A stretch of 64,000 bases of DNA from a virus (IMGVR_UViG_3300020042_009419:22742-86741); one strand, 5' to 3'. Counted from the first letter of the stretch, positions 1 to 64,000 are shown. The notes: generated from the sequence alone by a model not told the origin. Program-made: numbers and translations.

Positions 1-155
1 CAGAATCAGGGCAGAAGTTTCTGAGCGAACTAGACGCCACACAGGTTGCTATGATATGGCCCTATATTGACAGCGACGCCTGGCAAAAGCGATTTCAGGA
101 TAGACCCCAGGACCAGGCCTATGCCAAGAACATTTTGAAACAAGCAGGATGGTAA
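1..155 (+). CDS. 3' end of a CDS truncated by the window edge (about 50 C-terminal codons), hypothetical
   Basis: Frame 3 is open from position 3 to the TAA at 153-155 with no stops. The next gene starts 5 nt downstream. Confidence 0.3.
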   Translation, partial: ESGQKFLSELDATQVAMIWPYIDSDAWQKRFQDRPQDQAYAKNILKQAGW

Positions 156-159
156 CATA

Positions 160-498
160 ATGATCACCAGCGTTTACCCCACAAGTACATGGGTCACAAC
201 ATCCAACCCTGTTGGACCATACATCAGTCCTGGTGCTGCCAGTGCAGGCATGTTGCGATACCACAACAATCAAACACAGGTGTATGATGGCAACGCCTGG
301 CTTACTATGGGCGGCGGATCCAGTGTGGGCCTGTCATCCAATGCTGAAGAAGCACTGGCCTGGGCATGGCTAAAGATGGCACAAGAAAAAACAGCCCAGG
401 ACCTGGCACAAAAGCATCCGGCTGTGGCCGATGCACTGGATGCTGTGCGTCTAGCTGAACAGCAATTGAAAACCGTTGTGGCCTTGTGTACAGTATGA
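160..498 (+). CDS. hypothetical protein
   Basis: ATG ORF of 112 aa. Its end overlaps the start of the next gene. Confidence 0.4.
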   Translation: MITSVYPTSTWVTTSNPVGPYISPGAASAGMLRYHNNQTQVYDGNAWLTMGGGSSVGLSSNAEEALAWAWLKMAQEKTAQDLAQKHPAVADALDAVRLAEQQLKTVVALCTV

Positions 499-2018
499 GC
501 CCCGCAACAAAAATTTTGTGCTTAGGCAATAACACAGAAGATACTGACGTTAAAACAATAGCTCTTGCACTGTCAGAGTCAGTAGTGTGCCATGGATTAT
601 TATCTGACCTAGACAGTGAAGTTACCCTTGCAAGTATCAGTATGTCAGGATATTATCATACAAGCGTGTATGATATGGAATACGGGAAATTATTTAAATT
701 TGCACAACAATTTAACAAAGTTATTGTACTGGATCAGCCCAAGGAGCAGTACTCACATTCTGACGCATTTTTAAAAACTATACAACTGGCACAAGATCTA
801 AAACAACATGTGGAAGTAGTACTACTAGACCCGAGTTACGAACACAACATTAATTTCTTTAAGAATCTTGTCAAGACAAATAAAAGTTTTTGCATTTTTC
901 CGTTTATTGAACTATTAACCAATTATGGTACTGATACTACTGTGTGCTGCCGATCAACCACTCCAGTTGCAAAACTATCTGAAATAAAAAGTTTCAATAC
1001 AGACAAAAATTATAAAATTATAAGAGACAAAATGATTAATGGAATATTAGTCCCTGATCATTGTTCTGTTTGTTATGATCTTGAAGCACAAAATATTTTA
1101 AGTGCTCGAGAACAGGAAACAGTAGAATGGGCCAATAGATTGGACCTAACGTCTTTGAGTGATCTTGATTCAATTGAATATCCTGCCTACTACGAAATTA
1201 GACCAAGCAACATTTGCAATTTACAGTGTAGAATGTGCAAACCCAGTGACAGTCATCTGATAGCAAAAGAGTACAAACACCTAAATTTAATAAAAAATTT
1301 GCCGCCAAAGGAATATAGCAATTTTGATATTATAAATTTTAAAAATTTAAAAAGATTATATGTGGCAGGCGGTGAACCTACTGCAATACCAGAATTTTAT
1401 GATTTTTTAGATCGTTGCATAAACGAAAAGAAAACATTTGAGTTTCTGGTTAACACCAATGCTACAAAGTTCAGTAATAAATTTAAAAAACAATTAAAAT
1501 TGCTTCCTCACATGCAGTTTATTGTTAGTGTGGATGGCATCGGAGACTTAAATCATTACATTAGGTGGCCGTCGAACTGGAATACTATTGTTGAAAACAT
1601 GAAGTACCTAGTAGATAACTATCATAAAATAACAACAAATGTCACAGTCTCAATATACAATGTGACTAGACTCTATGAGTTGTTAAAATGGTTTGATGAT
1701 GAGTTTCCCGGAATGCTAGTTCATGCTCAATTAGCTAACAGTACAAATGGTATGTTGTCAGCATTGAGTTTCCCGGACTCCAATTTAGCATTGAACAACC
1801 TCTTGCCCATACAGCAATTAAAATGTTATAATAACGATAGACTACTAAAAAGTTTTATTGATGGGGTAATCTACCACTATCAACAAAATCTAGAAATTGA
1901 TCAAGAAAAATTGAAATTGTTTTTTGAGTTCAATGACAAGTTAGATAAGTCTAGAAATATACAACTTAGAGATTACATTCCTGAATTAGAGCAATTTAGA
2001 AAGACTAATTGGTCATGA
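486..2018 (+). CDS. radical SAM superfamily enzyme with an N-terminal Rossmann-like (possibly cobalamin-binding-type) domain
   Basis: CNLQCRMC (CX3CX2C) Fe-S/SAM cluster motif in the middle of the protein, and a GGEP SAM-binding motif about 50 aa later. The N-terminal 230 aa begins KILCLGNN. The gene is much more AT-rich than its flanks. Confidence 0.7.
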   Translation: MYSMSPATKILCLGNNTEDTDVKTIALALSESVVCHGLLSDLDSEVTLASISMSGYYHTSVYDMEYGKLFKFAQQFNKVIVLDQPKEQYSHSDAFLKTIQLAQDLKQHVEVVLLDPSYEHNINFFKNLVKTNKSFCIFPFIELLTNYGTDTTVCCRSTTPVAKLSEIKSFNTDKNYKIIRDKMINGILVPDHCSVCYDLEAQNILSAREQETVEWANRLDLTSLSDLDSIEYPAYYEIRPSNICNLQCRMCKPSDSHLIAKEYKHLNLIKNLPPKEYSNFDIINFKNLKRLYVAGGEPTAIPEFYDFLDRCINEKKTFEFLVNTNATKFSNKFKKQLKLLPHMQFIVSVDGIGDLNHYIRWPSNWNTIVENMKYLVDNYHKITTNVTVSIYNVTRLYELLKWFDDEFPGMLVHAQLANSTNGMLSALSFPDSNLALNNLLPIQQLKCYNNDRLLKSFIDGVIYHYQQNLEIDQEKLKLFFEFNDKLDKSRNIQLRDYIPELEQFRKTNWS

Positions 2019-2575
2019 GCGCAGATATTGACATTGATTTCTCTAATCGAGATGATATACTGAAATTGATTCAGCACACCCCTGCACGGCAGATTGTAGA
2101 CGGTCGTGCCAGACGTCACAACTCAGGAGTGTATGTCACAGACATTCCACAAGATCCTGTGAATAACTGTGCTGCCATAGACTACGAGTCAGCAGAATCT
2201 CGTGGTTACTTCAAACTGGACTTCTTGAACATGAGTGTGTATCAGTTGATTTGGAACCCCGAGCACTACGACGCTGTGCTTGTGGCCACACCACCCTGGG
2301 CAAGACTATGGCAAGATCCTGAATGGGCCAGACAGCTGGTTCACGTGGGCAATTATGGACACCTGCTTGAAATTATGAGACCTGACAGCATACCCAGGAT
2401 GGCTGCATTTATATCAATCATACGCCCGGGCAAGGCACACCTGCAGAATCAGCCGTGGCCTGAGGTGTTTGATTCAGTCTGGGACGGCGATACCAGCCGA
2501 GGATACACGTTTAAAAAGGCACATGCTGTGGGATATGCGGCTCTAGTGGCCTTGCACATGAATCTGTTAGTCTAG
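2015..2575 (+). CDS. hypothetical protein translationally coupled to the radical SAM gene
   Basis: Its ATG overlaps the upstream TGA (ATGA). The ORF track's 2009 start is a TTG. No recognisable motifs. Confidence 0.5.
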   Translation: MSADIDIDFSNRDDILKLIQHTPARQIVDGRARRHNSGVYVTDIPQDPVNNCAAIDYESAESRGYFKLDFLNMSVYQLIWNPEHYDAVLVATPPWARLWQDPEWARQLVHVGNYGHLLEIMRPDSIPRMAAFISIIRPGKAHLQNQPWPEVFDSVWDGDTSRGYTFKKAHAVGYAALVALHMNLLV

Positions 2576-2944
2576 GCGTCTCACAAGAGTAATTGATTTT
2601 CTCTTTGACTTCTTCCTGGCTATGTCCATCAAGCAGCAGGCAGGACCGTGCAGTATTTCAAGATCTTTGTTGACAAAAGTTCTTAGAGTGGGCCTGAATT
2701 GATCCCATTCACCACGTAGGAATATGTTGATAGGAATGCTTCTGTTGCTTTCCCACCACCAGGTTGACGCAAGATCCAGAAACTGTAGTTTGTCTCCTTG
2801 AGCTTGTATGCTGCCAAAGTCGTAGATGGTGGTCACAATGTCATCGCGATTTTGCACCACACCCACGTACTCAGAATTGGCATACATGCACAGTGTTATA
2901 AACGGGTATTTCTCCGTTAGTTTTTCAAATATATTGTTACCCAT
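2567..2944 (-). CDS. hypothetical protein
   Basis: 125-aa ORF on the minus strand, divergent from the 2988 gene. Confidence 0.4.
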   Translation of the reverse strand: MGNNIFEKLTEKYPFITLCMYANSEYVGVVQNRDDIVTTIYDFGSIQAQGDKLQFLDLASTWWWESNRSIPINIFLRGEWDQFRPTLRTFVNKDLEILHGPACCLMDIARKKSKRKSITLVRRLD

Positions 2945-2987
2945 CGGTGGTATTTATGGTGTGCGAATTTTGGATAAATAATACGAT

Positions 2988-4061
2988 ATGTATTCCACCA
3001 CCGTTTATCTTTATCAGCAAATTGTCCGCGTGTTACTAGTAGACACCAGCGGTGGATATTTTACCAAGAGGTACGACCCTGTGTATGCAAAACAACTAAC
3101 AATCAACAAGGGAGTAGACAATGTGCTGCTCTTTGAATTCATCAATCAGGATCAGAAACCTGTGAACATTGCAGGCTCGGACTTTGTTTTTCGAGTTGTA
3201 AACCAAGCAGGGGACGAGCTGCTGTTGACCAAGAGCATGGAGATTCTAAGCTCGGCTCTGGGTCGTGTCAAGGTGGTGCTCAACAGCGCAGACACCATCA
3301 ATATTCAAGCACAGCCTGCCAGCTACAGCATTCAACGCAGTGCCGGCAACTATGTGCAGGCAGCCTACGTAGATGCCAACAGCCAGGCACGAGCAGACTG
3401 CAACATTGTGGACAGCATACTGCCACAATTCCAACCTAGCCAGCCAGTTACAGTACCCGACCTTTACGGCAAGAATCAGTATGTGGGCACTGCACCCACA
3501 GGATACCCGGACTGGGCACTGAATCCTCAGCCGATCAATTCTGTACAAATGACTGAATTCTATTCCAGCTACATTGATACCACTGGTGCAAGTTTTACCA
3601 CAATCAAGTTTGATCTGGTTCACTACACTGGCACTATCAAGATACAGGCTGCAGAAAACTACGAAGCTGTGTGGACAGATGTGAGTGCAAGCCGTCAATA
3701 TCTGGACCAAACTGTGAGCGATTATTTCAACATTGTGGGCTTTCATCCCTTGTTGCGCCTGGCTCTAAACAACTCGGTTGGCTACGGTGCCACAGGCAAT
3801 GTGCAAGTGACCAATGGTGTGGTAACCGGAATCAGTCTGACCAATCTTGGTCAGTACTATGTGGCTGCACCCTATGTTCAAATTCTTGGTGATGGAGCTG
3901 GTGCTACTGCCCTGGCCAATGTGGGTGCAACCGGAGTGGTCAGCAGTGTCACAGTGACCAATGGTGGTGCAGGCTACCTGCCCATGCAGTTTGCCAATGG
4001 CGGAACAGCAGCCACCGTGATCTTCTCAAACGGCTTGATTCAGAACGTACAATACCGATAA
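2988..4061 (+). CDS. probable virion structural protein (Gly/Thr/Val-rich C-terminal repeats)
   Basis: C-terminal beta-rich repeats (GVVTGISLTNLG, GATGVVSSVTVTNGGAGY) typical of phage fibre or baseplate proteins. Confidence 0.45.
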   Translation: MYSTTVYLYQQIVRVLLVDTSGGYFTKRYDPVYAKQLTINKGVDNVLLFEFINQDQKPVNIAGSDFVFRVVNQAGDELLLTKSMEILSSALGRVKVVLNSADTINIQAQPASYSIQRSAGNYVQAAYVDANSQARADCNIVDSILPQFQPSQPVTVPDLYGKNQYVGTAPTGYPDWALNPQPINSVQMTEFYSSYIDTTGASFTTIKFDLVHYTGTIKIQAAENYEAVWTDVSASRQYLDQTVSDYFNIVGFHPLLRLALNNSVGYGATGNVQVTNGVVTGISLTNLGQYYVAAPYVQILGDGAGATALANVGATGVVSSVTVTNGGAGYLPMQFANGGTAATVIFSNGLIQNVQYR

Positions 4062-4099
4062 CTGTTGCGATTGTTGCATAAATCTGTTACACTAAGCAG

Positions 4100-5083
4100 A
4101 TGCTGGACATTGTGAATTATCTACCTGCCAAGAGAAAATCTAGTGCATCAGGCTGGATCAGTTTCAATGCTGTGTGTTGCGAACACAACGGCGACACACC
4201 AGATCGCAGAAGTCGCGGCGGTCTCAAAACATCTGAACAAGGTTGGAGCTATCACTGCTTCAACTGCAACTACACCGCTAGCTTTATCCTTGGCCGTACT
4301 GTAAGTTTCAAGGCCCGCAGGCTCTTGAGCTGGATGGGTGTGCCCGAACGTGAAATAGAATTGGCCAATCTTGAAAGCCTGCGGCACCGGAGCATACACG
4401 GCATTCTGGATGATAGACAACGCACCGTGGATGTTCTAGCAGACATTCAATTTGAAGAACGAGACCTGCCACCATTTGCTGAACTGGTTGGTAACACAGG
4501 ACTGCATCGCGACTATGTGCGATCAAGATGTGTGCCCGATGATTATCCTGTGATGACACAAACAAGTCCCGAACGTGCCTGGCCCGCCCGTGATCAAGTG
4601 ATCATACCATTCACACATCACAACAGCATTGTGGGACACACTGTTAGATTTCTGGATGATCGTAATCCACGCTACATCAATGACATGCAGCCGGGCTATG
4701 TGTTTGGCACAGATCTACAGCGATCAGACTGGACTCAGGTGATTGTGACTGAAGGCATATTTGACGCACTCTCAATTGGCGGACTTGCGGTCATGCACAA
4801 TACCATCAGTGATGCACAAGCAAGACTGATTCGTAGTCTTGGTCGTGAAGTAACTGTGGTACCAGACCAAGATGTCGCGGGTGTAGAACTGATCGACCGT
4901 GCTGTGGAACTGGGCTGGGCAGTGAGCATACCTGAATGGCCACCGGGTTGTAAAGATGTCAATGACGCTGTGATAAAGTTAGGCCGACTGGGGGCCTTGC
5001 TAACTATTATGGCCGCAAGAGAAACTAGTAAAATCAAAATAGAAATAAGGAAAAAACAACTTGTTAAAAGAATACGGACTTGA
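4100..5083 (+). CDS. DNA primase, DnaG-like (CHC2 zinc finger plus TOPRIM)
   Basis: CCEHNGDTPD...YHCFNC matches the DnaG zinc-binding signature (CPFH...YHCFGCG). TOPRIM-like VIVTEGIFDALS...VPDQDVAG. Confidence 0.8.
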   Translation: MLDIVNYLPAKRKSSASGWISFNAVCCEHNGDTPDRRSRGGLKTSEQGWSYHCFNCNYTASFILGRTVSFKARRLLSWMGVPEREIELANLESLRHRSIHGILDDRQRTVDVLADIQFEERDLPPFAELVGNTGLHRDYVRSRCVPDDYPVMTQTSPERAWPARDQVIIPFTHHNSIVGHTVRFLDDRNPRYINDMQPGYVFGTDLQRSDWTQVIVTEGIFDALSIGGLAVMHNTISDAQARLIRSLGREVTVVPDQDVAGVELIDRAVELGWAVSIPEWPPGCKDVNDAVIKLGRLGALLTIMAARETSKIKIEIRKKQLVKRIRT

Positions 5084-6497
5084 GGTCCAAAGACTATTTC
5101 TAGAAATGATGCTGGAAGATGCCACAAGTTATGTGCGTGTCCAAAACATCTATAACCCGCAGAACTTTGATCGAAGTCTAAGGCCAGCGGCTGAGTTCAT
5201 TAAAGAACACACAGACAAACACAAGACCATGCCCGACAGGTCACAGATCTCTGCAACCACAGGGGTTAAACTTGCACCCGTACCAGATTTAAACGAAGGT
5301 CACTTTGACTGGTTCATGGGTGAGTTTGAAGCGTTTACCCGACGTCAAGAACTTGAACGTGCAATTTTAAAATCAGCAGACTTGTTGGAAAAGGGCGAGT
5401 TTGAACCCGTTGAAAAACTCATCAAAGATGCAGTACAGATATCACTTACTAAAGACATGGGCACGGATTACTTTGCTGATCCTAAGGCTCGCATTGAGAA
5501 ATACTTTAACTCGGGCGGGCAAGTTAGCACAGGTTGGCCGCAAATGGATCGACTGCTGTATGGTGGATTCAGTCGTGGAGAACTAAACATTTTTGCAGGT
5601 GGATCCGGATCTGGCAAGAGTTTGGTCATGATGAACATTGCACTAAACTGGTTGCAGCAGGGCATGAGTGGCGTGTACATCACACTGGAACTGAGTGAAG
5701 AGCTTACTAGTTTGAGAACAGACGCCATGCTCACAAACATGAGCACCAAAGAAATACGCCGTGACATTGATTCAACAGAGCTCAAGGTCAAGATGGTGGC
5801 CAAGAAATCTGGACAGTATCGTGTGAAAGGCTTGCCGGCACAGAGCAACGTGAATGATATCCGTGCTTATCTAAAAGAAGTACAAATCCAAACAGGCATC
5901 AAGGTGGACTTTGTGATGGTGGATTATCTTGACTTGGTCATGCCTGTGAGTGCCAAGGTCAGCCCCAACGATTTGTTTGTAAAAGACAAGTACGTATCAG
6001 AAGAACTGCGTAATCTGGCCAAGGAACTGGGCGTGTTGTTGGTAACAGCCAGTCAGTTGAATAGATCAGCAGTGGAAGAAATGGAATTTGATCACAGCCA
6101 TATTTCAGGTGGTATCAGCAAAATCAACACAGCAGACAATGTGTTTGGTATCTTTACCAGTCGCTCCATGAAAGAGCGTGGCAAGTATCAGATACAGTGT
6201 ATGAAATCTCGAAGCTCGACCGGCGTTGGTCAAAAAATTGATTTGGAGTACAACATTGAAACCATGCGCATTACTGATGAAGGTGGGGACGAAAACGGCC
6301 ACAACAAACCACAAAGTTCAATCATGGATTCAATCAAGGCCCGCAGTCAAGTCGCGTCTGCTGACAGCGGTGGCAGTTCGCAGCCCTGGGAAAAGCCCAG
6401 ACCGCGAGATGGTCATGATCCCTTGAGCGGTCGAGTCACAGCAGATGTGCAAAGCAACAAACTCAAGCAGTTGCTGGGACAGATCAAGGCTAGTTAA
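5061..6497 (+). CDS. replicative DNA helicase, DnaB/gp41 family
   Basis: Walker A GGSGSGKS in the context GWPQMDRLLYGGFSRGELNIFAG. Walker B VDFVMVDYLDLV. TTG start at 5061; an in-frame ATG at 5106 is the alternative start. Confidence 0.85.
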   Translation: MLKEYGLEVQRLFLEMMLEDATSYVRVQNIYNPQNFDRSLRPAAEFIKEHTDKHKTMPDRSQISATTGVKLAPVPDLNEGHFDWFMGEFEAFTRRQELERAILKSADLLEKGEFEPVEKLIKDAVQISLTKDMGTDYFADPKARIEKYFNSGGQVSTGWPQMDRLLYGGFSRGELNIFAGGSGSGKSLVMMNIALNWLQQGMSGVYITLELSEELTSLRTDAMLTNMSTKEIRRDIDSTELKVKMVAKKSGQYRVKGLPAQSNVNDIRAYLKEVQIQTGIKVDFVMVDYLDLVMPVSAKVSPNDLFVKDKYVSEELRNLAKELGVLLVTASQLNRSAVEEMEFDHSHISGGISKINTADNVFGIFTSRSMKERGKYQIQCMKSRSSTGVGQKIDLEYNIETMRITDEGGDENGHNKPQSSIMDSIKARSQVASADSGGSSQPWEKPRPRDGHDPLSGRVTADVQSNKLKQLLGQIKAS

Positions 6498-7423
6498 GCG
6501 GCAACAGATTTGATCACAACAAAGTTCAGCACAATGGCTTCACCGAGTGAACCTGCGTTTCTGTTGCCCACGCTGATTCTGCATGAACCAGCAGCGGTAG
6601 CATCACATTGAACGCTATAAGCACCTGCTGTGGCACCCGATGCAATGCTGACCATGACCACATCTGTGGCTGCAATCACACTGTTGGTCAGTGTAAAGCT
6701 GACTTCTGCGGCCGCTGCCAGTGCAGCATTGTTCATGGTAATTTGTCCGCAACGTTTGTTTAGAGTAACACCAGTTGATTTGTCTGTGGCCTGTGTTATC
6801 ACACCACCGGTGCCTGTGCTGTATCCCACAGCCGATTCCGCACTGCCCAAGAGTGGTCTATTTAGATCAAATATGGTAATTGTGGTTCCTGAATCTGTGG
6901 TCGAAAACCCAAACTCATATGTGCCAGTGGCAGCAAAGGTAATCACATTGGCAGCATATCCTTGCACACCTGTGGTGCCTAGACTGACCGCTGCGGGCAA
7001 GGTCAGAGTGTATGCTGTGTTGGTAATGGAAATTCTCAATCTAATCATGCCTGCTGAACCTGCTGCTGGAAAGTTTGTGAAATTCAAGCTGATGGATCCT
7101 GTGGTGCTGATGGCTTGATAATGTCCTGCACTGTAGTCTACTGTGATGGTGCCACTGGTAGCAGTGAGTTGAACTGCTACAGCACTGAAGTCTCTGATGG
7201 CAGCGGCATAGATCAGGTTGTCCGCCATGTTGTTGTCCAGACTGGTACCTGTCAGGGCGCTTTTGAAAATGCCCTTGGTTTCAAGGTCTGTGATCTCGGT
7301 TGCTGCTGTGTCAAAGTTGGTTTTGATATTGGTAAAGTTGTCTCTAAAGCCCTGAGTATTGTTGGGCTGTCCAGCAACTGGAAAGTTGCCGTCTATGTTG
7401 TTGGGGTTTATGCTGCTGCTCAT
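6494..7423 (-). CDS. probable tail-fibre-like structural protein (Ser/Thr/Gly/Ala-rich)
   Basis: 309 aa of low-complexity beta-rich sequence on the minus strand, convergent with the helicase gene. The opposite-strand ORFs 6630-7118 and 7115-7441 are its shadows. Confidence 0.4.
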   Translation of the reverse strand: MSSSINPNNIDGNFPVAGQPNNTQGFRDNFTNIKTNFDTAATEITDLETKGIFKSALTGTSLDNNMADNLIYAAAIRDFSAVAVQLTATSGTITVDYSAGHYQAISTTGSISLNFTNFPAAGSAGMIRLRISITNTAYTLTLPAAVSLGTTGVQGYAANVITFAATGTYEFGFSTTDSGTTITIFDLNRPLLGSAESAVGYSTGTGGVITQATDKSTGVTLNKRCGQITMNNAALAAAAEVSFTLTNSVIAATDVVMVSIASGATAGAYSVQCDATAAGSCRISVGNRNAGSLGEAIVLNFVVIKSVAA

Positions 7424-7490
7424 GTGTATTCCTTGTTGTAGATATTTATTGTCTAGTAGAAATCGCTAAATAATCCAAAGGCCCGCGAAC

Positions 7491-7739
7491 ATGCAAAAAA
7501 AGACCCGAAGTATACTGGAAGAACTGGACACGTTGTATGTGCAACGTGATCGCCGGTTGATCATTGAAACTCGTGCCGACAGCATTATTGCCAGCGCCAT
7601 ACGACTAATTGAGCAAATAGAAACAGAGTTTGGTGCTGACCAAGCCGACAATCTCACAAGAAAATTACTCAATGCCATAAGAACAAAAGATGCTGGAAAG
7701 TTTTCCAGATCAGTTAGGAAAACACATGCAGATTCATGA
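7491..7739 (+). CDS. hypothetical protein
   Basis: 82-aa ORF with an ATG start. Confidence 0.35.
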   Translation: MQKKTRSILEELDTLYVQRDRRLIIETRADSIIASAIRLIEQIETEFGADQADNLTRKLLNAIRTKDAGKFSRSVRKTHADS

Positions 7740-8622
7740 ATTGACTCGACCTAGAAAAATAACAGAACAAGGCTTTCTCGGCGGCCTGGCCACTGGCCTG
7801 CAGTCAGCAGCCAGCAAGGTTGGCGTGCAAGGACCTGCTGCCACAAACACACCCGGGCCTGATCTTACTGGTCCCATGATGAATAGAGCGCAGGCACTGG
7901 CTGCAGGGCAACGAACAGCGTCGGCACTAACGCCAGTTATGAAGAAAGATTGGGCAAAAGCAGTACAAGCAGCCATGGCCCAAAGCACGGATCCTACAAC
8001 ACAGGCTCCTCCCACCAGTGCTGCTCGGTTGACTTCAGGTGAGCAGGCTAGACTCAAGGCCGAACTGGTGGCCATGGTCAACAGAGCCATTGACTCACGA
8101 GGCTCATTTGATTACACCCGCCTGCCTGACGGTATAGGCGATGATACCACACCCGAAGGGCAAACAATCAAGGCCCAAGCCAGGAAGACTGTTGAATATA
8201 TCAACCGGGCCATTGACACCATATTCAACGCCACACTGGATCCCAAGGCTGATCCGTCAAACGCCTGGCTACAGCTAACAAGAGATGGCATTGCTCCTGC
8301 ACAAGGTATACAGTCATTTGATAGCAATTCTCGTGGTAGTGCAATAAGGATGTCTTCACAAGCCAAGGCGTTGGCCGACCAGATAAAATTAGACGATGGG
8401 GATATAATGAAGATTAGACAATTCATTAGCACACCCGGTAATGATACGACTGTGACAGCAATTCTTGATAAAAAAACACCTGCGACAACAGATTCGCCCT
8501 TGATTAGACAATTTGGAGTGCAAACAAAATTAACTCCTACAGAGCTTGCGTCATTGACAGCGTTGGCACAAGATGCTGCAAATGATGCAGCCCTCAAAGA
8601 GATATTCGGATTACGAGCATGA
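7726..8622 (+). CDS. hypothetical protein coupled to the downstream NTase-domain gene
   Basis: The ATG at 7726 has an AGGAAA RBS and overlaps the upstream stop. The ORF track's 7690 start overlaps the upstream gene by 50 nt. The 3' end is coupled by ATGA to the gene at 8619. Confidence 0.45.
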   Translation: MQIHELTRPRKITEQGFLGGLATGLQSAASKVGVQGPAATNTPGPDLTGPMMNRAQALAAGQRTASALTPVMKKDWAKAVQAAMAQSTDPTTQAPPTSAARLTSGEQARLKAELVAMVNRAIDSRGSFDYTRLPDGIGDDTTPEGQTIKAQARKTVEYINRAIDTIFNATLDPKADPSNAWLQLTRDGIAPAQGIQSFDSNSRGSAIRMSSQAKALADQIKLDDGDIMKIRQFISTPGNDTTVTAILDKKTPATTDSPLIRQFGVQTKLTPTELASLTALAQDAANDAALKEIFGLRA

Positions 8623-17163: not shown

Positions 17164-19479
17164 ATGAAAACAATCATAGTACAAAAGCGCAACGGCCTTC
17201 GCGAGCCGTTGGCGTTGGAAAAATGGCAGACACAGATTGCAAAAGTATGCCAAGGTATTGCAGACGTTAGTCAAAGCATGGTAGAAATCAAGGCACAATT
17301 GCATTTTTATGATGGCATTACCACTAGAGAAATTGATGGTATAACACTCAGAGCCATTGTTGACTTGATTGATGTGGAAAGCAATCCTGGAGTTGGACAC
17401 ACCAACTATCAGTTTGTGGCCGGCAAGCAGCGACTTTCAATGTTGAGAAAAGATGTTTATGGTACCTACACGCCTCCTCACCTGTATGACATTGTAAAGA
17501 CCAATGTGGCCACTGGCCTGTACACACCCGAACTACTGGAGTGGTACACCGAAGCAGACTGGAACCGCATGAATGACATGCTGGATCATGCCAAGGATGA
17601 ACAATACAGTTATGCCGCCATTGAGCAGCTGATTGAAAAGTACCTGGTAAAAAATCGTTCAACAGGACAAACTTATGAAACTCCACAAATTAGATACATG
17701 GTCGCGGCCGCTACTGTATTTCACTCAGAAGAACCGAACACAGCGAGAATGCGCTATATCAAAGAATATTACAATGCGGCGAGTGATGGTCTTTTTACTC
17801 TTGCTACTCCTGTTTTGGCTGGTCTGGGGACTCCTACTAAACAATTTTCGAGTTGCGTCCTTATACGCAGCGATGACGACCTCGATAGTATATTTGCTTC
17901 GGGCGAGATGATGGCCAAGTATGCCAGCAAACGTGCTGGCATTGGTTTGGAGATTGGTCGCCTACGTCCCTTAGGTTCACCCATCCGTGGTGGTGAGATC
18001 ATGCACACAGGTATGATTCCTTTTTTAAAGAAGTGGTTTGGAGACTTGCGTTCGTGTTCACAAGGTGGTATCCGCAATGCTAGTGCTACTGTATTCTATC
18101 CCATCTGGCATCATCAGTTTGATGATCTCATTGTGCTCAAGAACAATCAAGGCACAGAAGAAACTAGAGTCAGACACATGGACTATGGTGTGGTCCTTTC
18201 TGCCTTCTTCTGGAGACGATTCAAGAACAAAGAACAAATAACATTCTTTGATCCCAACGAAGTTCCGGATCTGTATCAGGCATTCTACAGCAATACAGAA
18301 CTGTTTGAAGAACTCTATGTCAAATACGAAAAGCGCAAGGACCTTCGCAAGAAGACCATGAGCGCAGAAGAAGTGTTCAAGGGTGGCATCTTGAAAGAAC
18401 GCACAGACACCGGCCGTATCTATCTTGTGTTCATTGACAACGTGATGAAGCAGGGTCCATTTGATCCTGAGTATCATACCATCTACCAGAGTAACCTATG
18501 CTGTGAAATACTTTTACCTACTAAGTCTTTTAAGCGTCTCGATGATGCTGATGGCCGTATCGCTTTATGTACTCTTGGCTCCATTAATTGGGGTGCCTTC
18601 CGTAATCCTGAAGATATGCGCCGCGCTTGTCGCATTCTACATAGAAGCCTCAATAATATATTGGACTATCAAGATTTCTTATCAATTCAATCAAAACTAA
18701 GCAACGATGAAATTCGCCCGCTAGGCATTGGTATCACTAATCTTGCATACTGGCACGCCAAGCGTGGCCTGCAATATGGTGAAAAGGATTCACTACAAGA
18801 TGTTAAGAGCTGGATGGAACACCTGGCATTTTACTTGACCGAAGCCAGTGTGGAACTGGCCAAGGAACGTGGCCGGTGTCTAGGTTCAGACCACACACGC
18901 TATGGTCAAGGCACCTTCCCCTGGGAACTACGTGCTACAGGTGTGAATGAACTTGCAGACTTTGCTCCTGAGCTGCCATGGGAAGCCCTGCGCTCAGAAA
19001 TGAAAACGCACGGAGTACGCAATGCCACACAAATGGCAGTGGCTCCTGTGGAATCCAGTAGTGTGGTAATCAACTCAACCAACGGTATTGAAATGCCCAT
19101 GAGCCTGATCAGTGTTAAGGAATCCAAAGCCGGCAGCTTGACACAGGTGGTTCCAGAGTATCACAAACTCAAGAACCGGTATCAGCTGATGTGGGAACAG
19201 AAAGACTGTGACGGCTACTTGAAGACAGCGGCTGTGATTGCTGCCTATGTGGACCAGTCAATCAGTACCAACACATTTTACAATCCTGCACACTTTGCAG
19301 ATCGTAAGGTGCCAACTACTCTGATTGCTCGCAACTTGATGCAGTCACACTACTGGGGTCTGAAAACTTTTTACTACAGCCTGATCAACAAAACAGGCAG
19401 CAAGAATGTCACAGAAGATGCTCCACTTGAAGTGATTGATTTTGATGATCAAGAAGACTGCGAAGCATGCAAATTGTAA
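17164..19479 (+). CDS. nrdA: ribonucleoside-diphosphate reductase, class Ia alpha subunit
   Basis: N-terminal ATP-cone (VQKRNGLREPL). Active-site SNLCCEILLPT (E. coli SNLCLEIALPT). C-terminal CEACKL redox Cys pair. Confidence 0.9.
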   Translation: MKTIIVQKRNGLREPLALEKWQTQIAKVCQGIADVSQSMVEIKAQLHFYDGITTREIDGITLRAIVDLIDVESNPGVGHTNYQFVAGKQRLSMLRKDVYGTYTPPHLYDIVKTNVATGLYTPELLEWYTEADWNRMNDMLDHAKDEQYSYAAIEQLIEKYLVKNRSTGQTYETPQIRYMVAAATVFHSEEPNTARMRYIKEYYNAASDGLFTLATPVLAGLGTPTKQFSSCVLIRSDDDLDSIFASGEMMAKYASKRAGIGLEIGRLRPLGSPIRGGEIMHTGMIPFLKKWFGDLRSCSQGGIRNASATVFYPIWHHQFDDLIVLKNNQGTEETRVRHMDYGVVLSAFFWRRFKNKEQITFFDPNEVPDLYQAFYSNTELFEELYVKYEKRKDLRKKTMSAEEVFKGGILKERTDTGRIYLVFIDNVMKQGPFDPEYHTIYQSNLCCEILLPTKSFKRLDDADGRIALCTLGSINWGAFRNPEDMRRACRILHRSLNNILDYQDFLSIQSKLSNDEIRPLGIGITNLAYWHAKRGLQYGEKDSLQDVKSWMEHLAFYLTEASVELAKERGRCLGSDHTRYGQGTFPWELRATGVNELADFAPELPWEALRSEMKTHGVRNATQMAVAPVESSSVVINSTNGIEMPMSLISVKESKAGSLTQVVPEYHKLKNRYQLMWEQKDCDGYLKTAAVIAAYVDQSISTNTFYNPAHFADRKVPTTLIARNLMQSHYWGLKTFYYSLINKTGSKNVTEDAPLEVIDFDDQEDCEACKL

Positions 19480-19639
19480 CAGCAGCATGGAGACTATGGG
19501 CCAAGGCACTAGGAGAAAAAGCCTGTGCAAATAACAGCGATGCGGATCGTGTGGCCCTGGTAAGAACTGCTATAATTGCATGTTATGTTATCACAAACAT
19601 GTTTATTATAGCAGGTGTTATACGACATTGGTAAAAAAT

Positions 19640-20275
19640 ATGAGTTACATAGTAGGATCATTACCTCCCATCAAGTGCTGGATCAAAAGAGAATTTCTCT
19701 ACAACTTTGAAAAAGGTCACGGAGAATTAGAACCTGCCATCTGGGTCAGTCTCAAAGCACTAAGAGGACAGGTGTTTCGCATCGAGAGCTTGTTGCCCAA
19801 TTACGGAGCACTCTACGACAAACTGCCTATACATGCCTATGTATGGCAAGAAAACTACACAGGCACATTGCCTATTGACACCCTACAACTCTGGGACTGC
19901 ATGGGCTATCGTTTTACCATTATTGAAAAAATAGGTCTGCGTAATCTGGGTGTGAAATTTCTGGGCAAAGATCGGGAATGGCACTACGGCACTTACCTGT
20001 TTACCGTGGACTTTTGTGCCGACGGCATGGATGTGGACACAGGCTTTACCGAAGTTGCTGAAGAACACAAGAGCTTTAACTTTATTCGACTGGAAAATGG
20101 ACAGTTTGCTTGTCAGCCCAACAATCGATGCCTATGGTACGATCAAAGTTTGATCTCGGGTAATGTTAAGTTTCCAGACTTTAAAGCCGCACAAAATTTA
20201 TGGACAGTGGATGGCACACGCAAGTGGACCGCAGGAGATGATTGGTTTTACACCATTGAAGAAAAAAATGACTAA
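19640..20275 (+). CDS. hypothetical protein inserted between nrdA and nrdB
   Basis: ORF in the nrdA-nrdB intergenic slot. The ATG at 19640 (MSYIVGS) is preferred over 19580. Confidence 0.4.
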   Translation: MSYIVGSLPPIKCWIKREFLYNFEKGHGELEPAIWVSLKALRGQVFRIESLLPNYGALYDKLPIHAYVWQENYTGTLPIDTLQLWDCMGYRFTIIEKIGLRNLGVKFLGKDREWHYGTYLFTVDFCADGMDVDTGFTEVAEEHKSFNFIRLENGQFACQPNNRCLWYDQSLISGNVKFPDFKAAQNLWTVDGTRKWTAGDDWFYTIEEKND

Positions 20276-20290
20276 CAGAGAATTATTAAA

Positions 20291-21391
20291 ATGTCAAAAC
20301 AACAATACAATCTAGCAACACGAACAGACTATCTCAATCGCAAGATGTTCCTGGACCCTGCTGGTCCTGTAACTATTCAACGCTTTGAAGAAGTCAAATA
20401 CAAAAAGATTGCAGACTATGAAGCCACAGCACGTGGCTTCTTTTGGCAACCAGAAGAAGTCAGTCTCACCAAAGATTCAAATGACTTTAAAGATGCCAGC
20501 GAAACAGTCAAGCACATCTTTACCAGCAACCTGCTGAGACAAACTGCCTTGGATAGTTTACAAGGCCGCGGCCCCAGTCAGATCTTCATGCCAGTTGTGT
20601 CATTGCCAGAACTAGAAGCCTTGATCTACAACTGGACATTTTTTGAAACCAACATTCATTCAAAGAGCTACAGTCACATCATTCGCAACATCTACAACGT
20701 GCCCAAGGATGTGTTCAACACCATCCACGACACACAACAGATCATTGACATGGCATCAAGCGTGGGCAAATATTATGATGACCTGCACAGAATCAACTGT
20801 GCCAAAGAACTAGGCCAACCTGTGGAAGAAGTAGAACATGTGAGAGCAATCTACATGGCCTTGCATGCCAGCTATGCACTAGAAGCATTGCGTTTTATGG
20901 TGTCGTTTGCCACAAGCCTGGCCATGGTAGAGAACAAGATCTTCATGGGCAATGGCAACATCATCAGCTTGATCCTGCAAGATGAGATTCTGCACAAGGA
21001 ATGGACTGCTTACATGATCAATCAAGTGGTCAAAGAAGATCCACGCTTTGCAGCCGCCAAGATAGAATGCGAGGCTGAAGTGTATGAGTTGTACCTGGAC
21101 GTGATCCGTGAAGAAAAGGGCTGGGCAGACTACCTGTTCAACAAGGGACCTGTGATTGGACTCAACGCCAACATTCTCAAAGATTTCGTGGACTACACAG
21201 CCGTGGCTGCACTCAAGGAAATTGGTATCAAGTACCAGGAACCTGCACCTCGCTCGACACCTATTCCTTGGTTCAACAAGCATGTGAACACATCGAACAA
21301 ACAAACTGCACTACAAGAGTCAGAAAGCACTAACTATGTTATTGGAGTCATGAGCGATCAGCTGGACTACGATGCACTACCGGAGTTATAA
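20291..21391 (+). CDS. nrdB: ribonucleoside-diphosphate reductase, class Ia beta subunit
   Basis: Aligns closely with E. coli NrdB: FFWQPEEV, HIFTSNL, SYSHIIRNI. Confidence 0.9.
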   Translation: MSKQQYNLATRTDYLNRKMFLDPAGPVTIQRFEEVKYKKIADYEATARGFFWQPEEVSLTKDSNDFKDASETVKHIFTSNLLRQTALDSLQGRGPSQIFMPVVSLPELEALIYNWTFFETNIHSKSYSHIIRNIYNVPKDVFNTIHDTQQIIDMASSVGKYYDDLHRINCAKELGQPVEEVEHVRAIYMALHASYALEALRFMVSFATSLAMVENKIFMGNGNIISLILQDEILHKEWTAYMINQVVKEDPRFAAAKIECEAEVYELYLDVIREEKGWADYLFNKGPVIGLNANILKDFVDYTAVAALKEIGIKYQEPAPRSTPIPWFNKHVNTSNKQTALQESESTNYVIGVMSDQLDYDALPEL

Positions 21392-21393
21392 AA

Positions 21394-21849
21394 ATGAATG
21401 ATGATATTAGACAATCTATTGCAGCAACCGCACCACGAGTAGATGATGCTTGGTTTGGGTCAGGCAGTTTCAAAACTTTCAAACACCCCACACCCATCAG
21501 TTACGAAACTACCACAGACAATGGTACTGTGGACACTCTTGAAGGACCAGTCAAGTACACGGTTGGACACAAGATTATTACTGGACCCAAGGGCGAGCGG
21601 TATCCTGTGACACCTATCAAGTTTGCAGCCTTTTATGATGACAATGGCGACGGTACAGCCACTCCCAAAAAGATCATGAAGACAGCCAAGCTGGCAGATC
21701 ATGACGGTGTGTTGCACACTTCCTGGGGAGACCTAAACTACACCACAGGCAATGACTATATTGTTCGCCACGGTGCCGGTGATTACGGTGCTGTGAAACA
21801 AGACATCTTTGCCAAAACATACGACACATCGGCTCTACAAGGAAAATAA
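21394..21849 (+). CDS. hypothetical protein, PGDYG-like motif (HGAGDYG)
   Basis: 151 aa, directly after nrdB. Confidence 0.4.
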   Translation: MNDDIRQSIAATAPRVDDAWFGSGSFKTFKHPTPISYETTTDNGTVDTLEGPVKYTVGHKIITGPKGERYPVTPIKFAAFYDDNGDGTATPKKIMKTAKLADHDGVLHTSWGDLNYTTGNDYIVRHGAGDYGAVKQDIFAKTYDTSALQGK

Positions 21850-22074
21850 ATGAAAGCAATTGTATGGTCCAAAGACCAGTGCCCCTATTGCGACCAAGCC
21901 AAGGCATTGCTGAAGTCTCGCAATATTGAATTTGAAGAACGCAACGTGAGCCAGGACTGGACACGTGAACAACTACTAGAAGCAGTACCAACTGCTCGAA
22001 CATTACCACAGATCTTTTTGGATCAAGAACTGGTGGGTGGATTTACAGAACTTAGAAAGAAATTGACAGAATGA
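21850..22074 (+). CDS. glutaredoxin (NrdH/T4 NrdC-like)
   Basis: 74 aa with a CPYC active site in the context VWSKDQCPYCDQAK. Confidence 0.8.
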   Translation: MKAIVWSKDQCPYCDQAKALLKSRNIEFEERNVSQDWTREQLLEAVPTARTLPQIFLDQELVGGFTELRKKLTE

Positions 22075-22370
22075 AACATCTTGTAGGCAGCACAGTAACT
22101 TTTAAATTGAACTCTGGCGAAGAACTCATTGCCAAACTAGCACAAGCTGAAGGTGACTGGCTGGAAATCAGCTCACCAGTCAGCGTGGCACCTGGGCCAC
22201 AGGGTCTGGGACTGGTACCCAGCATGTTTACCGCAGATGCTGACGAAAAAGTCATGCTAAATATCAACAACGTTGTGATTTATGCATTGACAGATGATGC
22301 AGTCAAAATGAAGTACATTGAAGCACTCACGGGCATCAAAGTACCTGAAAAGAAACTTATACTAGGATAA
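22071..22370 (+). CDS. hypothetical protein
   Basis: Coupled to the glutaredoxin gene by an ATGA overlap. Confidence 0.4.
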   Translation: MKHLVGSTVTFKLNSGEELIAKLAQAEGDWLEISSPVSVAPGPQGLGLVPSMFTADADEKVMLNINNVVIYALTDDAVKMKYIEALTGIKVPEKKLILG

Positions 22371-22371
22371 C

Positions 22372-22629
22372 ATGCCAGCAGTGCAGCGAATAGGTGATGC
22401 GGATTCAGGTGGAGGGATAATCACCAGCGGCGTCAACTCTGTGCGAGTCAACGGAATCGTTGTGAGTGTCAATGGATCTAGTGTTAGTGCTCATGCTAAA
22501 CATCGCCCAGTTACATCCGGCGGTGTTAACTCTGTTAGAGCTGGAGGAATACCAATCAATGTTGCGGGCAATGCTGACACCTGCGGTCATGTGCGAACTG
22601 GGGGCAGCCCCAATGTGAGTGCCGGATAA
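22372..22629 (+). CDS. PAAR-repeat protein (spike-tip, T4 gp5.4-like)
   Basis: RIGDADSGGGIITSG...VNGI plus repeated PAAR-type beta-strand motifs. 85 aa. Confidence 0.65.
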   Translation: MPAVQRIGDADSGGGIITSGVNSVRVNGIVVSVNGSSVSAHAKHRPVTSGGVNSVRAGGIPINVAGNADTCGHVRTGGSPNVSAG

Positions 22630-24668
22630 TGCCCAGTATTACCACGCCATTGCAGTTGACAACCGCCGCATCCTTGTTGCAAAATCAAGGACTCAAGCCA
22701 TTTCCGCCTAGTCTGGCCACTGCCATACAAACATTCAACGCCACTACCTTGATTAGCAATCTAGCAGCAGCAGTGAGTTCGTACAAGTCACAGACATTTG
22801 CCACAGCCGCCACACTAAACAGCCTGCTGAGTATGGGCAACACGGTGTGTCCTGCTCTGGGCAACAGCATACCAGCCAGTCCCGTAGGCACATACACTTA
22901 TCTAAATACAGAATATCTTGTGAACTATCTGGGCTCAGTGGATGGATCAACTCTGGACCCGTCAGGATTTTCAAACTTGATCGAACAAACCTGCGCAGCA
23001 TATCTGGGTAATGGAGATCTGGGCCAATTCTCACAAGGCTTCATGGCAGTGCAAAGCTATATTGCTTCCACCAACAACTATATCAATTCGTCAGTGAACG
23101 CCAATCAGTACCTGGGTCCTACATTCACCAACATGGACACGCTGGTCACAGGGGGCATGACCGGTGTGACCACAGACCTTGAGTCATTTGGTGTGGATCT
23201 TGACAAGCAAGGCGAACTCTGGAACACAGCCAAACTAGATCTATACGGAACTCCTGCGGGCCTGCTGCAACAAATTTCCGCCCGGGCCGGCATACAAGGT
23301 CAGACAGTTCCGGCCCTGCAAAATGTCATGCTGGCCATGGGCATGACTGCGGCCGACATTGAAAACCTAATCACTGACAATCGTGTGGGTGTTTTCAACC
23401 CCACAGGTATCACCAACAACGAGTTTGATCGAGCACAACGGCTGGCATACAATGCATTCACCATGATCTCTGGTGACGTACTTGTACAGATCTTGGACAT
23501 CCTGGATGTGACCACACCCAACATCACCAGCCTTGAGCAGTTGTTGGATCCTGTAAAAACATTCCCACTCAGCTATCCATCACTGCAGGCACCTGGTCCT
23601 GTTGGGCCAGTGCCAATCTTCAATGCCAATGGTTCAGTCAACACCACTATCGCTCCCATTGTTAACTCTTACTTGCCTGCTGCAACCGGGTGTGACGAAC
23701 TGGGCAAAATTATTCCACCAGCAGATGCTGTGGCCAACAAGGCAATACAGCTGGGACTTCAACAGATCAACAACATACCAAATGTTCCCTTGCCCGATCT
23801 TGCTGAAGCTGTGCTGGGTGCTGTGAACAATCCCTGGCAGGTGACTGATGCATACTTGCCCAATGACGTGGTCAGCACTGGTGCTCCGATTCCTGAATAT
23901 TATCGGGCCACTCAAGAAGTACCTGCTGGCACAGACATCAACAACACCGCCTACTGGACTCCCACTACCCTGGGTGGACTAAGCACCATGTCGGGCCTGC
24001 CACTAATTCAAGCACAGACAACTCCTGTGGATGTGAGTGTGACTGATTACTTTGCCAACACAGTGGCCACTGGCACAGGACCCGATGGCACTATCACCAC
24101 TTATGATGTGCTGGGGCTGGCTCTGGATGCAGACAATTTTGCTGCTCAACTCAACACAGCAACCACAGCCGTCAATGCCCTACAGACCGCAGGAAGTCTG
24201 GCCACACTAAACACTGCCTACACCAACATCTTGCTGGCAGTCAACAATGCTGCGGTCATCACTCAAATTGCCAATGCCAATGCAGCTATCTCTGCACTCA
24301 GTGCCAGTCCGTATGTGACCACACTAAACACGGCCTGGGTGTACATGGCCAATCTAATGAACCTATCTGCTCGCTACACCACCGAAGCCGGCATAGATTA
24401 TTTCAATCTGCAGACTGGTGACAAGAACAGTGTGTATGGCTTTGTTCAGAATCTGCCACAGTATGCACGGTTGACTGCCAACGGTGATGCAGCAGAATTT
24501 CTAGACAATCTTGCTGACACTGCTGTGCTAGGTGGTCAGGCCCTGGTGGGTGCCATGCGTGAAGGACGCAATCAACAACGACTAGACGCCAATGGTATCT
24601 ACAACGCCAATCAAGTGCCCAGTAATGCAGAAGTTGAGCCAATTCCAGTGGTTTTACCTGTAAATTAA
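22629..24668 (+). CDS. large Thr/Ala/Asn-rich structural protein (baseplate or fibre?)
   Basis: 679 aa. Coupled to the PAAR gene by ATAATG. Confidence 0.4.
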   Translation: MPSITTPLQLTTAASLLQNQGLKPFPPSLATAIQTFNATTLISNLAAAVSSYKSQTFATAATLNSLLSMGNTVCPALGNSIPASPVGTYTYLNTEYLVNYLGSVDGSTLDPSGFSNLIEQTCAAYLGNGDLGQFSQGFMAVQSYIASTNNYINSSVNANQYLGPTFTNMDTLVTGGMTGVTTDLESFGVDLDKQGELWNTAKLDLYGTPAGLLQQISARAGIQGQTVPALQNVMLAMGMTAADIENLITDNRVGVFNPTGITNNEFDRAQRLAYNAFTMISGDVLVQILDILDVTTPNITSLEQLLDPVKTFPLSYPSLQAPGPVGPVPIFNANGSVNTTIAPIVNSYLPAATGCDELGKIIPPADAVANKAIQLGLQQINNIPNVPLPDLAEAVLGAVNNPWQVTDAYLPNDVVSTGAPIPEYYRATQEVPAGTDINNTAYWTPTTLGGLSTMSGLPLIQAQTTPVDVSVTDYFANTVATGTGPDGTITTYDVLGLALDADNFAAQLNTATTAVNALQTAGSLATLNTAYTNILLAVNNAAVITQIANANAAISALSASPYVTTLNTAWVYMANLMNLSARYTTEAGIDYFNLQTGDKNSVYGFVQNLPQYARLTANGDAAEFLDNLADTAVLGGQALVGAMREGRNQQRLDANGIYNANQVPSNAEVEPIPVVLPVN

Positions 24669-24701
24669 TCACCCTGCGCAAACACCACATAAATACTAGA
24701 C

Positions 24702-24733
24702 CAATAACAGTTGACATTCGTGTTCCAGCCTGT
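24702..24733 (+). promoter_or_regulatory. sigma70-type promoter (TTGACA-17-TATTAT) upstream of the porin gene
   Basis: Read directly from the sequence. Confidence 0.45.
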
Positions 24734-24765
24734 TATTATAAACTACTTCAACCAAGGAGAAATCA

Positions 24766-25647
24766 ATGAAGAAATATGCTTTAGTAATGGCCCTAGCATT
24801 GGCCACAACCCTAGCACAAGCTGACGCTACCGTTTACGGTAAAGCTCGTGTGTATCAAGAAAACACCAAGACCGGCACCGCCGAAGGTGTAACCGCGTTG
24901 ACAAACGATTCTAGTCGTTTCGGTATCAAAGCCACAGAAGCACTTGCCAATGGCATCACTGCTGGCGTTGTGCTTGAAACCGGCTACGGTGGCGACGCTC
25001 CTGCTGCAACCACACTGGGTGATCGCACCGCTGTTGTTGGCTTGTCTAACAAGTTGGGTTCAGTGGCTCTAGGTCGTGACAAACACACCATTGCTCGTAC
25101 ACTTGACAACTATGATGCCATGGGCAATGCTTTTGGTTCTAGCACAGCAGTTATCCATGCTGCACAAGGTTCACGTTTGCAAAATGCAGTGTTCTTGACT
25201 GCCAAGCCTGTTGCTGGACTTTCAGCCATGTATGCAATTGCCAACAGTGAAGTTGCCGGTGGCACTACAGAATCACAAGCCAGCAGCGTTGAATACACTG
25301 TGGGTGCTGTGAGCGCAACTGCTGCTCGTTATACCACTGGTACCAACAGCTACTCAGGCATTGTTGGTGCTAGATTGTCTTTGGCTTCCGGTACAAAAGT
25401 ATTTGGTATGTATTCCGAAGACAAAGTATCTGGCGTATCGACCACTGGTAAATCAGTTGGTGTTAACCAGGCCCTGGGTGCAGTGACTTTGCTTGCTGGC
25501 TACGGTGAGAACGACACTGTCAAGGCCTACAACGTTGGCGCATCTTATGCACTCAGCAAGAACACTCTGGTTCATGCACGTTATGTCAAAGAAGACTCTG
25601 CAACCAATGTACAGAAATTTGGTGCTGGCCTAGAAGTCAACTTCTAA
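24766..25647 (+). CDS. outer-membrane porin (Gram-negative trimeric porin family, betaproteobacterial type)
   Basis: Signal peptide MKKYALVMALALATTLAQA, then TVYGK... alternating amphipathic strands, and a C-terminal ...VNF ending in Phe. Confidence 0.7.
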   Translation: MKKYALVMALALATTLAQADATVYGKARVYQENTKTGTAEGVTALTNDSSRFGIKATEALANGITAGVVLETGYGGDAPAATTLGDRTAVVGLSNKLGSVALGRDKHTIARTLDNYDAMGNAFGSSTAVIHAAQGSRLQNAVFLTAKPVAGLSAMYAIANSEVAGGTTESQASSVEYTVGAVSATAARYTTGTNSYSGIVGARLSLASGTKVFGMYSEDKVSGVSTTGKSVGVNQALGAVTLLAGYGENDTVKAYNVGASYALSKNTLVHARYVKEDSATNVQKFGAGLEVNF

Positions 25648-25674
25648 ACTCCGCACTGTATAACGCAGTACAAC

Positions 25675-25702
25675 AAAAACCCGCTGAGGCGGGTTTTCTT
25701 TT
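25675..25702 (+). terminator. rho-independent terminator
   Basis: AAAAACCCGC-tgag-GCGGGTTTTCTTTT. Confidence 0.6.
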
Positions 25703-25704
25703 GG

Positions 25705-25733
25705 TTGACCAATAATGCCCCTGATGATATAAT
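25705..25733 (+). promoter_or_regulatory. repeated early-promoter module, copy 1
   Basis: TTGACC-17-TATAAT, then ACACACATAgACAGCAA, an A-rich stretch, GGAG, and the ATG at 25768. Confidence 0.55.
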
Positions 25734-25767
25734 ACACACATAGACAGCAACAAAACAGGAGTTTGAA

Positions 25768-26034
25768 ATGACACGCAAAATGAATCAGCCCAGAACAATC
25801 TTAAAGAACATTATGAACGATTGCTCTTGGCCCAGCGAGGCTCGTGCTAGAACAACCTGGACTGATGAACAGATTGCTGCGGATCTGCAAGATTTTGCAG
25901 AGCAGATGTGGCATAATCAGTATGTTGAAGTTGATACTACTAAAGTTACACCTGCTATGTTCCGCAAAGCTGCCGAAGTTCAGGAAGCATATTTGAAAGT
26001 TTTCTGGGCCGGTTGCCCCGAAGAAAACATGTAA
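25768..26034 (+). CDS. hypothetical protein (early cassette 1)
   Basis: RBS GGAG. 88 aa. Confidence 0.45.
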   Translation: MTRKMNQPRTILKNIMNDCSWPSEARARTTWTDEQIAADLQDFAEQMWHNQYVEVDTTKVTPAMFRKAAEVQEAYLKVFWAGCPEENM

Positions 26035-26039
26035 AACGG

Positions 26040-26068
26040 TTGACCAATAATGCTCCTGATGCTATAAT
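26040..26068 (+). promoter_or_regulatory. repeated early-promoter module, copy 2
   Basis: TTGACC-17-TATAAT plus ACACACACAGCAA. Confidence 0.55.
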
Positions 26069-26094
26069 ACACACACAGCAACAAAGGACACAGA

Positions 26095-26517
26095 ATGGAA
26101 CATGCTTTCGAAGGACCTGCAAAAGCTCGTGAGTTTTTGAGCAGCCTTATGCCTTCCATGCTTGATCAGCTGGGTCTGGGTCGTAGTCGCCGAGCCTTGC
26201 TGGTAAAAATCACCACTGATGTTCCAGACGGCATGGAAGGTGCAACCATGTACATAGACGTGGCCGACTGCTACTTGGTCTTGATCAAGCAGCCGAGCCG
26301 ACTGAGCAAAAGCTCACTGATAAACATGGCCACAACCCTGGCTCACGAAATGGTGCATGTGCGTCAGTTGGCCAAGGGTCAGTTGAAGTATCTGCCCCGT
26401 GAGGTCAAGCTCTGGATGGGACGCCGTTACACCAGCAAAACACGCTATCTGGACCAGCCCTGGGAACAAGATGCCTTTGCACGCCAGGAAATGCTCATGC
26501 GGCGAGCCATTGAATAA
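26095..26517 (+). CDS. HExxH zinc-metallopeptidase-motif protein (early cassette 2)
   Basis: TLAHEMVHVRQ. 140 aa. Confidence 0.5.
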   Translation: MEHAFEGPAKAREFLSSLMPSMLDQLGLGRSRRALLVKITTDVPDGMEGATMYIDVADCYLVLIKQPSRLSKSSLINMATTLAHEMVHVRQLAKGQLKYLPREVKLWMGRRYTSKTRYLDQPWEQDAFARQEMLMRRAIE

Positions 26518-26522
26518 TTTGG

Positions 26523-26551
26523 TTGACCGATATTGCCCAAACTGCTATAAT
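26523..26551 (+). promoter_or_regulatory. repeated early-promoter module, copy 3
   Basis: TTGACC-17-TATAAT plus ACACACATACACAGCAA. Confidence 0.55.
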
Positions 26552-26580
26552 ACACACATACACAGCAAATAGGAGTCACA

Positions 26581-26844
26581 ATGCTTACAGTCAATCAAAC
26601 TATTCGTTCTTACGCAGGCCGACCAGGCTGCATGTGCGGATGCAACGGCACCTACAACGAAGGCGAACGTGCCCGCAAGATGGCCATAACTGCCTTGCTC
26701 AAGGACCCTGCTGTGAGATTTGACACCTGGGGCGACGGCACCGAGGGAGCGATATTTGTTGTCACTGCTACCCGCAATCGTGTACTTTACCTCACCGCAG
26801 ACGGTGTGAAAACCGTGCAGGCACTGGGCATAAAGCACGATTAA
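26581..26844 (+). CDS. hypothetical protein (early cassette 3)
   Basis: RBS AGGAG. Contains CMCGCNGTY. Confidence 0.45.
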   Translation: MLTVNQTIRSYAGRPGCMCGCNGTYNEGERARKMAITALLKDPAVRFDTWGDGTEGAIFVVTATRNRVLYLTADGVKTVQALGIKHD

Positions 26845-26860
26845 ACTGTGAACTTTTCGG

Positions 26861-26889
26861 TTGACCCTTATTCACCGAAATGCTATAAT
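26861..26889 (+). promoter_or_regulatory. repeated early-promoter module, copy 4
   Basis: TTGACC-17-TATAAT plus ACACACATACACAGCAA. Confidence 0.55.
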
Positions 26890-26919
26890 ACACACATACA
26901 CAGCAAAAAGGAATCCCAA

Positions 26920-27198
26920 ATGAGTTACTACATTATTGCCAAGGCTACTGGACTTATTGTGTCAGATGGCCCAAATCGTACCCGTGCCTACAAGACGTTT
27001 GGATCGGCCTGTGCTACCCGAACTCGTGTTTGCCGCAAAGCAGGTTACACAGTTGATGAACTGGACGTGGTAAACACTCAGACCTACAAGCCACGTCAGG
27101 TCACTCGCAAGAACTTGATGAGTGGTCAAGAGTTCCAAGAGGACGTGAACACACCTTACTTCTGCTCGCCCTCGAGCGAAACTTTCTGGAGCATGTGA
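26920..27198 (+). CDS. hypothetical protein (early cassette 4)
   Basis: The ATG at 26920 follows the AGGAAT leader. The ORF track's 26848 start would lie upstream of the promoter. Confidence 0.45.
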   Translation: MSYYIIAKATGLIVSDGPNRTRAYKTFGSACATRTRVCRKAGYTVDELDVVNTQTYKPRQVTRKNLMSGQEFQEDVNTPYFCSPSSETFWSM

Positions 27199-27199
27199 G

Positions 27200-27355
27200 A
27201 TGAAAAACATTACAAAAATGGCCAATCGTTTGGTCAAGGATTTTAATTATCTAGGGTACGAAGATTTGACCTTAGAAGACTTACGACACATCTCTATTGA
27301 GACTGGAGAAGAGTTTGGGCTAGTGGCAATGGTGATTTATTCAAAGACCTATTGA
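27200..27355 (+). CDS. small hypothetical ORF (51 aa), below the ORF-track threshold
   Basis: ATG 2 nt after the upstream stop. Acidic peptide MKNITKMANRLVKDF... Confidence 0.25.
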   Translation: MKNITKMANRLVKDFNYLGYEDLTLEDLRHISIETGEEFGLVAMVIYSKTY

Positions 27356-27365
27356 AACAAATAGG

Positions 27366-27394
27366 TTGCCCAATATTCACCGAAATGCTATAAT
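27366..27394 (+). promoter_or_regulatory. repeated early-promoter module, copy 5
   Basis: TTGCCC-17-TATAAT plus ACACACATACACAGCAA. Confidence 0.5.
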
Positions 27395-27424
27395 ACACAC
27401 ATACACAGCAAAAAGGAACCCAAA

Positions 27425-27832
27425 ATGGCATACTTCAATCAAGAACGCAAAGCACAACTAGCACCGGCTATCAAGGCCATCCTGAAAAAGTACAAGGTCA
27501 AGGGTTCGCTTGCAGTACGCAATCATTCTAGTTTTGTGCTGAACATCAAGAGTGGTGCCATTGACTTCATTGGCAACTACAACAGCACCGTGGCAGCACA
27601 GCCCGGCGGATTCCGCAACGGCAACCCTGCTGTGAAGTCCCTGGATGTGAATCCCTACTGGTACCAGGAACACTTTGACGGTCGGGCACTGAGCTTCTTC
27701 AAAGAAATCTTTGCTGCAATGAACGTTGGAAATCATGACCGCAGCGACATCCAATCCGACTACTTTGATGTAGGCTGGTATGTTGACGTGAATGTGGGCG
27801 CCTGGAACCAACCATATGAGTTGACAAAATAG
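27425..27832 (+). CDS. hypothetical protein (early cassette 5)
   Basis: RBS AAAGGAA. 135 aa. Confidence 0.45.
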   Translation: MAYFNQERKAQLAPAIKAILKKYKVKGSLAVRNHSSFVLNIKSGAIDFIGNYNSTVAAQPGGFRNGNPAVKSLDVNPYWYQEHFDGRALSFFKEIFAAMNVGNHDRSDIQSDYFDVGWYVDVNVGAWNQPYELTK

Positions 27833-27833
27833 G

Positions 27834-27862
27834 TTGCCCAATATTCACCCAAATGCTATAAT
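27834..27862 (+). promoter_or_regulatory. repeated early-promoter module, copy 6
   Basis: TTGCCC-17-TATAAT plus ACACACATACAGCAA. Confidence 0.5.
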
Positions 27863-27893
27863 ACACACATACAGCAACAAAACGGAGCAAGAT

Positions 27894-28181
27894 ATGAAGA
27901 CTATTCAAGACATCAACTCAGCTATCATCAGTGGCACTTGGACCAACACAGAACTCAGTTCAATGATTGACGCTGTGAAATTTGCCCGTGCGCAACTGGG
28001 CCAGTCAACCAAGCGAAGTCTTGCAGTTGGCGACAATGTGAATTTTGACAGCAATAAACTGGGAAAGAATGTGACCGGAGTGGTCATGAAGATTGCTATC
28101 AAGTATGTCACAGTACGTTCAGTCAGTGGCTTGTGGAGAGTGCCTGCCAACATGTTGACCAAGGTTGGGGAGTACGCATAA
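27894..28181 (+). CDS. hypothetical protein (early cassette 6)
   Basis: ATG at 27894 (MKTIQDIN) lies downstream of the promoter. The ORF track's start falls inside the promoter. Confidence 0.45.
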   Translation: MKTIQDINSAIISGTWTNTELSSMIDAVKFARAQLGQSTKRSLAVGDNVNFDSNKLGKNVTGVVMKIAIKYVTVRSVSGLWRVPANMLTKVGEYA

Positions 28182-28182
28182 C

Positions 28183-28428
28183 ATGACCAATCGCAAAATT
28201 GACTTTTCCCAGTTGGGATTCAATCAGTACCAAGTGGCAGACATGACCATTGTTATGAACTTGAAGACCCCTGAAGAAATTCAGGACTGGATGGTGGCAG
28301 TTGGCGCAGAAGATGTGGCCTATGCTATCAGTTTGCTGGAACAAGCTGCCTTGCTTGAGCTGGACAGTGCAACTGACACCATGAAACGTTTTCCCGAAGC
28401 AATGGCTGCAATCAGAAAGGTAATGTAA
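28183..28428 (+). CDS. hypothetical protein
   Basis: ATG 2 nt after the upstream TAA. The ORF track's 28165 start is a TTG. Confidence 0.4.
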   Translation: MTNRKIDFSQLGFNQYQVADMTIVMNLKTPEEIQDWMVAVGAEDVAYAISLLEQAALLELDSATDTMKRFPEAMAAIRKVM

Positions 28429-28784
28429 TGGGACTGGACATGTATGCTTATGCTGCCGCCAAGGCAGCAACAAATGACGAAACTGGACAGCGTGAAATTG
28501 CTTACTGGCGCAAACATCCTAACCTACATGGCTGGATGGAGCGACTTGCTGAATCAAAAAATCTAGAGTACGACTCATTCAACGGCGTTGAACTAGAACT
28601 CGCCTGGGAGGATCTTGAAGCACTGGAACAGGCAGTTACTCACAAACAATTGCCTGCCACTAGCGGATTCTTTTTTGGGCAGGACAGCGACGACGAATAT
28701 CGAGAAAGTGATCTTGCGTTTGTTCGAGCAGCCAAAGCAGAAGTGTTTTTGGGACTAAAAGTTTTTTATAACAGTAGCTGGTAA
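28428..28784 (+). CDS. hypothetical protein
   Basis: Its ATG shares the A of the upstream TAA (TAATG). Confidence 0.4.
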   Translation: MGLDMYAYAAAKAATNDETGQREIAYWRKHPNLHGWMERLAESKNLEYDSFNGVELELAWEDLEALEQAVTHKQLPATSGFFFGQDSDDEYRESDLAFVRAAKAEVFLGLKVFYNSSW

Positions 28785-29137
28785 TGAATACATTGATTGA
28801 TTTTAGTGAAGCCGAGGATGATTTGAGATACATGGGTATGGAAATCCCATTGCATACCCGCGAAACACTTCAAAACTATTTGATTAAGGGGTTTACGCCA
28901 GGTGGGTTTTGCGAATCAATGTTAGCAAAAGATTACGACCGTGCATTGGCTGTTGCTGATACTGCCAATCGTCAAATGTTTTGGGCTATAGCAACTTGGA
29001 TTAGGGAAAATGCACCCGAAGGAAGTTGGGGTAGTTATGATATAGTCAGTAACTGGTGCAATGATGTTAATGGGTCGCGCACTGAGTTTGCTATTGATGC
29101 TGAAAAAAGATTTGTTTGGAAGATGTTAAAAGAATGA
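28784..29137 (+). CDS. hypothetical protein
   Basis: Its ATG shares the A of the upstream TAA (TAATG). Confidence 0.4.
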   Translation: MNTLIDFSEAEDDLRYMGMEIPLHTRETLQNYLIKGFTPGGFCESMLAKDYDRALAVADTANRQMFWAIATWIRENAPEGSWGSYDIVSNWCNDVNGSRTEFAIDAEKRFVWKMLKE

Positions 29138-29592
29138 AAAAAATCTACTATGAAAAACGTGGTCGCAGATACATTCCTGTGTCTGAGTATGACAACGATC
29201 TTATGGACAGTTTTTCTAAAGGTACTCATCTTGTGATGGTATATCCAGGCGGATCAAGTCGCAGGTACAACGTTGACCCTAACTATGCGGCCATGATTGC
29301 TGCAGGGCGTGTGGCTGAAGATGAGATTCGCAAGGCGCTGAACAAGGCCAGTGAGATGCGACCAGCCCGTACACCAATTACACCTGGACAACAACGAGCC
29401 TGGAAAAAACTGGCCAAGGAGTTTGGTGATGAACTTTGCACACTAAATGGTGCCAGCATTCACGACATTGCCGAAGCAGGTGTTCGTGCCCTGCAGACAG
29501 AAGCAGACAAGTTGATGACACATGCCAGTGTTCGTGCAGCCTATGAACAATTTCTATTAGTATGTGCTTTGGCCCGCCCGCAGGAGAATTAA
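29134..29592 (+). CDS. hypothetical protein
   Basis: ATGA overlap. The track's 29116 start is a TTG. Confidence 0.4.
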   Translation: MKKIYYEKRGRRYIPVSEYDNDLMDSFSKGTHLVMVYPGGSSRRYNVDPNYAAMIAAGRVAEDEIRKALNKASEMRPARTPITPGQQRAWKKLAKEFGDELCTLNGASIHDIAEAGVRALQTEADKLMTHASVRAAYEQFLLVCALARPQEN

Positions 29593-29595
29593 ATA

Positions 29596-30963
29596 ATGCA
29601 TGACATTGACTTTGACAACAATGAGTTTTGGAAACACGTAGTGGTAGCTGACTGGGTTCGCGACCTTGAATCCAGCGACAGTCGTTTGCACAAAGAACGA
29701 GTGATTGAAAAAGCCTTGATGGCTTCAAAATTGGGCAGTGCCGGCGCACAGGGTTTTTTGTTCAACTGCTACCTGGCATACAATCCTTTCTATGTGTACA
29801 ATGTTCGCCAGGTACCGGAGACTGATGGACTAACCGGACAGCCTAATCCGTGGCCTATATTCTGGGGTTTGTGTGAGAATTTGAGAACTCGCGGAATAAC
29901 TGGTCATGCTGCCAGAGACCGCATTGAAGAAGTGAGCGAACTGTTTGACTCTGAGCAGTGGAATGGTCTGTGCCGACGAGTCTTGATCAAGGACCTGCGC
30001 TGCGGCATCAGTGAAAAAACACTCAACAAGGTTCTGGGCAAAACTTCCTGGAAGATCCCCACCTTTACTTGCCAGCTGGCACAGGACTCAACTGATCGTC
30101 CGGCCAAGATGAAAGGTATCAAACGTCTAGAAGTCAAACTGGATGGTGTGCGAGTACTGGCAGTGGTGCAAGGTGCCAGCGTTACCCTGTACAGCCGCAA
30201 TGGCAAGCCGTTTGAAAACTTTCCGCACGTGGCCGAAGCCATTGCTGCCAATCGCAAATCGATCGGTGCATTTGGTGGACGATATGTGCTGGACGGTGAG
30301 ATTGTGGGCGCCAGTTTTCAACAACTCATGCGTCAGGCACAACGCAAAACAGATGCGGATACCACGGACATGGTGTATCATGTGTTTGACATTATTCCAC
30401 TTGACAGTTTTCAAGAAGGACACTATAATGCACAACAGTGCAAGAGACTTGATATTTTAACAGGATCTCGGGCACGATTTGATGCCACAGATTGTCTGCG
30501 TCTCATGGACGGTATCACTGTGGATCTGGACACAGCCGAAGGGCATGACGTCATGAATCGATATGCCCAGGATGCTGTGGCCAACGGATTTGAAGGCATC
30601 ATGATCAAGGATCTCAGCGCACCCTACGAGTGCAAGCGATCTAGCTTTTGGATGAAATGGAAACCCACAATCACAGTTGATCTTAATATTGTGGGCTTTG
30701 AAGAAGGTACCGGTCGCAATGCGGGCCGGTTGGGTGCTATAATTTGTGAAGGTGAAGATAATGAACGAAATATTCTTGTCAATGTTGGGACTGGCTTGTC
30801 TGATAGCAATCGTGATGAGTATTGGGCCGCAAGGGGTCAACTACTTGGTCGGGTTATTGAAGTCGAAGCAGACGCAGTCACCCAAAATCAAGACGGATCA
30901 TACAGTCTGAGATTTCCGCGCTTTGTACGCTTTCGTGGATTTGAAGCAGGAGAAAAACTGTGA
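29596..30963 (+). CDS. ATP-dependent DNA ligase
   Basis: Motif I KLDGVR (VKLDGVRVLAVV), motif III YVLDGEIV. RBS AGGAG. Confidence 0.8.
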   Translation: MHDIDFDNNEFWKHVVVADWVRDLESSDSRLHKERVIEKALMASKLGSAGAQGFLFNCYLAYNPFYVYNVRQVPETDGLTGQPNPWPIFWGLCENLRTRGITGHAARDRIEEVSELFDSEQWNGLCRRVLIKDLRCGISEKTLNKVLGKTSWKIPTFTCQLAQDSTDRPAKMKGIKRLEVKLDGVRVLAVVQGASVTLYSRNGKPFENFPHVAEAIAANRKSIGAFGGRYVLDGEIVGASFQQLMRQAQRKTDADTTDMVYHVFDIIPLDSFQEGHYNAQQCKRLDILTGSRARFDATDCLRLMDGITVDLDTAEGHDVMNRYAQDAVANGFEGIMIKDLSAPYECKRSSFWMKWKPTITVDLNIVGFEEGTGRNAGRLGAIICEGEDNERNILVNVGTGLSDSNRDEYWAARGQLLGRVIEVEADAVTQNQDGSYSLRFPRFVRFRGFEAGEKL

Positions 30964-31160
30964 CAGAAATCAGCAGGGTAACTGCACAAAATGCAGAAGT
31001 GTATCGGCAGATGGAAATTAAAAAAGTGGACAAGCGTCACGAAGAACTTAGACTAGAAGAACGACGGGTACAGGCCGACGCCAAAGTTGATGAACAAGCA
31101 AGAATTGAAATGAATCGTAGAATGAACCGTGCAGGACAAAACATAGACAGGATGGCCTAG
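30960..31160 (+). CDS. hypothetical coiled-coil protein
   Basis: GTG start overlapping the ligase stop (GTGA). Confidence 0.3.
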   Translation: MTEISRVTAQNAEVYRQMEIKKVDKRHEELRLEERRVQADAKVDEQARIEMNRRMNRAGQNIDRMA

Positions 31161-31171
31161 CCGGGTCAATC

Positions 31172-31414
31172 ATGAGTAGTAATTTTAACCAGGAGAAAAT
31201 GATGGCAACAGCAAAAACAGTAAACCGACTCGGCGACAAGCTGACCAAGATAAATGAATCATACACAGTGAATCGTTACGACAACGGTTTCATGATAGAG
31301 GCAGGCGGGCGCAACAAAAAGGGTGACTATGTCACTGCCAAGATCTTGTGCAACACACTGGATGAAGTTCTGGCTCTTGTGAAAGAAGCCGGCGAAATGG
31401 ATCTGGACGTTTAA
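31172..31414 (+). CDS. hypothetical protein
   Basis: 80-aa ORF. Confidence 0.35.
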   Translation: MSSNFNQEKMMATAKTVNRLGDKLTKINESYTVNRYDNGFMIEAGGRNKKGDYVTAKILCNTLDEVLALVKEAGEMDLDV

Positions 31415-31418
31415 TATC

Positions 31419-31595
31419 ATGATTAAACTTTGGTTGGCGTTTGCTATTATTGCTGTTCTCATACACTTCGGCATCACTGCTGTTAGAAAGATGGACGGCA
31501 AGGAACAATTGGCCTTGACAAAAAGTATAGGTTACAGTATACTTGTGTCACTGGCAGTGGTAATGGTAATGACAGTGCTTGTAATTTTATTTTAA
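31419..31595 (+). CDS. small two-transmembrane-helix membrane protein (58 aa), below the ORF-track threshold
   Basis: MIKLWLAFAIIAVLIHFG...LVSLAVVMVMTVLVILF. Fills the gap before the lipoprotein gene. Confidence 0.3.
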   Translation: MIKLWLAFAIIAVLIHFGITAVRKMDGKEQLALTKSIGYSILVSLAVVMVMTVLVILF

Positions 31596-31604
31596 GGAAA
31601 CACA

Positions 31605-32408
31605 ATGAAGCGTATTTTAACTCTCTCTATCTTGGCTGCTGCTGTGCTGGCAACAGGTTGTACTCGTATTGAAACTGGTGAAGTTGGTGTGCGAGTTGGA
31701 TTTGATAAACAGGTCCAGAGTGGTGAACTACTTCCTGGGTCGTTCAATCAATCCATCATTGGTGAGGTTCTTACGTTCCCCATCAAGGATGTGAACGTGG
31801 TGTTGGAGAATATGACTCCTGTTGCCCGAGACAACAGCACCATGAAAGACTTTGATGCAGTGGTTGTTTACAACATCAACCCACAACAAGTAAGTGAATT
31901 GTATGCAACCAAGAATAGGAGCTTCCACGCTGAGTTCAAAGGTGATACCTATGTGATGTACAATTACATTGTGCAGAATGCTCGTAACGCTATCTACAAG
32001 GCCTCTCGCAAGTATGAGGCCCTGGACATGGCAGATGCCCGTAGCGACATGGAAACCTTTATCAAGGAAGAAATTGTTCGTAATCTTGCCGAAGAAAAGT
32101 TAGACGGTAGTATCAGTATTAGTCAAGTGCTAATCCGTAACATTGTGCCAGCTGACTCAGTTGTGGCCAGTGCCAACGAATTGGTCAAGGCCAAGAACGA
32201 GTTCAAGACTGAAGAAGTCAAAGTGGCCACTGCTCGCAAGCGTAACGAGTCAATGCAGGCCAACCCAATGGCAATTCCCTTGCTGATGGCCGAAGCTCAA
32301 GCAGATGCCATGCGTAAGTTGCCAGATGCTATTGCCAACTTTAAAGGTCAAACCTTGGTCATCAACGGTGTTGTGACTCCCACAGTGCAGACCAACAACG
32401 CAAAATAA
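31605..32408 (+). CDS. SPFH/band-7 domain lipoprotein
   Basis: Lipobox LATGC after the signal peptide. The body resembles the SPFH fold (GEVGVRVGF...FPIKDVNVVLENMTPVARDNSTMKDFDAVVVYNI). Confidence 0.6.
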   Translation: MKRILTLSILAAAVLATGCTRIETGEVGVRVGFDKQVQSGELLPGSFNQSIIGEVLTFPIKDVNVVLENMTPVARDNSTMKDFDAVVVYNINPQQVSELYATKNRSFHAEFKGDTYVMYNYIVQNARNAIYKASRKYEALDMADARSDMETFIKEEIVRNLAEEKLDGSISISQVLIRNIVPADSVVASANELVKAKNEFKTEEVKVATARKRNESMQANPMAIPLLMAEAQADAMRKLPDAIANFKGQTLVINGVVTPTVQTNNAK

Positions 32409-32423
32409 CCCAAAGGAACTATC

Positions 32424-33107
32424 ATGGCAGTCTGGAGATTATCAACACATTACAAAAAATCAGCTGTTGAAAAACAGCTCTGGTACAAGGATGGTGTGAC
32501 AATCAGCAAGGAAGAAGGTTATCGTTGGGGCACGTTCTATTGCGAAAGTGATGAAATGCCCGCGGTTGATCTGGCCAACCCAGACGGCTATGAACTCTAC
32601 GGCTATGATTGGGAACTGGACAGCCTGGATGATGGCTGCTGGAGTGATTGGACATTTCCTGAAGACATGAGTGAGGCGGAACGTGAGCAGATCGAAGCTG
32701 CCTGGGACGAAGATTTCTCAGATGGACTCGAAGCACTGGGCTGGAGTCACGATGATACTGAATACTGGTTCCATGGTCCCTTGCTTATGACCAATGAAAC
32801 AACTGGTGAAGTATTTTCAGGCATGGCAGAAGAATCACAAGAAAAAACTGATCAACAGTTGGCAGCAGAGCTTGATGAATTGATTGCCGAAATGCCAGGT
32901 GTTCCGGACTATGCTGTGAAAACACCTGCGGTGACTGAGTGGTATGATAGTGATACTCTTCCTGCGCGAACAGGCAGTTATGAAGTTATCACAATGACCT
33001 GGCCGTTTATGCTGTTTGCTGACTGGAATGGGCGAGCCTGGCAGCGAGAAGGCGTTGCAATCAACCCCTCAGCCTGGCGTGGACTGGCCGAGGATCCTGC
33101 CAAATAA
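32424..33107 (+). CDS. hypothetical acidic Trp-rich protein
   Basis: 227-aa ORF. Confidence 0.4.
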   Translation: MAVWRLSTHYKKSAVEKQLWYKDGVTISKEEGYRWGTFYCESDEMPAVDLANPDGYELYGYDWELDSLDDGCWSDWTFPEDMSEAEREQIEAAWDEDFSDGLEALGWSHDDTEYWFHGPLLMTNETTGEVFSGMAEESQEKTDQQLAAELDELIAEMPGVPDYAVKTPAVTEWYDSDTLPARTGSYEVITMTWPFMLFADWNGRAWQREGVAINPSAWRGLAEDPAK

Positions 33108-33108
33108 T

Positions 33109-33137
33109 TTGACAACAGTCCATAGTGTCTGTATAAT
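33109..33137 (+). promoter_or_regulatory. consensus sigma70 promoter (TTGACA-17-TATAAT) followed by a leader of about 175 nt
   Basis: Perfect hexamers with a 17-bp spacer. The next ATG is at 33313/33319. Confidence 0.5.
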
Positions 33138-33318
33138 TACTGTGCATGACCAAGGAGATGGTGCTGTTCGATAGTGCGGTGGAATTCCTAGGCCCACTGC
33201 TACTGTGGCATGTGAACATAAGTCACGTAGGTTGAGACACTGTCCTTGAATAAAATCAAAACCCGGCTGGTACCTGGGGGTATGCCAATAAGGAATAACA
33301 CAGTGAAAGGATATGTAT

Positions 33319-33630
33319 ATGTCTGTTGAAATTGGGGCCGCTGCGTCGAGCATGTCCGAGTCACTCAGCTCTCTTGAATCAACGCCCTTGGTCATGCACC
33401 GTATTTGGTTTGATATCTCCAGCACCGACGTCTGGTACTCAATCCAGCGTGAAGCAAAAACACTCTATGGCACAGGTTGGAAAAGCCAGTCACGAGTCAA
33501 GCGCAAACTAGACAACATCTGGGGCAATCAAACATCCTATCCAGTTTGGTTTGATGTGCCCGAACAGTCTTTTGCATCCTGGATCTCGGTAAAGTACGCT
33601 GTGAGTGCCAAGATAAAATCCGGTAAATAG
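33319..33630 (+). CDS. hypothetical protein
   Basis: An AAGGA RBS sits 8 nt upstream of the ATG at 33319. Confidence 0.4.
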   Translation: MSVEIGAAASSMSESLSSLESTPLVMHRIWFDISSTDVWYSIQREAKTLYGTGWKSQSRVKRKLDNIWGNQTSYPVWFDVPEQSFASWISVKYAVSAKIKSGK

Positions 33631-33634
33631 TCTT

Positions 33635-35059
33635 ATGTTTCTTAGTCTTATAACTCTAGCTGTGGCCCTGAGTCTCAGTGTTATTGCTGCCTACTACAGC
33701 ATTGCCGGCCTGGCAGCTATATTTGCAGCAGCCGTAATACCCATCATGATCATGGGATCCATCCTGGAATTGGCCAAGGTGGTTGTGACCATATGGCTGC
33801 ACGAGTACTGGACACGAGCCAGATGGTTGATGAAAATATACCTGGTGTCTGCTGTGATCATGCTGATGCTGATCACCAGCATGGGCATATTTGGCTTCTT
33901 GTCAAAAGCACACAGTGATCAGAGTCTTGTGAGTGGCGACAGTCAGGCCAAGGTATCAATCTTCGATGAAAAAATTCGAACAGCCAAAGACAACATTGAC
34001 GCCAGTCGCCGGGCACTGAAACAGATGGATGAAGCTGTGGACCAGGTCATGGGCCGCAGTGCCGATGAAAAAGGTGCTGACAAAGCTGTCCAAATCCGCA
34101 GATCTCAAAATAAAGAACGTGCTCGTCTCATAGCCGAAATTGACACTGAACAGAAAACCGTGGCCAAGCTGAACGAAGAAGCAGCACCACTCCGAGCAGA
34201 GTTTCGCAAGATCGAAGCTGAAGTAGGTCCTATCAAGTACATTGCTGCCCTGATCTACGGCGACAATCCCGATGCCAACATTCTGGAACGTGCAGTACGT
34301 TGGGTGATCATGTTGCTGGTTTGTGTATTTGATCCCTTGGCTATCATGATGTTGTTGGCATCTACAGAAAGTCTCAAGTGGGCTCGTGAAGGTCGAACCA
34401 GTCGAGTGCCCGAACCTGATACACCAGCATACGAACCTGATGATGGTCCTATAGATCCAGAAGTACTGGAACAGCTACGTGCCAGAGCACAACAAGACTT
34501 GCCCACTGGCGAACTTGTGAGCCGACAAGAATTATTTCCTGAGAACCCGCACCCGCCTGGTTGGATGTTTGAGACCGACCCACCTCCTGTGCCACAAACA
34601 GCAGTAGAAGCAATACCGCCCGAGCTGGACGATGACTCGGACGAAGTTGAGCAAGAGTCATCAGACGAAATCAAAGCAGCAATGACTCGTTGGAAAGAGC
34701 AGCATCCTGGAGATACCTTGAAGAATCAAAGATATCTACTGAATCGTGGCACAATTGATCAGTTGCCGTGGTTGCTGCCGTCTACCAATCAATCAGGATT
34801 TGGCACAGAGTTTCCGCAGAATCCTCACAAGGGTGACACGTTTGTGCGTACTGACCGCACACCAAATCAGGTGTACAAGTTCAACAGTGTTGACTGGATA
34901 CAGGTTGACAAATCAGTGTCAGACAGTTACACTTACAACACGGCCTACATTGATCATCTGATTGAAAAAATCTCTCAAGGTGAGTATGACCCAGACTTAC
35001 TGAGCAACAGCGAACAAGAGCAAGTGGAACAACGACTGCAAAACACAACCAATAAATGA
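33635..35059 (+). CDS. integral membrane protein with N-terminal TM helices, a central coiled coil and an acidic C-terminal domain
   Basis: Four hydrophobic segments in the first 130 aa. Confidence 0.45.
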
Positions 35060-36255
35060 AAACACCCGAACTAACAAACACCTGTAGCTTTTGCGGCAAA
35101 CATAAAGATGTTGTGACCAAACTGATAGTCAGTGACGACGTGGCCATCTGCAACGATTGTGTGGACCTGTGCCAGACTCTACTGACTGATGAAAAACCAG
35201 CGGTAGTGCCCACAGCCACTCTGGATCCATTTGAAATAAAAAAGCATCTTGATCAGTTTGTAATCGGGCAACATCGTGCCAAACAGGTACTGAGCGTGGC
35301 CATTGTAAATCATTACAAGCGTGTGGGCAATCAAGATCCCAATGTAGAAATTGAAAAGACCAATATTCTTATGCTTGGTCCCACAGGATCGGGCAAGACC
35401 TTGCTGGCCAGAAGTGTGGCACGATATCTTGACGTTCCATTTGTGATTGCCGATGCCACCAGCCTAACTGAAGCCGGCTATGTAGGCGATGACGTGGAAA
35501 GTCTAATCAGTAGACTGTTTGCTGCCAGTGGCAACGATGTTGAAAAAACTCAGCGTGGCATTGTGTTTATTGATGAGATTGACAAGATCAGTCGCAAAAG
35601 CGAGAGTGCCAGTATCACCCGTGACGTGTCAGGAGAAGGTGTGCAACAGGCCCTGCTCAAGCTGGTAGAAGGCACCAAGTGTAGGATCACTCCACAAGGT
35701 GGACGCAAGCATCCGTCAGGTGACACTGTGGAAATTGACACTCGCAACATTTTGTTCATTGCAGGTGGTGCATTTGTGGGCATGGAAGCAGTGATCAAGA
35801 GTCGTGTGAAGGGCACCTCAATTGGATTTGGCGCACAAGTTGGCACCGAAGAAGTATCCACTCTGGATCAAGTCACCCCAGACGACCTTGTGCGATTTGG
35901 TATGATTCCTGAATTTGTGGGACGCTTCCAAAGCTGGGTGGCACTGAATGAACTCAGCAAAGATGACCTGATCCGTATTCTAACTGAAATCAAATACAGC
36001 TACATCAGTCAGTATCACTGGTTGTTTGAACAAGATTCAGTAGAGCTCAACTTCACCACTGCAAGCCTGGAACTGATTGCTGAACGCACCATGAAAAACA
36101 AAACTGGAGCACGTGGCCTGCACAGCGAACTAGAGCGTGTGTTGCTGCCACACATGTTTCATCTTGCACAGTATCGCAAACAAGGCATCACTGTGGTGGA
36201 CATCGACACGGATCAAGTGCTGGATCCGGTGGAGCTCCAGGTCGTAAACAGCTAA
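35056..36255 (+). CDS. clpX: ATP-dependent Clp protease ATP-binding subunit ClpX
   Basis: Zinc-binding N-domain CSFCGK...CNDCVDLC, Walker [12 protein letters not shown], and near-identity to E. coli ClpX motifs ([30 protein letters not shown]). Confidence 0.9.
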
Positions 36256-36256
36256 A

Positions 36257-36517
36257 ATGTATATTGAATTTACATGGCCAAAGGGTGGTGGCGGTCAGAC
36301 GGCAGCACATGCATTGGGCACAATTTCTAAAAAACTGGCCACCTGGGCAGACAAATACAATGTCGAGTACAAGACAAAAACAATCAAATACAATCTACGA
36401 GTAACTTTTGATTTGGACGAGTATTACACATTGTTTGGGCTGACCTGGGTTCTGGACCCAAAGTACCCAAGCTGGACAAATTACCGCTTGATATCTGATC
36501 TAAATAACAAAATATAA
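36257..36517 (+). CDS. hypothetical protein
   Basis: 86-aa ORF. Confidence 0.4.
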   Translation: MYIEFTWPKGGGGQTAAHALGTISKKLATWADKYNVEYKTKTIKYNLRVTFDLDEYYTLFGLTWVLDPKYPSWTNYRLISDLNNKI

Positions 36518-36600
36518 TTCAGATTTGTAGTATAATAAATACTGCTGTAGATGCCCATGGTGGGGTCTACACTAGTCATCTTGCTTAATAGGAGAAAAAT

Positions 36601-37053
36601 ATGACAAAAACACTAACCCTTCGTTCCCTTGACATTCCGTCAATTCACAAATTTGGCATCGGCTTTGATTCCATGTTTGACGAGTTGCAGCGAATTCACT
36701 CACAACAATCCAGCACCAACTATCCCCCATATAACGTGGTCCAAATCACTGAGGACGAGTATATGATCAGCTTGGCTGTGGCTGGATTTGGTTTTGATAA
36801 TCTTTCAGTGACTAAAGAGAAAAACTTTTTAATTATTGAAGGCAAAGAATATCAAGCCGACAGTGAACAAATTGTGCCCAACTATCTACACAAGGGCATC
36901 AGCAACAGAGACTTCCGCAGAGAATTCAAACTGGCTGACCATGTAGAAATAGAGAACGCACATCTTGAATTGGGTATTCTTAACATTCATCTAAAACGTG
37001 AAATCCCTGAAGAACAAAAGCCCAAATCAATTGCTATTACCTACAAATCGTAA
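36601..37053 (+). CDS. small heat-shock protein, Hsp20/IbpA family
   Basis: Alpha-crystallin domain (PPYNVVQITEDEYMISLAVAGF). Confidence 0.8.
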   Translation: MTKTLTLRSLDIPSIHKFGIGFDSMFDELQRIHSQQSSTNYPPYNVVQITEDEYMISLAVAGFGFDNLSVTKEKNFLIIEGKEYQADSEQIVPNYLHKGISNRDFRREFKLADHVEIENAHLELGILNIHLKREIPEEQKPKSIAITYKS

Positions 37054-37074
37054 TACAATAAACTAGTGTAAATA

Positions 37075-37098
37075 CAGTAGCGGGACAGTCCCGCTACT
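37075..37098. repeat. perfect 12+1+12 palindrome CAGTAGCGGGAC-a-GTCCCGCTACTG between hsp20 and clpS
   Basis: No T-tract on either side, so not a canonical intrinsic terminator. Confidence 0.4.
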
Positions 37099-37114
37099 GA
37101 CAACAAGGAAAATT

Positions 37115-37426
37115 ATGCCTCAATCAGATACCCGTACTAAAATCAAGCCACTAGAACAAATAAAAGAACCGCCGCTGTTTAGAGTAGTATATCTCAACGA
37201 CAATCAAACTTCCATGGAATTTGTTGTGGAAACCCTGATTGACTATTTCAACTACACCGCGGAAACTGCGGAACAGATCACAGTGGACATTCACGAAACT
37301 GGCGCTGCCACTGTGGCTGTGTTACCATATGAACTGGCCGAACAAAAAGGTGTAGAAGTCACGCTGTTGGCACGGGCACAAAGTTATCCTTTGCAGATCA
37401 AACTGGAACCAGAACCCTCAACCTAA
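37115..37426 (+). CDS. clpS: ClpS adaptor protein
   Basis: PPLFRVVYLNDNQTSMEFVVETL and ITVDIHETGAATVAV match the ClpS core. Confidence 0.75.
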   Translation: MPQSDTRTKIKPLEQIKEPPLFRVVYLNDNQTSMEFVVETLIDYFNYTAETAEQITVDIHETGAATVAVLPYELAEQKGVEVTLLARAQSYPLQIKLEPEPST

Positions 37427-38214
37427 AAGTCGATCACAATTCGTTTGGGATGATAAACATATTGACTGTGGGTGGTGTTGCCGCGTCCACGACAGTTGTT
37501 GACAAATCTTACACCGCTGCGAGTTTGATCCACTGATCCATGATAATGTCCAAAACACCAGGTGTGTATTTTGTGTTCGGTATCTGCTGCCAGAGCCTGC
37601 ATCATGAGTCTATTGCCCATGACATTCATTCTCATTGATCCATCAAGACCAATATCGTGTGCAATCAGTGCAGGGTCAGGCACTGTGTGAGTGACCATTA
37701 CTATTTTTTTGACATCTCTATGAGTTTGCAAACGTTTGACACTGGCGGCCATGTAAGCAGCATCAGTGCGGCTCAGTTGAGTAATGGTCTTGGTAGTTGT
37801 GCTGCTTAGGTTGTATGTCGCTTGACACCATAGCGCACTCTGCTCCGAGTCAATGCTGAGATCAAAATCAAAACCCCACCAACCATTTGTGCCCAGAATC
37901 CCCACACCGTCCACTATGACCACGTTGTCTTGCAGATACACCACGTTGGGGATTCGATCAATCTGTGCTATAAATTCTCGGTAGCTGGCACCCAGATTGT
38001 CAAGACCCAACAAATGTTCGTCATTACCGTCAGTGTAAAACACAGCTTGATAGCACTGCCCCAGATGAGTCAGTGCCTTCAGCACCTGAGTACGATCGCT
38101 ACCAATATCGCCGGCTACAACACACACAGGGCTGGTGGCATAACCGGTCCAGACAAACTCTCCCCAGGTTTCTATATGTAAGTCAGAAATCAAATCAAAT
38201 GCAAATGTCATCAT
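37423..38214 (-). CDS. metallophosphoesterase (calcineurin-like)
   Basis: DLHIE, GDIGSD and GNDEH motifs. Confidence 0.65.
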   Translation of the reverse strand: MMTFAFDLISDLHIETWGEFVWTGYATSPVCVVAGDIGSDRTQVLKALTHLGQCYQAVFYTDGNDEHLLGLDNLGASYREFIAQIDRIPNVVYLQDNVVIVDGVGILGTNGWWGFDFDLSIDSEQSALWCQATYNLSSTTTKTITQLSRTDAAYMAASVKRLQTHRDVKKIVMVTHTVPDPALIAHDIGLDGSMRMNVMGNRLMMQALAADTEHKIHTWCFGHYHGSVDQTRSGVRFVNNCRGRGNTTHSQYVYHPKRIVIDF

Positions 38215-38235
38215 ACATATTTAAAAGGATTTAAC

Positions 38236-38589
38236 ATGCACATTATATTTGGCAGCACCTCTCAAGAAATACCCAACAGCTTCACAGTACTGGAGCTAGA
38301 CACATTTCGTATGGTCAAAGAAAATCGCACTGACACTGCATATTGCGTGGTGGAAAAAGTACCACTAACTGAACTTGCTATGTTGGATGCGTACAAAAAG
38401 ATACACGCTGATCTTGTACAGTATTATCGTCAGCGACAATGGAACTATTGTGAAAACGCCATCGAGGGTCTTATGGGCAAGTGGAATGGCGAACTGGACA
38501 CGTTCTACAGTGACCTCCTGACTCGGGTGATCAAGTTCAAGGAAAACGAACCAGACTCAGACTGGGACGGAACCTTGCTTAGAATTTAA
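38236..38589 (+). CDS. hypothetical protein
   Basis: 117-aa ORF. Confidence 0.4.
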   Translation: MHIIFGSTSQEIPNSFTVLELDTFRMVKENRTDTAYCVVEKVPLTELAMLDAYKKIHADLVQYYRQRQWNYCENAIEGLMGKWNGELDTFYSDLLTRVIKFKENEPDSDWDGTLLRI

Positions 38590-39882
38590 GTAAGATAAAA
38601 CTGTGTCAAGATGATCTTTATATCGATCAAAAACCTTGTATCGATCAAGCACACCGGTAATAAATTGTAAGTTACGAGTTTGCTCCCAGTGTTTTCCGGT
38701 GCAATTCTGATTCATTATGATCATGGCATGATTCATGTTGTTGTTATACTCTTGAACTATACTGGCTTGCCACTCATCAGAGAAAAATCTTTGTTTGTTT
38801 CTCTCAGCAATCTGATGCAGTTGATTCCATAATACAATTTTATCCGAATCGGTTAGAGAACTTATTCTAGTCATTTCCTGAATCACAGCGGCTAATCTAG
38901 CCACAGGATCTGTTTCAAGATCGTACGATTCATCTATTAGATTGCCAAATGTTTCAAATCCATAGCTACGCAGGTATTCCAGGCTACCAGCAGTGGCAAC
39001 CAACATAAAGGGTTTGCCGCAGGCAATGGGGCGCAGAGACTTTTCTGTGAGATGTAGCCGTGAATCATCAAACAAGGTTTCCAGCACAATTTCCATGCCT
39101 GTTTGAGCATAATCCCGATTGTTGTAATCAGCACTGGCATGTGAATCATGTGTGTTCGGGGGCAACATTGTTTCCAGATCAGTTCTGGCGATTGCCAAAT
39201 CAGGATTAACAAACTTGTGTTGACTATAATGCATGCCTGAATCTACAGGTGCAAAACTAGTGTGGCAATGTTTCACCAATCCTGCCTGGACCAGTAGGTC
39301 GGCAAACGTTAGTCTGTATTCTCTGGTGCCCGACCAGGCACGATTGTATATTAAAAAATCTTGTGCAAAAGTATCGGTATTATATTGTAGTACAGGGTCA
39401 TGTACAGCATATCTAAACCAATCAGATGCAATTAAGGCATGGCTCCAGTAGTACACTGGTAAAAATCCATGTTGAAAATATGTGTCAACTTCTCGACTGT
39501 TTTTTTCAGAATGTACTATTATAGTATAATCGTATAAATTGATTGTTTCTTGTACAACTCCTCTGAGATGTAATGATGTAAATTTACTAATCCACTGAGG
39601 TAGTTTATAACCGTCTAACAGGTGGTTACTGTTGCTATAATCTATCTTGTTCATCCAAAATTGTGTAAAATCATCAGAAGCCCAGTAATTAAAATTTAAT
39701 GGCTCCTGATCATGAAAAATTGCATACGGAGTGGTCATTTCTTTGACCCAGAGTGCAGTTGGCATTAGTTGCAACAGATCCTCAAGTTTTTTTGAGCCAT
39801 GCGGTGTGAAGCGATAAATTGTTATATCATGGTCGACAACATCATGCAAAAAGTTGTATAATCTATCTAAAGGAACTGACAT
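38557..39882 (-). CDS. hypothetical protein, possibly a glycosyltransferase; AT-rich gene
   Basis: 441 aa. C-terminal-half segment ACGKPFMLVATAGSLEYL resembles a GT-B nucleotide-sugar-binding region (weak). Its start is divergent from and adjacent to the UGDH start. Confidence 0.35.
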   Translation of the reverse strand: MSVPLDRLYNFLHDVVDHDITIYRFTPHGSKKLEDLLQLMPTALWVKEMTTPYAIFHDQEPLNFNYWASDDFTQFWMNKIDYSNSNHLLDGYKLPQWISKFTSLHLRGVVQETINLYDYTIIVHSEKNSREVDTYFQHGFLPVYYWSHALIASDWFRYAVHDPVLQYNTDTFAQDFLIYNRAWSGTREYRLTFADLLVQAGLVKHCHTSFAPVDSGMHYSQHKFVNPDLAIARTDLETMLPPNTHDSHASADYNNRDYAQTGMEIVLETLFDDSRLHLTEKSLRPIACGKPFMLVATAGSLEYLRSYGFETFGNLIDESYDLETDPVARLAAVIQEMTRISSLTDSDKIVLWNQLHQIAERNKQRFFSDEWQASIVQEYNNNMNHAMIIMNQNCTGKHWEQTRNLQFITGVLDRYKVFDRYKDHLDTVLSYLNSKQGSVPV

Positions 39883-39884
39883 AT

Positions 39885-41126
39885 ATGAAGAATATTGGAT
39901 TTATTGGAATTGGCAAATTGGGTCTAGAATGTGCAGAAGTCTTTGCTGAGCAGCACACAGTACGGGGATATGATATTTACCCGCGAACCAGTGACACAGT
40001 AAAAGTTTGTGATATTGATGAGCTGGTGAATCAAAGTGAATGGATCTTTATTGCTGTGCCAACTCCGCATCAGGAAGGTTACGATGGATCTGTGCCCAGC
40101 AGTCACATGGAACCCAAAGACTTTGGGCACGATGCTGTGATTGATGCTATCAAGAACATAAACAAATATGCAACTAGTCCAAAAAAGGTTGTGTTGATCA
40201 GTACTGTATTGCCCGGAACCACACGCCGCAAGTTTTTTCCGTTGTTGGACTCACAACATCAGTTCCTGTACAACCCGTATCTGATTGCCATGGGCAGTGT
40301 CAAATGGGACATGGTCAACCCAGAAATGGTCATGATTGGCACAGATGATGGCAATCCCAATGCTCTGGCTGCTGAACTGATTGATCTATACAAAACTATC
40401 ATGCAAAACAACCCACGCTACGAGATTGGCACCTGGGACGAATGTGAAGCAATGAAAATTTTTTACAACACATTTATCAGTGCCAAAGTGGGCCTGGTCA
40501 ACATGATACAGGACTTTGCTCTGCGAATTGGACATATCAATGTGGATGTGGTCACAGACGCCTTGGCACGAAGTACCATGCGTATCATGGGACCTAAATA
40601 CATGACAGCGGGCATGGGCGATGCAGGCGCTTGCCACCCAAGAGACAACATTGCTCTGCGTTGGTTGGCCAAAGAATATGACATTGGCTACGACTTGTTT
40701 GATACTGTGATGCATGCTAGAGAAATTCAAGCAAAAAATCTAGCAATGTTCTTGCTGGACCAAAGTACAACTCACAACAACTTACCCGTGGTAATACACG
40801 GCAAAGCATACAAGCCAGACGTTCCGTATTGCATCGGCAGTTACAGTACCCTGGTTGGTTTTTATCTAGAACAAGCAGGACACCAAGTGGTCTATGTTGA
40901 TCCGTTGGCAGATGATCCAGCTAATGTGGTTGACAGTGTGGATTATCCTGCGGTGTTTCTTTGGGCACACAATCGCAAAATCACTTATGAATACACTGGC
41001 GACCAATTGGACACACAACCCTACTGTGCTATCAAGCCGGGCAGCATCATAGTTGACCCTTGGCGCAAACTGACTTCAACACCGGAACTTCAAGTTGTTC
41101 ATTATGGCAACACAAGACCTGCTTAA
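39885..41126 (+). CDS. UDP-glucose/GDP-mannose dehydrogenase family protein
   Basis: N-terminal NAD-binding IGFIGIGKLG. Catalytic-Cys region GMGDAGACHPRD (compare GFGGSCFPKD). Confidence 0.7.
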   Translation: MKNIGFIGIGKLGLECAEVFAEQHTVRGYDIYPRTSDTVKVCDIDELVNQSEWIFIAVPTPHQEGYDGSVPSSHMEPKDFGHDAVIDAIKNINKYATSPKKVVLISTVLPGTTRRKFFPLLDSQHQFLYNPYLIAMGSVKWDMVNPEMVMIGTDDGNPNALAAELIDLYKTIMQNNPRYEIGTWDECEAMKIFYNTFISAKVGLVNMIQDFALRIGHINVDVVTDALARSTMRIMGPKYMTAGMGDAGACHPRDNIALRWLAKEYDIGYDLFDTVMHAREIQAKNLAMFLLDQSTTHNNLPVVIHGKAYKPDVPYCIGSYSTLVGFYLEQAGHQVVYVDPLADDPANVVDSVDYPAVFLWAHNRKITYEYTGDQLDTQPYCAIKPGSIIVDPWRKLTSTPELQVVHYGNTRPA

Positions 41127-41622
41127 ATATCATCTCCCGGTGTTCTGGGATGATGAATTCAAACGTCTAGACTACATTCGAGAACCTTTTAATGATCCTG
41201 TTAGTGTGGCTCAATGGGTTGGCCAAGGCTACCAGAGCAAATTCACAGGTGACTTGTGCGACATGCGTCACCGCTTGCCTGCCTGGAGCCAAACGTTCAT
41301 AAACATATACACCGAGATGGGCTGGAAGGATATTGGTCTGTCATTTTATCGCATGACCACTGGCACAGTGCTGCCAGTGCATGGTGATCTGTATCGAAGA
41401 TATATCGAACTGTTTGAATTGACGGGTCGGGAGCCAAGTATTCGTCGTGCCTTGGTGTTGCTGGAAGATTGGAAATCAGGACACTATCTAGAAGTTGACA
41501 ATGCACCCGTTGTAGACTGGAAAGCAGGACAGGTGGTTGAATGGCAATATGATACTCCGCATGCTGCTGCCAACCTGGGGCTGGAAGATAGATATACCTT
41601 GCAAATCACAGGACACGTTTGA
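41104..41622 (+). CDS. hypothetical protein, possibly cupin/2OG-oxygenase-like
   Basis: HxD...H spacing (PVHGD...TPHAA). Weak. Confidence 0.3.
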   Translation: MATQDLLKYHLPVFWDDEFKRLDYIREPFNDPVSVAQWVGQGYQSKFTGDLCDMRHRLPAWSQTFINIYTEMGWKDIGLSFYRMTTGTVLPVHGDLYRRYIELFELTGREPSIRRALVLLEDWKSGHYLEVDNAPVVDWKAGQVVEWQYDTPHAAANLGLEDRYTLQITGHV

Positions 41623-42545
41623 TGATAAGTTCATTCAATGAATGGGACACTCTGCGCAGCATTGTGGTAGGTGATGCAACGCATGCCAATTGGCCGGTGC
41701 TGGATCCTGTATTCAGAGCCGAAGCTGAACATACTCTCTGGAAAGAATCTCCGTTGCCCGCCGGGCCTGTGCCGCAATGGATCATAGACGAAGCCAATCA
41801 GGATCTGCAGACGCTGGCAGACACACTCACAGCACATGGAGTTGAAGTAGTGCGTCCCGATCCGCTGAACTTTCAAGTTCACGATGGTCTCTACAACTAC
41901 TGCCCCAGGGATAGACTAATTGTACATGGATCAACCATAATCAATCCGGCCATGATGTATCCCTGCAGAGACATGGAATTACAGTGTTATCATGACATTG
42001 TGGATCAAGCCGAACACTATCACTTTATGCCTCGCAACGAAGGCATGGTACTAGACGCTGCCAACGTGCTACGCCTGGGTCCAGACAAAATGTTGTTTTT
42101 GGAATCAGCATCGGGCAATAGAGCTGCCTATGATTGGTTGTGTCGAATCTTGCCTGACGTGGATATTGAACTGTGCAACTTCTATGCTGGTGTGCATATT
42201 GATTCAACCATTGTGGCGCTAAATGCAGATCAATTTGTTGTTAATAGCAGCAGGTTAAATCGTAATCGGGAAGATCTACCAAGACATCTCAGCCACAAAG
42301 AGATATTTTTTGTTGAGGAAGTAGTAGCACAAGGATTCTATCAATATCCATATGCTTCAAAATGGATTGCTCTCAACATGTTAAGCATTGATCCTCGAAC
42401 AGTCATAGTTGATGCCAAACAGGAAGCCATGATACAGGCTCTAGAACAGGGCATGGGTATGACAGTTATACCCCTAGAACTGCGCCACAGTAGAACCCTG
42501 GGCGGGGGATTTCACTGTGTTACCCTAGATCTAGTAAGAAGTTAA
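41622..42545 (+). CDS. amidinotransferase-superfamily enzyme (arginine/agmatine deiminase or amidinotransferase fold)
   Basis: C-terminal GGGFHCVTLDL carries the catalytic Cys signature of this superfamily. Also HIDS and an N-terminal LRSIVVG. Confidence 0.55.
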   Translation: MISSFNEWDTLRSIVVGDATHANWPVLDPVFRAEAEHTLWKESPLPAGPVPQWIIDEANQDLQTLADTLTAHGVEVVRPDPLNFQVHDGLYNYCPRDRLIVHGSTIINPAMMYPCRDMELQCYHDIVDQAEHYHFMPRNEGMVLDAANVLRLGPDKMLFLESASGNRAAYDWLCRILPDVDIELCNFYAGVHIDSTIVALNADQFVVNSSRLNRNREDLPRHLSHKEIFFVEEVVAQGFYQYPYASKWIALNMLSIDPRTVIVDAKQEAMIQALEQGMGMTVIPLELRHSRTLGGGFHCVTLDLVRS

Positions 42546-42829
42546 ACGTCTTGCCGTTCAACTACAACCGTCACTTGATTAGATGGATGATTGTTGATAA
42601 AATCTGCTGATCGCCGGGCCGCAGCTTCACTACTCCATGCACGTTTAAATACACTACCAGGAGTAAATGCAGTCATAGAAATATCTTCAGTCGCCGGCGG
42701 AAGCAAATAACCAGCAGTTTCTACTCCTTCAGCAAGTGTAGCATATCTGTCGGCAGCCGACTCTGCTATTAGCAGATTAAGTAGATCCATATTGACATTT
42801 TCGTTTACAGTTGCTATAGTTATCCACAT
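42542..42829 (-). CDS. hypothetical protein
   Basis: 95-aa ORF on the minus strand. Confidence 0.3.
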   Translation of the reverse strand: MWITIATVNENVNMDLLNLLIAESAADRYATLAEGVETAGYLLPPATEDISMTAFTPGSVFKRAWSSEAAARRSADFINNHPSNQVTVVVERQDV

Positions 42830-42860
42830 ATGTTAAGTTCCTTTGAATTATTTATGCTGG

Positions 42861-42889
42861 TAGACAAATAATGAAAAATCTTGTATAAT
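42861..42889 (+). promoter_or_regulatory. sigma70-type promoter (TAGACA-17-TATAAT) only 6 nt upstream of the uvdE ATG (leaderless transcript)
   Basis: Read directly from the sequence. Confidence 0.4.
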
Positions 42890-42895
42890 AAGCGT

Positions 42896-43924
42896 ATGAC
42901 TACACCCCAAATTGGTTTTTGTTGCAAATGGCTCAATGATCCGTCCGAATGTGGCGGCATGAAGGTCAATGCTGCGGACCGTGAACTAAACGGCCGATCA
43001 ACCACCATGCGCTGGCTTCGCGAGCACAAGGACGAGGCCGAACAGCGGCAATGGGACATAATGAATCACAATGCCGCAGCGGCAGTTCGCATGATCGAAC
43101 GAGTAGCCACCTTGCCCGAAGGTCGTAGAATGGTACGGCTGGGTTCAGAAATGCTGCAAGGCTATACTGAACCTTCATGGATCGACTGGTGGCAGCGCAA
43201 AGAGATACAAGATCACTGTGAACGGATCTTTGCTCCTGTTGGTGAAACTGCCCGCAGACTGGGTGTGAGACTCAGCTTCCATCCCGGACAGTTCTGTGTG
43301 CTGGCCAGTGAGCATGACGTGATTGTGGAACGCAGCATACTAGAATTTGAGTATCATGCAGACATGGCTCGCTGGATGGGCTATGGAAAAAGTTGGCATG
43401 ACTCGGGATTCAAGATAAATGTACATTTAAGTGGCAAAGGTGGTGTCACTAAATTCCTAAAGACCTTGGGTCGCCTCAGTTCCGAGGCCCGGAATCTTAT
43501 CTCCATCGAAAATGACGAAATGACAAATGGCATCGATTCTACTTTACTTGTGGCTGAGCATGTGGCTCTTGTGCTGGACATACACCATCACTGGATCAAC
43601 AGCGGAGAATACATCACGCCTGCGGACCCTCGTGCGCAACGGGTTGTTGAGTCTTGGCGTGGTGTTCGTCCTGCTCTTCACTACAGTGTTAGCCGTGAAG
43701 ATATTTTGGTGGGTCACGATCACCGAGTTCGACCCGATCTTGCTGGACTACTTGCAGCAGGTTTTAAAAAGCAGAAGCTCCGGGCACACAGCGATATGAT
43801 GTGGAACACTGCCTGCAATGAATGGGCCCTGACATTTGGTGATCAGTGGGATATTCAGTGTGAGGCCAAGGGCAAGAATCTTGCCAGTGAACAGGTGTAC
43901 AATCAGCGACTGGCTCAGACATGA
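42896..43924 (+). CDS. uvdE: UV-damage endonuclease UvdE/UvsE
   Basis: RLSFHPGQFCVLAS...LISIENDE...LDIHHH matches the UvsE motifs RIDFHPDQFVVLNS, ENDD and DYHHH. Confidence 0.65.
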   Translation: MTTPQIGFCCKWLNDPSECGGMKVNAADRELNGRSTTMRWLREHKDEAEQRQWDIMNHNAAAAVRMIERVATLPEGRRMVRLGSEMLQGYTEPSWIDWWQRKEIQDHCERIFAPVGETARRLGVRLSFHPGQFCVLASEHDVIVERSILEFEYHADMARWMGYGKSWHDSGFKINVHLSGKGGVTKFLKTLGRLSSEARNLISIENDEMTNGIDSTLLVAEHVALVLDIHHHWINSGEYITPADPRAQRVVESWRGVRPALHYSVSREDILVGHDHRVRPDLAGLLAAGFKKQKLRAHSDMMWNTACNEWALTFGDQWDIQCEAKGKNLASEQVYNQRLAQT

Positions 43925-44217
43925 ACGATATATTACCCAACATTTTTTCTTGGATACGAGATGACTATAAAACTTACCCTGTGCGTTTTGCAGTTGAGAT
44001 TGTGGCTTGGGCAGTGTCTATTGGCTGCTCGATCACAATGGCGATCACCGTCCCAAACCCTCCGTTGTTGTACATGTATCCTATCTGGATTGCTGGTTGT
44101 GCCATGTATGCTTGGGCTAGTTATACTAGGAAATCTTTTGGCATGCTGGCTAACTACATCCTGCTGGTAAGCATAGACATGGTGGGACTGGTTCGCATGA
44201 TTCTGCAAATTGTGTAA
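43921..44217 (+). CDS. small integral membrane protein (3 TM)
   Basis: ATGA-coupled to uvdE. Confidence 0.4.
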   Translation: MNDILPNIFSWIRDDYKTYPVRFAVEIVAWAVSIGCSITMAITVPNPPLLYMYPIWIAGCAMYAWASYTRKSFGMLANYILLVSIDMVGLVRMILQIV

Positions 44218-44230
44218 CAAAATTGTAACA
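44213..44230 (+). promoter_or_regulatory. Pho-box-like element: TGTAACA-aaat-TGTAACA
   Basis: Two 7-bp direct repeats with a 4-bp spacer (11-bp periodicity), about 38 nt upstream of the pstS ATG. Confidence 0.45.
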
Positions 44231-44268
44231 TTTTAGTCATTAAATAAATGTACTAACAAGGAGTCAAG

Positions 44269-45264
44269 ATGAAAAAATTATTAGCTATTCTATTATCAGT
44301 TGTTGCAGTTTCCGCAACAGCACAAGAAGTTACAGGAGCCGGTGCAACATTTCCGGCTCCGTTGTATTCAAAGTGGGCCAGTGACTACAACCGCGTGACC
44401 AACATCAAAATCAACTATCAGTCAGTTGGTTCAGGTGCAGGCATCAAACAGATTGAAGCCAAGACAGTTACGTTTGGTGCAAGTGATATGCCACTCACAG
44501 ATGATCGACTAAAAGATCTGGGACTATTCCAGTTCCCCACAGCAATTGGCGGCGTGGTTCCGGTGATCAACGTCAAGGGCATTGAACCCGGGCAAATGAA
44601 ACTCACAGGCACATTGATTGCAGACATTTTCTTAGGCAAGATTACCCGTTGGGACGACGCTGCTATCCGGGCACTGAACCCTTCATTATCTTTACCTGAC
44701 CAAGCAATCACTGTGGTTCGCAGAGCAGATGGATCAGGAACTACATTTATCTGGACCAACTATCTCAGCAAGGTATCTAAAGAATTCAAAGACACCATTG
44801 GCGAAGGCACAGCGGTCAACTGGAAAGTTGGAGCAGGCGGCAAAGGCAACGAAGGTGTTGCTGCAATGGTTCGTCAGTTGCCCGGATCATTGGGTTATGT
44901 TGAATTTGCTTATGTAAAGCAAACCAAGATGAACTGGGTCAATGTACAGAATTCAGCTGGTACCTGGGTGGCACCCACAGAAGAAGCATTCAAGGCAGCT
45001 GCCGCAAATGCTGACTGGAACCGAACATACTTTCAGATTCTAACTAATCAAGCAGGCAAAGAAGCATGGCCCATCTCAGGTGCTACATTTATTCTGGTGT
45101 ACTTGAAACCCGAAGATGCTGCAAAATCCAAAACTGCCATTGCGTTCTTTGACTGGGCATTTGCCAGTGGAGATAAAGCAGCAGATGATCTAGACTATGT
45201 GGCATTGCCTTTAGCAGTGAAGAACAAGATTCGTGCAGACTGGAAACGGTTGGCACTACACTAA
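44269..45264 (+). CDS. pstS: phosphate ABC transporter periplasmic phosphate-binding protein PstS
   Basis: Signal peptide followed by GAGATFPAPLYSKWA...YQSVGSGAGIKQ...TFGASDMPL. Aligns with E. coli PstS over its whole length. Confidence 0.9.
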   Translation: MKKLLAILLSVVAVSATAQEVTGAGATFPAPLYSKWASDYNRVTNIKINYQSVGSGAGIKQIEAKTVTFGASDMPLTDDRLKDLGLFQFPTAIGGVVPVINVKGIEPGQMKLTGTLIADIFLGKITRWDDAAIRALNPSLSLPDQAITVVRRADGSGTTFIWTNYLSKVSKEFKDTIGEGTAVNWKVGAGGKGNEGVAAMVRQLPGSLGYVEFAYVKQTKMNWVNVQNSAGTWVAPTEEAFKAAAANADWNRTYFQILTNQAGKEAWPISGATFILVYLKPEDAAKSKTAIAFFDWAFASGDKAADDLDYVALPLAVKNKIRADWKRLALH

Positions 45265-45312
45265 ACCGACCGCAAGATTGAGCGGAGGCTGGAACTCGTA
45301 ACCAGCACTAAG

Positions 45313-45340
45313 GGCCCCAGGGGCTCTTTTTTATTGGCAA
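45313..45340 (+). terminator. rho-independent terminator
   Basis: GGGCCCC-a-GGGGCTC hairpin followed by TTTTTTATT. Confidence 0.5.
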
Positions 45341-45543
45341 ATATTTCACTAACGGTATAAATAGTTTTCAAGGATGGGCATGTCATGAAACAATCAAAAT
45401 TGATCACAAAATTATACCGTGCCTGCGTTGACCACGATGACAAGAAGATTCAAGAACTTCGTCAAGAAGAATATCGAAAAATTCTGAAACACAAGGCTGC
45501 TGGTAAGACATTTACCGCCCGCTGGACTCTGGTACAGATATAG

Positions 45544-45561
45544 TGTAACACAACTGTAACA
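45544..45561 (+). promoter_or_regulatory. second Pho-box-like element: TGTAACA-caac-TGTAACA
   Basis: Same 7-4-7 architecture, about 31 nt upstream of the ATG at 45593. Confidence 0.45.
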
Positions 45562-45592
45562 TTGTTGGGGTGAGCTTCTGCTTAAATACCCC

Positions 45593-46357
45593 ATGCAGAA
45601 AACTTATCGCAGTATCTTTATCTCAGATGTACATCTTGGTACTAGAGACTGCCAAGCAGAGAAACTCAACAACTTTCTCAAGAACAACACCTGCGAGACC
45701 CTGTATCTTGTGGGGGACATAATAGATGCCTGGCGCATACAGCAGAACAAGTGGCGTTGGAAACAGAGCCATACCAATGTGGTGCGCAGAGTTCTTGGTC
45801 ATGCCAAGCGTGGCACTAGAGTTGTTTATGTGGCCGGCAATCATGACGAATTTCTAAGACCCATGATACCATATGGGTTCAGTTTTGGACATGTTGAAAT
45901 ACACAATCAAATAGAACACATAGGTGCAGATGGCAATCATTATCTGGTGGTGCACGGCGACCTGTTTGATGGCATTACCAGACTGGCACCCTGGATAGCA
46001 TTCTTGGGAGATCGAGCATATGATATCATTCTTTCTGTCAACAGCAAGTTTAATTGGATACGTCACCGTATGGGTTTTGGGTACTTTAGCCTTAGCAAGT
46101 TTCTTAAGCACAAGGTCAAAAAAGCAGTAGACTTTATATTCAAGTTTGAAGAAAACCTAGCCAACTACTGCAAGAAGCGTGGCTTTGATGGTGTGATCTG
46201 TGGACACATACATCATGCAGAGATCAAAGAGATCAACGGAGTCACATACATGAATGATGGTGACTGGGTTGAATCATGTACAGCCCTGGTGGAACATCAT
46301 GATGGTGCATGGGAAATAATTACTTGGACACGGGAGACAGACCATGAAAATCAGTGA
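45593..46357 (+). CDS. LpxH-like metallophosphoesterase (UDP-2,3-diacylglucosamine hydrolase family)
   Basis: FISDVHLG, LYLVGDIIDAW and VAGNHDEF, in the same order as in LpxH. Confidence 0.65.
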   Translation: MQKTYRSIFISDVHLGTRDCQAEKLNNFLKNNTCETLYLVGDIIDAWRIQQNKWRWKQSHTNVVRRVLGHAKRGTRVVYVAGNHDEFLRPMIPYGFSFGHVEIHNQIEHIGADGNHYLVVHGDLFDGITRLAPWIAFLGDRAYDIILSVNSKFNWIRHRMGFGYFSLSKFLKHKVKKAVDFIFKFEENLANYCKKRGFDGVICGHIHHAEIKEINGVTYMNDGDWVESCTALVEHHDGAWEIITWTRETDHENQ

Positions 46358-47054
46358 CAAAATCACTATTGTAGTACCATGCAAGAATGAGGAAACGTAC
46401 ATCCATCATTTGCTAGACGCTTTGCGAGCACAGAACATAGGTGATACCAGAGTTATCATTGCTGACTGTAGTACTGACCGCACTAGACAAGTTATACGAG
46501 ACAACAGTTGGGAATTGAACGTTGAAATAATAGACGGCGGGCCGGTGTCTATGGCCAAGAACAACGGAGCACGACTGGTGACTACACCATACATCTTGTT
46601 CATTGATGCTGATGTTCGTTTCTTCAAATACGATGTTATCCGTGATGCTGTTGACAAAATTGAATTGCTAAATTTAGATCTTGTGGGGCTGAACATCAAG
46701 TGTTATGATCAAGATCTTAGAGCAAAAGCAGGGTTTGTTGTGTTCAACACCATAAATCATGCGCTGAAATATTTCTCTCCCTTTGCAGTTGGGGCGTTCA
46801 TGCTCACACGCAGAGACCGATTTGAAGAATATGGCGGCTTCCCCGAAAACTTTTCCACCAGCGAAGATTACTTTTTGTCCAGAAAATACAGCCCTCGAAA
46901 GTTTAGAATCATCCGACACCACCTTGGACAGGATAGTCGTAGATTCAAAAAAATGGGCTACATGGGCATGGCCCGATACCTTGTGAAAAACTTTGTGAAT
47001 CGCAACAACAAACAATACTGGGACAGCCTAGACAACAGCAAGTACTGGAGTTGA
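46344..47054 (+). CDS. family 2 glycosyltransferase
   Basis: ITIVVPCKNEE and a DxD motif (FIDADV). Confidence 0.65.
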   Translation: MKISDKITIVVPCKNEETYIHHLLDALRAQNIGDTRVIIADCSTDRTRQVIRDNSWELNVEIIDGGPVSMAKNNGARLVTTPYILFIDADVRFFKYDVIRDAVDKIELLNLDLVGLNIKCYDQDLRAKAGFVVFNTINHALKYFSPFAVGAFMLTRRDRFEEYGGFPENFSTSEDYFLSRKYSPRKFRIIRHHLGQDSRRFKKMGYMGMARYLVKNFVNRNNKQYWDSLDNSKYWS

Positions 47055-47094
47055 AATTGAGTATTGTTTAGCGATTTTGCAGCTAAATAGCTCT

Positions 47095-47991
47095 ATGAGA
47101 GCACAAGAATTCCTAGCAGAAGCAGCCACCGCAGTGGTTTACCATTATGCAGGTATAGGTGCAGCAGCCAAAATACTCACCAGCGGCGTATTCCAACTCA
47201 GCAGCGTGACCGGCAACAAGAGTGAAGAAATGTATGCTCCCCCGGGATATCCGTATTTTCTAAGTACCACACGCAGTCGAGTGGGCGACTATCATAGATA
47301 TGTTGGCAGCGGCGGTGTGATGTTTGTGATCGACGGCACCTGGCTGAATCGCAACTACAAGACTCGACCTGTGGACTACTGGGATCGTGCTTGGTTACAC
47401 AGCAACAGTACCAGAACTCGTGAAAGCGAAGACCGTGTGTTTAGTCGTGAGCCCGAAATCCCAATTGACGGAGTGACAGCAGTACATGTGCTGCTGAAAG
47501 AACAAAGTGAATATCGCAGTCCTGAGGCTAGAACAGTATTGATTGCTGCAAAGAAACGTGGCATTCCTGCGTATTTTTACACAGACGAAACTGCCTGGCG
47601 CCTGCAAGACACCCGTAAGGCTGTGAGCCCGGCCTCAGCAGCACCGTTGCTCAAAGGCGCACAGCCCAAAGGCTCTACACCCAGCAGACCCCCTACAATG
47701 TATCTTGAGCCGTGGCTGGAACTGATCTACAAAAACAACAAATCAGAACTAACTCCACGTGCAGAAAAACTGCGACACGATCTGGTTTATTACGGATCAA
47801 GATATCCTGACGAAGACAGCGGCTTAGGAGTGGACATGGGCAATGCTCGCAAGCCCAATAGTTCAGACTATCCCACAGCAGTCAAGATCAACGATTACAT
47901 GCGTAGAAACAAGTTCCCAACCACTGTGGCACTCAAAAATGCCATGGTGGACAAATGGGACAAGATCAACACACCCACAGCACAATCGTGA
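47095..47991 (+). CDS. hypothetical protein
   Basis: ATG at 47095. The track's 47077 start is a TTG. Confidence 0.4.
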   Translation: MRAQEFLAEAATAVVYHYAGIGAAAKILTSGVFQLSSVTGNKSEEMYAPPGYPYFLSTTRSRVGDYHRYVGSGGVMFVIDGTWLNRNYKTRPVDYWDRAWLHSNSTRTRESEDRVFSREPEIPIDGVTAVHVLLKEQSEYRSPEARTVLIAAKKRGIPAYFYTDETAWRLQDTRKAVSPASAAPLLKGAQPKGSTPSRPPTMYLEPWLELIYKNNKSELTPRAEKLRHDLVYYGSRYPDEDSGLGVDMGNARKPNSSDYPTAVKINDYMRRNKFPTTVALKNAMVDKWDKINTPTAQS

Positions 47992-48030
47992 GATAACCCC
48001 TTGCGGGGTTATCAAATGTTCAACTTACAA

Positions 48031-48258
48031 TTAAACTGGCTTTTTTGCAGCAGGCTTTTTGGCAGCGGGCTTTTTGTCAAACTGTTGCTTTTTAGGTACA
48101 GCCTTTTTTGCAGCAGGCTTTGCTGCAACTGGTTCAGCAACAATTGGGGCAGTCGCTGGTGCAACCTCAACGTGTGTATGGGCAGCTTCTACCTTGTATG
48201 GTGCCTGGGCTTCCGGAGCAGGCTTGCCCAGAAAGAATTGTTTGATTTTTGTAAACAT
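48031..48258 (-). CDS. histone H1-like Lys/Ala/Pro-rich DNA-binding protein
   Basis: C-terminal AAKKPAAKKPV, KPAAKKAVPKK repeats. The + strand ORFs here are low-complexity shadows. Confidence 0.45.
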   Translation of the reverse strand: MFTKIKQFFLGKPAPEAQAPYKVEAAHTHVEVAPATAPIVAEPVAAKPAAKKAVPKKQQFDKKPAAKKPAAKKPV

Positions 48259-48433
48259 AAGTTCTCCTATGAAATATTTACCAACCTAGCTGTTATGGGC
48301 AAAAAAACACAGTTAATTTTGCCGAAAAGAATAATAAATGTTGCGCCGCAGCATAAATAATGTTACAATAGAAACATGCTAGGATGCTGCATAGGGCGGG
48401 TCCGGCTAGTAAATTTTGTCTAAAGGAAAAATT

Positions 48434-48718
48434 ATGTTTACATCAGAAGCAATCATCGACGCCGTACAAAACGGTAAAAAAACTTTCGTCAACACATTCG
48501 TCACAAACGAAGCTGTGAAAGAAGCCATGGTCAACTTTGTTGACACTCAAGCCGAATACACCAAAAAAGCAGTCAAAGTTGGTCAAGACACTGCCGCAGT
48601 GTTGGCCAGCGAAATGGTCAAAACCATGCAACAAGCAACCAAATTTGACTATTCCAAGTTTGGTGAAGGTATCATGAAGGCTTACCAGACCACACAAAAG
48701 CCTGCCAAAGGAGCCTAA
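48434..48718 (+). CDS. hypothetical protein, phasin-like alpha-helical composition
   Basis: ATG at 48434 with an AAAGGAAAA RBS. Weak resemblance to phasins. Confidence 0.35.
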   Translation: MFTSEAIIDAVQNGKKTFVNTFVTNEAVKEAMVNFVDTQAEYTKKAVKVGQDTAAVLASEMVKTMQQATKFDYSKFGEGIMKAYQTTQKPAKGA

Positions 48719-48910
48719 ATGCTAGTAGACGCCAGTGTATCGACTGCGGAAGACCAGCAGCCTACAGGGCTGTCTGAGTTTTGGACCTGGGTAAAGCGCA
48801 CGTTCACCGACCCTTACCGGGACGAAATCAACACGTATCTGGCACAATCAATTGATCATGCCGACGTTGAACGTAGAATAAAAGTGCTCATGAAAAGAGG
48901 CATGCTCTAA
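48719..48910 (+). CDS. hypothetical protein
   Basis: ATG immediately after the upstream TAA. Confidence 0.35.
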   Translation: MLVDASVSTAEDQQPTGLSEFWTWVKRTFTDPYRDEINTYLAQSIDHADVERRIKVLMKRGML

Positions 48911-48926
48911 ACAGGTCACAGCAGAG

Positions 48927-48975
48927 TTGACCAATAATCCGGTTAGTGCTATAATAACAGCACTAACCGGATTTC
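48927..48975 (+). promoter_or_regulatory. TTGACC-17-TATAAT promoter whose -10 box sits in the loop of a terminator-like hairpin
   Basis: CCGGTTAGTGCT-ataataac-AGCACTAACCGG, then ATTTCTTTTG. Confidence 0.45.
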
Positions 48976-49031
48976 TTTTGAACTTATGAAACCTTTATCT
49001 TTTGTGATACAGTTACCTAGACAGCGCAGAC

Positions 49032-49370
49032 GTGCTGTGGAACTGTACAGTCGCGACACGCCATTTCGTGGCCGAACAGAAAAAAGCCGCGTACAATATC
49101 AACGCCGTGCCAAACATCCAGGACAAGATCTTGATCGCTGAACAAGACCTCAATCAAGAACTAGGTGCAGGGCGCCGCTTTGCTGTGGCTCCTTCGGAGC
49201 TGGGATTTGGCCACAGGCTGGTCATACTCAGCGACTTTGCGTACTGGGTCGAACATGATGCTGAACTGGTTGCCTGGTGTGATCGCAACAATGCCACTCT
49301 GTCTGGAGCCACTGTTGAACTTGCAACAGATCAGGATCTTGTGATGTTTTTACTACGGTGGAGCCCATGA
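49032..49370 (+). CDS. hypothetical protein (GTG start)
   Basis: 112-aa ORF. A 51-aa Arg-rich ATG ORF at 48986-49141 in another frame is an alternative call. Confidence 0.3.
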   Translation: MLWNCTVATRHFVAEQKKAAYNINAVPNIQDKILIAEQDLNQELGAGRRFAVAPSELGFGHRLVILSDFAYWVEHDAELVAWCDRNNATLSGATVELATDQDLVMFLLRWSP

Positions 49371-49612
49371 AAAAACTCTTGATACCCCTAGCCGCTCTGG
49401 CCTTGACTGGCTGCATGAGTGTGATGCAGCGACCGCCACCAGCTGTGCTGGCCATGCCCAATGACTGTGCCAATCGTGTGGCCATCATCAACTGGTTAAC
49501 CAGGCAATCTCAAACCCCTCGTCAATTTGAACCGGAGCAAGACTATGAAAATCGCATGTCCGAAATACGTCACCGTATGTGGAATCTTCGTTATTATTGC
49601 CAGCCTGTGTAG
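49367..49612 (+). CDS. lipoprotein
   Basis: MKKLLIPLAALALTGC lipobox. ATGA-coupled. Confidence 0.45.
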   Translation: MKKLLIPLAALALTGCMSVMQRPPPAVLAMPNDCANRVAIINWLTRQSQTPRQFEPEQDYENRMSEIRHRMWNLRYYCQPV

Positions 49613-49892
49613 TGGATGTGCCACTGCCAGCAGGCCTGATCGTGTGCCCATGAGCACTCGAGATCTCAACCACTTTGCAATCAATTGCGGTATCAAGGAA
49701 CAACAGGTGGCCATGCTGCAAAGCATGCGACAAACTGGAGATGAGCGCATGGTGGCAGGCTTTGTTGCCATGCTGCCCTGGGCCAAGTGGACCGATCCTG
49801 GTGAGTACAAACAAAATGTCGAAGTACACAACGGACGCCTCAACTGGATGATCAATTACCATCTCAACATACTGGCCACGCATTGCCCATGA
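49545..49892 (+). CDS. lipoprotein
   Basis: MKIACPKYVTVCGIFVIIASLCSGC lipobox. Overlaps the upstream ORF by 68 nt, so one of the two boundaries is uncertain. Confidence 0.4.
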   Translation: MKIACPKYVTVCGIFVIIASLCSGCATASRPDRVPMSTRDLNHFAINCGIKEQQVAMLQSMRQTGDERMVAGFVAMLPWAKWTDPGEYKQNVEVHNGRLNWMINYHLNILATHCP

Positions 49893-50455
49893 AAAAACTC
49901 TTACTAGCAGCCTGCCTAGCAGCAAGTGTGGCTCATGCTGATGATCAGTGTGTGCTGCAAGACAAAACAGTCACACAGGGATCTGTGCAGATTCTAGAAC
50001 GCAGCGGACTACGCAGCGAAGTGGTGCCCTTGCCCACAGGCAACAAACGTTGCCAGGTCACATTTCGAGCCAGAATTGGTGTGGATTGGCACACAGCATT
50101 TGGTGAGTATGACTGGCCCGGCGATCGCCCACGTGAAGAAGCCTGTGCAGTTGCAGCCAAACGTGCAGAAGATTCAGTACGTGAACGAGTGGGACGTACC
50201 CAGATAATTTCGGAAAAGGTCATGATCTGTAGAGACCAAGCAGACCTCTTGACCTTGCGATCAAGCAATCCGGGCACAGTTGCAGAACTCAGTCAGTTTA
50301 GGCCACACCCAGAGTATCCCAAACGATTCTGGCACAACGGTGCTCAGTGCCGCATGTTTTTGGACAGCGCCTGGACTGGTCGGGACATTCGCACCTACCA
50401 GGGTGTGATATGTCAGGTTCAGGATTCAAAATGGGTAGTTGTGGACAAATTCTAA
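49889..50455 (+). CDS. secreted Cys-containing protein with a Sec signal peptide
   Basis: MKKLLLAACLAASVAHA-DDQC. ATGA-coupled. Confidence 0.45.
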   Translation: MKKLLLAACLAASVAHADDQCVLQDKTVTQGSVQILERSGLRSEVVPLPTGNKRCQVTFRARIGVDWHTAFGEYDWPGDRPREEACAVAAKRAEDSVRERVGRTQIISEKVMICRDQADLLTLRSSNPGTVAELSQFRPHPEYPKRFWHNGAQCRMFLDSAWTGRDIRTYQGVICQVQDSKWVVVDKF

Positions 50456-50513
50456 TTGACCATTATTGAAGAGTGTGTTACAATTGTGTATCTATAACTT
50501 TTTGGAAAAGATT

Positions 50514-50636
50514 ATGAAATATCTGATAGTGTTAGCAGGGGCTCTGGTGTTGACAGCATGTGGCACAGTGGGCGGAGCAGTAAGTGGTGCCGGCAAAGAC
50601 CTAGGTAAAGCCGGCGAGTGGATTCAATCTAAATAA
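50514..50636 (+). CDS. entericidin-like mini-lipoprotein (40 aa), absent from the ORF track
   Basis: MKYLIVLAGALVLTACGTVGGAVSGAGKDLGKAGEWIQSK. Lipobox LTAC followed by a Gly-rich amphipathic tail, as in EcnA/EcnB. Confidence 0.55.
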   Translation: MKYLIVLAGALVLTACGTVGGAVSGAGKDLGKAGEWIQSK

Positions 50637-50645
50637 GGAAGTATC

Positions 50646-51221
50646 ATGAAAAAAGTTTTTGCAATCTTGGCCTTGGCTGCAGCGGTATCAGCATGCACCA
50701 CCACACCAACTGACACCTATGACAAACGTGTGGACGCTGAGCGAGTTCGTCGTGAAGCAGCAGTGGAAAAGTCAATCGACAAGGCACCCAAGTGGATGAC
50801 TGAATTACCGGTGAGTACCAGTGCAGTTTATGCCAATGGCAGTGCAGTGAGTCAAGACATGAGCATGGCCGACTACAAGGCCAAGCTGTTTGCATATGGC
50901 AAGATCTGTATGGCAGCAGGCGGCAAAGTCAGCCAGCAGTCCAAGATGTTCATGATGGACAATTCTAGTGCCAGCTACGAAACCAGTGAAGTTGCTATTC
51001 GTGGCGTTTGCCCGGATGTGGACATTACCGGTGTTGAAACCAAAGAAGTCAAGCGCATTGCAGAAGGCACTAGATTCCGTAGTTATGTGCTGGTGGCCCT
51101 GCCAACCGGTGATGCTAATGTGCTGAAAAAGCAAAAAGACCAGGCAAAATTGCAGTCTCAAGCAGCAGGCCGTAGCAAACAGGCTTTTGAAGAACTGGAT
51201 GTTGTAACAGAAAAGCAATAA
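50646..51221 (+). CDS. lipoprotein
   Basis: MKKVFAILALAAAVSAC lipobox. RBS AGGAAG. Confidence 0.5.
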   Translation: MKKVFAILALAAAVSACTTTPTDTYDKRVDAERVRREAAVEKSIDKAPKWMTELPVSTSAVYANGSAVSQDMSMADYKAKLFAYGKICMAAGGKVSQQSKMFMMDNSSASYETSEVAIRGVCPDVDITGVETKEVKRIAEGTRFRSYVLVALPTGDANVLKKQKDQAKLQSQAAGRSKQAFEELDVVTEKQ

Positions 51222-51248
51222 TAAGCGATAATATACGCATAAATAAAA

Positions 51249-51275
51249 GCAGCCCACTCGGGCTGCTTTCTTCAC
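51249..51275 (+). terminator. rho-independent terminator
   Basis: GCAGCCC-actc-GGGCTGC followed by TTTCTTC. Confidence 0.5.
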
Positions 51276-51284
51276 TACAAATTT

Positions 51285-51857
51285 ATGGCCACAGAAACTG
51301 AAAATCTAGATCAATCACACACCCAACGACTTGCTGACTCGGGCATGCTGGTACTCATGGGTGAAATAGACCATGACAGTATCAAACCAGTGATAGAGTG
51401 GATTCTGCATGAGAACTATGTGGTGAAGAAAAAACGCAAAGAACTCCTGCTGATGATCTGCTCAGAAGGTGGAGACATGAGTGCAGCCTTTGCCTTGATT
51501 GATGTGATGCGCAGCAGTGCTATTGCGGTCAAAACAGTGGGCCTAGGCCAGATTGCCAGTGCAGGACTCTTGATATTTCTAGCAGGCTCACCGGGACGTA
51601 GAATCCTTACTCCCAACACCAGTATCCTGAGTCACCAGTTCAGCTGGGGCAGCGATGGCAAGGTGCATGAATTGTTTGCTACCATGCGTGAGTTTGAACT
51701 CACACAAAAACGCATGATACAGCACTACCGGGACTGTACTGGACTGGATGATGACACTGTTCGGGCCAAGCTGTTACCACCACATGATGTTTGGCTTGAT
51801 GCCACTCAGGCACTGGAATTGCACATCTGCGACGCAATATCCACACTGGGACGTTAA
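51285..51857 (+). CDS. divergent ClpP-family serine peptidase (second ClpP paralogue)
   Basis: Catalytic Ser in GQIASAG and His in SILSHQ, aligning with GQAASMG and MIHQP of ClpP. Confidence 0.6.
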   Translation: MATETENLDQSHTQRLADSGMLVLMGEIDHDSIKPVIEWILHENYVVKKKRKELLLMICSEGGDMSAAFALIDVMRSSAIAVKTVGLGQIASAGLLIFLAGSPGRRILTPNTSILSHQFSWGSDGKVHELFATMREFELTQKRMIQHYRDCTGLDDDTVRAKLLPPHDVWLDATQALELHICDAISTLGR

Positions 51858-52897
51858 CTTCTCGGAATTTTTTCTTTTTGTTTCAGGTTGGGCGCCAAAT
51901 CAAATTCAGGTTTTGTGGGTGCAGGCAGTGCAGGCATGTTGTTGGCATACTGAACCGGACCCATATCTTTCACAGCAGGCGCTGGATTGATCGATGTGTC
52001 AGCACCCTTGGCCAGACCAGCCAATCGTGTCACGGTTGACAGAGAGGTGTCGTCTTTTGGATCAATTCCTGCATCCCACATTTGATACATTTTCTCGCGT
52101 ACCTGGTCCGGGCTTAGAGCATTTGATAATTTGCTTGGATCGATATATTTCTCGCTATCTATCTTTACAGGTTTACCACCGCTAGTGGCTGTGAATTTTG
52201 TATATTTGTGAAAACGACTACCCGAAGGAGATCCATCACTTCTTATTATACGTTTGAGTTCTTCAACTGGGTCAGTTTCACGATTATCTCTAACATAGGT
52301 GTCCCCAATATTTCCATCAAAGTCGGTTCTGTAAATTACAATTTTGTTTTCTTCTGGCGTATTACTAGCATAATAATCATAAGGTTCACTTTTAGTTGTT
52401 TGATAACGCTTATCATCTGGATCATCAGCTCTTGACACAAACGATGATTTTATATCTGCAGGATCAATAGATGCACTTTGAAGATGCTTGATCAATTGTG
52501 CAGCAGCCAGTTCGGGATTTGTACGATACAAATATAGTAAATCGTACATTTGGTCTTCTGCAGATAGATCATCACCAACCCGGTTACGAGGATCATTATC
52601 ATTATCATTTTTGGTGGCTTTTCTTTCTTCAAATCCCAAAAGTTCAACCATTGATTCATGGGCGTCATAGCCTTCAGAGCCTGATTCTTCATCCCATTGA
52701 CCAAGGTGATCTTGAATGCCTTTTAGCAATGCAATTCCGGCTGCAACAGGAAGACTAGCAACACCTGCTGGAGTGGACAACATTTTGACCACAGATGTGG
52801 GCACTGCCGCACTGGCAGCAAAACTTGCTAGACCTTTGAGGAACCCTCTTCGAGTGGGTTGGTCCAGACCTTCGTTTATGATATCTGTTATTTTCAT
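51854..52897 (-). CDS. hypothetical Asp/Lys-rich protein with a twin-arginine (TAT) signal peptide
   Basis: PTRRGFLKGLASFAASAAVP near the N-terminus. AT-rich gene on the opposite strand. Confidence 0.4.
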   Translation of the reverse strand: MKITDIINEGLDQPTRRGFLKGLASFAASAAVPTSVVKMLSTPAGVASLPVAAGIALLKGIQDHLGQWDEESGSEGYDAHESMVELLGFEERKATKNDNDNDPRNRVGDDLSAEDQMYDLLYLYRTNPELAAAQLIKHLQSASIDPADIKSSFVSRADDPDDKRYQTTKSEPYDYYASNTPEENKIVIYRTDFDGNIGDTYVRDNRETDPVEELKRIIRSDGSPSGSRFHKYTKFTATSGGKPVKIDSEKYIDPSKLSNALSPDQVREKMYQMWDAGIDPKDDTSLSTVTRLAGLAKGADTSINPAPAVKDMGPVQYANNMPALPAPTKPEFDLAPNLKQKEKIPRS

Positions 52898-54504
52898 AAG
52901 TTTCTCTTTTCTCTGCCCAGTGTGTCACGATCCATTTTTGGCTCGCGATTTGTTTTGGCTGCTCGAGCACCAGGCCCAGTCAGTCTTGGTGTATCAGAAA
53001 CAGCATCCAATTTTTTGTTGTCAGCGTCGGTTGAAGCAGTGGTTCCAAGATCAGCAGAAGTGTTAACATCAGTATCTTTGTTGCCGCCACCGTTGTAACT
53101 AAAACTCACACGACCAATTATACCAGTAGCAGAATACACTTTGGTGGCGTCTAGTCCCACAGTACCTTTAAAATCAGGAGGATACTTGCTGGTAAAACCG
53201 GTAACTGTATAGTTGTTGCTTTTTTCTGATCCGTTCAAGTGCAGTTGTATAATGGGACTTGAATTCAAAAACTTCAAGCAGGCTTCGCCAAACTTGGGGT
53301 CTGAGTTTACAGTTTTTGCCACACGACGAGCCAGCGCAGCCAGAGCATGATATCCCACATTGTAGCGTGGATTGTCAGTTTTGGCATTGATGTCACTCAT
53401 GAGATCTTGTATCTCAGGATTTTTACTGGTGCCGTTGGTCTTGACCAATTGTTTGATTTCTTGACCAGTTTCTTTGTCGATGATCCCTTGCTCTATTCCG
53501 TACGCAATAGGAAAGTCTAGAGCACTAATGGATCCAATTTTTTCAATAATTTCCACCTGCGGTGCATAGGTGTCCAGCAGTTTGGTCATGCCCTTGTTAC
53601 GTGCAGTGGTCACACCGTCAGATATGTTTTTAACTGATGCTGATGCGCCCTTCTCACCTTTGCTACTGATACCAATTTCCACACCACTTGGATGCAACAA
53701 GTAACTGTCAACTAGGCCGTTGTTTTTGTCTGCTGGAAAGTTGATCTCACTGCCAGCATATGACCCTTTGGGTCCAAGGATGTCTTTACGTGCAGCTTCG
53801 GCGCCAACACCCATGTTCATGCCCTGGACCAGGGCAATAGGGCCAATGGTCTCACCCAGGTCGTCTCGCACAGCAGTGGCCATGTCGCCCACATTGTCAA
53901 ATACTGGCAGAGCACCAGTCAACAATTGATCCATGCCTGGTCTTATTTTGTCAATGGTGGCTGATTGATCAGGTGTGGTTCCAGGTCGTGTGCCAATAGC
54001 AGCCACAGTATCTGCTGGAGTGGCAAAGGTTGAATTTGCCGGGAACAAGTCAGCAGGTTTGAGTTTGTAATATGCACCCTTCAAACTCACTGCTTTGTTG
54101 AGTTGCCAGCCACCGGGCAATTCAGAGTTCTTCCAAAAGCCGGCCATGTCAGGTTTGATTTCGTTAAAAAATCTACCAAAGTATGTTTTTTGTCCTGCTT
54201 CTGGACCATTGAATGTTAGGATTGCAAAAGCCTTGCTGGCCTGGGTGGGTTTGTTGCTCCAGATGATGCTGGGGTATTGTCGAAACAAATCTTGACCAGT
54301 CTGTGCCATTTCTTCATAGTTGGCATAGGCGCCAGGCATGCTGGGAAAATACTCAGCTTTGTCAAATGAGATCTCTGCTGTGGGGTTGTCTTTGGATCCT
54401 TGAAAAAAGGAATCTCCCAACTCGCGATATAACAATCCGCGACTTTTTTCAGTCAGCAGCACATTCTCGATTAAATTGATTAAGTCTCTCATTGTGTTTT
54501 CCAT
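52894..54504 (-). CDS. hypothetical protein (536 aa)
   Basis: Long minus-strand ORF. No recognised motifs. Confidence 0.4.
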   Translation of the reverse strand: MENTMRDLINLIENVLLTEKSRGLLYRELGDSFFQGSKDNPTAEISFDKAEYFPSMPGAYANYEEMAQTGQDLFRQYPSIIWSNKPTQASKAFAILTFNGPEAGQKTYFGRFFNEIKPDMAGFWKNSELPGGWQLNKAVSLKGAYYKLKPADLFPANSTFATPADTVAAIGTRPGTTPDQSATIDKIRPGMDQLLTGALPVFDNVGDMATAVRDDLGETIGPIALVQGMNMGVGAEAARKDILGPKGSYAGSEINFPADKNNGLVDSYLLHPSGVEIGISSKGEKGASASVKNISDGVTTARNKGMTKLLDTYAPQVEIIEKIGSISALDFPIAYGIEQGIIDKETGQEIKQLVKTNGTSKNPEIQDLMSDINAKTDNPRYNVGYHALAALARRVAKTVNSDPKFGEACLKFLNSSPIIQLHLNGSEKSNNYTVTGFTSKYPPDFKGTVGLDATKVYSATGIIGRVSFSYNGGGNKDTDVNTSADLGTTASTDADNKKLDAVSDTPRLTGPGARAAKTNREPKMDRDTLGREKRNL

Positions 54505-54558
54505 TGAAATATAGTATACTTATGCTGTTGATCGAACTTTATCTTTAAGAAAGCACCT

Positions 54559-55149
54559 ATGAATTTGATACCTATGGTTATTGAGCAAACCTCCAAGGGC
54601 GAGCGCAGTTTTGATATTTTCTCCCGCATGTTGAAGGATCGAGTGATTTTCATCAATGGCGGGATCAGCACAGAAATGAGCCATGTTATTGTGGCACAGA
54701 TGTTGTTTCTTGAAAGTGAAAACCCTGACAAAGATATCAGCCTGTACATCAACTCACCCGGAGGTGAAGTCACAGCCGGAATGGCCATCTATGACACAAT
54801 GCAGTTTATCAAGCCTGATGTGCAGACCATTGTGATGGGGCAGGCCTGCTCCATGGGCAGTTTGTTGGCACAGGCAGGTGCTCGAGGCAAGCGTGTGCTG
54901 TTGCCCATGGCACGACACATGATTCATCAGCCGTCGGGAGGCTCGCGTGGACAGGCCACAGACATGTTGATTCAGGTCACGGAGATTCTCAAAATGAAAC
55001 AGGTGCTGACCGAGATCTATGTCAAACACAATTCAGCAGGCAAGACCTTTGAGGAATTCACAGCTGACATGGAACGTGACAATTTCATGAGTGCGCAAGA
55101 AGCCGTAGATTACGGCCTGGCTGACAAGATCCTAGAAAAACGAACATAA
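54559..55149 (+). CDS. clpP: ATP-dependent Clp protease proteolytic subunit ClpP
   Basis: [31 protein letters not shown] and MIHQPSGG, near-identical to bacterial ClpP. Confidence 0.9.
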
Positions 55150-55161
55150 TTTCTGGGTTGG

Positions 55162-55190
55162 TTGACCAATATTGCTCTTGATGTTATAAT
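55162..55190 (+). promoter_or_regulatory. repeated early-promoter module, copy 7
   Basis: TTGACC-17-TATAAT plus ACACACATACAGCAAAAGGAG. Confidence 0.55.
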
Positions 55191-55217
55191 ACACACATAC
55201 AGCAAAAGGAGCAGAGC

Positions 55218-55409
55218 ATGACGGTCACGCAAGCAATCTCAATCTGTGAACAGTATCGCATTGATCACAGCGTGGGTGGATTTCTACTAGAATCTCTGGA
55301 ATCTATGCTGGCCGCAAAACAGCGCAACGAACTCACTGCTGAACAGCGAGTGGCACTGCAAACAGTCATGAACAAAGGCATGAGTCTGATTGCAAAGGCC
55401 GAACAATGA
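55218..55409 (+). CDS. hypothetical protein
   Basis: 63 aa, driven by module copy 7. Confidence 0.4.
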   Translation: MTVTQAISICEQYRIDHSVGGFLLESLESMLAAKQRNELTAEQRVALQTVMNKGMSLIAKAEQ

Positions 55410-55756
55410 AATGGTTTGCTGAAACAACCGAATGGTCCGGTGACACGGCTCCCAACCATGTGTACCTGATGGACGATGCCAAGAGCAAGATGTATGCTTA
55501 TGTTCCTTTTGGCAAGGGAAAGACTGTGACCTTCCGCAAGGCCATTCGCATTGAAGTTCGCGGGCGCAAGTTCAAACTAAATCCTGTGCAGTACGAAACC
55601 ACAGTGACGGCACCCGAACCCGAAGGGCGTGTTTGGGAAGTGCAAGGCAGCAAAGGTGATGTGTACAAGGTCACCGAACTGCGCGGTGAGTATTCTTGCA
55701 CCTGCTCAGGATTTCGATTCCGCGGTGACTGCAAGCATGTCAAGAACGTGAAATGA
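55406..55756 (+). CDS. SWIM-type zinc-finger protein
   Basis: C-terminal CTCSGFRFRGDCKH (CxCxnCxH). ATGA-coupled. Confidence 0.45.
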   Translation: MKWFAETTEWSGDTAPNHVYLMDDAKSKMYAYVPFGKGKTVTFRKAIRIEVRGRKFKLNPVQYETTVTAPEPEGRVWEVQGSKGDVYKVTELRGEYSCTCSGFRFRGDCKHVKNVK

Positions 55757-55872
55757 TTTCATACTATATCTTTTGTGCCTGGGTTGGTGTGTATGCGTTT
55801 GCCATAGTGGGTGGTCTGATCATAACCTTGTGCATCCGCACCTGGGGAACCTACAGCGTATAAAGTCACAAG

Positions 55873-55900
55873 AAAGCCCCTTTCGGGGCTTTCATTTTTT
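55873..55900 (+). terminator. rho-independent terminator (possibly bidirectional)
   Basis: AAAGCCCC-tttc-GGGGCTTT followed by CATTTTTT. Confidence 0.5.
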
Positions 55901-56126
55901 ACGCTTGGTCTACAAACTTCTTGAGTTCTTCGGCCTTGGCCACAATATCCGTACTGGACGGAAAACTTGGCAAGATTGGGTAAACCACTGCTCCTCGATT
56001 GGCATCAGTTAACTTTGAGTGATACTCATCGGTTAATGCCTGGCGAGTTTGGAAAATTGGCGTTTGAAGAATTTCGTTGGCCATTTTGAGAAGTTCGAGA
56101 CGAATCTCGTAAGGTGTTTTGCTCAT
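55899..56126 (-). CDS. hypothetical protein
   Basis: 75-aa ORF on the minus strand. Confidence 0.35.
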   Translation of the reverse strand: MSKTPYEIRLELLKMANEILQTPIFQTRQALTDEYHSKLTDANRGAVVYPILPSFPSSTDIVAKAEELKKFVDQA

Positions 56127-56198
56127 GTTTTTCTCCTGTGTATGTGTGTGTAATCTGCCAACTGCCCTATGCTTTTGGCAGAATGCTACACGAGCCTA

Positions 56199-56633
56199 TT
56201 ACTTATAGATGTAGTTGATGGTGTTGGAATTTTCTCTCAATTCACTAGCACCATTCTTGAGATGGAAACGTCGAGCCATTGGGGTCTTGGGACTTAGAGT
56301 CACATAGGTCTGGATTTCGGGAAACTCAGATCTAATAGACTGTTGTGCTTCTTGAATCAGGCTGCGACCAGCACCAGCGGTGTAACTCCAGATGGTGTAG
56401 AACACAGCAATGGTTGCACTCTCCACAATGTTGACCATGTCTTCCACAGCAGCAGGAATAACAGACAAGAACTTCACACAGGTCACTGCTTGAGTTTGGT
56501 CACCACTCTTGAGCATGTAGATTCTGCTATTGGCATTGACTCGGTCGGTCACTGGAATTTCTGGTCGTACAGGGTCGTCCAGAATCAGCTGGTTCAAGTC
56601 TTCGGTAATTGTGGTAATGGTGTGTAGTAACAT
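56199..56633 (-). CDS. GNAT-like acetyltransferase (putative)
   Basis: AVFYTIWSYTAGAGRSLI resembles the acetyl-CoA-binding motif A. Confidence 0.4.
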   Translation of the reverse strand: MLLHTITTITEDLNQLILDDPVRPEIPVTDRVNANSRIYMLKSGDQTQAVTCVKFLSVIPAAVEDMVNIVESATIAVFYTIWSYTAGAGRSLIQEAQQSIRSEFPEIQTYVTLSPKTPMARRFHLKNGASELRENSNTINYIYK

Positions 56634-56817
56634 AATCTATGCCGTTCGTTATGTGCAGCTATTTACCTTTGACGTCAGATCAGACAATTTTATCAGAACA
56701 CTAGATTATGGCAACATGATCGTCCAAACATGCTTGATTATATCGCACACATGCGTTATACTATGATCATGCTGTGACGCAAACAGCTAATTTAACTTAC
56801 TTTGAAAGGTAACAATT

Positions 56818-57084
56818 ATGCGCTTTAATCCAGAAACTAAAACCTACAAACTCTTCTCCGCTCTCAATGCAGGCGAGAAAGTATCCGCCAGTGTTGCTTC
56901 CAAGCGTTTTGGCATCAAGAACATTTCCGCCGAAGTGTCACGTATCCGTCAAGCCGGCTTTGCTGTTTACGGTAATCAGCGTGTGGCTGGCAACGGTGTC
57001 AAGGTTACAGAATATGTAATCGGCAAGCCAAGCCGCAAGATCGTGGCTGCTGGCTACAAGGCCATGGCACTTGGTTTGGTGTAA
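56818..57084 (+). CDS. small winged-helix-like DNA-binding protein (putative)
   Basis: KLFSALNAGEKVSASVASKRFGIKNISAEVSRIRQAG. Confidence 0.4.
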   Translation: MRFNPETKTYKLFSALNAGEKVSASVASKRFGIKNISAEVSRIRQAGFAVYGNQRVAGNGVKVTEYVIGKPSRKIVAAGYKAMALGLV

Positions 57085-57128
57085 TTCAAACTCGCTGTCC
57101 GATTCAGACCGGACACTAGGTAAACAAA

Positions 57129-57150
57129 GCCCGTGCAATGCGGGCTTTTG
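57129..57150 (+). terminator. rho-independent terminator
   Basis: AGCCCG-tgcaatg-CGGGCT followed by TTTTGCTTG. Confidence 0.55.
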
Positions 57151-57151
57151 C

Positions 57152-57180
57152 TTGACTGATATTGACTTTTGTAGTATAAT
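57152..57180 (+). promoter_or_regulatory. sigma70-type promoter (TTGACT-17-TATAAT) with an ATG 6 nt downstream (leaderless)
   Basis: Read directly from the sequence. Confidence 0.45.
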
Positions 57181-57186
57181 GTACAC

Positions 57187-57639
57187 ATGCTAAAAAACTT
57201 ATTCAAACGCCTGGGCCGATACCGTGTGATCATGGATCGAGTAGATGGTGAACCTTACCTGGAACGCTACTATGTGTTTCTTCGAGACCGCTCATGGTTC
57301 CCCTTCAACATCTTTGTTCACAAGTTTCTCAAGAGTGATCCTGATGATGTGCATGACCATCCGTGGCCGTTTGCCACATTAATTCTTCGAGGTGGATACT
57401 GGGAATGGCGTCCCTTGTTTGACGCTCAAGGTCGTCGCCAAGGTGAAACAGCCCGTTGGTGTGGTGCAGGAAGTTTTCGCACAGCACGGGCCAACACTTA
57501 CCATCGTATTGAGCTGGATCCTGACGTCACCTGCTGGACCTTGTTCATGCCCGGTGCCAAGCAACGTGACTGGGGATTCCTTGTAAAAAACAAGTGGGTG
57601 CAGTGGGAACAATATTTAATTCAAAGGAAAACAACATGA
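57187..57639 (+). CDS. hypothetical protein
   Basis: 150-aa ORF. Confidence 0.4.
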   Translation: MLKNLFKRLGRYRVIMDRVDGEPYLERYYVFLRDRSWFPFNIFVHKFLKSDPDDVHDHPWPFATLILRGGYWEWRPLFDAQGRRQGETARWCGAGSFRTARANTYHRIELDPDVTCWTLFMPGAKQRDWGFLVKNKWVQWEQYLIQRKTT

Positions 57640-57959
57640 AATGGTTCAAACGCATGATCGTTCGTTGGGTGCGGGAAGATTGGGACAAAGCAGGTACTTC
57701 TGAGGACTCTGCGGTGGCGTATCCAGTGCCCACAGGAAAACGTCGAAACAATCTAATTGGTCTAGTCAGCGATGACGTGGAAAGCGATGCCGGACTCAAT
57801 ATCACAGTGCGCAAGGCCATTGGTGGCAAAATCATAACGTTCAGGCACTATGACGCCAAAACAGATCGCAGCAGCAACAAATTGTACATTGTGCCTGATG
57901 AACTGGATTTTGAACGTGAACTGGGCAAGATGATCACGCTGGAAAGCATGCGAGGCTGA
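57636..57959 (+). CDS. hypothetical protein
   Basis: ATGA-coupled. RBS AAAGGAAAA. Confidence 0.4.
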   Translation: MKWFKRMIVRWVREDWDKAGTSEDSAVAYPVPTGKRRNNLIGLVSDDVESDAGLNITVRKAIGGKIITFRHYDAKTDRSSNKLYIVPDELDFERELGKMITLESMRG

Positions 57960-57972
57960 AAGTAAATACATT

Positions 57973-58368
57973 ATGGAAACTATTGTTGATTTTACCCAAT
58001 GGGTACTCTGGATTGCCTGTGCTGTTGTCTTGGCTACCATGCTGGCGGAAATGGTACTAAAAACATATCTCCTGATAAAAATAAAAAAGTATCAGACTGA
58101 ACTGCAACCAGTGTTGGACGTGATGGAACGTGCTGTTGCTGGCCAACTAATCCTGCTCACTGTAGAAGTTGACCACAACCAGTATCTGTGCTATAATGCA
58201 CTGACCCAGGAATTTGTGTGTCAAGGTATTGATGTAACCGAAATAGTTCAACGCTTCAGAGCCAGATTCCCGGACAAGTCATTGACAATATTCAATGGTG
58301 ATGACACAGCAGTGACAACACTACAACAACAATCTAGAGCACAACATGAAAATCTCAATTTGCAGTGA
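57973..58368 (+). CDS. membrane-anchored hypothetical protein
   Basis: N-terminal TM helix WVLWIACAVVLATMLA. Confidence 0.4.
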   Translation: METIVDFTQWVLWIACAVVLATMLAEMVLKTYLLIKIKKYQTELQPVLDVMERAVAGQLILLTVEVDHNQYLCYNALTQEFVCQGIDVTEIVQRFRARFPDKSLTIFNGDDTAVTTLQQQSRAQHENLNLQ

Positions 58369-59200
58369 CCTCCATTTGGAGTTTGGTGACCTTGACTTTG
58401 ACAACACAGAGTCAGCACAGGTTCTGGTTCTCTCCGGCGATATCTGTGTGGCCCGAGACATGGTTGCACATGACAGTGTTGAAGTGCCGGGCATAGATGG
58501 CCGCAGCGGTCGCTATCACAAATTCTTCCAACGTTGTTCAGAGCGTTTTGAGCATGTGGTGTACATTGCCGGCAATCATGAGCACTACAATCATGACTTT
58601 GCAAAAACTATTCCACGTTTGAAGGATGTGTTGAGCCACTTGCCCAACCTGCATGTGATGGAAAAAGATTTGCTTGATATTGGCGACATCACGTTCCTGG
58701 CTGGCACATTATGGACAGACATGAACCGCGAAGATCCCAGTACCTTGTACAGTATTCGCAACTACATGAACGACTTTCGTTGCATCACCAACAGCGCCAA
58801 AGAAACCCACTTTCGTGATCAGGATGGCAACTTTCAAACTCGCGTGTCCAGGTTCACGCCTGAAGACACTGTGGAAGAACACAAGGCCATGCTGGCATTT
58901 GTGAACACCGCCATCACAGCCAGACCTGATCGGCAGTACGTGGTTGTGGGGCATCACAGTCCCAGCAAGCTCAGTACCAAGCCACAGTACGAGGACGATC
59001 AACTGGTGAATGGTGCATACAGCAGTGACCTGAGTGAGTTTATTCTTGATCATCCGCAGATTTGTCTGTGGACACATGGACACACTCATCATGAATTTGA
59101 CTACCTGGTTGGTACCACTCGAATTGTTTGCAACCCACGTGGCTATGTCGGCTATGAGTCGCAGGCCACTGACTGGCGATTGCTAACAGTTGAGGTATGA
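58346..59200 (+). CDS. metallophosphoesterase (calcineurin-like)
   Basis: ICSDLHLEFGD, VLSGDI and IAGNHEHY. Confidence 0.65.
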   Translation: MKISICSDLHLEFGDLDFDNTESAQVLVLSGDICVARDMVAHDSVEVPGIDGRSGRYHKFFQRCSERFEHVVYIAGNHEHYNHDFAKTIPRLKDVLSHLPNLHVMEKDLLDIGDITFLAGTLWTDMNREDPSTLYSIRNYMNDFRCITNSAKETHFRDQDGNFQTRVSRFTPEDTVEEHKAMLAFVNTAITARPDRQYVVVGHHSPSKLSTKPQYEDDQLVNGAYSSDLSEFILDHPQICLWTHGHTHHEFDYLVGTTRIVCNPRGYVGYESQATDWRLLTVEV

Positions 59201-59391
59201 CAGAAATGTCTCTGACTCGGGAACAAGTGCAACAGCTGGCAACATTTTTTGCTCTGGATCAAGGTATTCACGGTGTGACCATAGTCGAAAGCTACGACAC
59301 CGGTATTGGAACCAGCCATCGCGCCACGTTCCACAAGACTGAAGTGGCACGTGATTTTGAAGCAGACATTACTGATAACTCAAACTGGTAA
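59197..59391 (+). CDS. hypothetical protein
   Basis: ATGA-coupled. Confidence 0.35.
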   Translation: MTEMSLTREQVQQLATFFALDQGIHGVTIVESYDTGIGTSHRATFHKTEVARDFEADITDNSNW

Positions 59392-59398
59392 GGAACCT

Positions 59399-59578
59399 AT
59401 GACTGAACTTGAAACTTTGTTGAAAACACATGACTGGGGTCATGCAGGATACGTTGCTCGCCCTGCGCTGGATCAAGCCATGCGAGCCACGGCCGGTGCA
59501 GAAGCTGCTGCACTGTGGGAAAAATACTGTCCTTGGAGCATGACCAATGGCGGATACATTGTCTGGAGCAAACAATGA
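59399..59578 (+). CDS. hypothetical protein (59 aa)
   Basis: RBS AAGGAA, then the ATG at 59399. Confidence 0.35.
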   Translation: MTELETLLKTHDWGHAGYVARPALDQAMRATAGAEAAALWEKYCPWSMTNGGYIVWSKQ

Positions 59579-60282
59579 AAGTTTACATTAGCAAATATCG
59601 AAATCACTGGATCTCACCTTACACAATCTTGGACTATGCGTTCTTCTGGACTGACTGGTCAAAGCACAGTCGTGACAAAAGCATTCGTGGACTTGACACA
59701 AAATATATTGAGCATCCCGACTGGGTGGAACGCTGGAGTGATCGACTAGAACCTGTCAGTAAAGGTATCATGTGGGTGTTGGATCGTGTGCATCCGCCCA
59801 TCAACTACATCAAGATTGATCACTATGACACCTGGAGCATGGATTCGACTCTAAGCCCTGTCATCTTGCCCATGCTCAAACAACTCAAGGCGGTCAAGCA
59901 TGGTAGTCCACATGTGGACGATGAGGATGTGCCCGAAAATCTGCGCAGCACCGCAGCACCGGCCAAAGAAAACGACTGGGACACAGATGGCAATCACTTT
60001 GCTCGTTGGGACTGGGTCATGGACGAAATGATCTTTGCATTTGATTGCAAGGTAGATGACTCCTGGGAAGAGGCTTTCCGTTCAGGAGATCATGACATCA
60101 CATGGATTCCCGTAGATGCTGACGGCAATCAAGTGCCCAAGGGCGAGCACAAGTATTACCAGATGGACAAGGGCCCCCGGGACACCTACCAGTGTGACTA
60201 TGCGGGTTTGGAAGCGGTAGAAAAGCGTATTCAAAATGGGCTTCGATTGTTTGGAAAATATTTCAGCGCACTCTGGGACTGA
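59575..60282 (+). CDS. hypothetical protein
   Basis: ATGA-coupled. Confidence 0.4.
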   Translation: MKVYISKYRNHWISPYTILDYAFFWTDWSKHSRDKSIRGLDTKYIEHPDWVERWSDRLEPVSKGIMWVLDRVHPPINYIKIDHYDTWSMDSTLSPVILPMLKQLKAVKHGSPHVDDEDVPENLRSTAAPAKENDWDTDGNHFARWDWVMDEMIFAFDCKVDDSWEEAFRSGDHDITWIPVDADGNQVPKGEHKYYQMDKGPRDTYQCDYAGLEAVEKRIQNGLRLFGKYFSALWD

Positions 60283-60321
60283 TCCAGACACCGCCGACTG
60301 TTCAACAACTCAAAGGACTCA

Positions 60322-60564
60322 ATGTTCACTCAAATGGCTCAGCAACTGTTACGACGTCACGAACCCAGTGCAGAACCCAACTCGATTGATCTAGACAGCT
60401 ATCTAGACTGGCAACGCAATCACACATTTGAGGCCCTACAAAACATACGTTATGGACAGAGTTTTTGCAATCACTTTGACATCACTGACAATCGCATTTT
60501 CTATGAACGTGACTGGGCTCGCTGTGACAAACTGATTCGAAAAGAATGGCTGAGCCGTCCCTAA
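60322..60564 (+). CDS. hypothetical protein
   Basis: 80-aa ORF. Confidence 0.35.
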   Translation: MFTQMAQQLLRRHEPSAEPNSIDLDSYLDWQRNHTFEALQNIRYGQSFCNHFDITDNRIFYERDWARCDKLIRKEWLSRP

Positions 60565-60773
60565 ACAGAGTTACTATAAAAAATGCCACAGCTGATGATG
60601 CAATCAGGCTCAAGTATCAGCTGGTGCAAGATGGACTGATTCCGGGGCAGGATTTTTCTTGGTCCTGGGTGAGATTACAGGATCCCAACGATTTATATCC
60701 TGTGGTACGAGTGGCGTATTTTGATTTTGTGAATCCTGTGTTGGCCACATTTTACCAGCTCAAGTGGACATGA
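60546..60773 (+). CDS. hypothetical protein
   Basis: 75-aa ORF. Confidence 0.35.
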   Translation: MAEPSLNRVTIKNATADDAIRLKYQLVQDGLIPGQDFSWSWVRLQDPNDLYPVVRVAYFDFVNPVLATFYQLKWT

Positions 60774-60788
60774 ACATAATTAATTGTA

Positions 60789-61025
60789 ATGCAAATTGAA
60801 CTAACAGGGCCCATAACAGAGAGTCGTGAGCGCAAGAGCTTTGAGTACTCCTGTGAGATCAACAAAAAGCTGGGCACTCTGGATCGCATGCTGAACTGGT
60901 GCAGGACTGAACTACTACACGACTGGCGATGGGAACTGGTGGGTTCGGGCGATGATCAGTGGCACTATATTTTCTATTTTGACACCGAACGCGATCTGTT
61001 TGCGTTCACTCTACAATGGCAATAA
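60789..61025 (+). CDS. hypothetical protein
   Basis: 78-aa ORF. Confidence 0.35.
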   Translation: MQIELTGPITESRERKSFEYSCEINKKLGTLDRMLNWCRTELLHDWRWELVGSGDDQWHYIFYFDTERDLFAFTLQWQ

Positions 61026-61026
61026 C

Positions 61027-61302
61027 ATGAGCACAGAACAAGACAAATTTGACCACAGCCGCAGAAGGCTAAAAGATGACAATGCTGTAAAAAAGCAGAC
61101 CCGAATTGCCAAAGGATTTGGTCTACCAGTTGACGAGCCGCACAAGTTTGCCAAACGTCATGCTATGAATTGTGGCAATCCAAAGTGTCATATGTGTGCT
61201 AATCCTCGTAAAATTTTCAACGAACCAACACAGCAAGAAAAGCGACTGTTCCAGGATCTGGATCAGGTTCGCGGAACACCACCCACAGAAACCGAACAGT
61301 AA
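61027..61302 (+). CDS. zinc-ribbon-like hypothetical protein
   Basis: CGNPKCHMC. Confidence 0.35.
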   Translation: MSTEQDKFDHSRRRLKDDNAVKKQTRIAKGFGLPVDEPHKFAKRHAMNCGNPKCHMCANPRKIFNEPTQQEKRLFQDLDQVRGTPPTETEQ

Positions 61303-61366
61303 TCAGGTTGACTTTTATTTGCCATGATGCTACAATCAAGCGTATGACAAACACCGGAGCAGATCA

Positions 61367-61705
61367 ATGAGCGACGAACGTAAGGGCATCTTTGCTGTGA
61401 TGTGGGACTGTAATGGTCTAGAAGCAGTGCAGGCAGTTCCGTACCCTGCAGACACTACCTTTGCCTTGCTCAAAGGCGACCAGCCGCCAGCCTTTCCCAA
61501 ACTCATGCACTGGACATTGCGGGCTCGTTTCAACAGCCACCGCCACTACGAAATCTACATAATCACTGCCACCCCCGGCATTACAGAAGATGATGTTCGA
61601 GACATGTTTGACGCTGATCCGCAGACCGCAGCAGACACCATTCGACGCATAGGTCAAAAGTACTACAGTGATCGCAGCGAACCTGGTCGCATAGCAATCA
61701 CCTAA
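61367..61705 (+). CDS. hypothetical protein
   Basis: 112-aa ORF. Confidence 0.35.
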   Translation: MSDERKGIFAVMWDCNGLEAVQAVPYPADTTFALLKGDQPPAFPKLMHWTLRARFNSHRHYEIYIITATPGITEDDVRDMFDADPQTAADTIRRIGQKYYSDRSEPGRIAIT

Positions 61706-61723
61706 TAATTGAAAGAAGTTAAA

Positions 61724-62491
61724 ATGAATAAAACAAACCATCAAGCTCTTGATATTGAGCTACAACGGCAACGCTATGGCGAGAACTCTGAGTTACTCCG
61801 GGGCCTGGGCTATAACACTGACGTCATGAATATTCGACGCATGTCCAAAGATGTTGCAACTGGCGATACTTGGCGTTACATGGAGTCCAAGGACCTTGAG
61901 GATCTCAAAGATTGTGTCACTGACTATGACTTGTATGACTGGGTTGTCAACACACAACTTGATCCTGCCTTGTTGGAAACAGGACTGATGCTGGAGTTTG
62001 GTACAGCAACTGGTCGCACACTGAATCAGTTTGCACATTGGTTGCCGCATAAAACCATCTATGGCTTCGATGGTTGGCAAGGTTTACCTGAGAAGTTTAA
62101 TGACTTATCAGCAGGCCACTTTGCACAGGAGTTACCGGCGGTGCTGGCAAACTGTGAATTGGTGCAAGGTTGGTTTGGCACAAGACCCACACAAGATCAA
62201 TCCAGCATTGCAGAAAACACAGCACAAAATTTTGCAAACTCACACAAAGAACCTATTGTGTTGTTGCACCTGGATGCTGACTTGTACTCTAGCACAAAAA
62301 CAGTGCTGGATGCGTTTGCAAAACAAATTGTGCCTGGCACAGTGATTTTGTTCAATGAGTACTGGAACCATCCCACCTGGAAGAAGCATGAGTTCCGGGC
62401 CTGGCAAGAGCATGTGGCACAACACCATGTTCGATATGAATACATTGGATACGCAAGTGACCACCAGGAAGTGGCCATAAGAGTGTTGTAA
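61724..62491 (+). CDS. SAM-dependent O-methyltransferase, macrocin-O-methyltransferase (TylF) family
   Basis: LEFGTATGRTL...IYGFDGWQGLPE matches the TylF-type E.G...G...F/YxFDSFEGLP signature. Confidence 0.6.
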   Translation: MNKTNHQALDIELQRQRYGENSELLRGLGYNTDVMNIRRMSKDVATGDTWRYMESKDLEDLKDCVTDYDLYDWVVNTQLDPALLETGLMLEFGTATGRTLNQFAHWLPHKTIYGFDGWQGLPEKFNDLSAGHFAQELPAVLANCELVQGWFGTRPTQDQSSIAENTAQNFANSHKEPIVLLHLDADLYSSTKTVLDAFAKQIVPGTVILFNEYWNHPTWKKHEFRAWQEHVAQHHVRYEYIGYASDHQEVAIRVL

Positions 62492-62504
62492 AATCACAAC
62501 AATA

Positions 62505-62531
62505 ATCCGCATTTGATGCGGATTTTTCTTT
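62505..62531 (+). terminator. rho-independent terminator
   Basis: ATCCGCAT-ttg-ATGCGGAT followed by TTTTTCTTT. Confidence 0.55.
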
Positions 62532-62672
62532 AAGAGACTTGACTAAAAATCTATTGTGTAGTACACTTGACACAAGTTAAGAAATTAACTTATTTTATTA
62601 GCTAGTGATAAAAATGGTGCTAGTGACAATTTGGTCGCTCGTGCTATATTCGCTACCAATTAAGGAACTATC

Positions 62673-63863
62673 ATGGCAAAAGCCAATTCTATCTACGCGG
62701 CTCAGCGTAACGCGAAATTTCGCAACTCTACCTCGCATTTTATTACCCTTGTTGATCGGCTAAACGACACCATCAACTCATTGCCCACTCCACAGGCAAA
62801 AGCAAACTGGGTGTCAAGTCTCAAAAAGGCAATACAAGCCTTTAAGAAAAGCTATCCCAATGTCAAAGACTTCAACAATCGAAAACTCTTTCGCTTGGTG
62901 CAAGCAAACGACATTCCCTTGATGGATATCATGATTGATACCACTATGCAACGGGAGCCGGACTTGCAGTGGATCCTTAAGATCATAACTAATTTTCGTG
63001 ACTACCAGGCGCAACCCATGCAGGTGTTTGGTCATGGTGCCCTCTGGGGTGCCTGGGACAGTCAACATACTGCTCTAGCCATGTACTTGATTGCACGTGA
63101 TGCACTCAATCTGGATCTTACTACAGTAATGGTTCCAGCTAACATTTATGATGTCACCAGCCGTGCGGATTTGCGTAATCTGTTTATCAGCATGAACACC
63201 ACCACAGGCAAGAACGCAGGCAAAAAGCCCCTGGACATCATTGACATCTTTGAACAGATGATCTACGGCGTAGAAGTTGATGGCGTAACTGACCAAGACT
63301 GGGTTGACGCACATGCCAAGTGGGAGCATCTTGAAGCAGCTGGTGTGTTTGTGACTGCTGACAAATTCAACAACACCATGCAAGTGGGTGCCCTGAGTCG
63401 TCTCAATGAAGTAATGGAATCCAGCGTTGAAGTTGTGCGCCAATTTGCAGTGTACGCAGGACACATTGTAGACGTTCAGCAACGATCTATCAACAGCAAA
63501 GAAAGCCCAATCATTATTGAGTTTCTGAACCTGTGTGAGCAACAGGACATTGTGTACTCGGATGCCGACATCGTGGACCTGGCCAATCATTGTATCAGCT
63601 TGTTTGAAGCAAACTTTGATGCAGGTGGCCCTTACTGGACTCAGGTACATGAAGCCAACATCAATGCCTACAACAAAATGCACAAAGGTATGCCCAAGAA
63701 CTTGTGGCCCGATGCTCCGCGCAATGCCAAGAACACACCACAAGGTCTTGCATTTTTCTGGCACCAACTTAATGTAAGTTGGGCCAAACCCAAGAGCACA
63801 AAGTTCAAGTTTCCCAAGCAACCATTCAGTGCATTTGTACTGGACGCAAAGGACTTGTTCTAA
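62673..63863 (+). CDS. hypothetical protein, likely highly expressed (structural?)
   Basis: Preceded by a terminator and a sigma70-like promoter. RBS AAGGAA. Confidence 0.45.
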   Translation: MAKANSIYAAQRNAKFRNSTSHFITLVDRLNDTINSLPTPQAKANWVSSLKKAIQAFKKSYPNVKDFNNRKLFRLVQANDIPLMDIMIDTTMQREPDLQWILKIITNFRDYQAQPMQVFGHGALWGAWDSQHTALAMYLIARDALNLDLTTVMVPANIYDVTSRADLRNLFISMNTTTGKNAGKKPLDIIDIFEQMIYGVEVDGVTDQDWVDAHAKWEHLEAAGVFVTADKFNNTMQVGALSRLNEVMESSVEVVRQFAVYAGHIVDVQQRSINSKESPIIIEFLNLCEQQDIVYSDADIVDLANHCISLFEANFDAGGPYWTQVHEANINAYNKMHKGMPKNLWPDAPRNAKNTPQGLAFFWHQLNVSWAKPKSTKFKFPKQPFSAFVLDAKDLF

Positions 63864-64000
63864 TGAGCCACTTTTTATATATTCATGCCTGCATGGCGGG
63901 CACACCCAATGTCTGGAAAGTGGGTGTTACAAAAACACCTTACTCTGCGGTACGGGCTCGCCAAAAGTTTACCTGGGCAAAGTTTGGACTTGAGTATTTG
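63863..64000 (+). CDS. 5' part of a T5orf172/GIY-YIG-superfamily domain protein (truncated by the window edge)
   Basis: FLYIHACMAGTPNVWKVGVTKTPYSAVRARQ fits YVL.N...PG.hKIGxT...P..R of T5orf172/GIY-YIG domains. Confidence 0.35.
   Translation, partial: MSHFLYIHACMAGTPNVWKVGVTKTPYSAVRARQKFTWAKFGLEYL

Follow-up and report, generated by a model that had tools for sequence, protein, structure and literature searches.

In phage T4 the early promoters have a GTTTAC-like -35 hexamer, and the ATG of the leaderless lambda cI (PRM) mRNA is found 7 nt past the -10 hexamer. The T4 early promoters have been described as 'uber' promoters, which combine UP, -35, TGn and -10 elements (Hinton 2010, PMC2988021). 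Regulatory repeats that serve as gene-shuffling sites are known from the PeSL (promoter-early stem-loop) cassettes of T4-type phages (Arbiol et al. 2010, PMC2839356; Comeau et al. 2014, PMC4122927). In phage PA5oct, which relies on the RNA polymerase of its host, 32 promoters contain TTGAC and TATAATA (Lood et al. 2020, PMC7318152). Regarding translation, ACA motifs upstream of the Shine-Dalgarno sequence (SD) act as enhancers, G being the most adverse residue (Yang, Figueroa-Bossi and Bossi 2014, PMC3879156); CA repeats favour leadered and leaderless mRNAs alike (PMC9031893, citing Martin-Farmer and Janssen 1999 on CA enhancers).

The window analysed here is a stretch of 64,000 nt of viral DNA (IMGVR_UViG_3300020042_009419:22742-86741), with positions counted from its first letter. 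On its + strand, a module of about 60 nt is present in seven copies, six at 25703-27893 and the seventh at 55160 (Table 1). The sequence TATAATACACACA occurs exactly 7 times in the window, and a 48-nt consensus searched with at most 3 mismatches gave 3 matches, against 0.00 expected. We consider it probable that these copies represent a standard expression module, composed of a host-type promoter and an ACA-rich leader, whose copies would double as crossover points.

Table 1. Features of the module array and of the related copies in the window; start sites (TSS) are putative.
Feature	Coordinates	Strand	Details
Intrinsic terminator, 3' of the porin gene, adjoining module 1	25676..25697	+	9-bp stem, then T-run; -13.3 kcal/mol
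Module 1	25703..25767	+	GG; -35 TTGACC 25705; 17-bp spacer with TGA; -10 25728-25733; ACACAC
Module 1 leader	TSS 25740	+	28-nt UTR with GGAG
Cassette 1 ORF, 88 aa	25768..26034	+	Missing in relative L023, crossover within module
Module 2	26038..26094	+	-35 26040; -10 26063; TSS 26075; 20-nt UTR with GGA
o140, 140-aa ORF with HExxH	26095..26517	+	Predicted small zincin metallopeptidase fold like SprT/WLM
Module 3	26521..26580	+	-35 26523; -10 26546; TSS 26558; 23-nt UTR
87-aa ORF	26581..26844	+	77%-identical homolog in L004; 90-aa ORF instead in L160
Module 4	26859..26919	+	-35 26861; -10 26884; TSS 26896
92-aa ORF	26920..27198	+	
51-aa ORF without own promoter	27200..27355	+	Coupled to the 92-aa ORF via TGAGATG
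Module 5	27364..27424	+	-35 TTGCCC 27366; -10 27389; TSS 27401
o135, 135-aa ORF, phrog_10415	27425..27832	+	Highly conserved family; missing in L160
Module 6	27832..27893	+	-35 TTGCCC 27834; -10 27857; TSS 27869
95-aa ORF	27894..28181	+	Weak, borderline match to MS_channel beta-domain
Second leaderless candidate, UvdE endonuclease gene	42861..43924	+	TAGACA-17-TATAAT-AAGCGT-ATG at 42896
Divergent copy	48927..48985	+	TTGACC-17-TATAAT; -10 in the loop of a 15-bp hairpin, then U-run
Module 7	55160..55217	+	-35 55162; -10 55185; TSS 55197; 21-nt UTR
63-aa ORF behind module 7	55218..55409	+	
Leader-like copy (ACACACACATACACAGGAG, N6, ATG)	56127..56170	-	Weak TGG-CAGATT promoter only
Divergent copy	57128..57186	+	Terminator hairpin T-run abuts -35 TTGACT 57152; TATAAT 57175, GTACAC, ATG
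150-aa ORF, phrog_4786	57187..57639	+	ATG is the 7th nt past the -10

Each module presents, in order, GG-TTG(A/C)CC, a 17-bp spacer, TGn, TATAAT, ACACAC, an A/C-rich leader and GGAG or GGA. The -10 is TATAAT (6/6), and the extended -10 TGn is found in all seven copies, as TGT in that at 55162. The modules occupy the whole intergenic space, with the upstream stop codon 1-16 nt before the -35, and the arrayed copies are near-identical across about 50 nt. UP elements are not evident: the 25 nt upstream, which for the most part are the 3' end of the preceding ORF, have an AT content of 48-76%, against 54% for the window. Judged by its hexamers, the module is a near-consensus promoter of the sigma-70 type. 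On the basis of this consensus, the factor that reads it would be a host sigma-70.

An earlier note had described this region as a tandem array with one shared module and one promoter per small gene, six copies being arrayed and a seventh lying near 55162, and this description stands. So does its exact 17-bp separation of -35 and -10, which is true of 7/7 copies; its pattern with an 8-bp spacer, taken literally, gives 0 matches, the unspecified stretch being 9 bp. The -35 proposed there, TTGACC, is close to TTGACA and holds for five copies, the other two having TTGCCC. The ATG was placed about 30-35 nt after the -10; the measured distance from the last -10 base is 27-35 nt in the seven modules, so that the upper bound is retained and the lower one moves to 27. 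Cassettes 1-6 have no terminators between them; nested transcripts are therefore expected, with readthrough into 28183 and beyond.

The ORF lengths given earlier (88, 140, 87, 92, 135, 95 and 63 aa) are correct. The 51-aa ORF at 27200-27355 had been overlooked. The view that these ORFs, apart from one HExxH protein, lack recognisable function must be revised: o140, which has the HExxH, and o135 are members of large conserved families, with 900 and 3045 homologs, respectively. The fold of o140 is that of a zincin like SprT/WLM; for o135, the fold search with a confident AF2 model gave no PDB match. Profile searches of both proteins against PDB sequences returned nothing significant. The role of both families is unknown, and o135 and o140 are good targets for functional screens.

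No similarity was found among the ORFs or among the cassette bodies, which is the point on which the earlier note had made its reading depend. In 15 orthologous module pairs, changes numbered 0/90 in the -10, 0/90 in the discriminator (the ACACAC that follows it) and 1/165 in positions +1..+11, while the spacers were 12.5% divergent, against 6-9% for ORF third positions. Thus the conservation beyond the hexamers is real, holding at orthologous sites and across the phage clade. Paralogous spacers share an identity of 0.67, compared with 0.31 when promoters of other loci are the reference, and include the palindromic CAATATTG / TTGGTTGACCAA. Orthologous spacers differ completely between lineages, and the homolog of the 87-aa ORF in L004 is flanked by modules with other spacers. 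The tandem arrangement and the near-identity of the copies might suggest that the likeness of the modules is a mere by-product of recent whole-cassette duplication. This is ruled out by the near-invariance of the -10, discriminator and +1..+11 beside diverging spacers; moreover, the module is kept beside orthologous genes 23-30% diverged and appears in hundreds of promoters of other contigs. With unrelated ORFs, a clade-wide consensus and position-specific constraint, recent duplication was rejected and retains a negligible probability.

Comparison with relatives points to exchange of cassettes. In L023, a single module replaces M1-ORF88-M2 of the window, and this is the only junction with a clean within-module crossover. 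L212 has other cassettes between the same flanks, including the 55-kb cassette of the window: a homolog of the 63-aa ORF lies directly after the porin gene, where the window has the six-cassette array. L160 and L087 also differ from the window by other cassettes. The indel of the 51-aa ORF (absent in L039, L079 and L023, found in L160, and with about 950 bp in its place in L087) is without module boundaries.

The module is clade-wide, with 561 promoters in more than 119 IMG/VR loci presenting the same consensus after the -10. The 471 promoters not picked by the search word still give GG-TTGACA..tg.TATAAT-AcAcACATA, and the same promoter architecture recurs at o135 homologs that were retrieved solely by protein similarity. 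Among cultured phages, megablast of 24-32 kb gave no match, and blastn of the module gave only a chance 29-nt match. Such promoters are absent from 40 kb of Variovorax phage V45v66, the isolate whose o135 homolog is closest; six consensus-like sites occur in the first 50 kb of PA5oct, none with the ACACAC discriminator or the leader. The best cultured relatives by DnaB helicase are PA5oct (the closest, 47%) and Atu_ph07, at 46-47% identity. Concerning the host, the genome scan led to nothing but phage contigs co-binned in MAGs of Haliscomenobacter, Opitutia and Sediminibacterium, and the homologs of the porin are all metagenomic proteins.

The pattern is essentially missing in 185,579 bacterial species genomes, and the clade-wide GG before the -35 and the ACAYAC discriminator are outside the E. 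coli consensus. These features could indicate that a phage-encoded sigma factor or RNA polymerase reads the modules, with GG and ACACAC as specificity determinants. We regard this as very unlikely: hexamers, spacing and TGn all conform to the sigma-70 consensus of textbooks, no such gene was seen in the 64-kb window (of a genome probably >200 kb), and PA5oct, the closest cultured relative by helicase, relies on host RNA polymerase, with promoters of the TTGAC/TATAATA kind (PMC7318152).

The two divergent copies reported at 48927 and 57152 exist, and each is a composite terminator-promoter; the hairpin of the former reaches -26.7 kcal/mol (z -7.4). Since the ATG is 7 nt after its -10, the 57152 copy is a leaderless candidate, and the genes at 57187 and 42896 are both candidates for leaderless mRNAs. 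The leader-like copy on the minus strand precedes a 75-aa ORF (56126..55899).

In 551 promoters of related contigs, the distance to the first long-ORF ATG is bimodal, with an exact spike at +7 and a broad peak at +26..+35. The spike comprises 74 ATGs, 63 of which open ORFs of at least 50 aa, and the ATG of a conserved GIY-YIG gene is nearly always at +7, with a few at +6; this leaderless type accounts for about 11% of the clade promoters. Because these ATGs sit exactly 7 nt past TATAAT, ACACAC would be an untranscribed discriminator and the RNA would start at AUACACAGCAA. Transcription would then begin at the A 7 nt after TATAAT, and the RNA part of the conserved stretch would be only about 11 nt, within a UTR of 20-28 nt. 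The shared RNA-level element of the earlier note is thus reduced to those 11 nt or so, the first six conserved nucleotides after TATAAT most likely being an untranscribed discriminator.

Conservation running past the -10 might also reflect a structured RNA that serves for processing or stabilisation or resembles a riboswitch leader. The UTR, however, is just 20-28 nt long, and the MFE of the 5' end is -0.5 to -2.2 kcal/mol in six of seven modules. Folding of the first 48 nt averages -2.5 kcal/mol, against -8.1 +/- 3.6 for random windows. Rfam gave nothing at the gathering threshold in the whole window and one sub-threshold match in the array, the best score being 19.9 bits for a gathering score of 49; no tRNAs were detected in the window. 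As the leader RNA is unstructured and without Rfam match, the processing or stability structure suggested earlier is unlikely, and a structured element of any of these kinds is scarcely credible.

The translation-signal option fits the leader. ACA density is 0.113 in the UTRs, for a background of 0.022 and an expectation from UTR composition of 0.047, and nearly all G residues of the window UTRs are in or next to the SD, except the conserved G of ACAGCAA. Such an ACA-rich, G-poor leader is consistent with ribosome loading, by analogy with the enterobacterial ACA/CA translational enhancers (PMC3879156). In leaderless coding sequences, ACA density is 0.079 in the first 30 nt, fading to 0.035. 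For +1..+11, a transcription-level role (promoter escape) and a translation-level role appear to fit the data alike.

The discriminator and +1..+11 are near-invariant in paralogs and orthologs, and the spacers are similar within the lineage (0.67) and palindromic in part. One of these elements may thus be the site of a trans-acting regulator that switches the module genes jointly, either a protein, of phage or host origin, or a small RNA rich in G and U that resembles GcvB. Silencing of ACA-rich enhancers by GcvB has been described (PMC3879156), and how early shut-off works in T4 has yet to be explained (PMC2988021). We consider such a regulator unlikely. Orthologous spacers outpace third codon positions in divergence and change wholly between lineages, so they are poorly constrained. 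The search of the window for an anti-leader sequence (small-RNA seed) gave none convincing, the best + strand match being the minus-strand leader copy, and no regulator gene was identified in the window. Leaderless coding starts share this A/C-rich composition, which argues for a general property rather than a specific site. Another reading, in which ACACAC-AUACA(C)AGCAA is more than an optimised start and forms a common address tag through which one factor controls all module-driven mRNAs, seems to us rather improbable; the factor could be a G/U-rich small RNA, an RNA-binding protein or an ACA-specific nuclease. If true, the tag, with the leaderless promoters, would imply that early translation in these uncultured giant phages follows a programme of its own, in which leaderless messages are mixed with ACA-tagged ones, and the tag would double as a recombination site for gene exchange between phages.

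Under the standard expression module that we favour, the array would be a hyperplastic stretch in the non-structural portion of the genome of an uncultured jumbo phage, where every small gene has its own module, read by the housekeeping (sigma-70-type) RNA polymerase of the host. Its leader, AUACA(C)AGCAA..GGAG, would be A/C-rich, G-poor and unstructured. Three sources may account for the conservation: selection on discriminator and start site for efficient initiation, at the DNA level; selection for an open ACA-rich ribosome-loading region in the first ~30 nt of the mRNA, at the RNA level; and recombination, which would homogenise the copies and keep lineage-specific spacers alike. Since the copies are near-identical over ~50 nt, they may act as crossover points, through which cassettes of ORF plus module would be gained, lost and exchanged between related phages. 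By inference from the T4 early promoters, expression would occur right after infection.

These modules provide a sequence-defined, clade-wide expression signal for a large uncultured, probably freshwater, giant-phage group without cultured representative. The signal may be used to annotate transcription units, to correct start codons (leaderless ones included) and, in metagenomic contigs, to point out genes that are candidates for early expression. The discriminator, together with the start site and the ACA-rich leader, would form a compact, natural strong expression part; simple reporter experiments can tell its transcriptional contribution from its translational one.

As in the PeSL cassettes, strong sigma-70-like promoters that end in SD and ATG are repeated and take up the intergenic space in front of small genes without known function, within a variable region, and close relatives show indels or replacements with crossovers in the repeated motif (here L023; also L212, L160 and L087). 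Unlike PeSLs, most copies in the window lack the defining stem-loop, a stable one in or across the promoter that serves as terminator or attenuator. Stems across the -35 reach at best 3-5 bp in 6/7 modules, and module 4 alone has a 7-bp inverted repeat (TTTCGGT/ACCGAAA), a weak one, around the -35; a PeSL-type stem-loop was thus rejected as a general feature of the window modules. The only stem-loops are the terminator before module 1, this weak repeat and those of the divergent copies, and stems of at least 7 bp show a modest excess clade-wide (33 vs ~8 expected). The phage is also not demonstrably T4-type, and conservation here extends to a fixed discriminator and leader start. The principle of regulatory repeats as gene-shuffling sites would thereby be extended to stem-loop-less modules and to a lineage with no T4-type affiliation found.

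The T4 early promoters share with the modules the near-consensus -35, TGn and -10 and extra conserved positions outside the hexamers; they too are numerous and precede small genes that are not essential, and the host RNA polymerase reads them in its unmodified form. They differ in that here there is no clear UP element, the -35 is GG-TTGACC, and the ACACAC discriminator and ACA-rich leader are specific to the present clade. PA5oct, the closest cultured relative by DnaB, has similar host-polymerase promoters, but its first 50 kb are without that discriminator and leader. Two or three ACA triplets just 5' of the SD, avoidance of G and a bias also 3' of the AUG in leaderless genes recall the ACA/CA enhancers, which mutagenesis of Salmonella and E. 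coli genes has defined, whereas here composition and conservation are the evidence. The divergent copies, and not the seven full modules, resemble lambda cI (PRM), with an ATG 7 nt past the -10 and an A/C-rich coding start (57187, 42896 and the 63 cases in related contigs); such promoters are commoner than is usual in phages whose hosts are expected to be Gram-negative. The module array is therefore a variant of a known, T4-like design, and not a new kind of element.

Six copies of a single module, all on the + strand, form an array at 25.7-27.9 kb, and a seventh copy lies at 55.16 kb, which confirms the recurring module described in the earlier note. In order, the module comprises GG, TTG(A/C)CC, a 17-bp spacer ending in TGn, TATAAT, ACACAC, A(T)ACA(C)AGCAA, a few A/C and GGAG or GGA, and the ATG of each cassette ORF stands 27-35 nt past the -10 box. 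The 8-bp spacer in that note's pattern was an arithmetic slip, since the pattern as given matches nothing and the real gap is 9 bp. The word TATAATACACACA occurs exactly seven times in the window, and the 48-nt module consensus with up to three mismatches found three copies against 0.00 expected. The ORF sizes given earlier (88, 140, 87, 92, 135, 95 and 63 aa) are right, but a promoter-less 51-aa ORF within the array had been overlooked. The intergenic spaces are wholly taken up by the modules, and 1-16 nt separate the upstream stop codon from the -35 hexamer; the array starts directly past the terminator of a porin gene, and no terminators were found within it. Comparison of the ORFs and cassette bodies with one another gave no mutual similarity, as had been judged by eye for the ORFs. 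Strong sigma-70-consensus promoters are found along the whole + strand of the window, and the seven full modules are the subset of these with extended conservation.

The window covers part of a large uncultured phage genome, within its non-structural region, with genes for primase, DnaB helicase, both ribonucleotide reductase subunits and DNA ligase. Further genes encode UvdE, a porin and densely grouped host-like metabolic and stress functions (NifU and IscA-type Fe-S assembly, PstS, Hsp20, ClpP, a Clp-related protein and a radical SAM enzyme). The helicase shares 47% identity with that of the jumbo Pseudomonas phage PA5oct, and no close cultured phage was found at the DNA level. The porin gene has its own sigma-70 promoter (TTGACA-17-TATTAT) and its own terminator; its 307 homologs are all unnamed metagenomic proteins, which suggests that the gene is conserved across the clade. 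In the 95%-identical relative L079, positions 1-1651 correspond to window positions 60050-61712, and the cassette array follows only 2.5 kb downstream of them. The DNA beyond 28201 differs too, which points either to a large rearrangement or to another location for the array.

Positions of the features discussed, in window coordinates
Feature	Position	Strand	Remarks
-35 hexamer starts of the seven modules	25705, 26040, 26523, 26861, 27366, 27834, 55162	+	
Porin gene	24711-25697		Gram-negative type; Porin_4, E 4e-23
Porin gene terminator	25676-25697		
51-aa ORF	27200-27355		no promoter of its own
135-aa ORF	27425-27832		phrog_10415
Composite terminator-promoters at unit boundaries	25676-25733; 48927; 57128-57186		
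Hairpin with -10 box in its loop	48927-48985		
Leaderless candidates	57152-57639; 42861-43924		ATG exactly 7 nt past TATAAT
Leader-like copy	56127-56170	-	
Promoter with mini-ORF	61308-61375		
112-aa gene after mini-ORF	61367		
Host-like metabolic/stress genes	13532-14228; 44269-45264; 36601-37426; 54559-55149; 486-2018		

The start site was surveyed in 551 promoters by the first ATG that opens an ORF of at least 50 aa. The positions are bimodal, with a sharp spike exactly 7 nt past TATAAT and a broad peak from +26 to +35. The spike holds 74 ATGs, 63 of them with long ORFs, and includes a conserved GIY-YIG gene of 111-112 aa (Pfam 26.2 bits), nearly always at +7 and in a few copies at +6. Because leaderless translation requires a 5'-terminal AUG, this spike is indirect but strong evidence that transcription would start at the seventh base past the -10 box. 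With this start, ACACAC would be an untranscribed discriminator, the RNA of the window modules would begin AUACACAGCAA, and the inferred UTRs are 20-28 nt. The predicted +1 positions are 25740, 26075, 26558, 26896, 27401, 27869 and 55197 for the seven modules, and 57187 and 42896 for the two leaderless candidates. At the divergent copy 57152 a 150-aa ORF (phrog_4786) opens with an ATG at +7, and the -10 box and ATG are spaced in the same way at the UvdE gene (42896). Leaderless candidates also occur in related loci (L004-L114), and the arrangement is present in about 11% of the 551 clade promoters. At another window promoter the ATG lies 8 nt past the -10 box and opens only a 7-codon mini-ORF, which stops within the Shine-Dalgarno (SD)-ATG region of the 112-aa gene and is kept in L079; this ATG could be a 5'-terminal uAUG.

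The seven predicted transcripts have a mean folding energy of -2.5 kcal/mol over their first 48 nt, against -8.1 +/- 3.6 for random 48-nt windows, and no Rfam family matches the module RNA. In the UTRs of 367 leadered clade genes, the ACA density is 0.113 per nt (background 0.022; expected from UTR composition 0.047). It is 0.079 in the first 30 nt of leaderless coding regions, which have the same A/C-rich, T- and G-poor composition, and 0.035 at nt 33-60 of these regions. The bias therefore follows the 5' end and the ribosome-binding zone and is not tied to one specific sequence. Translation is known to be enhanced by ACA triplets placed upstream of the SD, where replacement by G is the most damaging (PMC3879156), and CA repeats favour leadered and leaderless mRNAs alike (PMC9031893). 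The leader bias may by analogy reflect translation enhancement, or else an influence of the first transcribed bases on promoter escape. A leader-like copy on the minus strand (ACACACACATACACAGGAG, N6, ATG) precedes a 75-aa ORF, behind a weak promoter of TGG-CAGATT only. In loci L048 and L065, the same leader is found about 36 nt downstream of the promoter, past a hairpin, which hints that it may act away from the start site.

Two of the genes driven by the modules could be characterized further. The 140-aa HExxH protein has 900 homologs, and the structures closest to its model (pLDDT 80.7) are zincins, in particular the SprT domain of SPRTN (probability 0.99, TM 0.50), in agreement with a weak match to a gene that carries the annotation WLM protease domain protein. 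The 135-aa protein has 3045 homologs (66-98% identity among the best 120 listed), with relatives also in phages phiM12, Atu_ph07, Melnitz and KB57, and its family keeps 28 invariant residues in 31 sequences; its confident model (pLDDT 84.5) gave no match among solved structures in the PDB. Searches with the remaining cassette ORFs gave nothing solid. Taken as a whole, the earlier interpretation is supported in part, and host-takeover or anti-defence roles of the cassette genes are a conjecture.

A scan of IMG/VR with TATAATACACACATACA found at least 119 loci, many of them homologous to the window at 65-98% identity, which contain 561 distinct TTGACN-N17-TATAAT sites. The 471 sites without the search word keep the consensus GG-TTGACA..tg.TATAAT-AcAcACATA, then an A/C-rich stretch and GGAG. 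As an independent check, homologs of the 135-aa protein were selected on protein similarity alone; one of these, 71% identical and encoded on a 337-kb contig, has the same module architecture with a different spacer and belongs to a further array in which each small ORF has its own promoter. Both lines show that the module is clade-wide. It is absent from cultured phages, and 185,579 bacterial species genomes gave only 103 matches, mostly single and in unrelated taxa, which is consistent with chance for most; the exceptions are phage contigs co-binned into MAGs. Contigs homologous to the phage were seen in MAGs labelled Haliscomenobacter sp. EUL_031 (183, 70 and 43 kb; about 84-95% identical to the window phage), Opitutia ELA717 and Sediminibacterium EUL_022, and look like co-binned phage DNA, not host sequence (MAG-contig loci L160, L188, L192, L199, L203, L212, L156 [NZ_JBBAKG01], L154 and L140).

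Comparison with related contigs revealed exchange of cassettes. Contig L023 runs collinear with window positions 14972-28495 and carries a single module in place of module 1, the 88-aa ORF and module 2; in a three-way alignment this module has its left flank in common with module 1 and its right flank with module 2, and the crossover falls within the module. Locus L212 is bounded by a porin homolog and a homolog of 28179 onwards, and its cassettes differ from those of the window and include a homolog of the 63-aa ORF, which lies at 55.2 kb in the window. In L160 the 135-aa ORF is absent and the 87-aa ORF is replaced by another. At the position of the 51-aa ORF, about 950 bp are present in L087, containing an 81-aa ORF that has a module of its own, and L039, L079 and L023 have nothing. 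Judged from these alignments, the module probably doubles as a gene-shuffling site, and the same gain, loss and replacement are described for promoter-early stem-loops (PeSLs) in T4-type phages (PMC2839356, PMC4122927).

In 15 orthologous module pairs (window versus L079, L023 and L087), changes numbered 0/90 in the -10 hexamer, 0/90 in the discriminator and 1/165 at +1 to +11, and divergence was 4.2% in GG plus -35 and 12.5% in the spacer. The ORFs diverge by 2.8-4.0% at all positions and 6-9% at third codon positions, so the spacer is no more constrained than synonymous sites. Among the seven paralogs, the spacers nevertheless share 67% mutual identity, against 31% to promoters of other loci, and in more distant lineages the spacers are entirely different. 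Likeness among paralogs together with quick divergence between orthologs indicates homogenisation by recombination as the probable origin of the spacer pattern. The discriminator and the first 11 transcribed bases may be under functional constraint or may owe their identity to the same homogenisation.

The module can be likened to the early promoters of T4, which have an excellent -35, TGn, -10 and further conserved positions (PMC2988021). It resembles PeSLs as a recombination site but differs in the defining stem-loop: of the window's modules, number 4 alone shows an inverted repeat (7 bp) around the -35. Clade-wide, stems around the -35 are in modest excess (mean 4.20 versus 3.87 in permutations), with 33 of at least 7 bp against about 8 expected. 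A subset of clade promoters has an inverted repeat enclosing the -35, followed in some by T-runs, and apparent compensatory changes are seen, such as AAAACGGT/ACCGTTTT versus AGAACGGT/ACCGTTCT. The divergent copy at 48927 is built around a 15-bp hairpin (-26.7 kcal/mol) that holds the -10 box in its loop and has a U-run after it; read-through is therefore predicted to stop there, and the promoter's own transcript to start inside the 3' arm. PeSL identity was rejected for the seven copies because the stem-loop is missing, and they are treated as a stem-less PeSL variant from a different phage lineage. The element appears to be a clade-specific, standardised cassette of promoter, discriminator and leader, a variant of a known design.

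Follow-up and report, generated by a model that had tools for sequence, protein, structure and literature searches.

Why should a phage carry the same pair of direct repeats in front of two separate transcription units, one for a periplasmic phosphate-binding protein and the other for a metallophosphoesterase and a glycosyltransferase? The question is raised by a 64,000-nt (64-kb) stretch of viral DNA, here called the window. Its source is a large (jumbo) freshwater phage, and the probable hosts of such phages are betaproteobacteria. The E. coli Pho box, to which PhoB binds, has the consensus CTGTCAT-N4-CTGTCAT, and an initial annotation of the window had likened both repeats to it in architecture and position.

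The paired repeats in the window

44213..44230, + strand: candidate Pho box 1, TGTAACA-aaat-TGTAACA, read from the sequence; weight-matrix score 26.2
45544..45561, + strand: candidate Pho box 2, TGTAACA-caac-TGTAACA, read from the sequence; weight-matrix score 26.0

With its flanks, box 1 reads GTG-TGTAACA-aaat-TGTAACA-TT and lies 38 nt 5' of the pstS ATG (44269), and box 2 reads TAG-TGTAACA-caac-TGTAACA-TT and lies 31 nt 5' of the ATG of the phosphoesterase gene, plcP (45593); these are exactly the TGTAACA pairs, 4 bp apart, that had been reported before both genes. Each pairs two 7-bp direct repeats across a 4-bp spacer, which yields the 11-bp period of a Pho box, and both sit in very small intergenic gaps, the first half-site of box 1 overlapping the TAA stop of an ORF for a 98-aa membrane protein (43921-44217). 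TGTAACA-N4-TGTAACA occurs exactly twice in the 64-kb window, with no third copy even when up to two mismatches are allowed; two further matches in the repeat search are the same two sites on the opposite strand, because the heptamer is nearly palindromic. Elsewhere, isolated single copies are present near 4085, 48361 and 50476, in line with the initial annotation.

A short repeat of this kind could in principle arise by chance, and two counts fit that view: the single heptamer is not enriched (12 observed vs 14.2 expected in the 64-kb window), and in a motif-agnostic test 7-mers repeated at an 11-bp period are common (6 observed vs 5.0 expected). Against it, one 7-mer pairing at this period in two separate places was seen in 2 of 1000 shuffles. 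When a weight matrix made from the relatives' sites only was run on the window, both boxes scored above all shuffles (shuffle maxima mean 13.3, top 22.7) and the next independent site reached 13.1. Its conservation across dozens of diverged relatives refutes a chance origin, to which we assign a probability close to nil.

Promoter geometry and conservation among related phages

44235..44241, + strand: AGTCATT, possible weak third half-site in 11-bp register with box 1, overlapping the -10-like element
44240..44246, + strand: -10-like TTAAATA (hexamer TTAAAT or TAAATA), 10 or 11 nt past the second hexamer TGTAAC
44258..44263, + strand: Shine-Dalgarno AAGGAG of pstS, read off the sequence
44269..45264, + strand: pstS, periplasmic phosphate-binding protein of 331 aa with an N-terminal signal peptide (NCBIfam NF008171, Pfam)
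45310..45334, + strand: intrinsic terminator after pstS, 8-bp stem and T-run (terminator scan)

The gene downstream of the first repeat is pstS, as annotated: its product reaches 425 bits with the PstS equivalog model NF008171 (cut-off 339) and 386 bits with TIGR00975 (cut-off 205), and matches Pfam PBP_like_2. Its closest bacterial relatives are 53-70% identical and, all but two, belong to the Betaproteobacteria, mostly Burkholderiales and Comamonadaceae. Here, the box takes the -35 position, with TGTAAC followed by 10 nt and TTAAAT, and no -35-like hexamer is present at the box, a sigma-70 scan reporting no -35/-10 promoter there. The AGTCATT element gives an overlapping weight-matrix match of 15.1 and corresponds to a weakly conserved TGTG in relatives; it may alternatively be an extended -10 TG, and its reading as a third half-site is uncertain. 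The terminator hairpin and T-run after pstS are also found in relatives.

45334..45362, + strand: sigma-70-type promoter TTGGCA-17 nt-ATAAAT before a 52-aa ORF, read off the sequence, function putative
45385..45543, + strand: conserved 52-aa ORF (orf52), its TAG stop abutting box 2
45582..45588, + strand: -10-like TTAAATA of plcP, 20-21 nt past box 2 and 4-5 nt before the ATG
45593..46357, + strand: plcP, PlcP-family metallophosphoesterase by homology (predicted phospholipase C producing diacylglycerol), 254 aa
46344..47054, + strand: GT2-family glycosyltransferase of 236 aa (Pfam) with its own GGGAGA Shine-Dalgarno

At plcP, the proposed placement of the repeat at -35 holds only loosely, given the longer gap. 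Box 2 is one helical turn further from the -10 than in most relatives, which casts doubt on canonical class-II-type activation of plcP by PhoB in the window. The sequence has no Shine-Dalgarno before plcP and the -10-like element almost touches the ATG, so a leaderless or near-leaderless plcP mRNA is predicted. The promoter at 45334..45362, which has an NTAAAT -10 as in both box promoters but a -35 hexamer in place of the repeats, could be a source of read-through transcription into plcP. The 52-aa ORF behind it precedes plcP in 20 of 74 distinct phage loci (59-96% identity) and has no family match in profile searches (Pfam, NCBIfam).

Related phages keep the half-site pair in 42 of 47 distinct upstream regions of pstS and, under a strict pattern, in 32 of 74 distinct upstream regions of plcP. 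Between the 7-bp half-site and TAAAT, 28 of the 42 pstS promoters have 10 nt and 6 have 9 nt; of the 32 plcP promoters, 21 have 10 nt and 11 have 20-21 nt. With two exceptions, 1-8 nt separate the -10 element of these plcP promoters from the ATG; some of those with the long gap have a third half-site within it, and the plcP promoter of the window has lost such a half-site. For a footprint of pstS, upstream regions of 31 non-redundant promoters (PstS 53-98% identical) were anchored on TAAAT only: 28 of the 31 show two TGT(A/C)A blocks at an 11-bp period (consensus TTGTAA.A.aatTGTaAtA), and there is no conservation between -48 and -30. Half-site variants at the same positions include TGTAACA, TGTAATA, TGTAATC, TGTCACA and TGTCATA, TGTAAY thus interchanging with the canonical TGTCAY, and some relatives have fully canonical boxes (L132 has TGTCATAattcCGTCATAatttTGTCATA; L130 has three TGTCACA repeats). 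A scan of 2.2 Mb of related phages (both strands, weight-matrix score at least 19) returned 116 sites, 55 of them before pstS, 44 before plcP and 9 before one further gene family, located right after the glycosyltransferase.

Both pstS and plcP are of cellular origin, and the boxes might be passive leftovers, copied along with these host genes and now unused, with phage promoters expressing the genes regardless of phosphate; the non-canonical distance of box 2 from its -10 and the constitutive-looking promoter upstream of orf52 and plcP would agree with this. We regard such a history as improbable. The boxes persist where PstS identity has fallen to 53% and the surrounding non-coding sequence is randomised, which argues for purifying selection; they have moved to AT-rich variants and show no decay, and the plcP box is kept across differing upstream contexts and with either type of glycosyltransferase partner. 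Furthermore, none of the bacterial PlcP representatives is more than 54% identical to the phage protein, which points to an ancient acquisition, after which an unused site would have eroded.

Proteobacterial Pho boxes offer the closest comparison. Among 15 betaproteobacterial pstS promoters inspected, 13 have a two-repeat box, and in 13 of 13 exactly 10 nt separate the second hexamer from TAnnnT. TGTAAY half-sites occur in five genuine boxes (Gallionella, Nitrosomonadales, Nitrosomonas, Sterolibacterium and an uncultured betaproteobacterium), the E. coli phoE box, CTGTAATatatCTTTAAC, contains the TGTAAT variant, and the region upstream of P. aeruginosa plcP (PA3219) contains CTGTCACgcaaCGGTCGCcggcCTGTCAC. 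TGTAAC shares 5 of 6 positions with the TGTCAC of betaproteobacteria and 4 of 6 with the TGTCAT of E. coli; the host's own consensus may differ from both. The genes are also those expected, since pstS and plcP are Pho-regulated in bacteria and, in P. aeruginosa and marine bacteria alike, a Pho box precedes the plcP-agt operon (PMC8528852, PMC4796936). The phage boxes resemble proteobacterial ones in 7-bp repeats, 4-bp spacer, replacement of the -35, a distance of ~10 nt to the -10, downstream genes and conservation, as the initial annotation had suggested from the architecture. They differ in being phage-borne, in their predominant half-site (TGTAAC/T in the phages, TGTCAC/T in proteobacteria), in an invariant (T)TAAAT(A) -10 partner and, in the window, in the extra helical turn at plcP.

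Alternatively, the repeats may merely resemble Pho boxes and be operators of a phage-encoded regulator, or of another host direct-repeat-binding response regulator, co-regulating both units in answer to a non-phosphate signal. TGTAAY dominates in the phages, whereas TGTCAY dominates the closest bacterial pstS promoters: the boxes of Comamonadaceae, which hold the closest PstS relatives, are mostly TGTCAC, with TGTAAY in 6 of 78 half-sites. TAAATA resembles the core of T4-type late promoters. It is a general intergenic element of the phage, 10 of its 27 plus-strand copies in the window lying within ~3 kb of non-coding DNA, so that transcription may be phage-specific; if it were read by a phage-specific sigma factor or RNA polymerase, the activation mechanism would be a different one. 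Since the part of the ~260 kb genome examined is limited, a regulator could also be encoded elsewhere. Nevertheless, the free exchange of TGTAAY and TGTCAY among relatives, the fully canonical boxes in some of them, a distance to the -10 equal to that of bacterial Pho promoters and downstream genes that are exactly classical Pho-regulon genes all speak against another regulator, as does the finding of no OmpR/PhoB-like regulator gene in the 64-kb window or in ~160 related-phage flanks, and we consider it unlikely. The two repeats are probably PhoB-type Pho boxes that tie two auxiliary modules to the host PhoR/PhoB phosphate-starvation system.

The phosphoesterase and its glycosyltransferase partner

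Public annotations name the phage phosphoesterase and bacterial PlcP alike LpxH, and the initial annotation had read the second unit as an LpxH-like pyrophosphatase with a GT2, remodelling lipid A precursors or surface glycans. The phage protein shares the metallophosphoesterase superfamily branch with LpxH (Pfam Metallophos at 7e-11; motifs DVH, GDIID, GNHDE, HGD and GHIHH intact and aligned with the P. aeruginosa and S. meliloti PlcP proteins), and LpxH is its closest solved structure, matched at E ~1e-3. However, it misses both LpxH equivalog models widely (45.0 bits with NF003743, cut-off 134; 37.7 bits with TIGR01854, cut-off 190), and its gene context is a different one. With the protein of the P. 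aeruginosa PA3219 locus it shares 56% identity (270 bits), compared with ~22 bits to P. aeruginosa LpxH (5B49), which is a separate paralog in that species. It is 48% identical to the S. meliloti homolog, which we take to be PlcP. The P. aeruginosa and S. meliloti proteins are 46.6% identical to each other, matching the 46% given in PMC8528852. Bacterial homologs are found in lipid-renovation clusters: the nearest shares its cluster with an OlsF-like acyltransferase and two GT4 enzymes, and others adjoin GT28 MGDG synthase, Ppx, PPK2 or CHAD genes. As judged from these comparisons, the phosphoesterase belongs to the PlcP family, and the LpxH label is wrong.

The partner gene overlaps plcP by 14 nt and encodes a family-2 glycosyltransferase, as initially annotated (Glycos_transf_2, PF00535, at 1e-18; Glyco_transf_21 at 25.8 bits, cut-off 21.7). 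A glycosyltransferase lies directly 3' of plcP in 74 of 74 distinct related phage loci, so the pairing is obligatory; 48 loci have a GT2 and the other 26 an Agt-like GT4, which aligns along its full length with P. aeruginosa Agt1 (PA3218) at 39% identity. PlcP genes are characteristically coupled to a gene that uses diacylglycerol to make a phosphorus-free lipid (agt, btaAB etc.), and all 74 loci follow this rule if diacylglycerol is, as presumed, the acceptor of the GT2 enzymes. The GT2 of the window gives no significant alignment with Agt1 (E 2.9) and cannot be called an Agt; no characterised diacylglycerol glycosyltransferase shows detectable homology to it, and no GT2 partner was seen in five bacterial plcP contexts sampled. 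Its best structure matches are wall-teichoic-acid and other polysaccharide glycosyltransferases, which would suit a surface-glycan function. With the phosphoesterase assigned to PlcP and an Agt-type diacylglycerol glycosyltransferase as its partner in relatives, an LpxH-type UDP-2,3-diacylglucosamine pyrophosphatase acting with the GT2 on lipid A precursors or surface glycans is very improbable. Because of the PlcP identity and the invariable pairing, we read the two genes as the known PhoB-regulated PlcP-Agt lipid-renovation module, with the GT2 as a putative diacylglycerol glycosyltransferase in Agt's place; most likely, to judge by homology, the pair swaps membrane phospholipids for sugar lipids, freeing phosphorus.

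Proposed phosphate control of two phage modules

For the PhoB-type boxes and the lipid-renovation pair, we infer that PhoB binds, that phosphate starvation induces both units, that host RNA polymerase transcribes them, that the phosphoesterase has PlcP activity and that the GT2 acts on a lipid acceptor; the following model would connect these steps. In a phosphate-starved infected cell, phosphorylated host PhoB would bind the two 7-bp half-sites, one helical turn (11 bp) apart, as a head-to-tail dimer, take the place of the -35 element and bring the host's sigma-70 RNA polymerase to the -10 element, (T)TAAAT(A). The first promoter would yield a monocistronic pstS mRNA ending at the terminator at 45310-45334, and phage PstS would add a periplasmic phosphate-binding protein to the host Pst transporter. 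The second would express plcP and the GT2 gene: PlcP would cleave membrane phospholipids, releasing diacylglycerol together with a phosphorylated head group as a recoverable source of phosphorus, and the GT2 would glycosylate the diacylglycerol to a phosphorus-free glycolipid. The freed phosphorus could then serve replication of the ~260 kb phage genome.

Experiments on cyanophages provide a precedent for the control of phage genes by host PhoB, including gel shifts with PhoB on S-PM2d Pho boxes, and the same work cautions that Pho boxes predicted bioinformatically in phage genomes can fail in gel-shift assays (PMC10976474). As in P-SSM2 (pstS) and S-PM2d, auxiliary genes including pstS appear to be under host PhoBR via Pho boxes, here as deduced from sequence. 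In contrast to the PyTTAAPyPy(T/A) box of cyanomyoviruses, the box in these freshwater jumbo phages is of the proteobacterial type, and the second regulated unit is a predicted lipid-renovation operon, whereas PMC10976474 makes no mention of lipid.

Bacterial PlcP-Agt operons are known from S. meliloti (SMc00171), Phaeobacter MED193, SAR11 HTCC7211 and P. aeruginosa (PA3219-PA3218) (PMC4796936, PMC8528852). Like these, the phage unit has a PlcP-family gene followed by a translationally coupled glycosyltransferase gene and a predicted Pho box upstream; it differs in being phage-encoded, in the predicted leaderless plcP mRNA and, in the lineage of the window, in the unrelated 236-aa GT2, with its putative diacylglycerol acceptor, that stands in for Agt (GT4). 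The link between phosphate stress and the gene pair, which had been thought non-standard, is thus standard in bacteria as PhoB-regulated PlcP-Agt (PMC4796936, PMC8528852). We found no published description of a phage-encoded PlcP in the literature, and phage carriage of the module appears to be new.

39819..41126, + strand: UDP-glucose 6-dehydrogenase (phrog_9148 at 1.5e-87), 4.5 kb upstream

The weight-matrix scan of the window shows no Pho-type box upstream of this gene. P. aeruginosa Agt2 makes GADG from UDP-glucuronate (PMC8528852), and one may speculate that the dehydrogenase supplies UDP-glucuronate for a glucuronosyl-diacylglycerol lipid.

Paired repeats upstream of pstS and plcP

Two genes of the window, pstS and a phosphoesterase gene that we call plcP, each have a pair of TGTAACA heptamers four nucleotides apart in front of them, and plcP is followed by a family-2 glycosyltransferase gene (GT2).

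Features of the locus
44213-44230: box 1, TGTAACA-N4-TGTAACA
44269-45264: pstS
45385-45543: ORF of 52 aa
45544-45561: box 2, TGTAACA-N4-TGTAACA
45593-46357: plcP, 254 aa
46344-47054: GT2, 236 aa

The pstS upstream region reads ...caaattgTGTAACAaaatTGTAACAttttagtcatTAAATAaatgtactaacAAGGAGtcaagATG, then pstS, and about 1.3 kb downstream of this box region the sequence reads ...cagataTAGTGTAACAcaacTGTAACAttgttggggtgagcttctgcTTAAATAccccATG. A pattern search of the window returned these two sites only, even with two mismatches allowed; the isolated single TGTAACA copies that the initial annotation named are also present. The heptamer by itself is not enriched in the window (12 copies vs 14.2 expected); in a motif-agnostic control, 7-mer repeats with an 11-bp period were common (6 vs 5.0 expected), but one and the same 7-mer was paired at two separate places in only 2 of 1000 shuffles. 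With a weight matrix, for which the sites of relatives were the sole input and the window sites were left out, the two window sites score 26.2 and 26.0 and the next independent site 13.1; shuffled windows gave mean maxima of 13.3 and a highest score of 22.7. Because of the rarity of the paired sites, the shuffle control and matrix scores above every shuffle, we reject chance occurrence and consider the repeat observation confirmed.

The repeats are conserved in related phages, for which the sequences preceding pstS and plcP were collected from 160 loci. Two or three NGT(A/C)A(C/T)N half-sites with an 11-bp period are found in 42 of 47 distinct pstS upstream regions; 28 of these have 10 nt, and 6 have 9 nt, between the 7-bp half-site and TAAAT. 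As a control for circularity, the pstS promoters were re-anchored on TAAAT alone (31 promoters after removal of redundancy, with PstS 53-98% identical): there is no information at positions -48 to -30, and the consensus that follows is tTTGTAA.A.aatTGTaAtA.T..TgTg.tTAAATA, with both blocks in 28 of the 31. This is a classical phylogenetic footprint. Half-site variants among the relatives include TGTAACA, TGTAATA, TGTAATC, TGTCACA and TGTCATA, and several relatives have fully canonical boxes (such as TGTCATAattcCGTCATAatttTGTCATA in locus L132 and TGTCACAgaaaTGTCACAatttTGTCACA in locus L130). Upstream of plcP, the repeat pair is carried by 32 of 74 distinct regions under a strict pattern, with a gap between the 7-bp half-site and the -10-like TAAAT of 10 nt in 21 and of 20-21 nt in 11. 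The window plcP promoter belongs to the 20-21-nt class, some members of which keep a third half-site inside the long gap that is absent in the window.

When both strands of 2.2 Mb of DNA from related phages were scanned with the weight matrix, 116 sites reached a score of at least 19, 55 of them before pstS, 44 before the phosphoesterase gene, 9 before one further gene family positioned directly after the glycosyltransferase gene and 8 at miscellaneous places. In several relatives, a third strong box such as TGTAATAttacTGTAATA comes immediately 3' of the plcP-glycosyltransferase operon and about 60-70 nt upstream of a gene for an Ala/Val/Glu-rich protein of 148-315 aa without known function, which may belong to the phage Pho regulon as its third member. 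The window gene at the same position (47077-47991) is a different gene, without the box.

Third strong box in related phage loci (locus, position in the locus)
L006/L007: 5624
L020: 5706
L028: 4801
L044: 5630
L049: 5623
L067/L069: 5462
L145: 4098, minus strand

Bacterial Pho promoters and a model of host control

The pstS product is an unambiguous PstS equivalog (425 bits, cut-off 339), and the gene has a signal peptide, a strong Shine-Dalgarno sequence and an intrinsic terminator on its 3' side. Scanning a genome collection with a PstS alignment and considering the best 80 bacterial relatives (53-70% identity), we found that all but two are from Betaproteobacteria, most of the 80 being Burkholderiales or Comamonadaceae (such as Rhodoferax, Curvibacter, Variovorax and Polaromonas) and many of them freshwater MAGs. 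The strict pattern TGTCAY-N5-TGTCAY is present in 38 of 78 pstS promoters of these relatives, and 13 of 15 promoters inspected have a two-repeat box in which the second hexamer is followed, after exactly 10 nt, by TAnnnT. The phage pstS promoter is alike, with TGTAAC, 10 nt and TTAAAT. Genuine boxes with TGTAAY half-sites are seen in Gallionella, Nitrosomonadales, Nitrosomonas, Sterolibacterium and one uncultured betaproteobacterium, and the phoE promoter of Escherichia coli K-12, a classical PhoB-dependent promoter, reads CTGTAATatatCTTTAAC in the genome. TGTAAC/T is therefore a natural Pho-box variant rather than an unrelated motif. Upstream of the Pseudomonas aeruginosa plcP gene the sequence reads CTGTCACgcaaCGGTCGCcggcCTGTCAC.

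In the best-supported model, host PhoB, phosphorylated under phosphate starvation, would bind both boxes and activate the sigma-70 RNA polymerase of the host at the (T)TAAAT(A) element, which would yield a monocistronic pstS mRNA and a plcP-GT2 mRNA. The latter is predicted to be leaderless, because only 4-5 nt separate the -10 element from an ATG that lacks a Shine-Dalgarno sequence. PlcP would then cut host phospholipids into diacylglycerol and phosphorylated head groups, and GT2 would turn this diacylglycerol into a glycolipid, a proposed pathway that corresponds to the bacterial PlcP-Agt pathway. Pho boxes are found upstream of bacterial plcP-agt in P. aeruginosa and marine bacteria (PMC8528852, PMC4796936), and control of cyanophage genes by host PhoB is experimentally established (PMC10976474). 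The same paper warns that predicted phage Pho boxes can fail gel-shift assays, which is a weak point of the model.

The initial annotation had read the repeats as Pho boxes positioned where a -35 box would be. A sigma-70 scan of the window reported no -35/-10 pair at box 1 or box 2, which agrees with this placement; the distance of 20-21 nt from box to -10 element at plcP fits it only loosely and is a weak point of the PhoB model. The Pho-box reading itself, in which binding is predicted, draws on the comparative footprint, the promoter geometry and the genes downstream. A regulator other than PhoB acting at the repeats is disfavoured, since the half-sites interchange with canonical ones among relatives, the box promoters share the bacterial Pho geometry and the identity of the regulated genes argues against it. 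An OmpR-type gene is moreover absent from the window and the phage flanks: a probe with E. coli PhoB found no PhoB/OmpR regulator in the window or the phage loci and, as a positive control, recovered phoB in a bacterial locus. That the boxes are fossil promoters is likewise disfavoured, given a footprint kept over deep divergence and a phage PlcP clade of ancient origin.

The 52-aa ORF, which is basic, has its own sigma-70-like promoter and Shine-Dalgarno sequence; the promoter (TTGGCA-17 nt-ATAAAT) has a normal sigma-70 layout and the same type of -10 element as the two box promoters, which carry their repeats at the position of its -35. Of 74 distinct phage loci, 20 have the ORF immediately before plcP (59-96% identity), and no family match was found for it.

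The TAAATA hexamer is enriched in non-coding DNA of the window, where 10 of its 27 plus-strand copies fall within about 3 kb of intergenic sequence. At 2975, 29590, 33624 and 57963, and at 45583 before plcP, it stands 0-7 nt ahead of an ATG that lacks a Shine-Dalgarno sequence. From this distribution, TAAATA may be a -10-type promoter element used throughout the phage, with some of the mRNAs forming a leaderless class; no common -35 motif was seen at the copies in the window.

Intergenic TAAATA copies in the window, plus strand
2975, 7467, 10515, 24690, 29590, 33624, 36536, 37069, 51240, 57963

One possibility is that a phage sigma factor reads TAAATA as a late promoter of the T4 type (TATAAATA). 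Against it, TATAAATA occurs only once in the window, and PHROG scans of 30 window proteins, a part of the genome, found no sigma factor or RNA polymerase. TAAATA is a general intergenic element of this phage and could be read by either host or phage-specific machinery, which is another weak point of the PhoB model.

PlcP and its glycosyltransferase partners

The phosphoesterase had initially been annotated as LpxH-like, a reading that we reject: its scores with the LpxH models, 45 and 38 bits, fall well below the cut-offs of 134 and 190, its matches to LpxH structures reach no better than E ~1e-3, and it is instead 56% identical to a P. aeruginosa protein encoded beside cyaB (PA3217) and a downstream glycosyltransferase gene. 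This locus is the characterised PA3219 (plcP)-PA3218 (agt1) pair (PMC8528852). Identity to the Sinorhizobium meliloti homolog is 48%, and the two bacterial homologs are 46.6% identical to each other, in agreement with the quoted 46% (PMC8528852). All metallophosphoesterase motifs are intact in the phage sequence. Most relatives have a PlcP of 293-294 aa with a Ser/Pro/Arg-rich C-terminal tail of 40 residues and a 21-nt gap before the glycosyltransferase gene (8001-8885 in L001, a 240-kb related contig); the lineage of the window lacks the tail, and its plcP and GT2 overlap by 14 nt (46344-46357). The 254-aa protein is not a truncated form, as the extra 40 residues of the relatives follow the catalytic domain and are of low complexity.

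PlcP is systematically mis-annotated as LpxH, in phages as well as in bacteria. The isolated pelagimyophage Mosig (Pelagibacter phage Mosig EXVC030M, MT647606; locus L163, region 1894-3729) encodes a homolog (48% identity) annotated as a putative UDP-2,3-diacylglucosamine hydrolase, and the isolated Synechococcus phage S-SRM01 one (38% identity) labelled LpxH; the published descriptions of the two phages do not mention it, and in neither does a glycosyltransferase gene adjoin plcP. The Mosig gene is divergent from, and back-to-back with, a phosphate-binding-protein gene, and the shared intergenic region of 150 nt contains TTTTAACAaaaaCTTAACA, with TTAACA repeats of 11-bp period. The small ORF before plcP in S-SRM01 has no similarity to the 52-aa ORF and was rejected as its counterpart.

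Wherever the sequence extends far enough beyond plcP, in 74 of 74 distinct phage loci, a glycosyltransferase gene directly follows it (of the window's GT2 type in 48, GT4 in 26). The GT4 of the relatives shares 39% identity along its whole length with P. aeruginosa Agt1, the validated MGDG synthase. The window GT2 is unrelated to Agt; it scores above the Pfam Glyco_transf_21 threshold, and comparison with plasmid records and solved structures gave distant generic GT2 matches only (24-29% identity), with no link to a lipid glycosyltransferase. Among bacteria, the nearest PlcP representative (54% identity) is encoded in a cluster of an OlsF-like acyltransferase, a GT4, PlcP and a second GT4, and other plcP homologs adjoin genes for a GT28 MGDG synthase, Ppx, PPK2 or CHAD proteins. 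Such replacement by a non-homologous partner, in bacteria also (GT4 or GT28), argues for selection on function, and we infer a diacylglycerol-glycosylating role for the window GT2 itself.

UDP-glucuronate is the donor of Agt2-type enzymes for glucuronosyl-diacylglycerol (PMC8528852), and a UDP-glucose 6-dehydrogenase gene lies 4.5 kb upstream of the operon; that it supplies UDP-glucuronate to GT2 is speculative. The desaturase and hydrolase genes of L001, just 3' of its plcP-GT2, could be part of a larger island for lipid metabolism in these phages.

Genes of possible lipid relevance
39819-41126: UDP-glucose 6-dehydrogenase (phrog_9148, 1.5e-87)
L001 10246-10953: fatty-acid desaturase
L001 11392-11967: alpha/beta-hydrolase

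Proposed phage lipid renovation, probable hosts and genome context

Pho boxes on phage pstS are already known from cyanophages, and bacteria are known to have PlcP-Agt operons with a Pho box, so that the finding is a phage-borne version of known systems with a variant glycosyltransferase partner. In the searchable literature, in which subscription journals are thinly covered, no account of PlcP encoded by phages, or of lipid renovation by them, turned up. With moderate confidence, we propose that lipid renovation under phosphate starvation is a widespread phage function, unrecognised under the 'LpxH' label. An operon of plcP and a gene for an Agt-type GT4 or a novel GT2 would be carried by more than 590 IMG/VR contigs of freshwater jumbo phages and wired there to host PhoB by Pho boxes; in infected, phosphate-starved cells the phage would strip phosphorus from the host membrane for its virions, and GT2 would represent a new family of bacterial diacylglycerol glycosyltransferases.

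Phage phosphate-uptake genes (pstS, phoA, phoH) are a textbook case of viral nutrient reprogramming, and their control by host PhoB has, to our knowledge, so far been described only in marine cyanophages. The present locus would extend this logic to freshwater jumbo phages with probable betaproteobacterial hosts, through a regulatory signal that is unusually clean and phylogenetically footprinted, and would add a second, different strategy, the mining of phosphorus from membrane phospholipids via PlcP and a glycosyltransferase. If true, viral lipid remodelling would alter cellular phosphorus quotas, hence burst size under limitation, and affect the membranes of infected cells; polymyxin B sensitivity of P. 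aeruginosa, for one, changes with these glycolipids (PMC8528852). It would also bear on how glycolipid-to-phospholipid ratios are read as markers of phosphorus stress in lakes and oceans.

The window is phage DNA, encoding a ribonucleotide reductase, DnaB-type helicase, primase, DNA ligase and exonuclease, together with virion-protein fragments and many auxiliary genes, and its proteins are 98% identical to those of IMG/VR contigs of up to 262 kb. Since no GenBank phage resembled the region at the DNA level in a megablast search, relatives were sought by protein-guided scans, which in IMG/VR found more than 590 relatives of the phosphoesterase on viral contigs of up to 345 kb. The related contigs L001 and L002 (70 kb) also encode SOD, Cpn10, ribosomal protein S21, MazG and HSP70. 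Betaproteobacteria are the probable host lineage, judging from the PstS relatives, and several sample numbers of the phage contigs coincide with those in the names of freshwater-lake bacterial MAGs among the PstS relatives; PlcP gives no host clue, because its bacterial relatives are at most 54% identical.

Other auxiliary-looking genes nearby encode a UvdE UV-damage endonuclease, a radical-SAM protein and a phrog_3704 protein, and two metallophosphoesterase genes are distinct from plcP.

Further genes of the window
486-2018: radical-SAM protein (phrog_14086)
19580-20275: phrog_3704 match, annotated ferredoxin (5e-74)
37423-38214, minus strand: metallophosphoesterase, distinct from PlcP (phrog_1649, 6e-27)
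42881-43924: UvdE UV-damage endonuclease (Pfam, 4e-30)
58346-59200, plus strand: metallophosphoesterase, distinct from PlcP (phrog_1649, 3e-49)

The G+C content is markedly lower at 1-2000 (0.38) and 38001-40000 (0.41) than elsewhere in the window (about 0.47).
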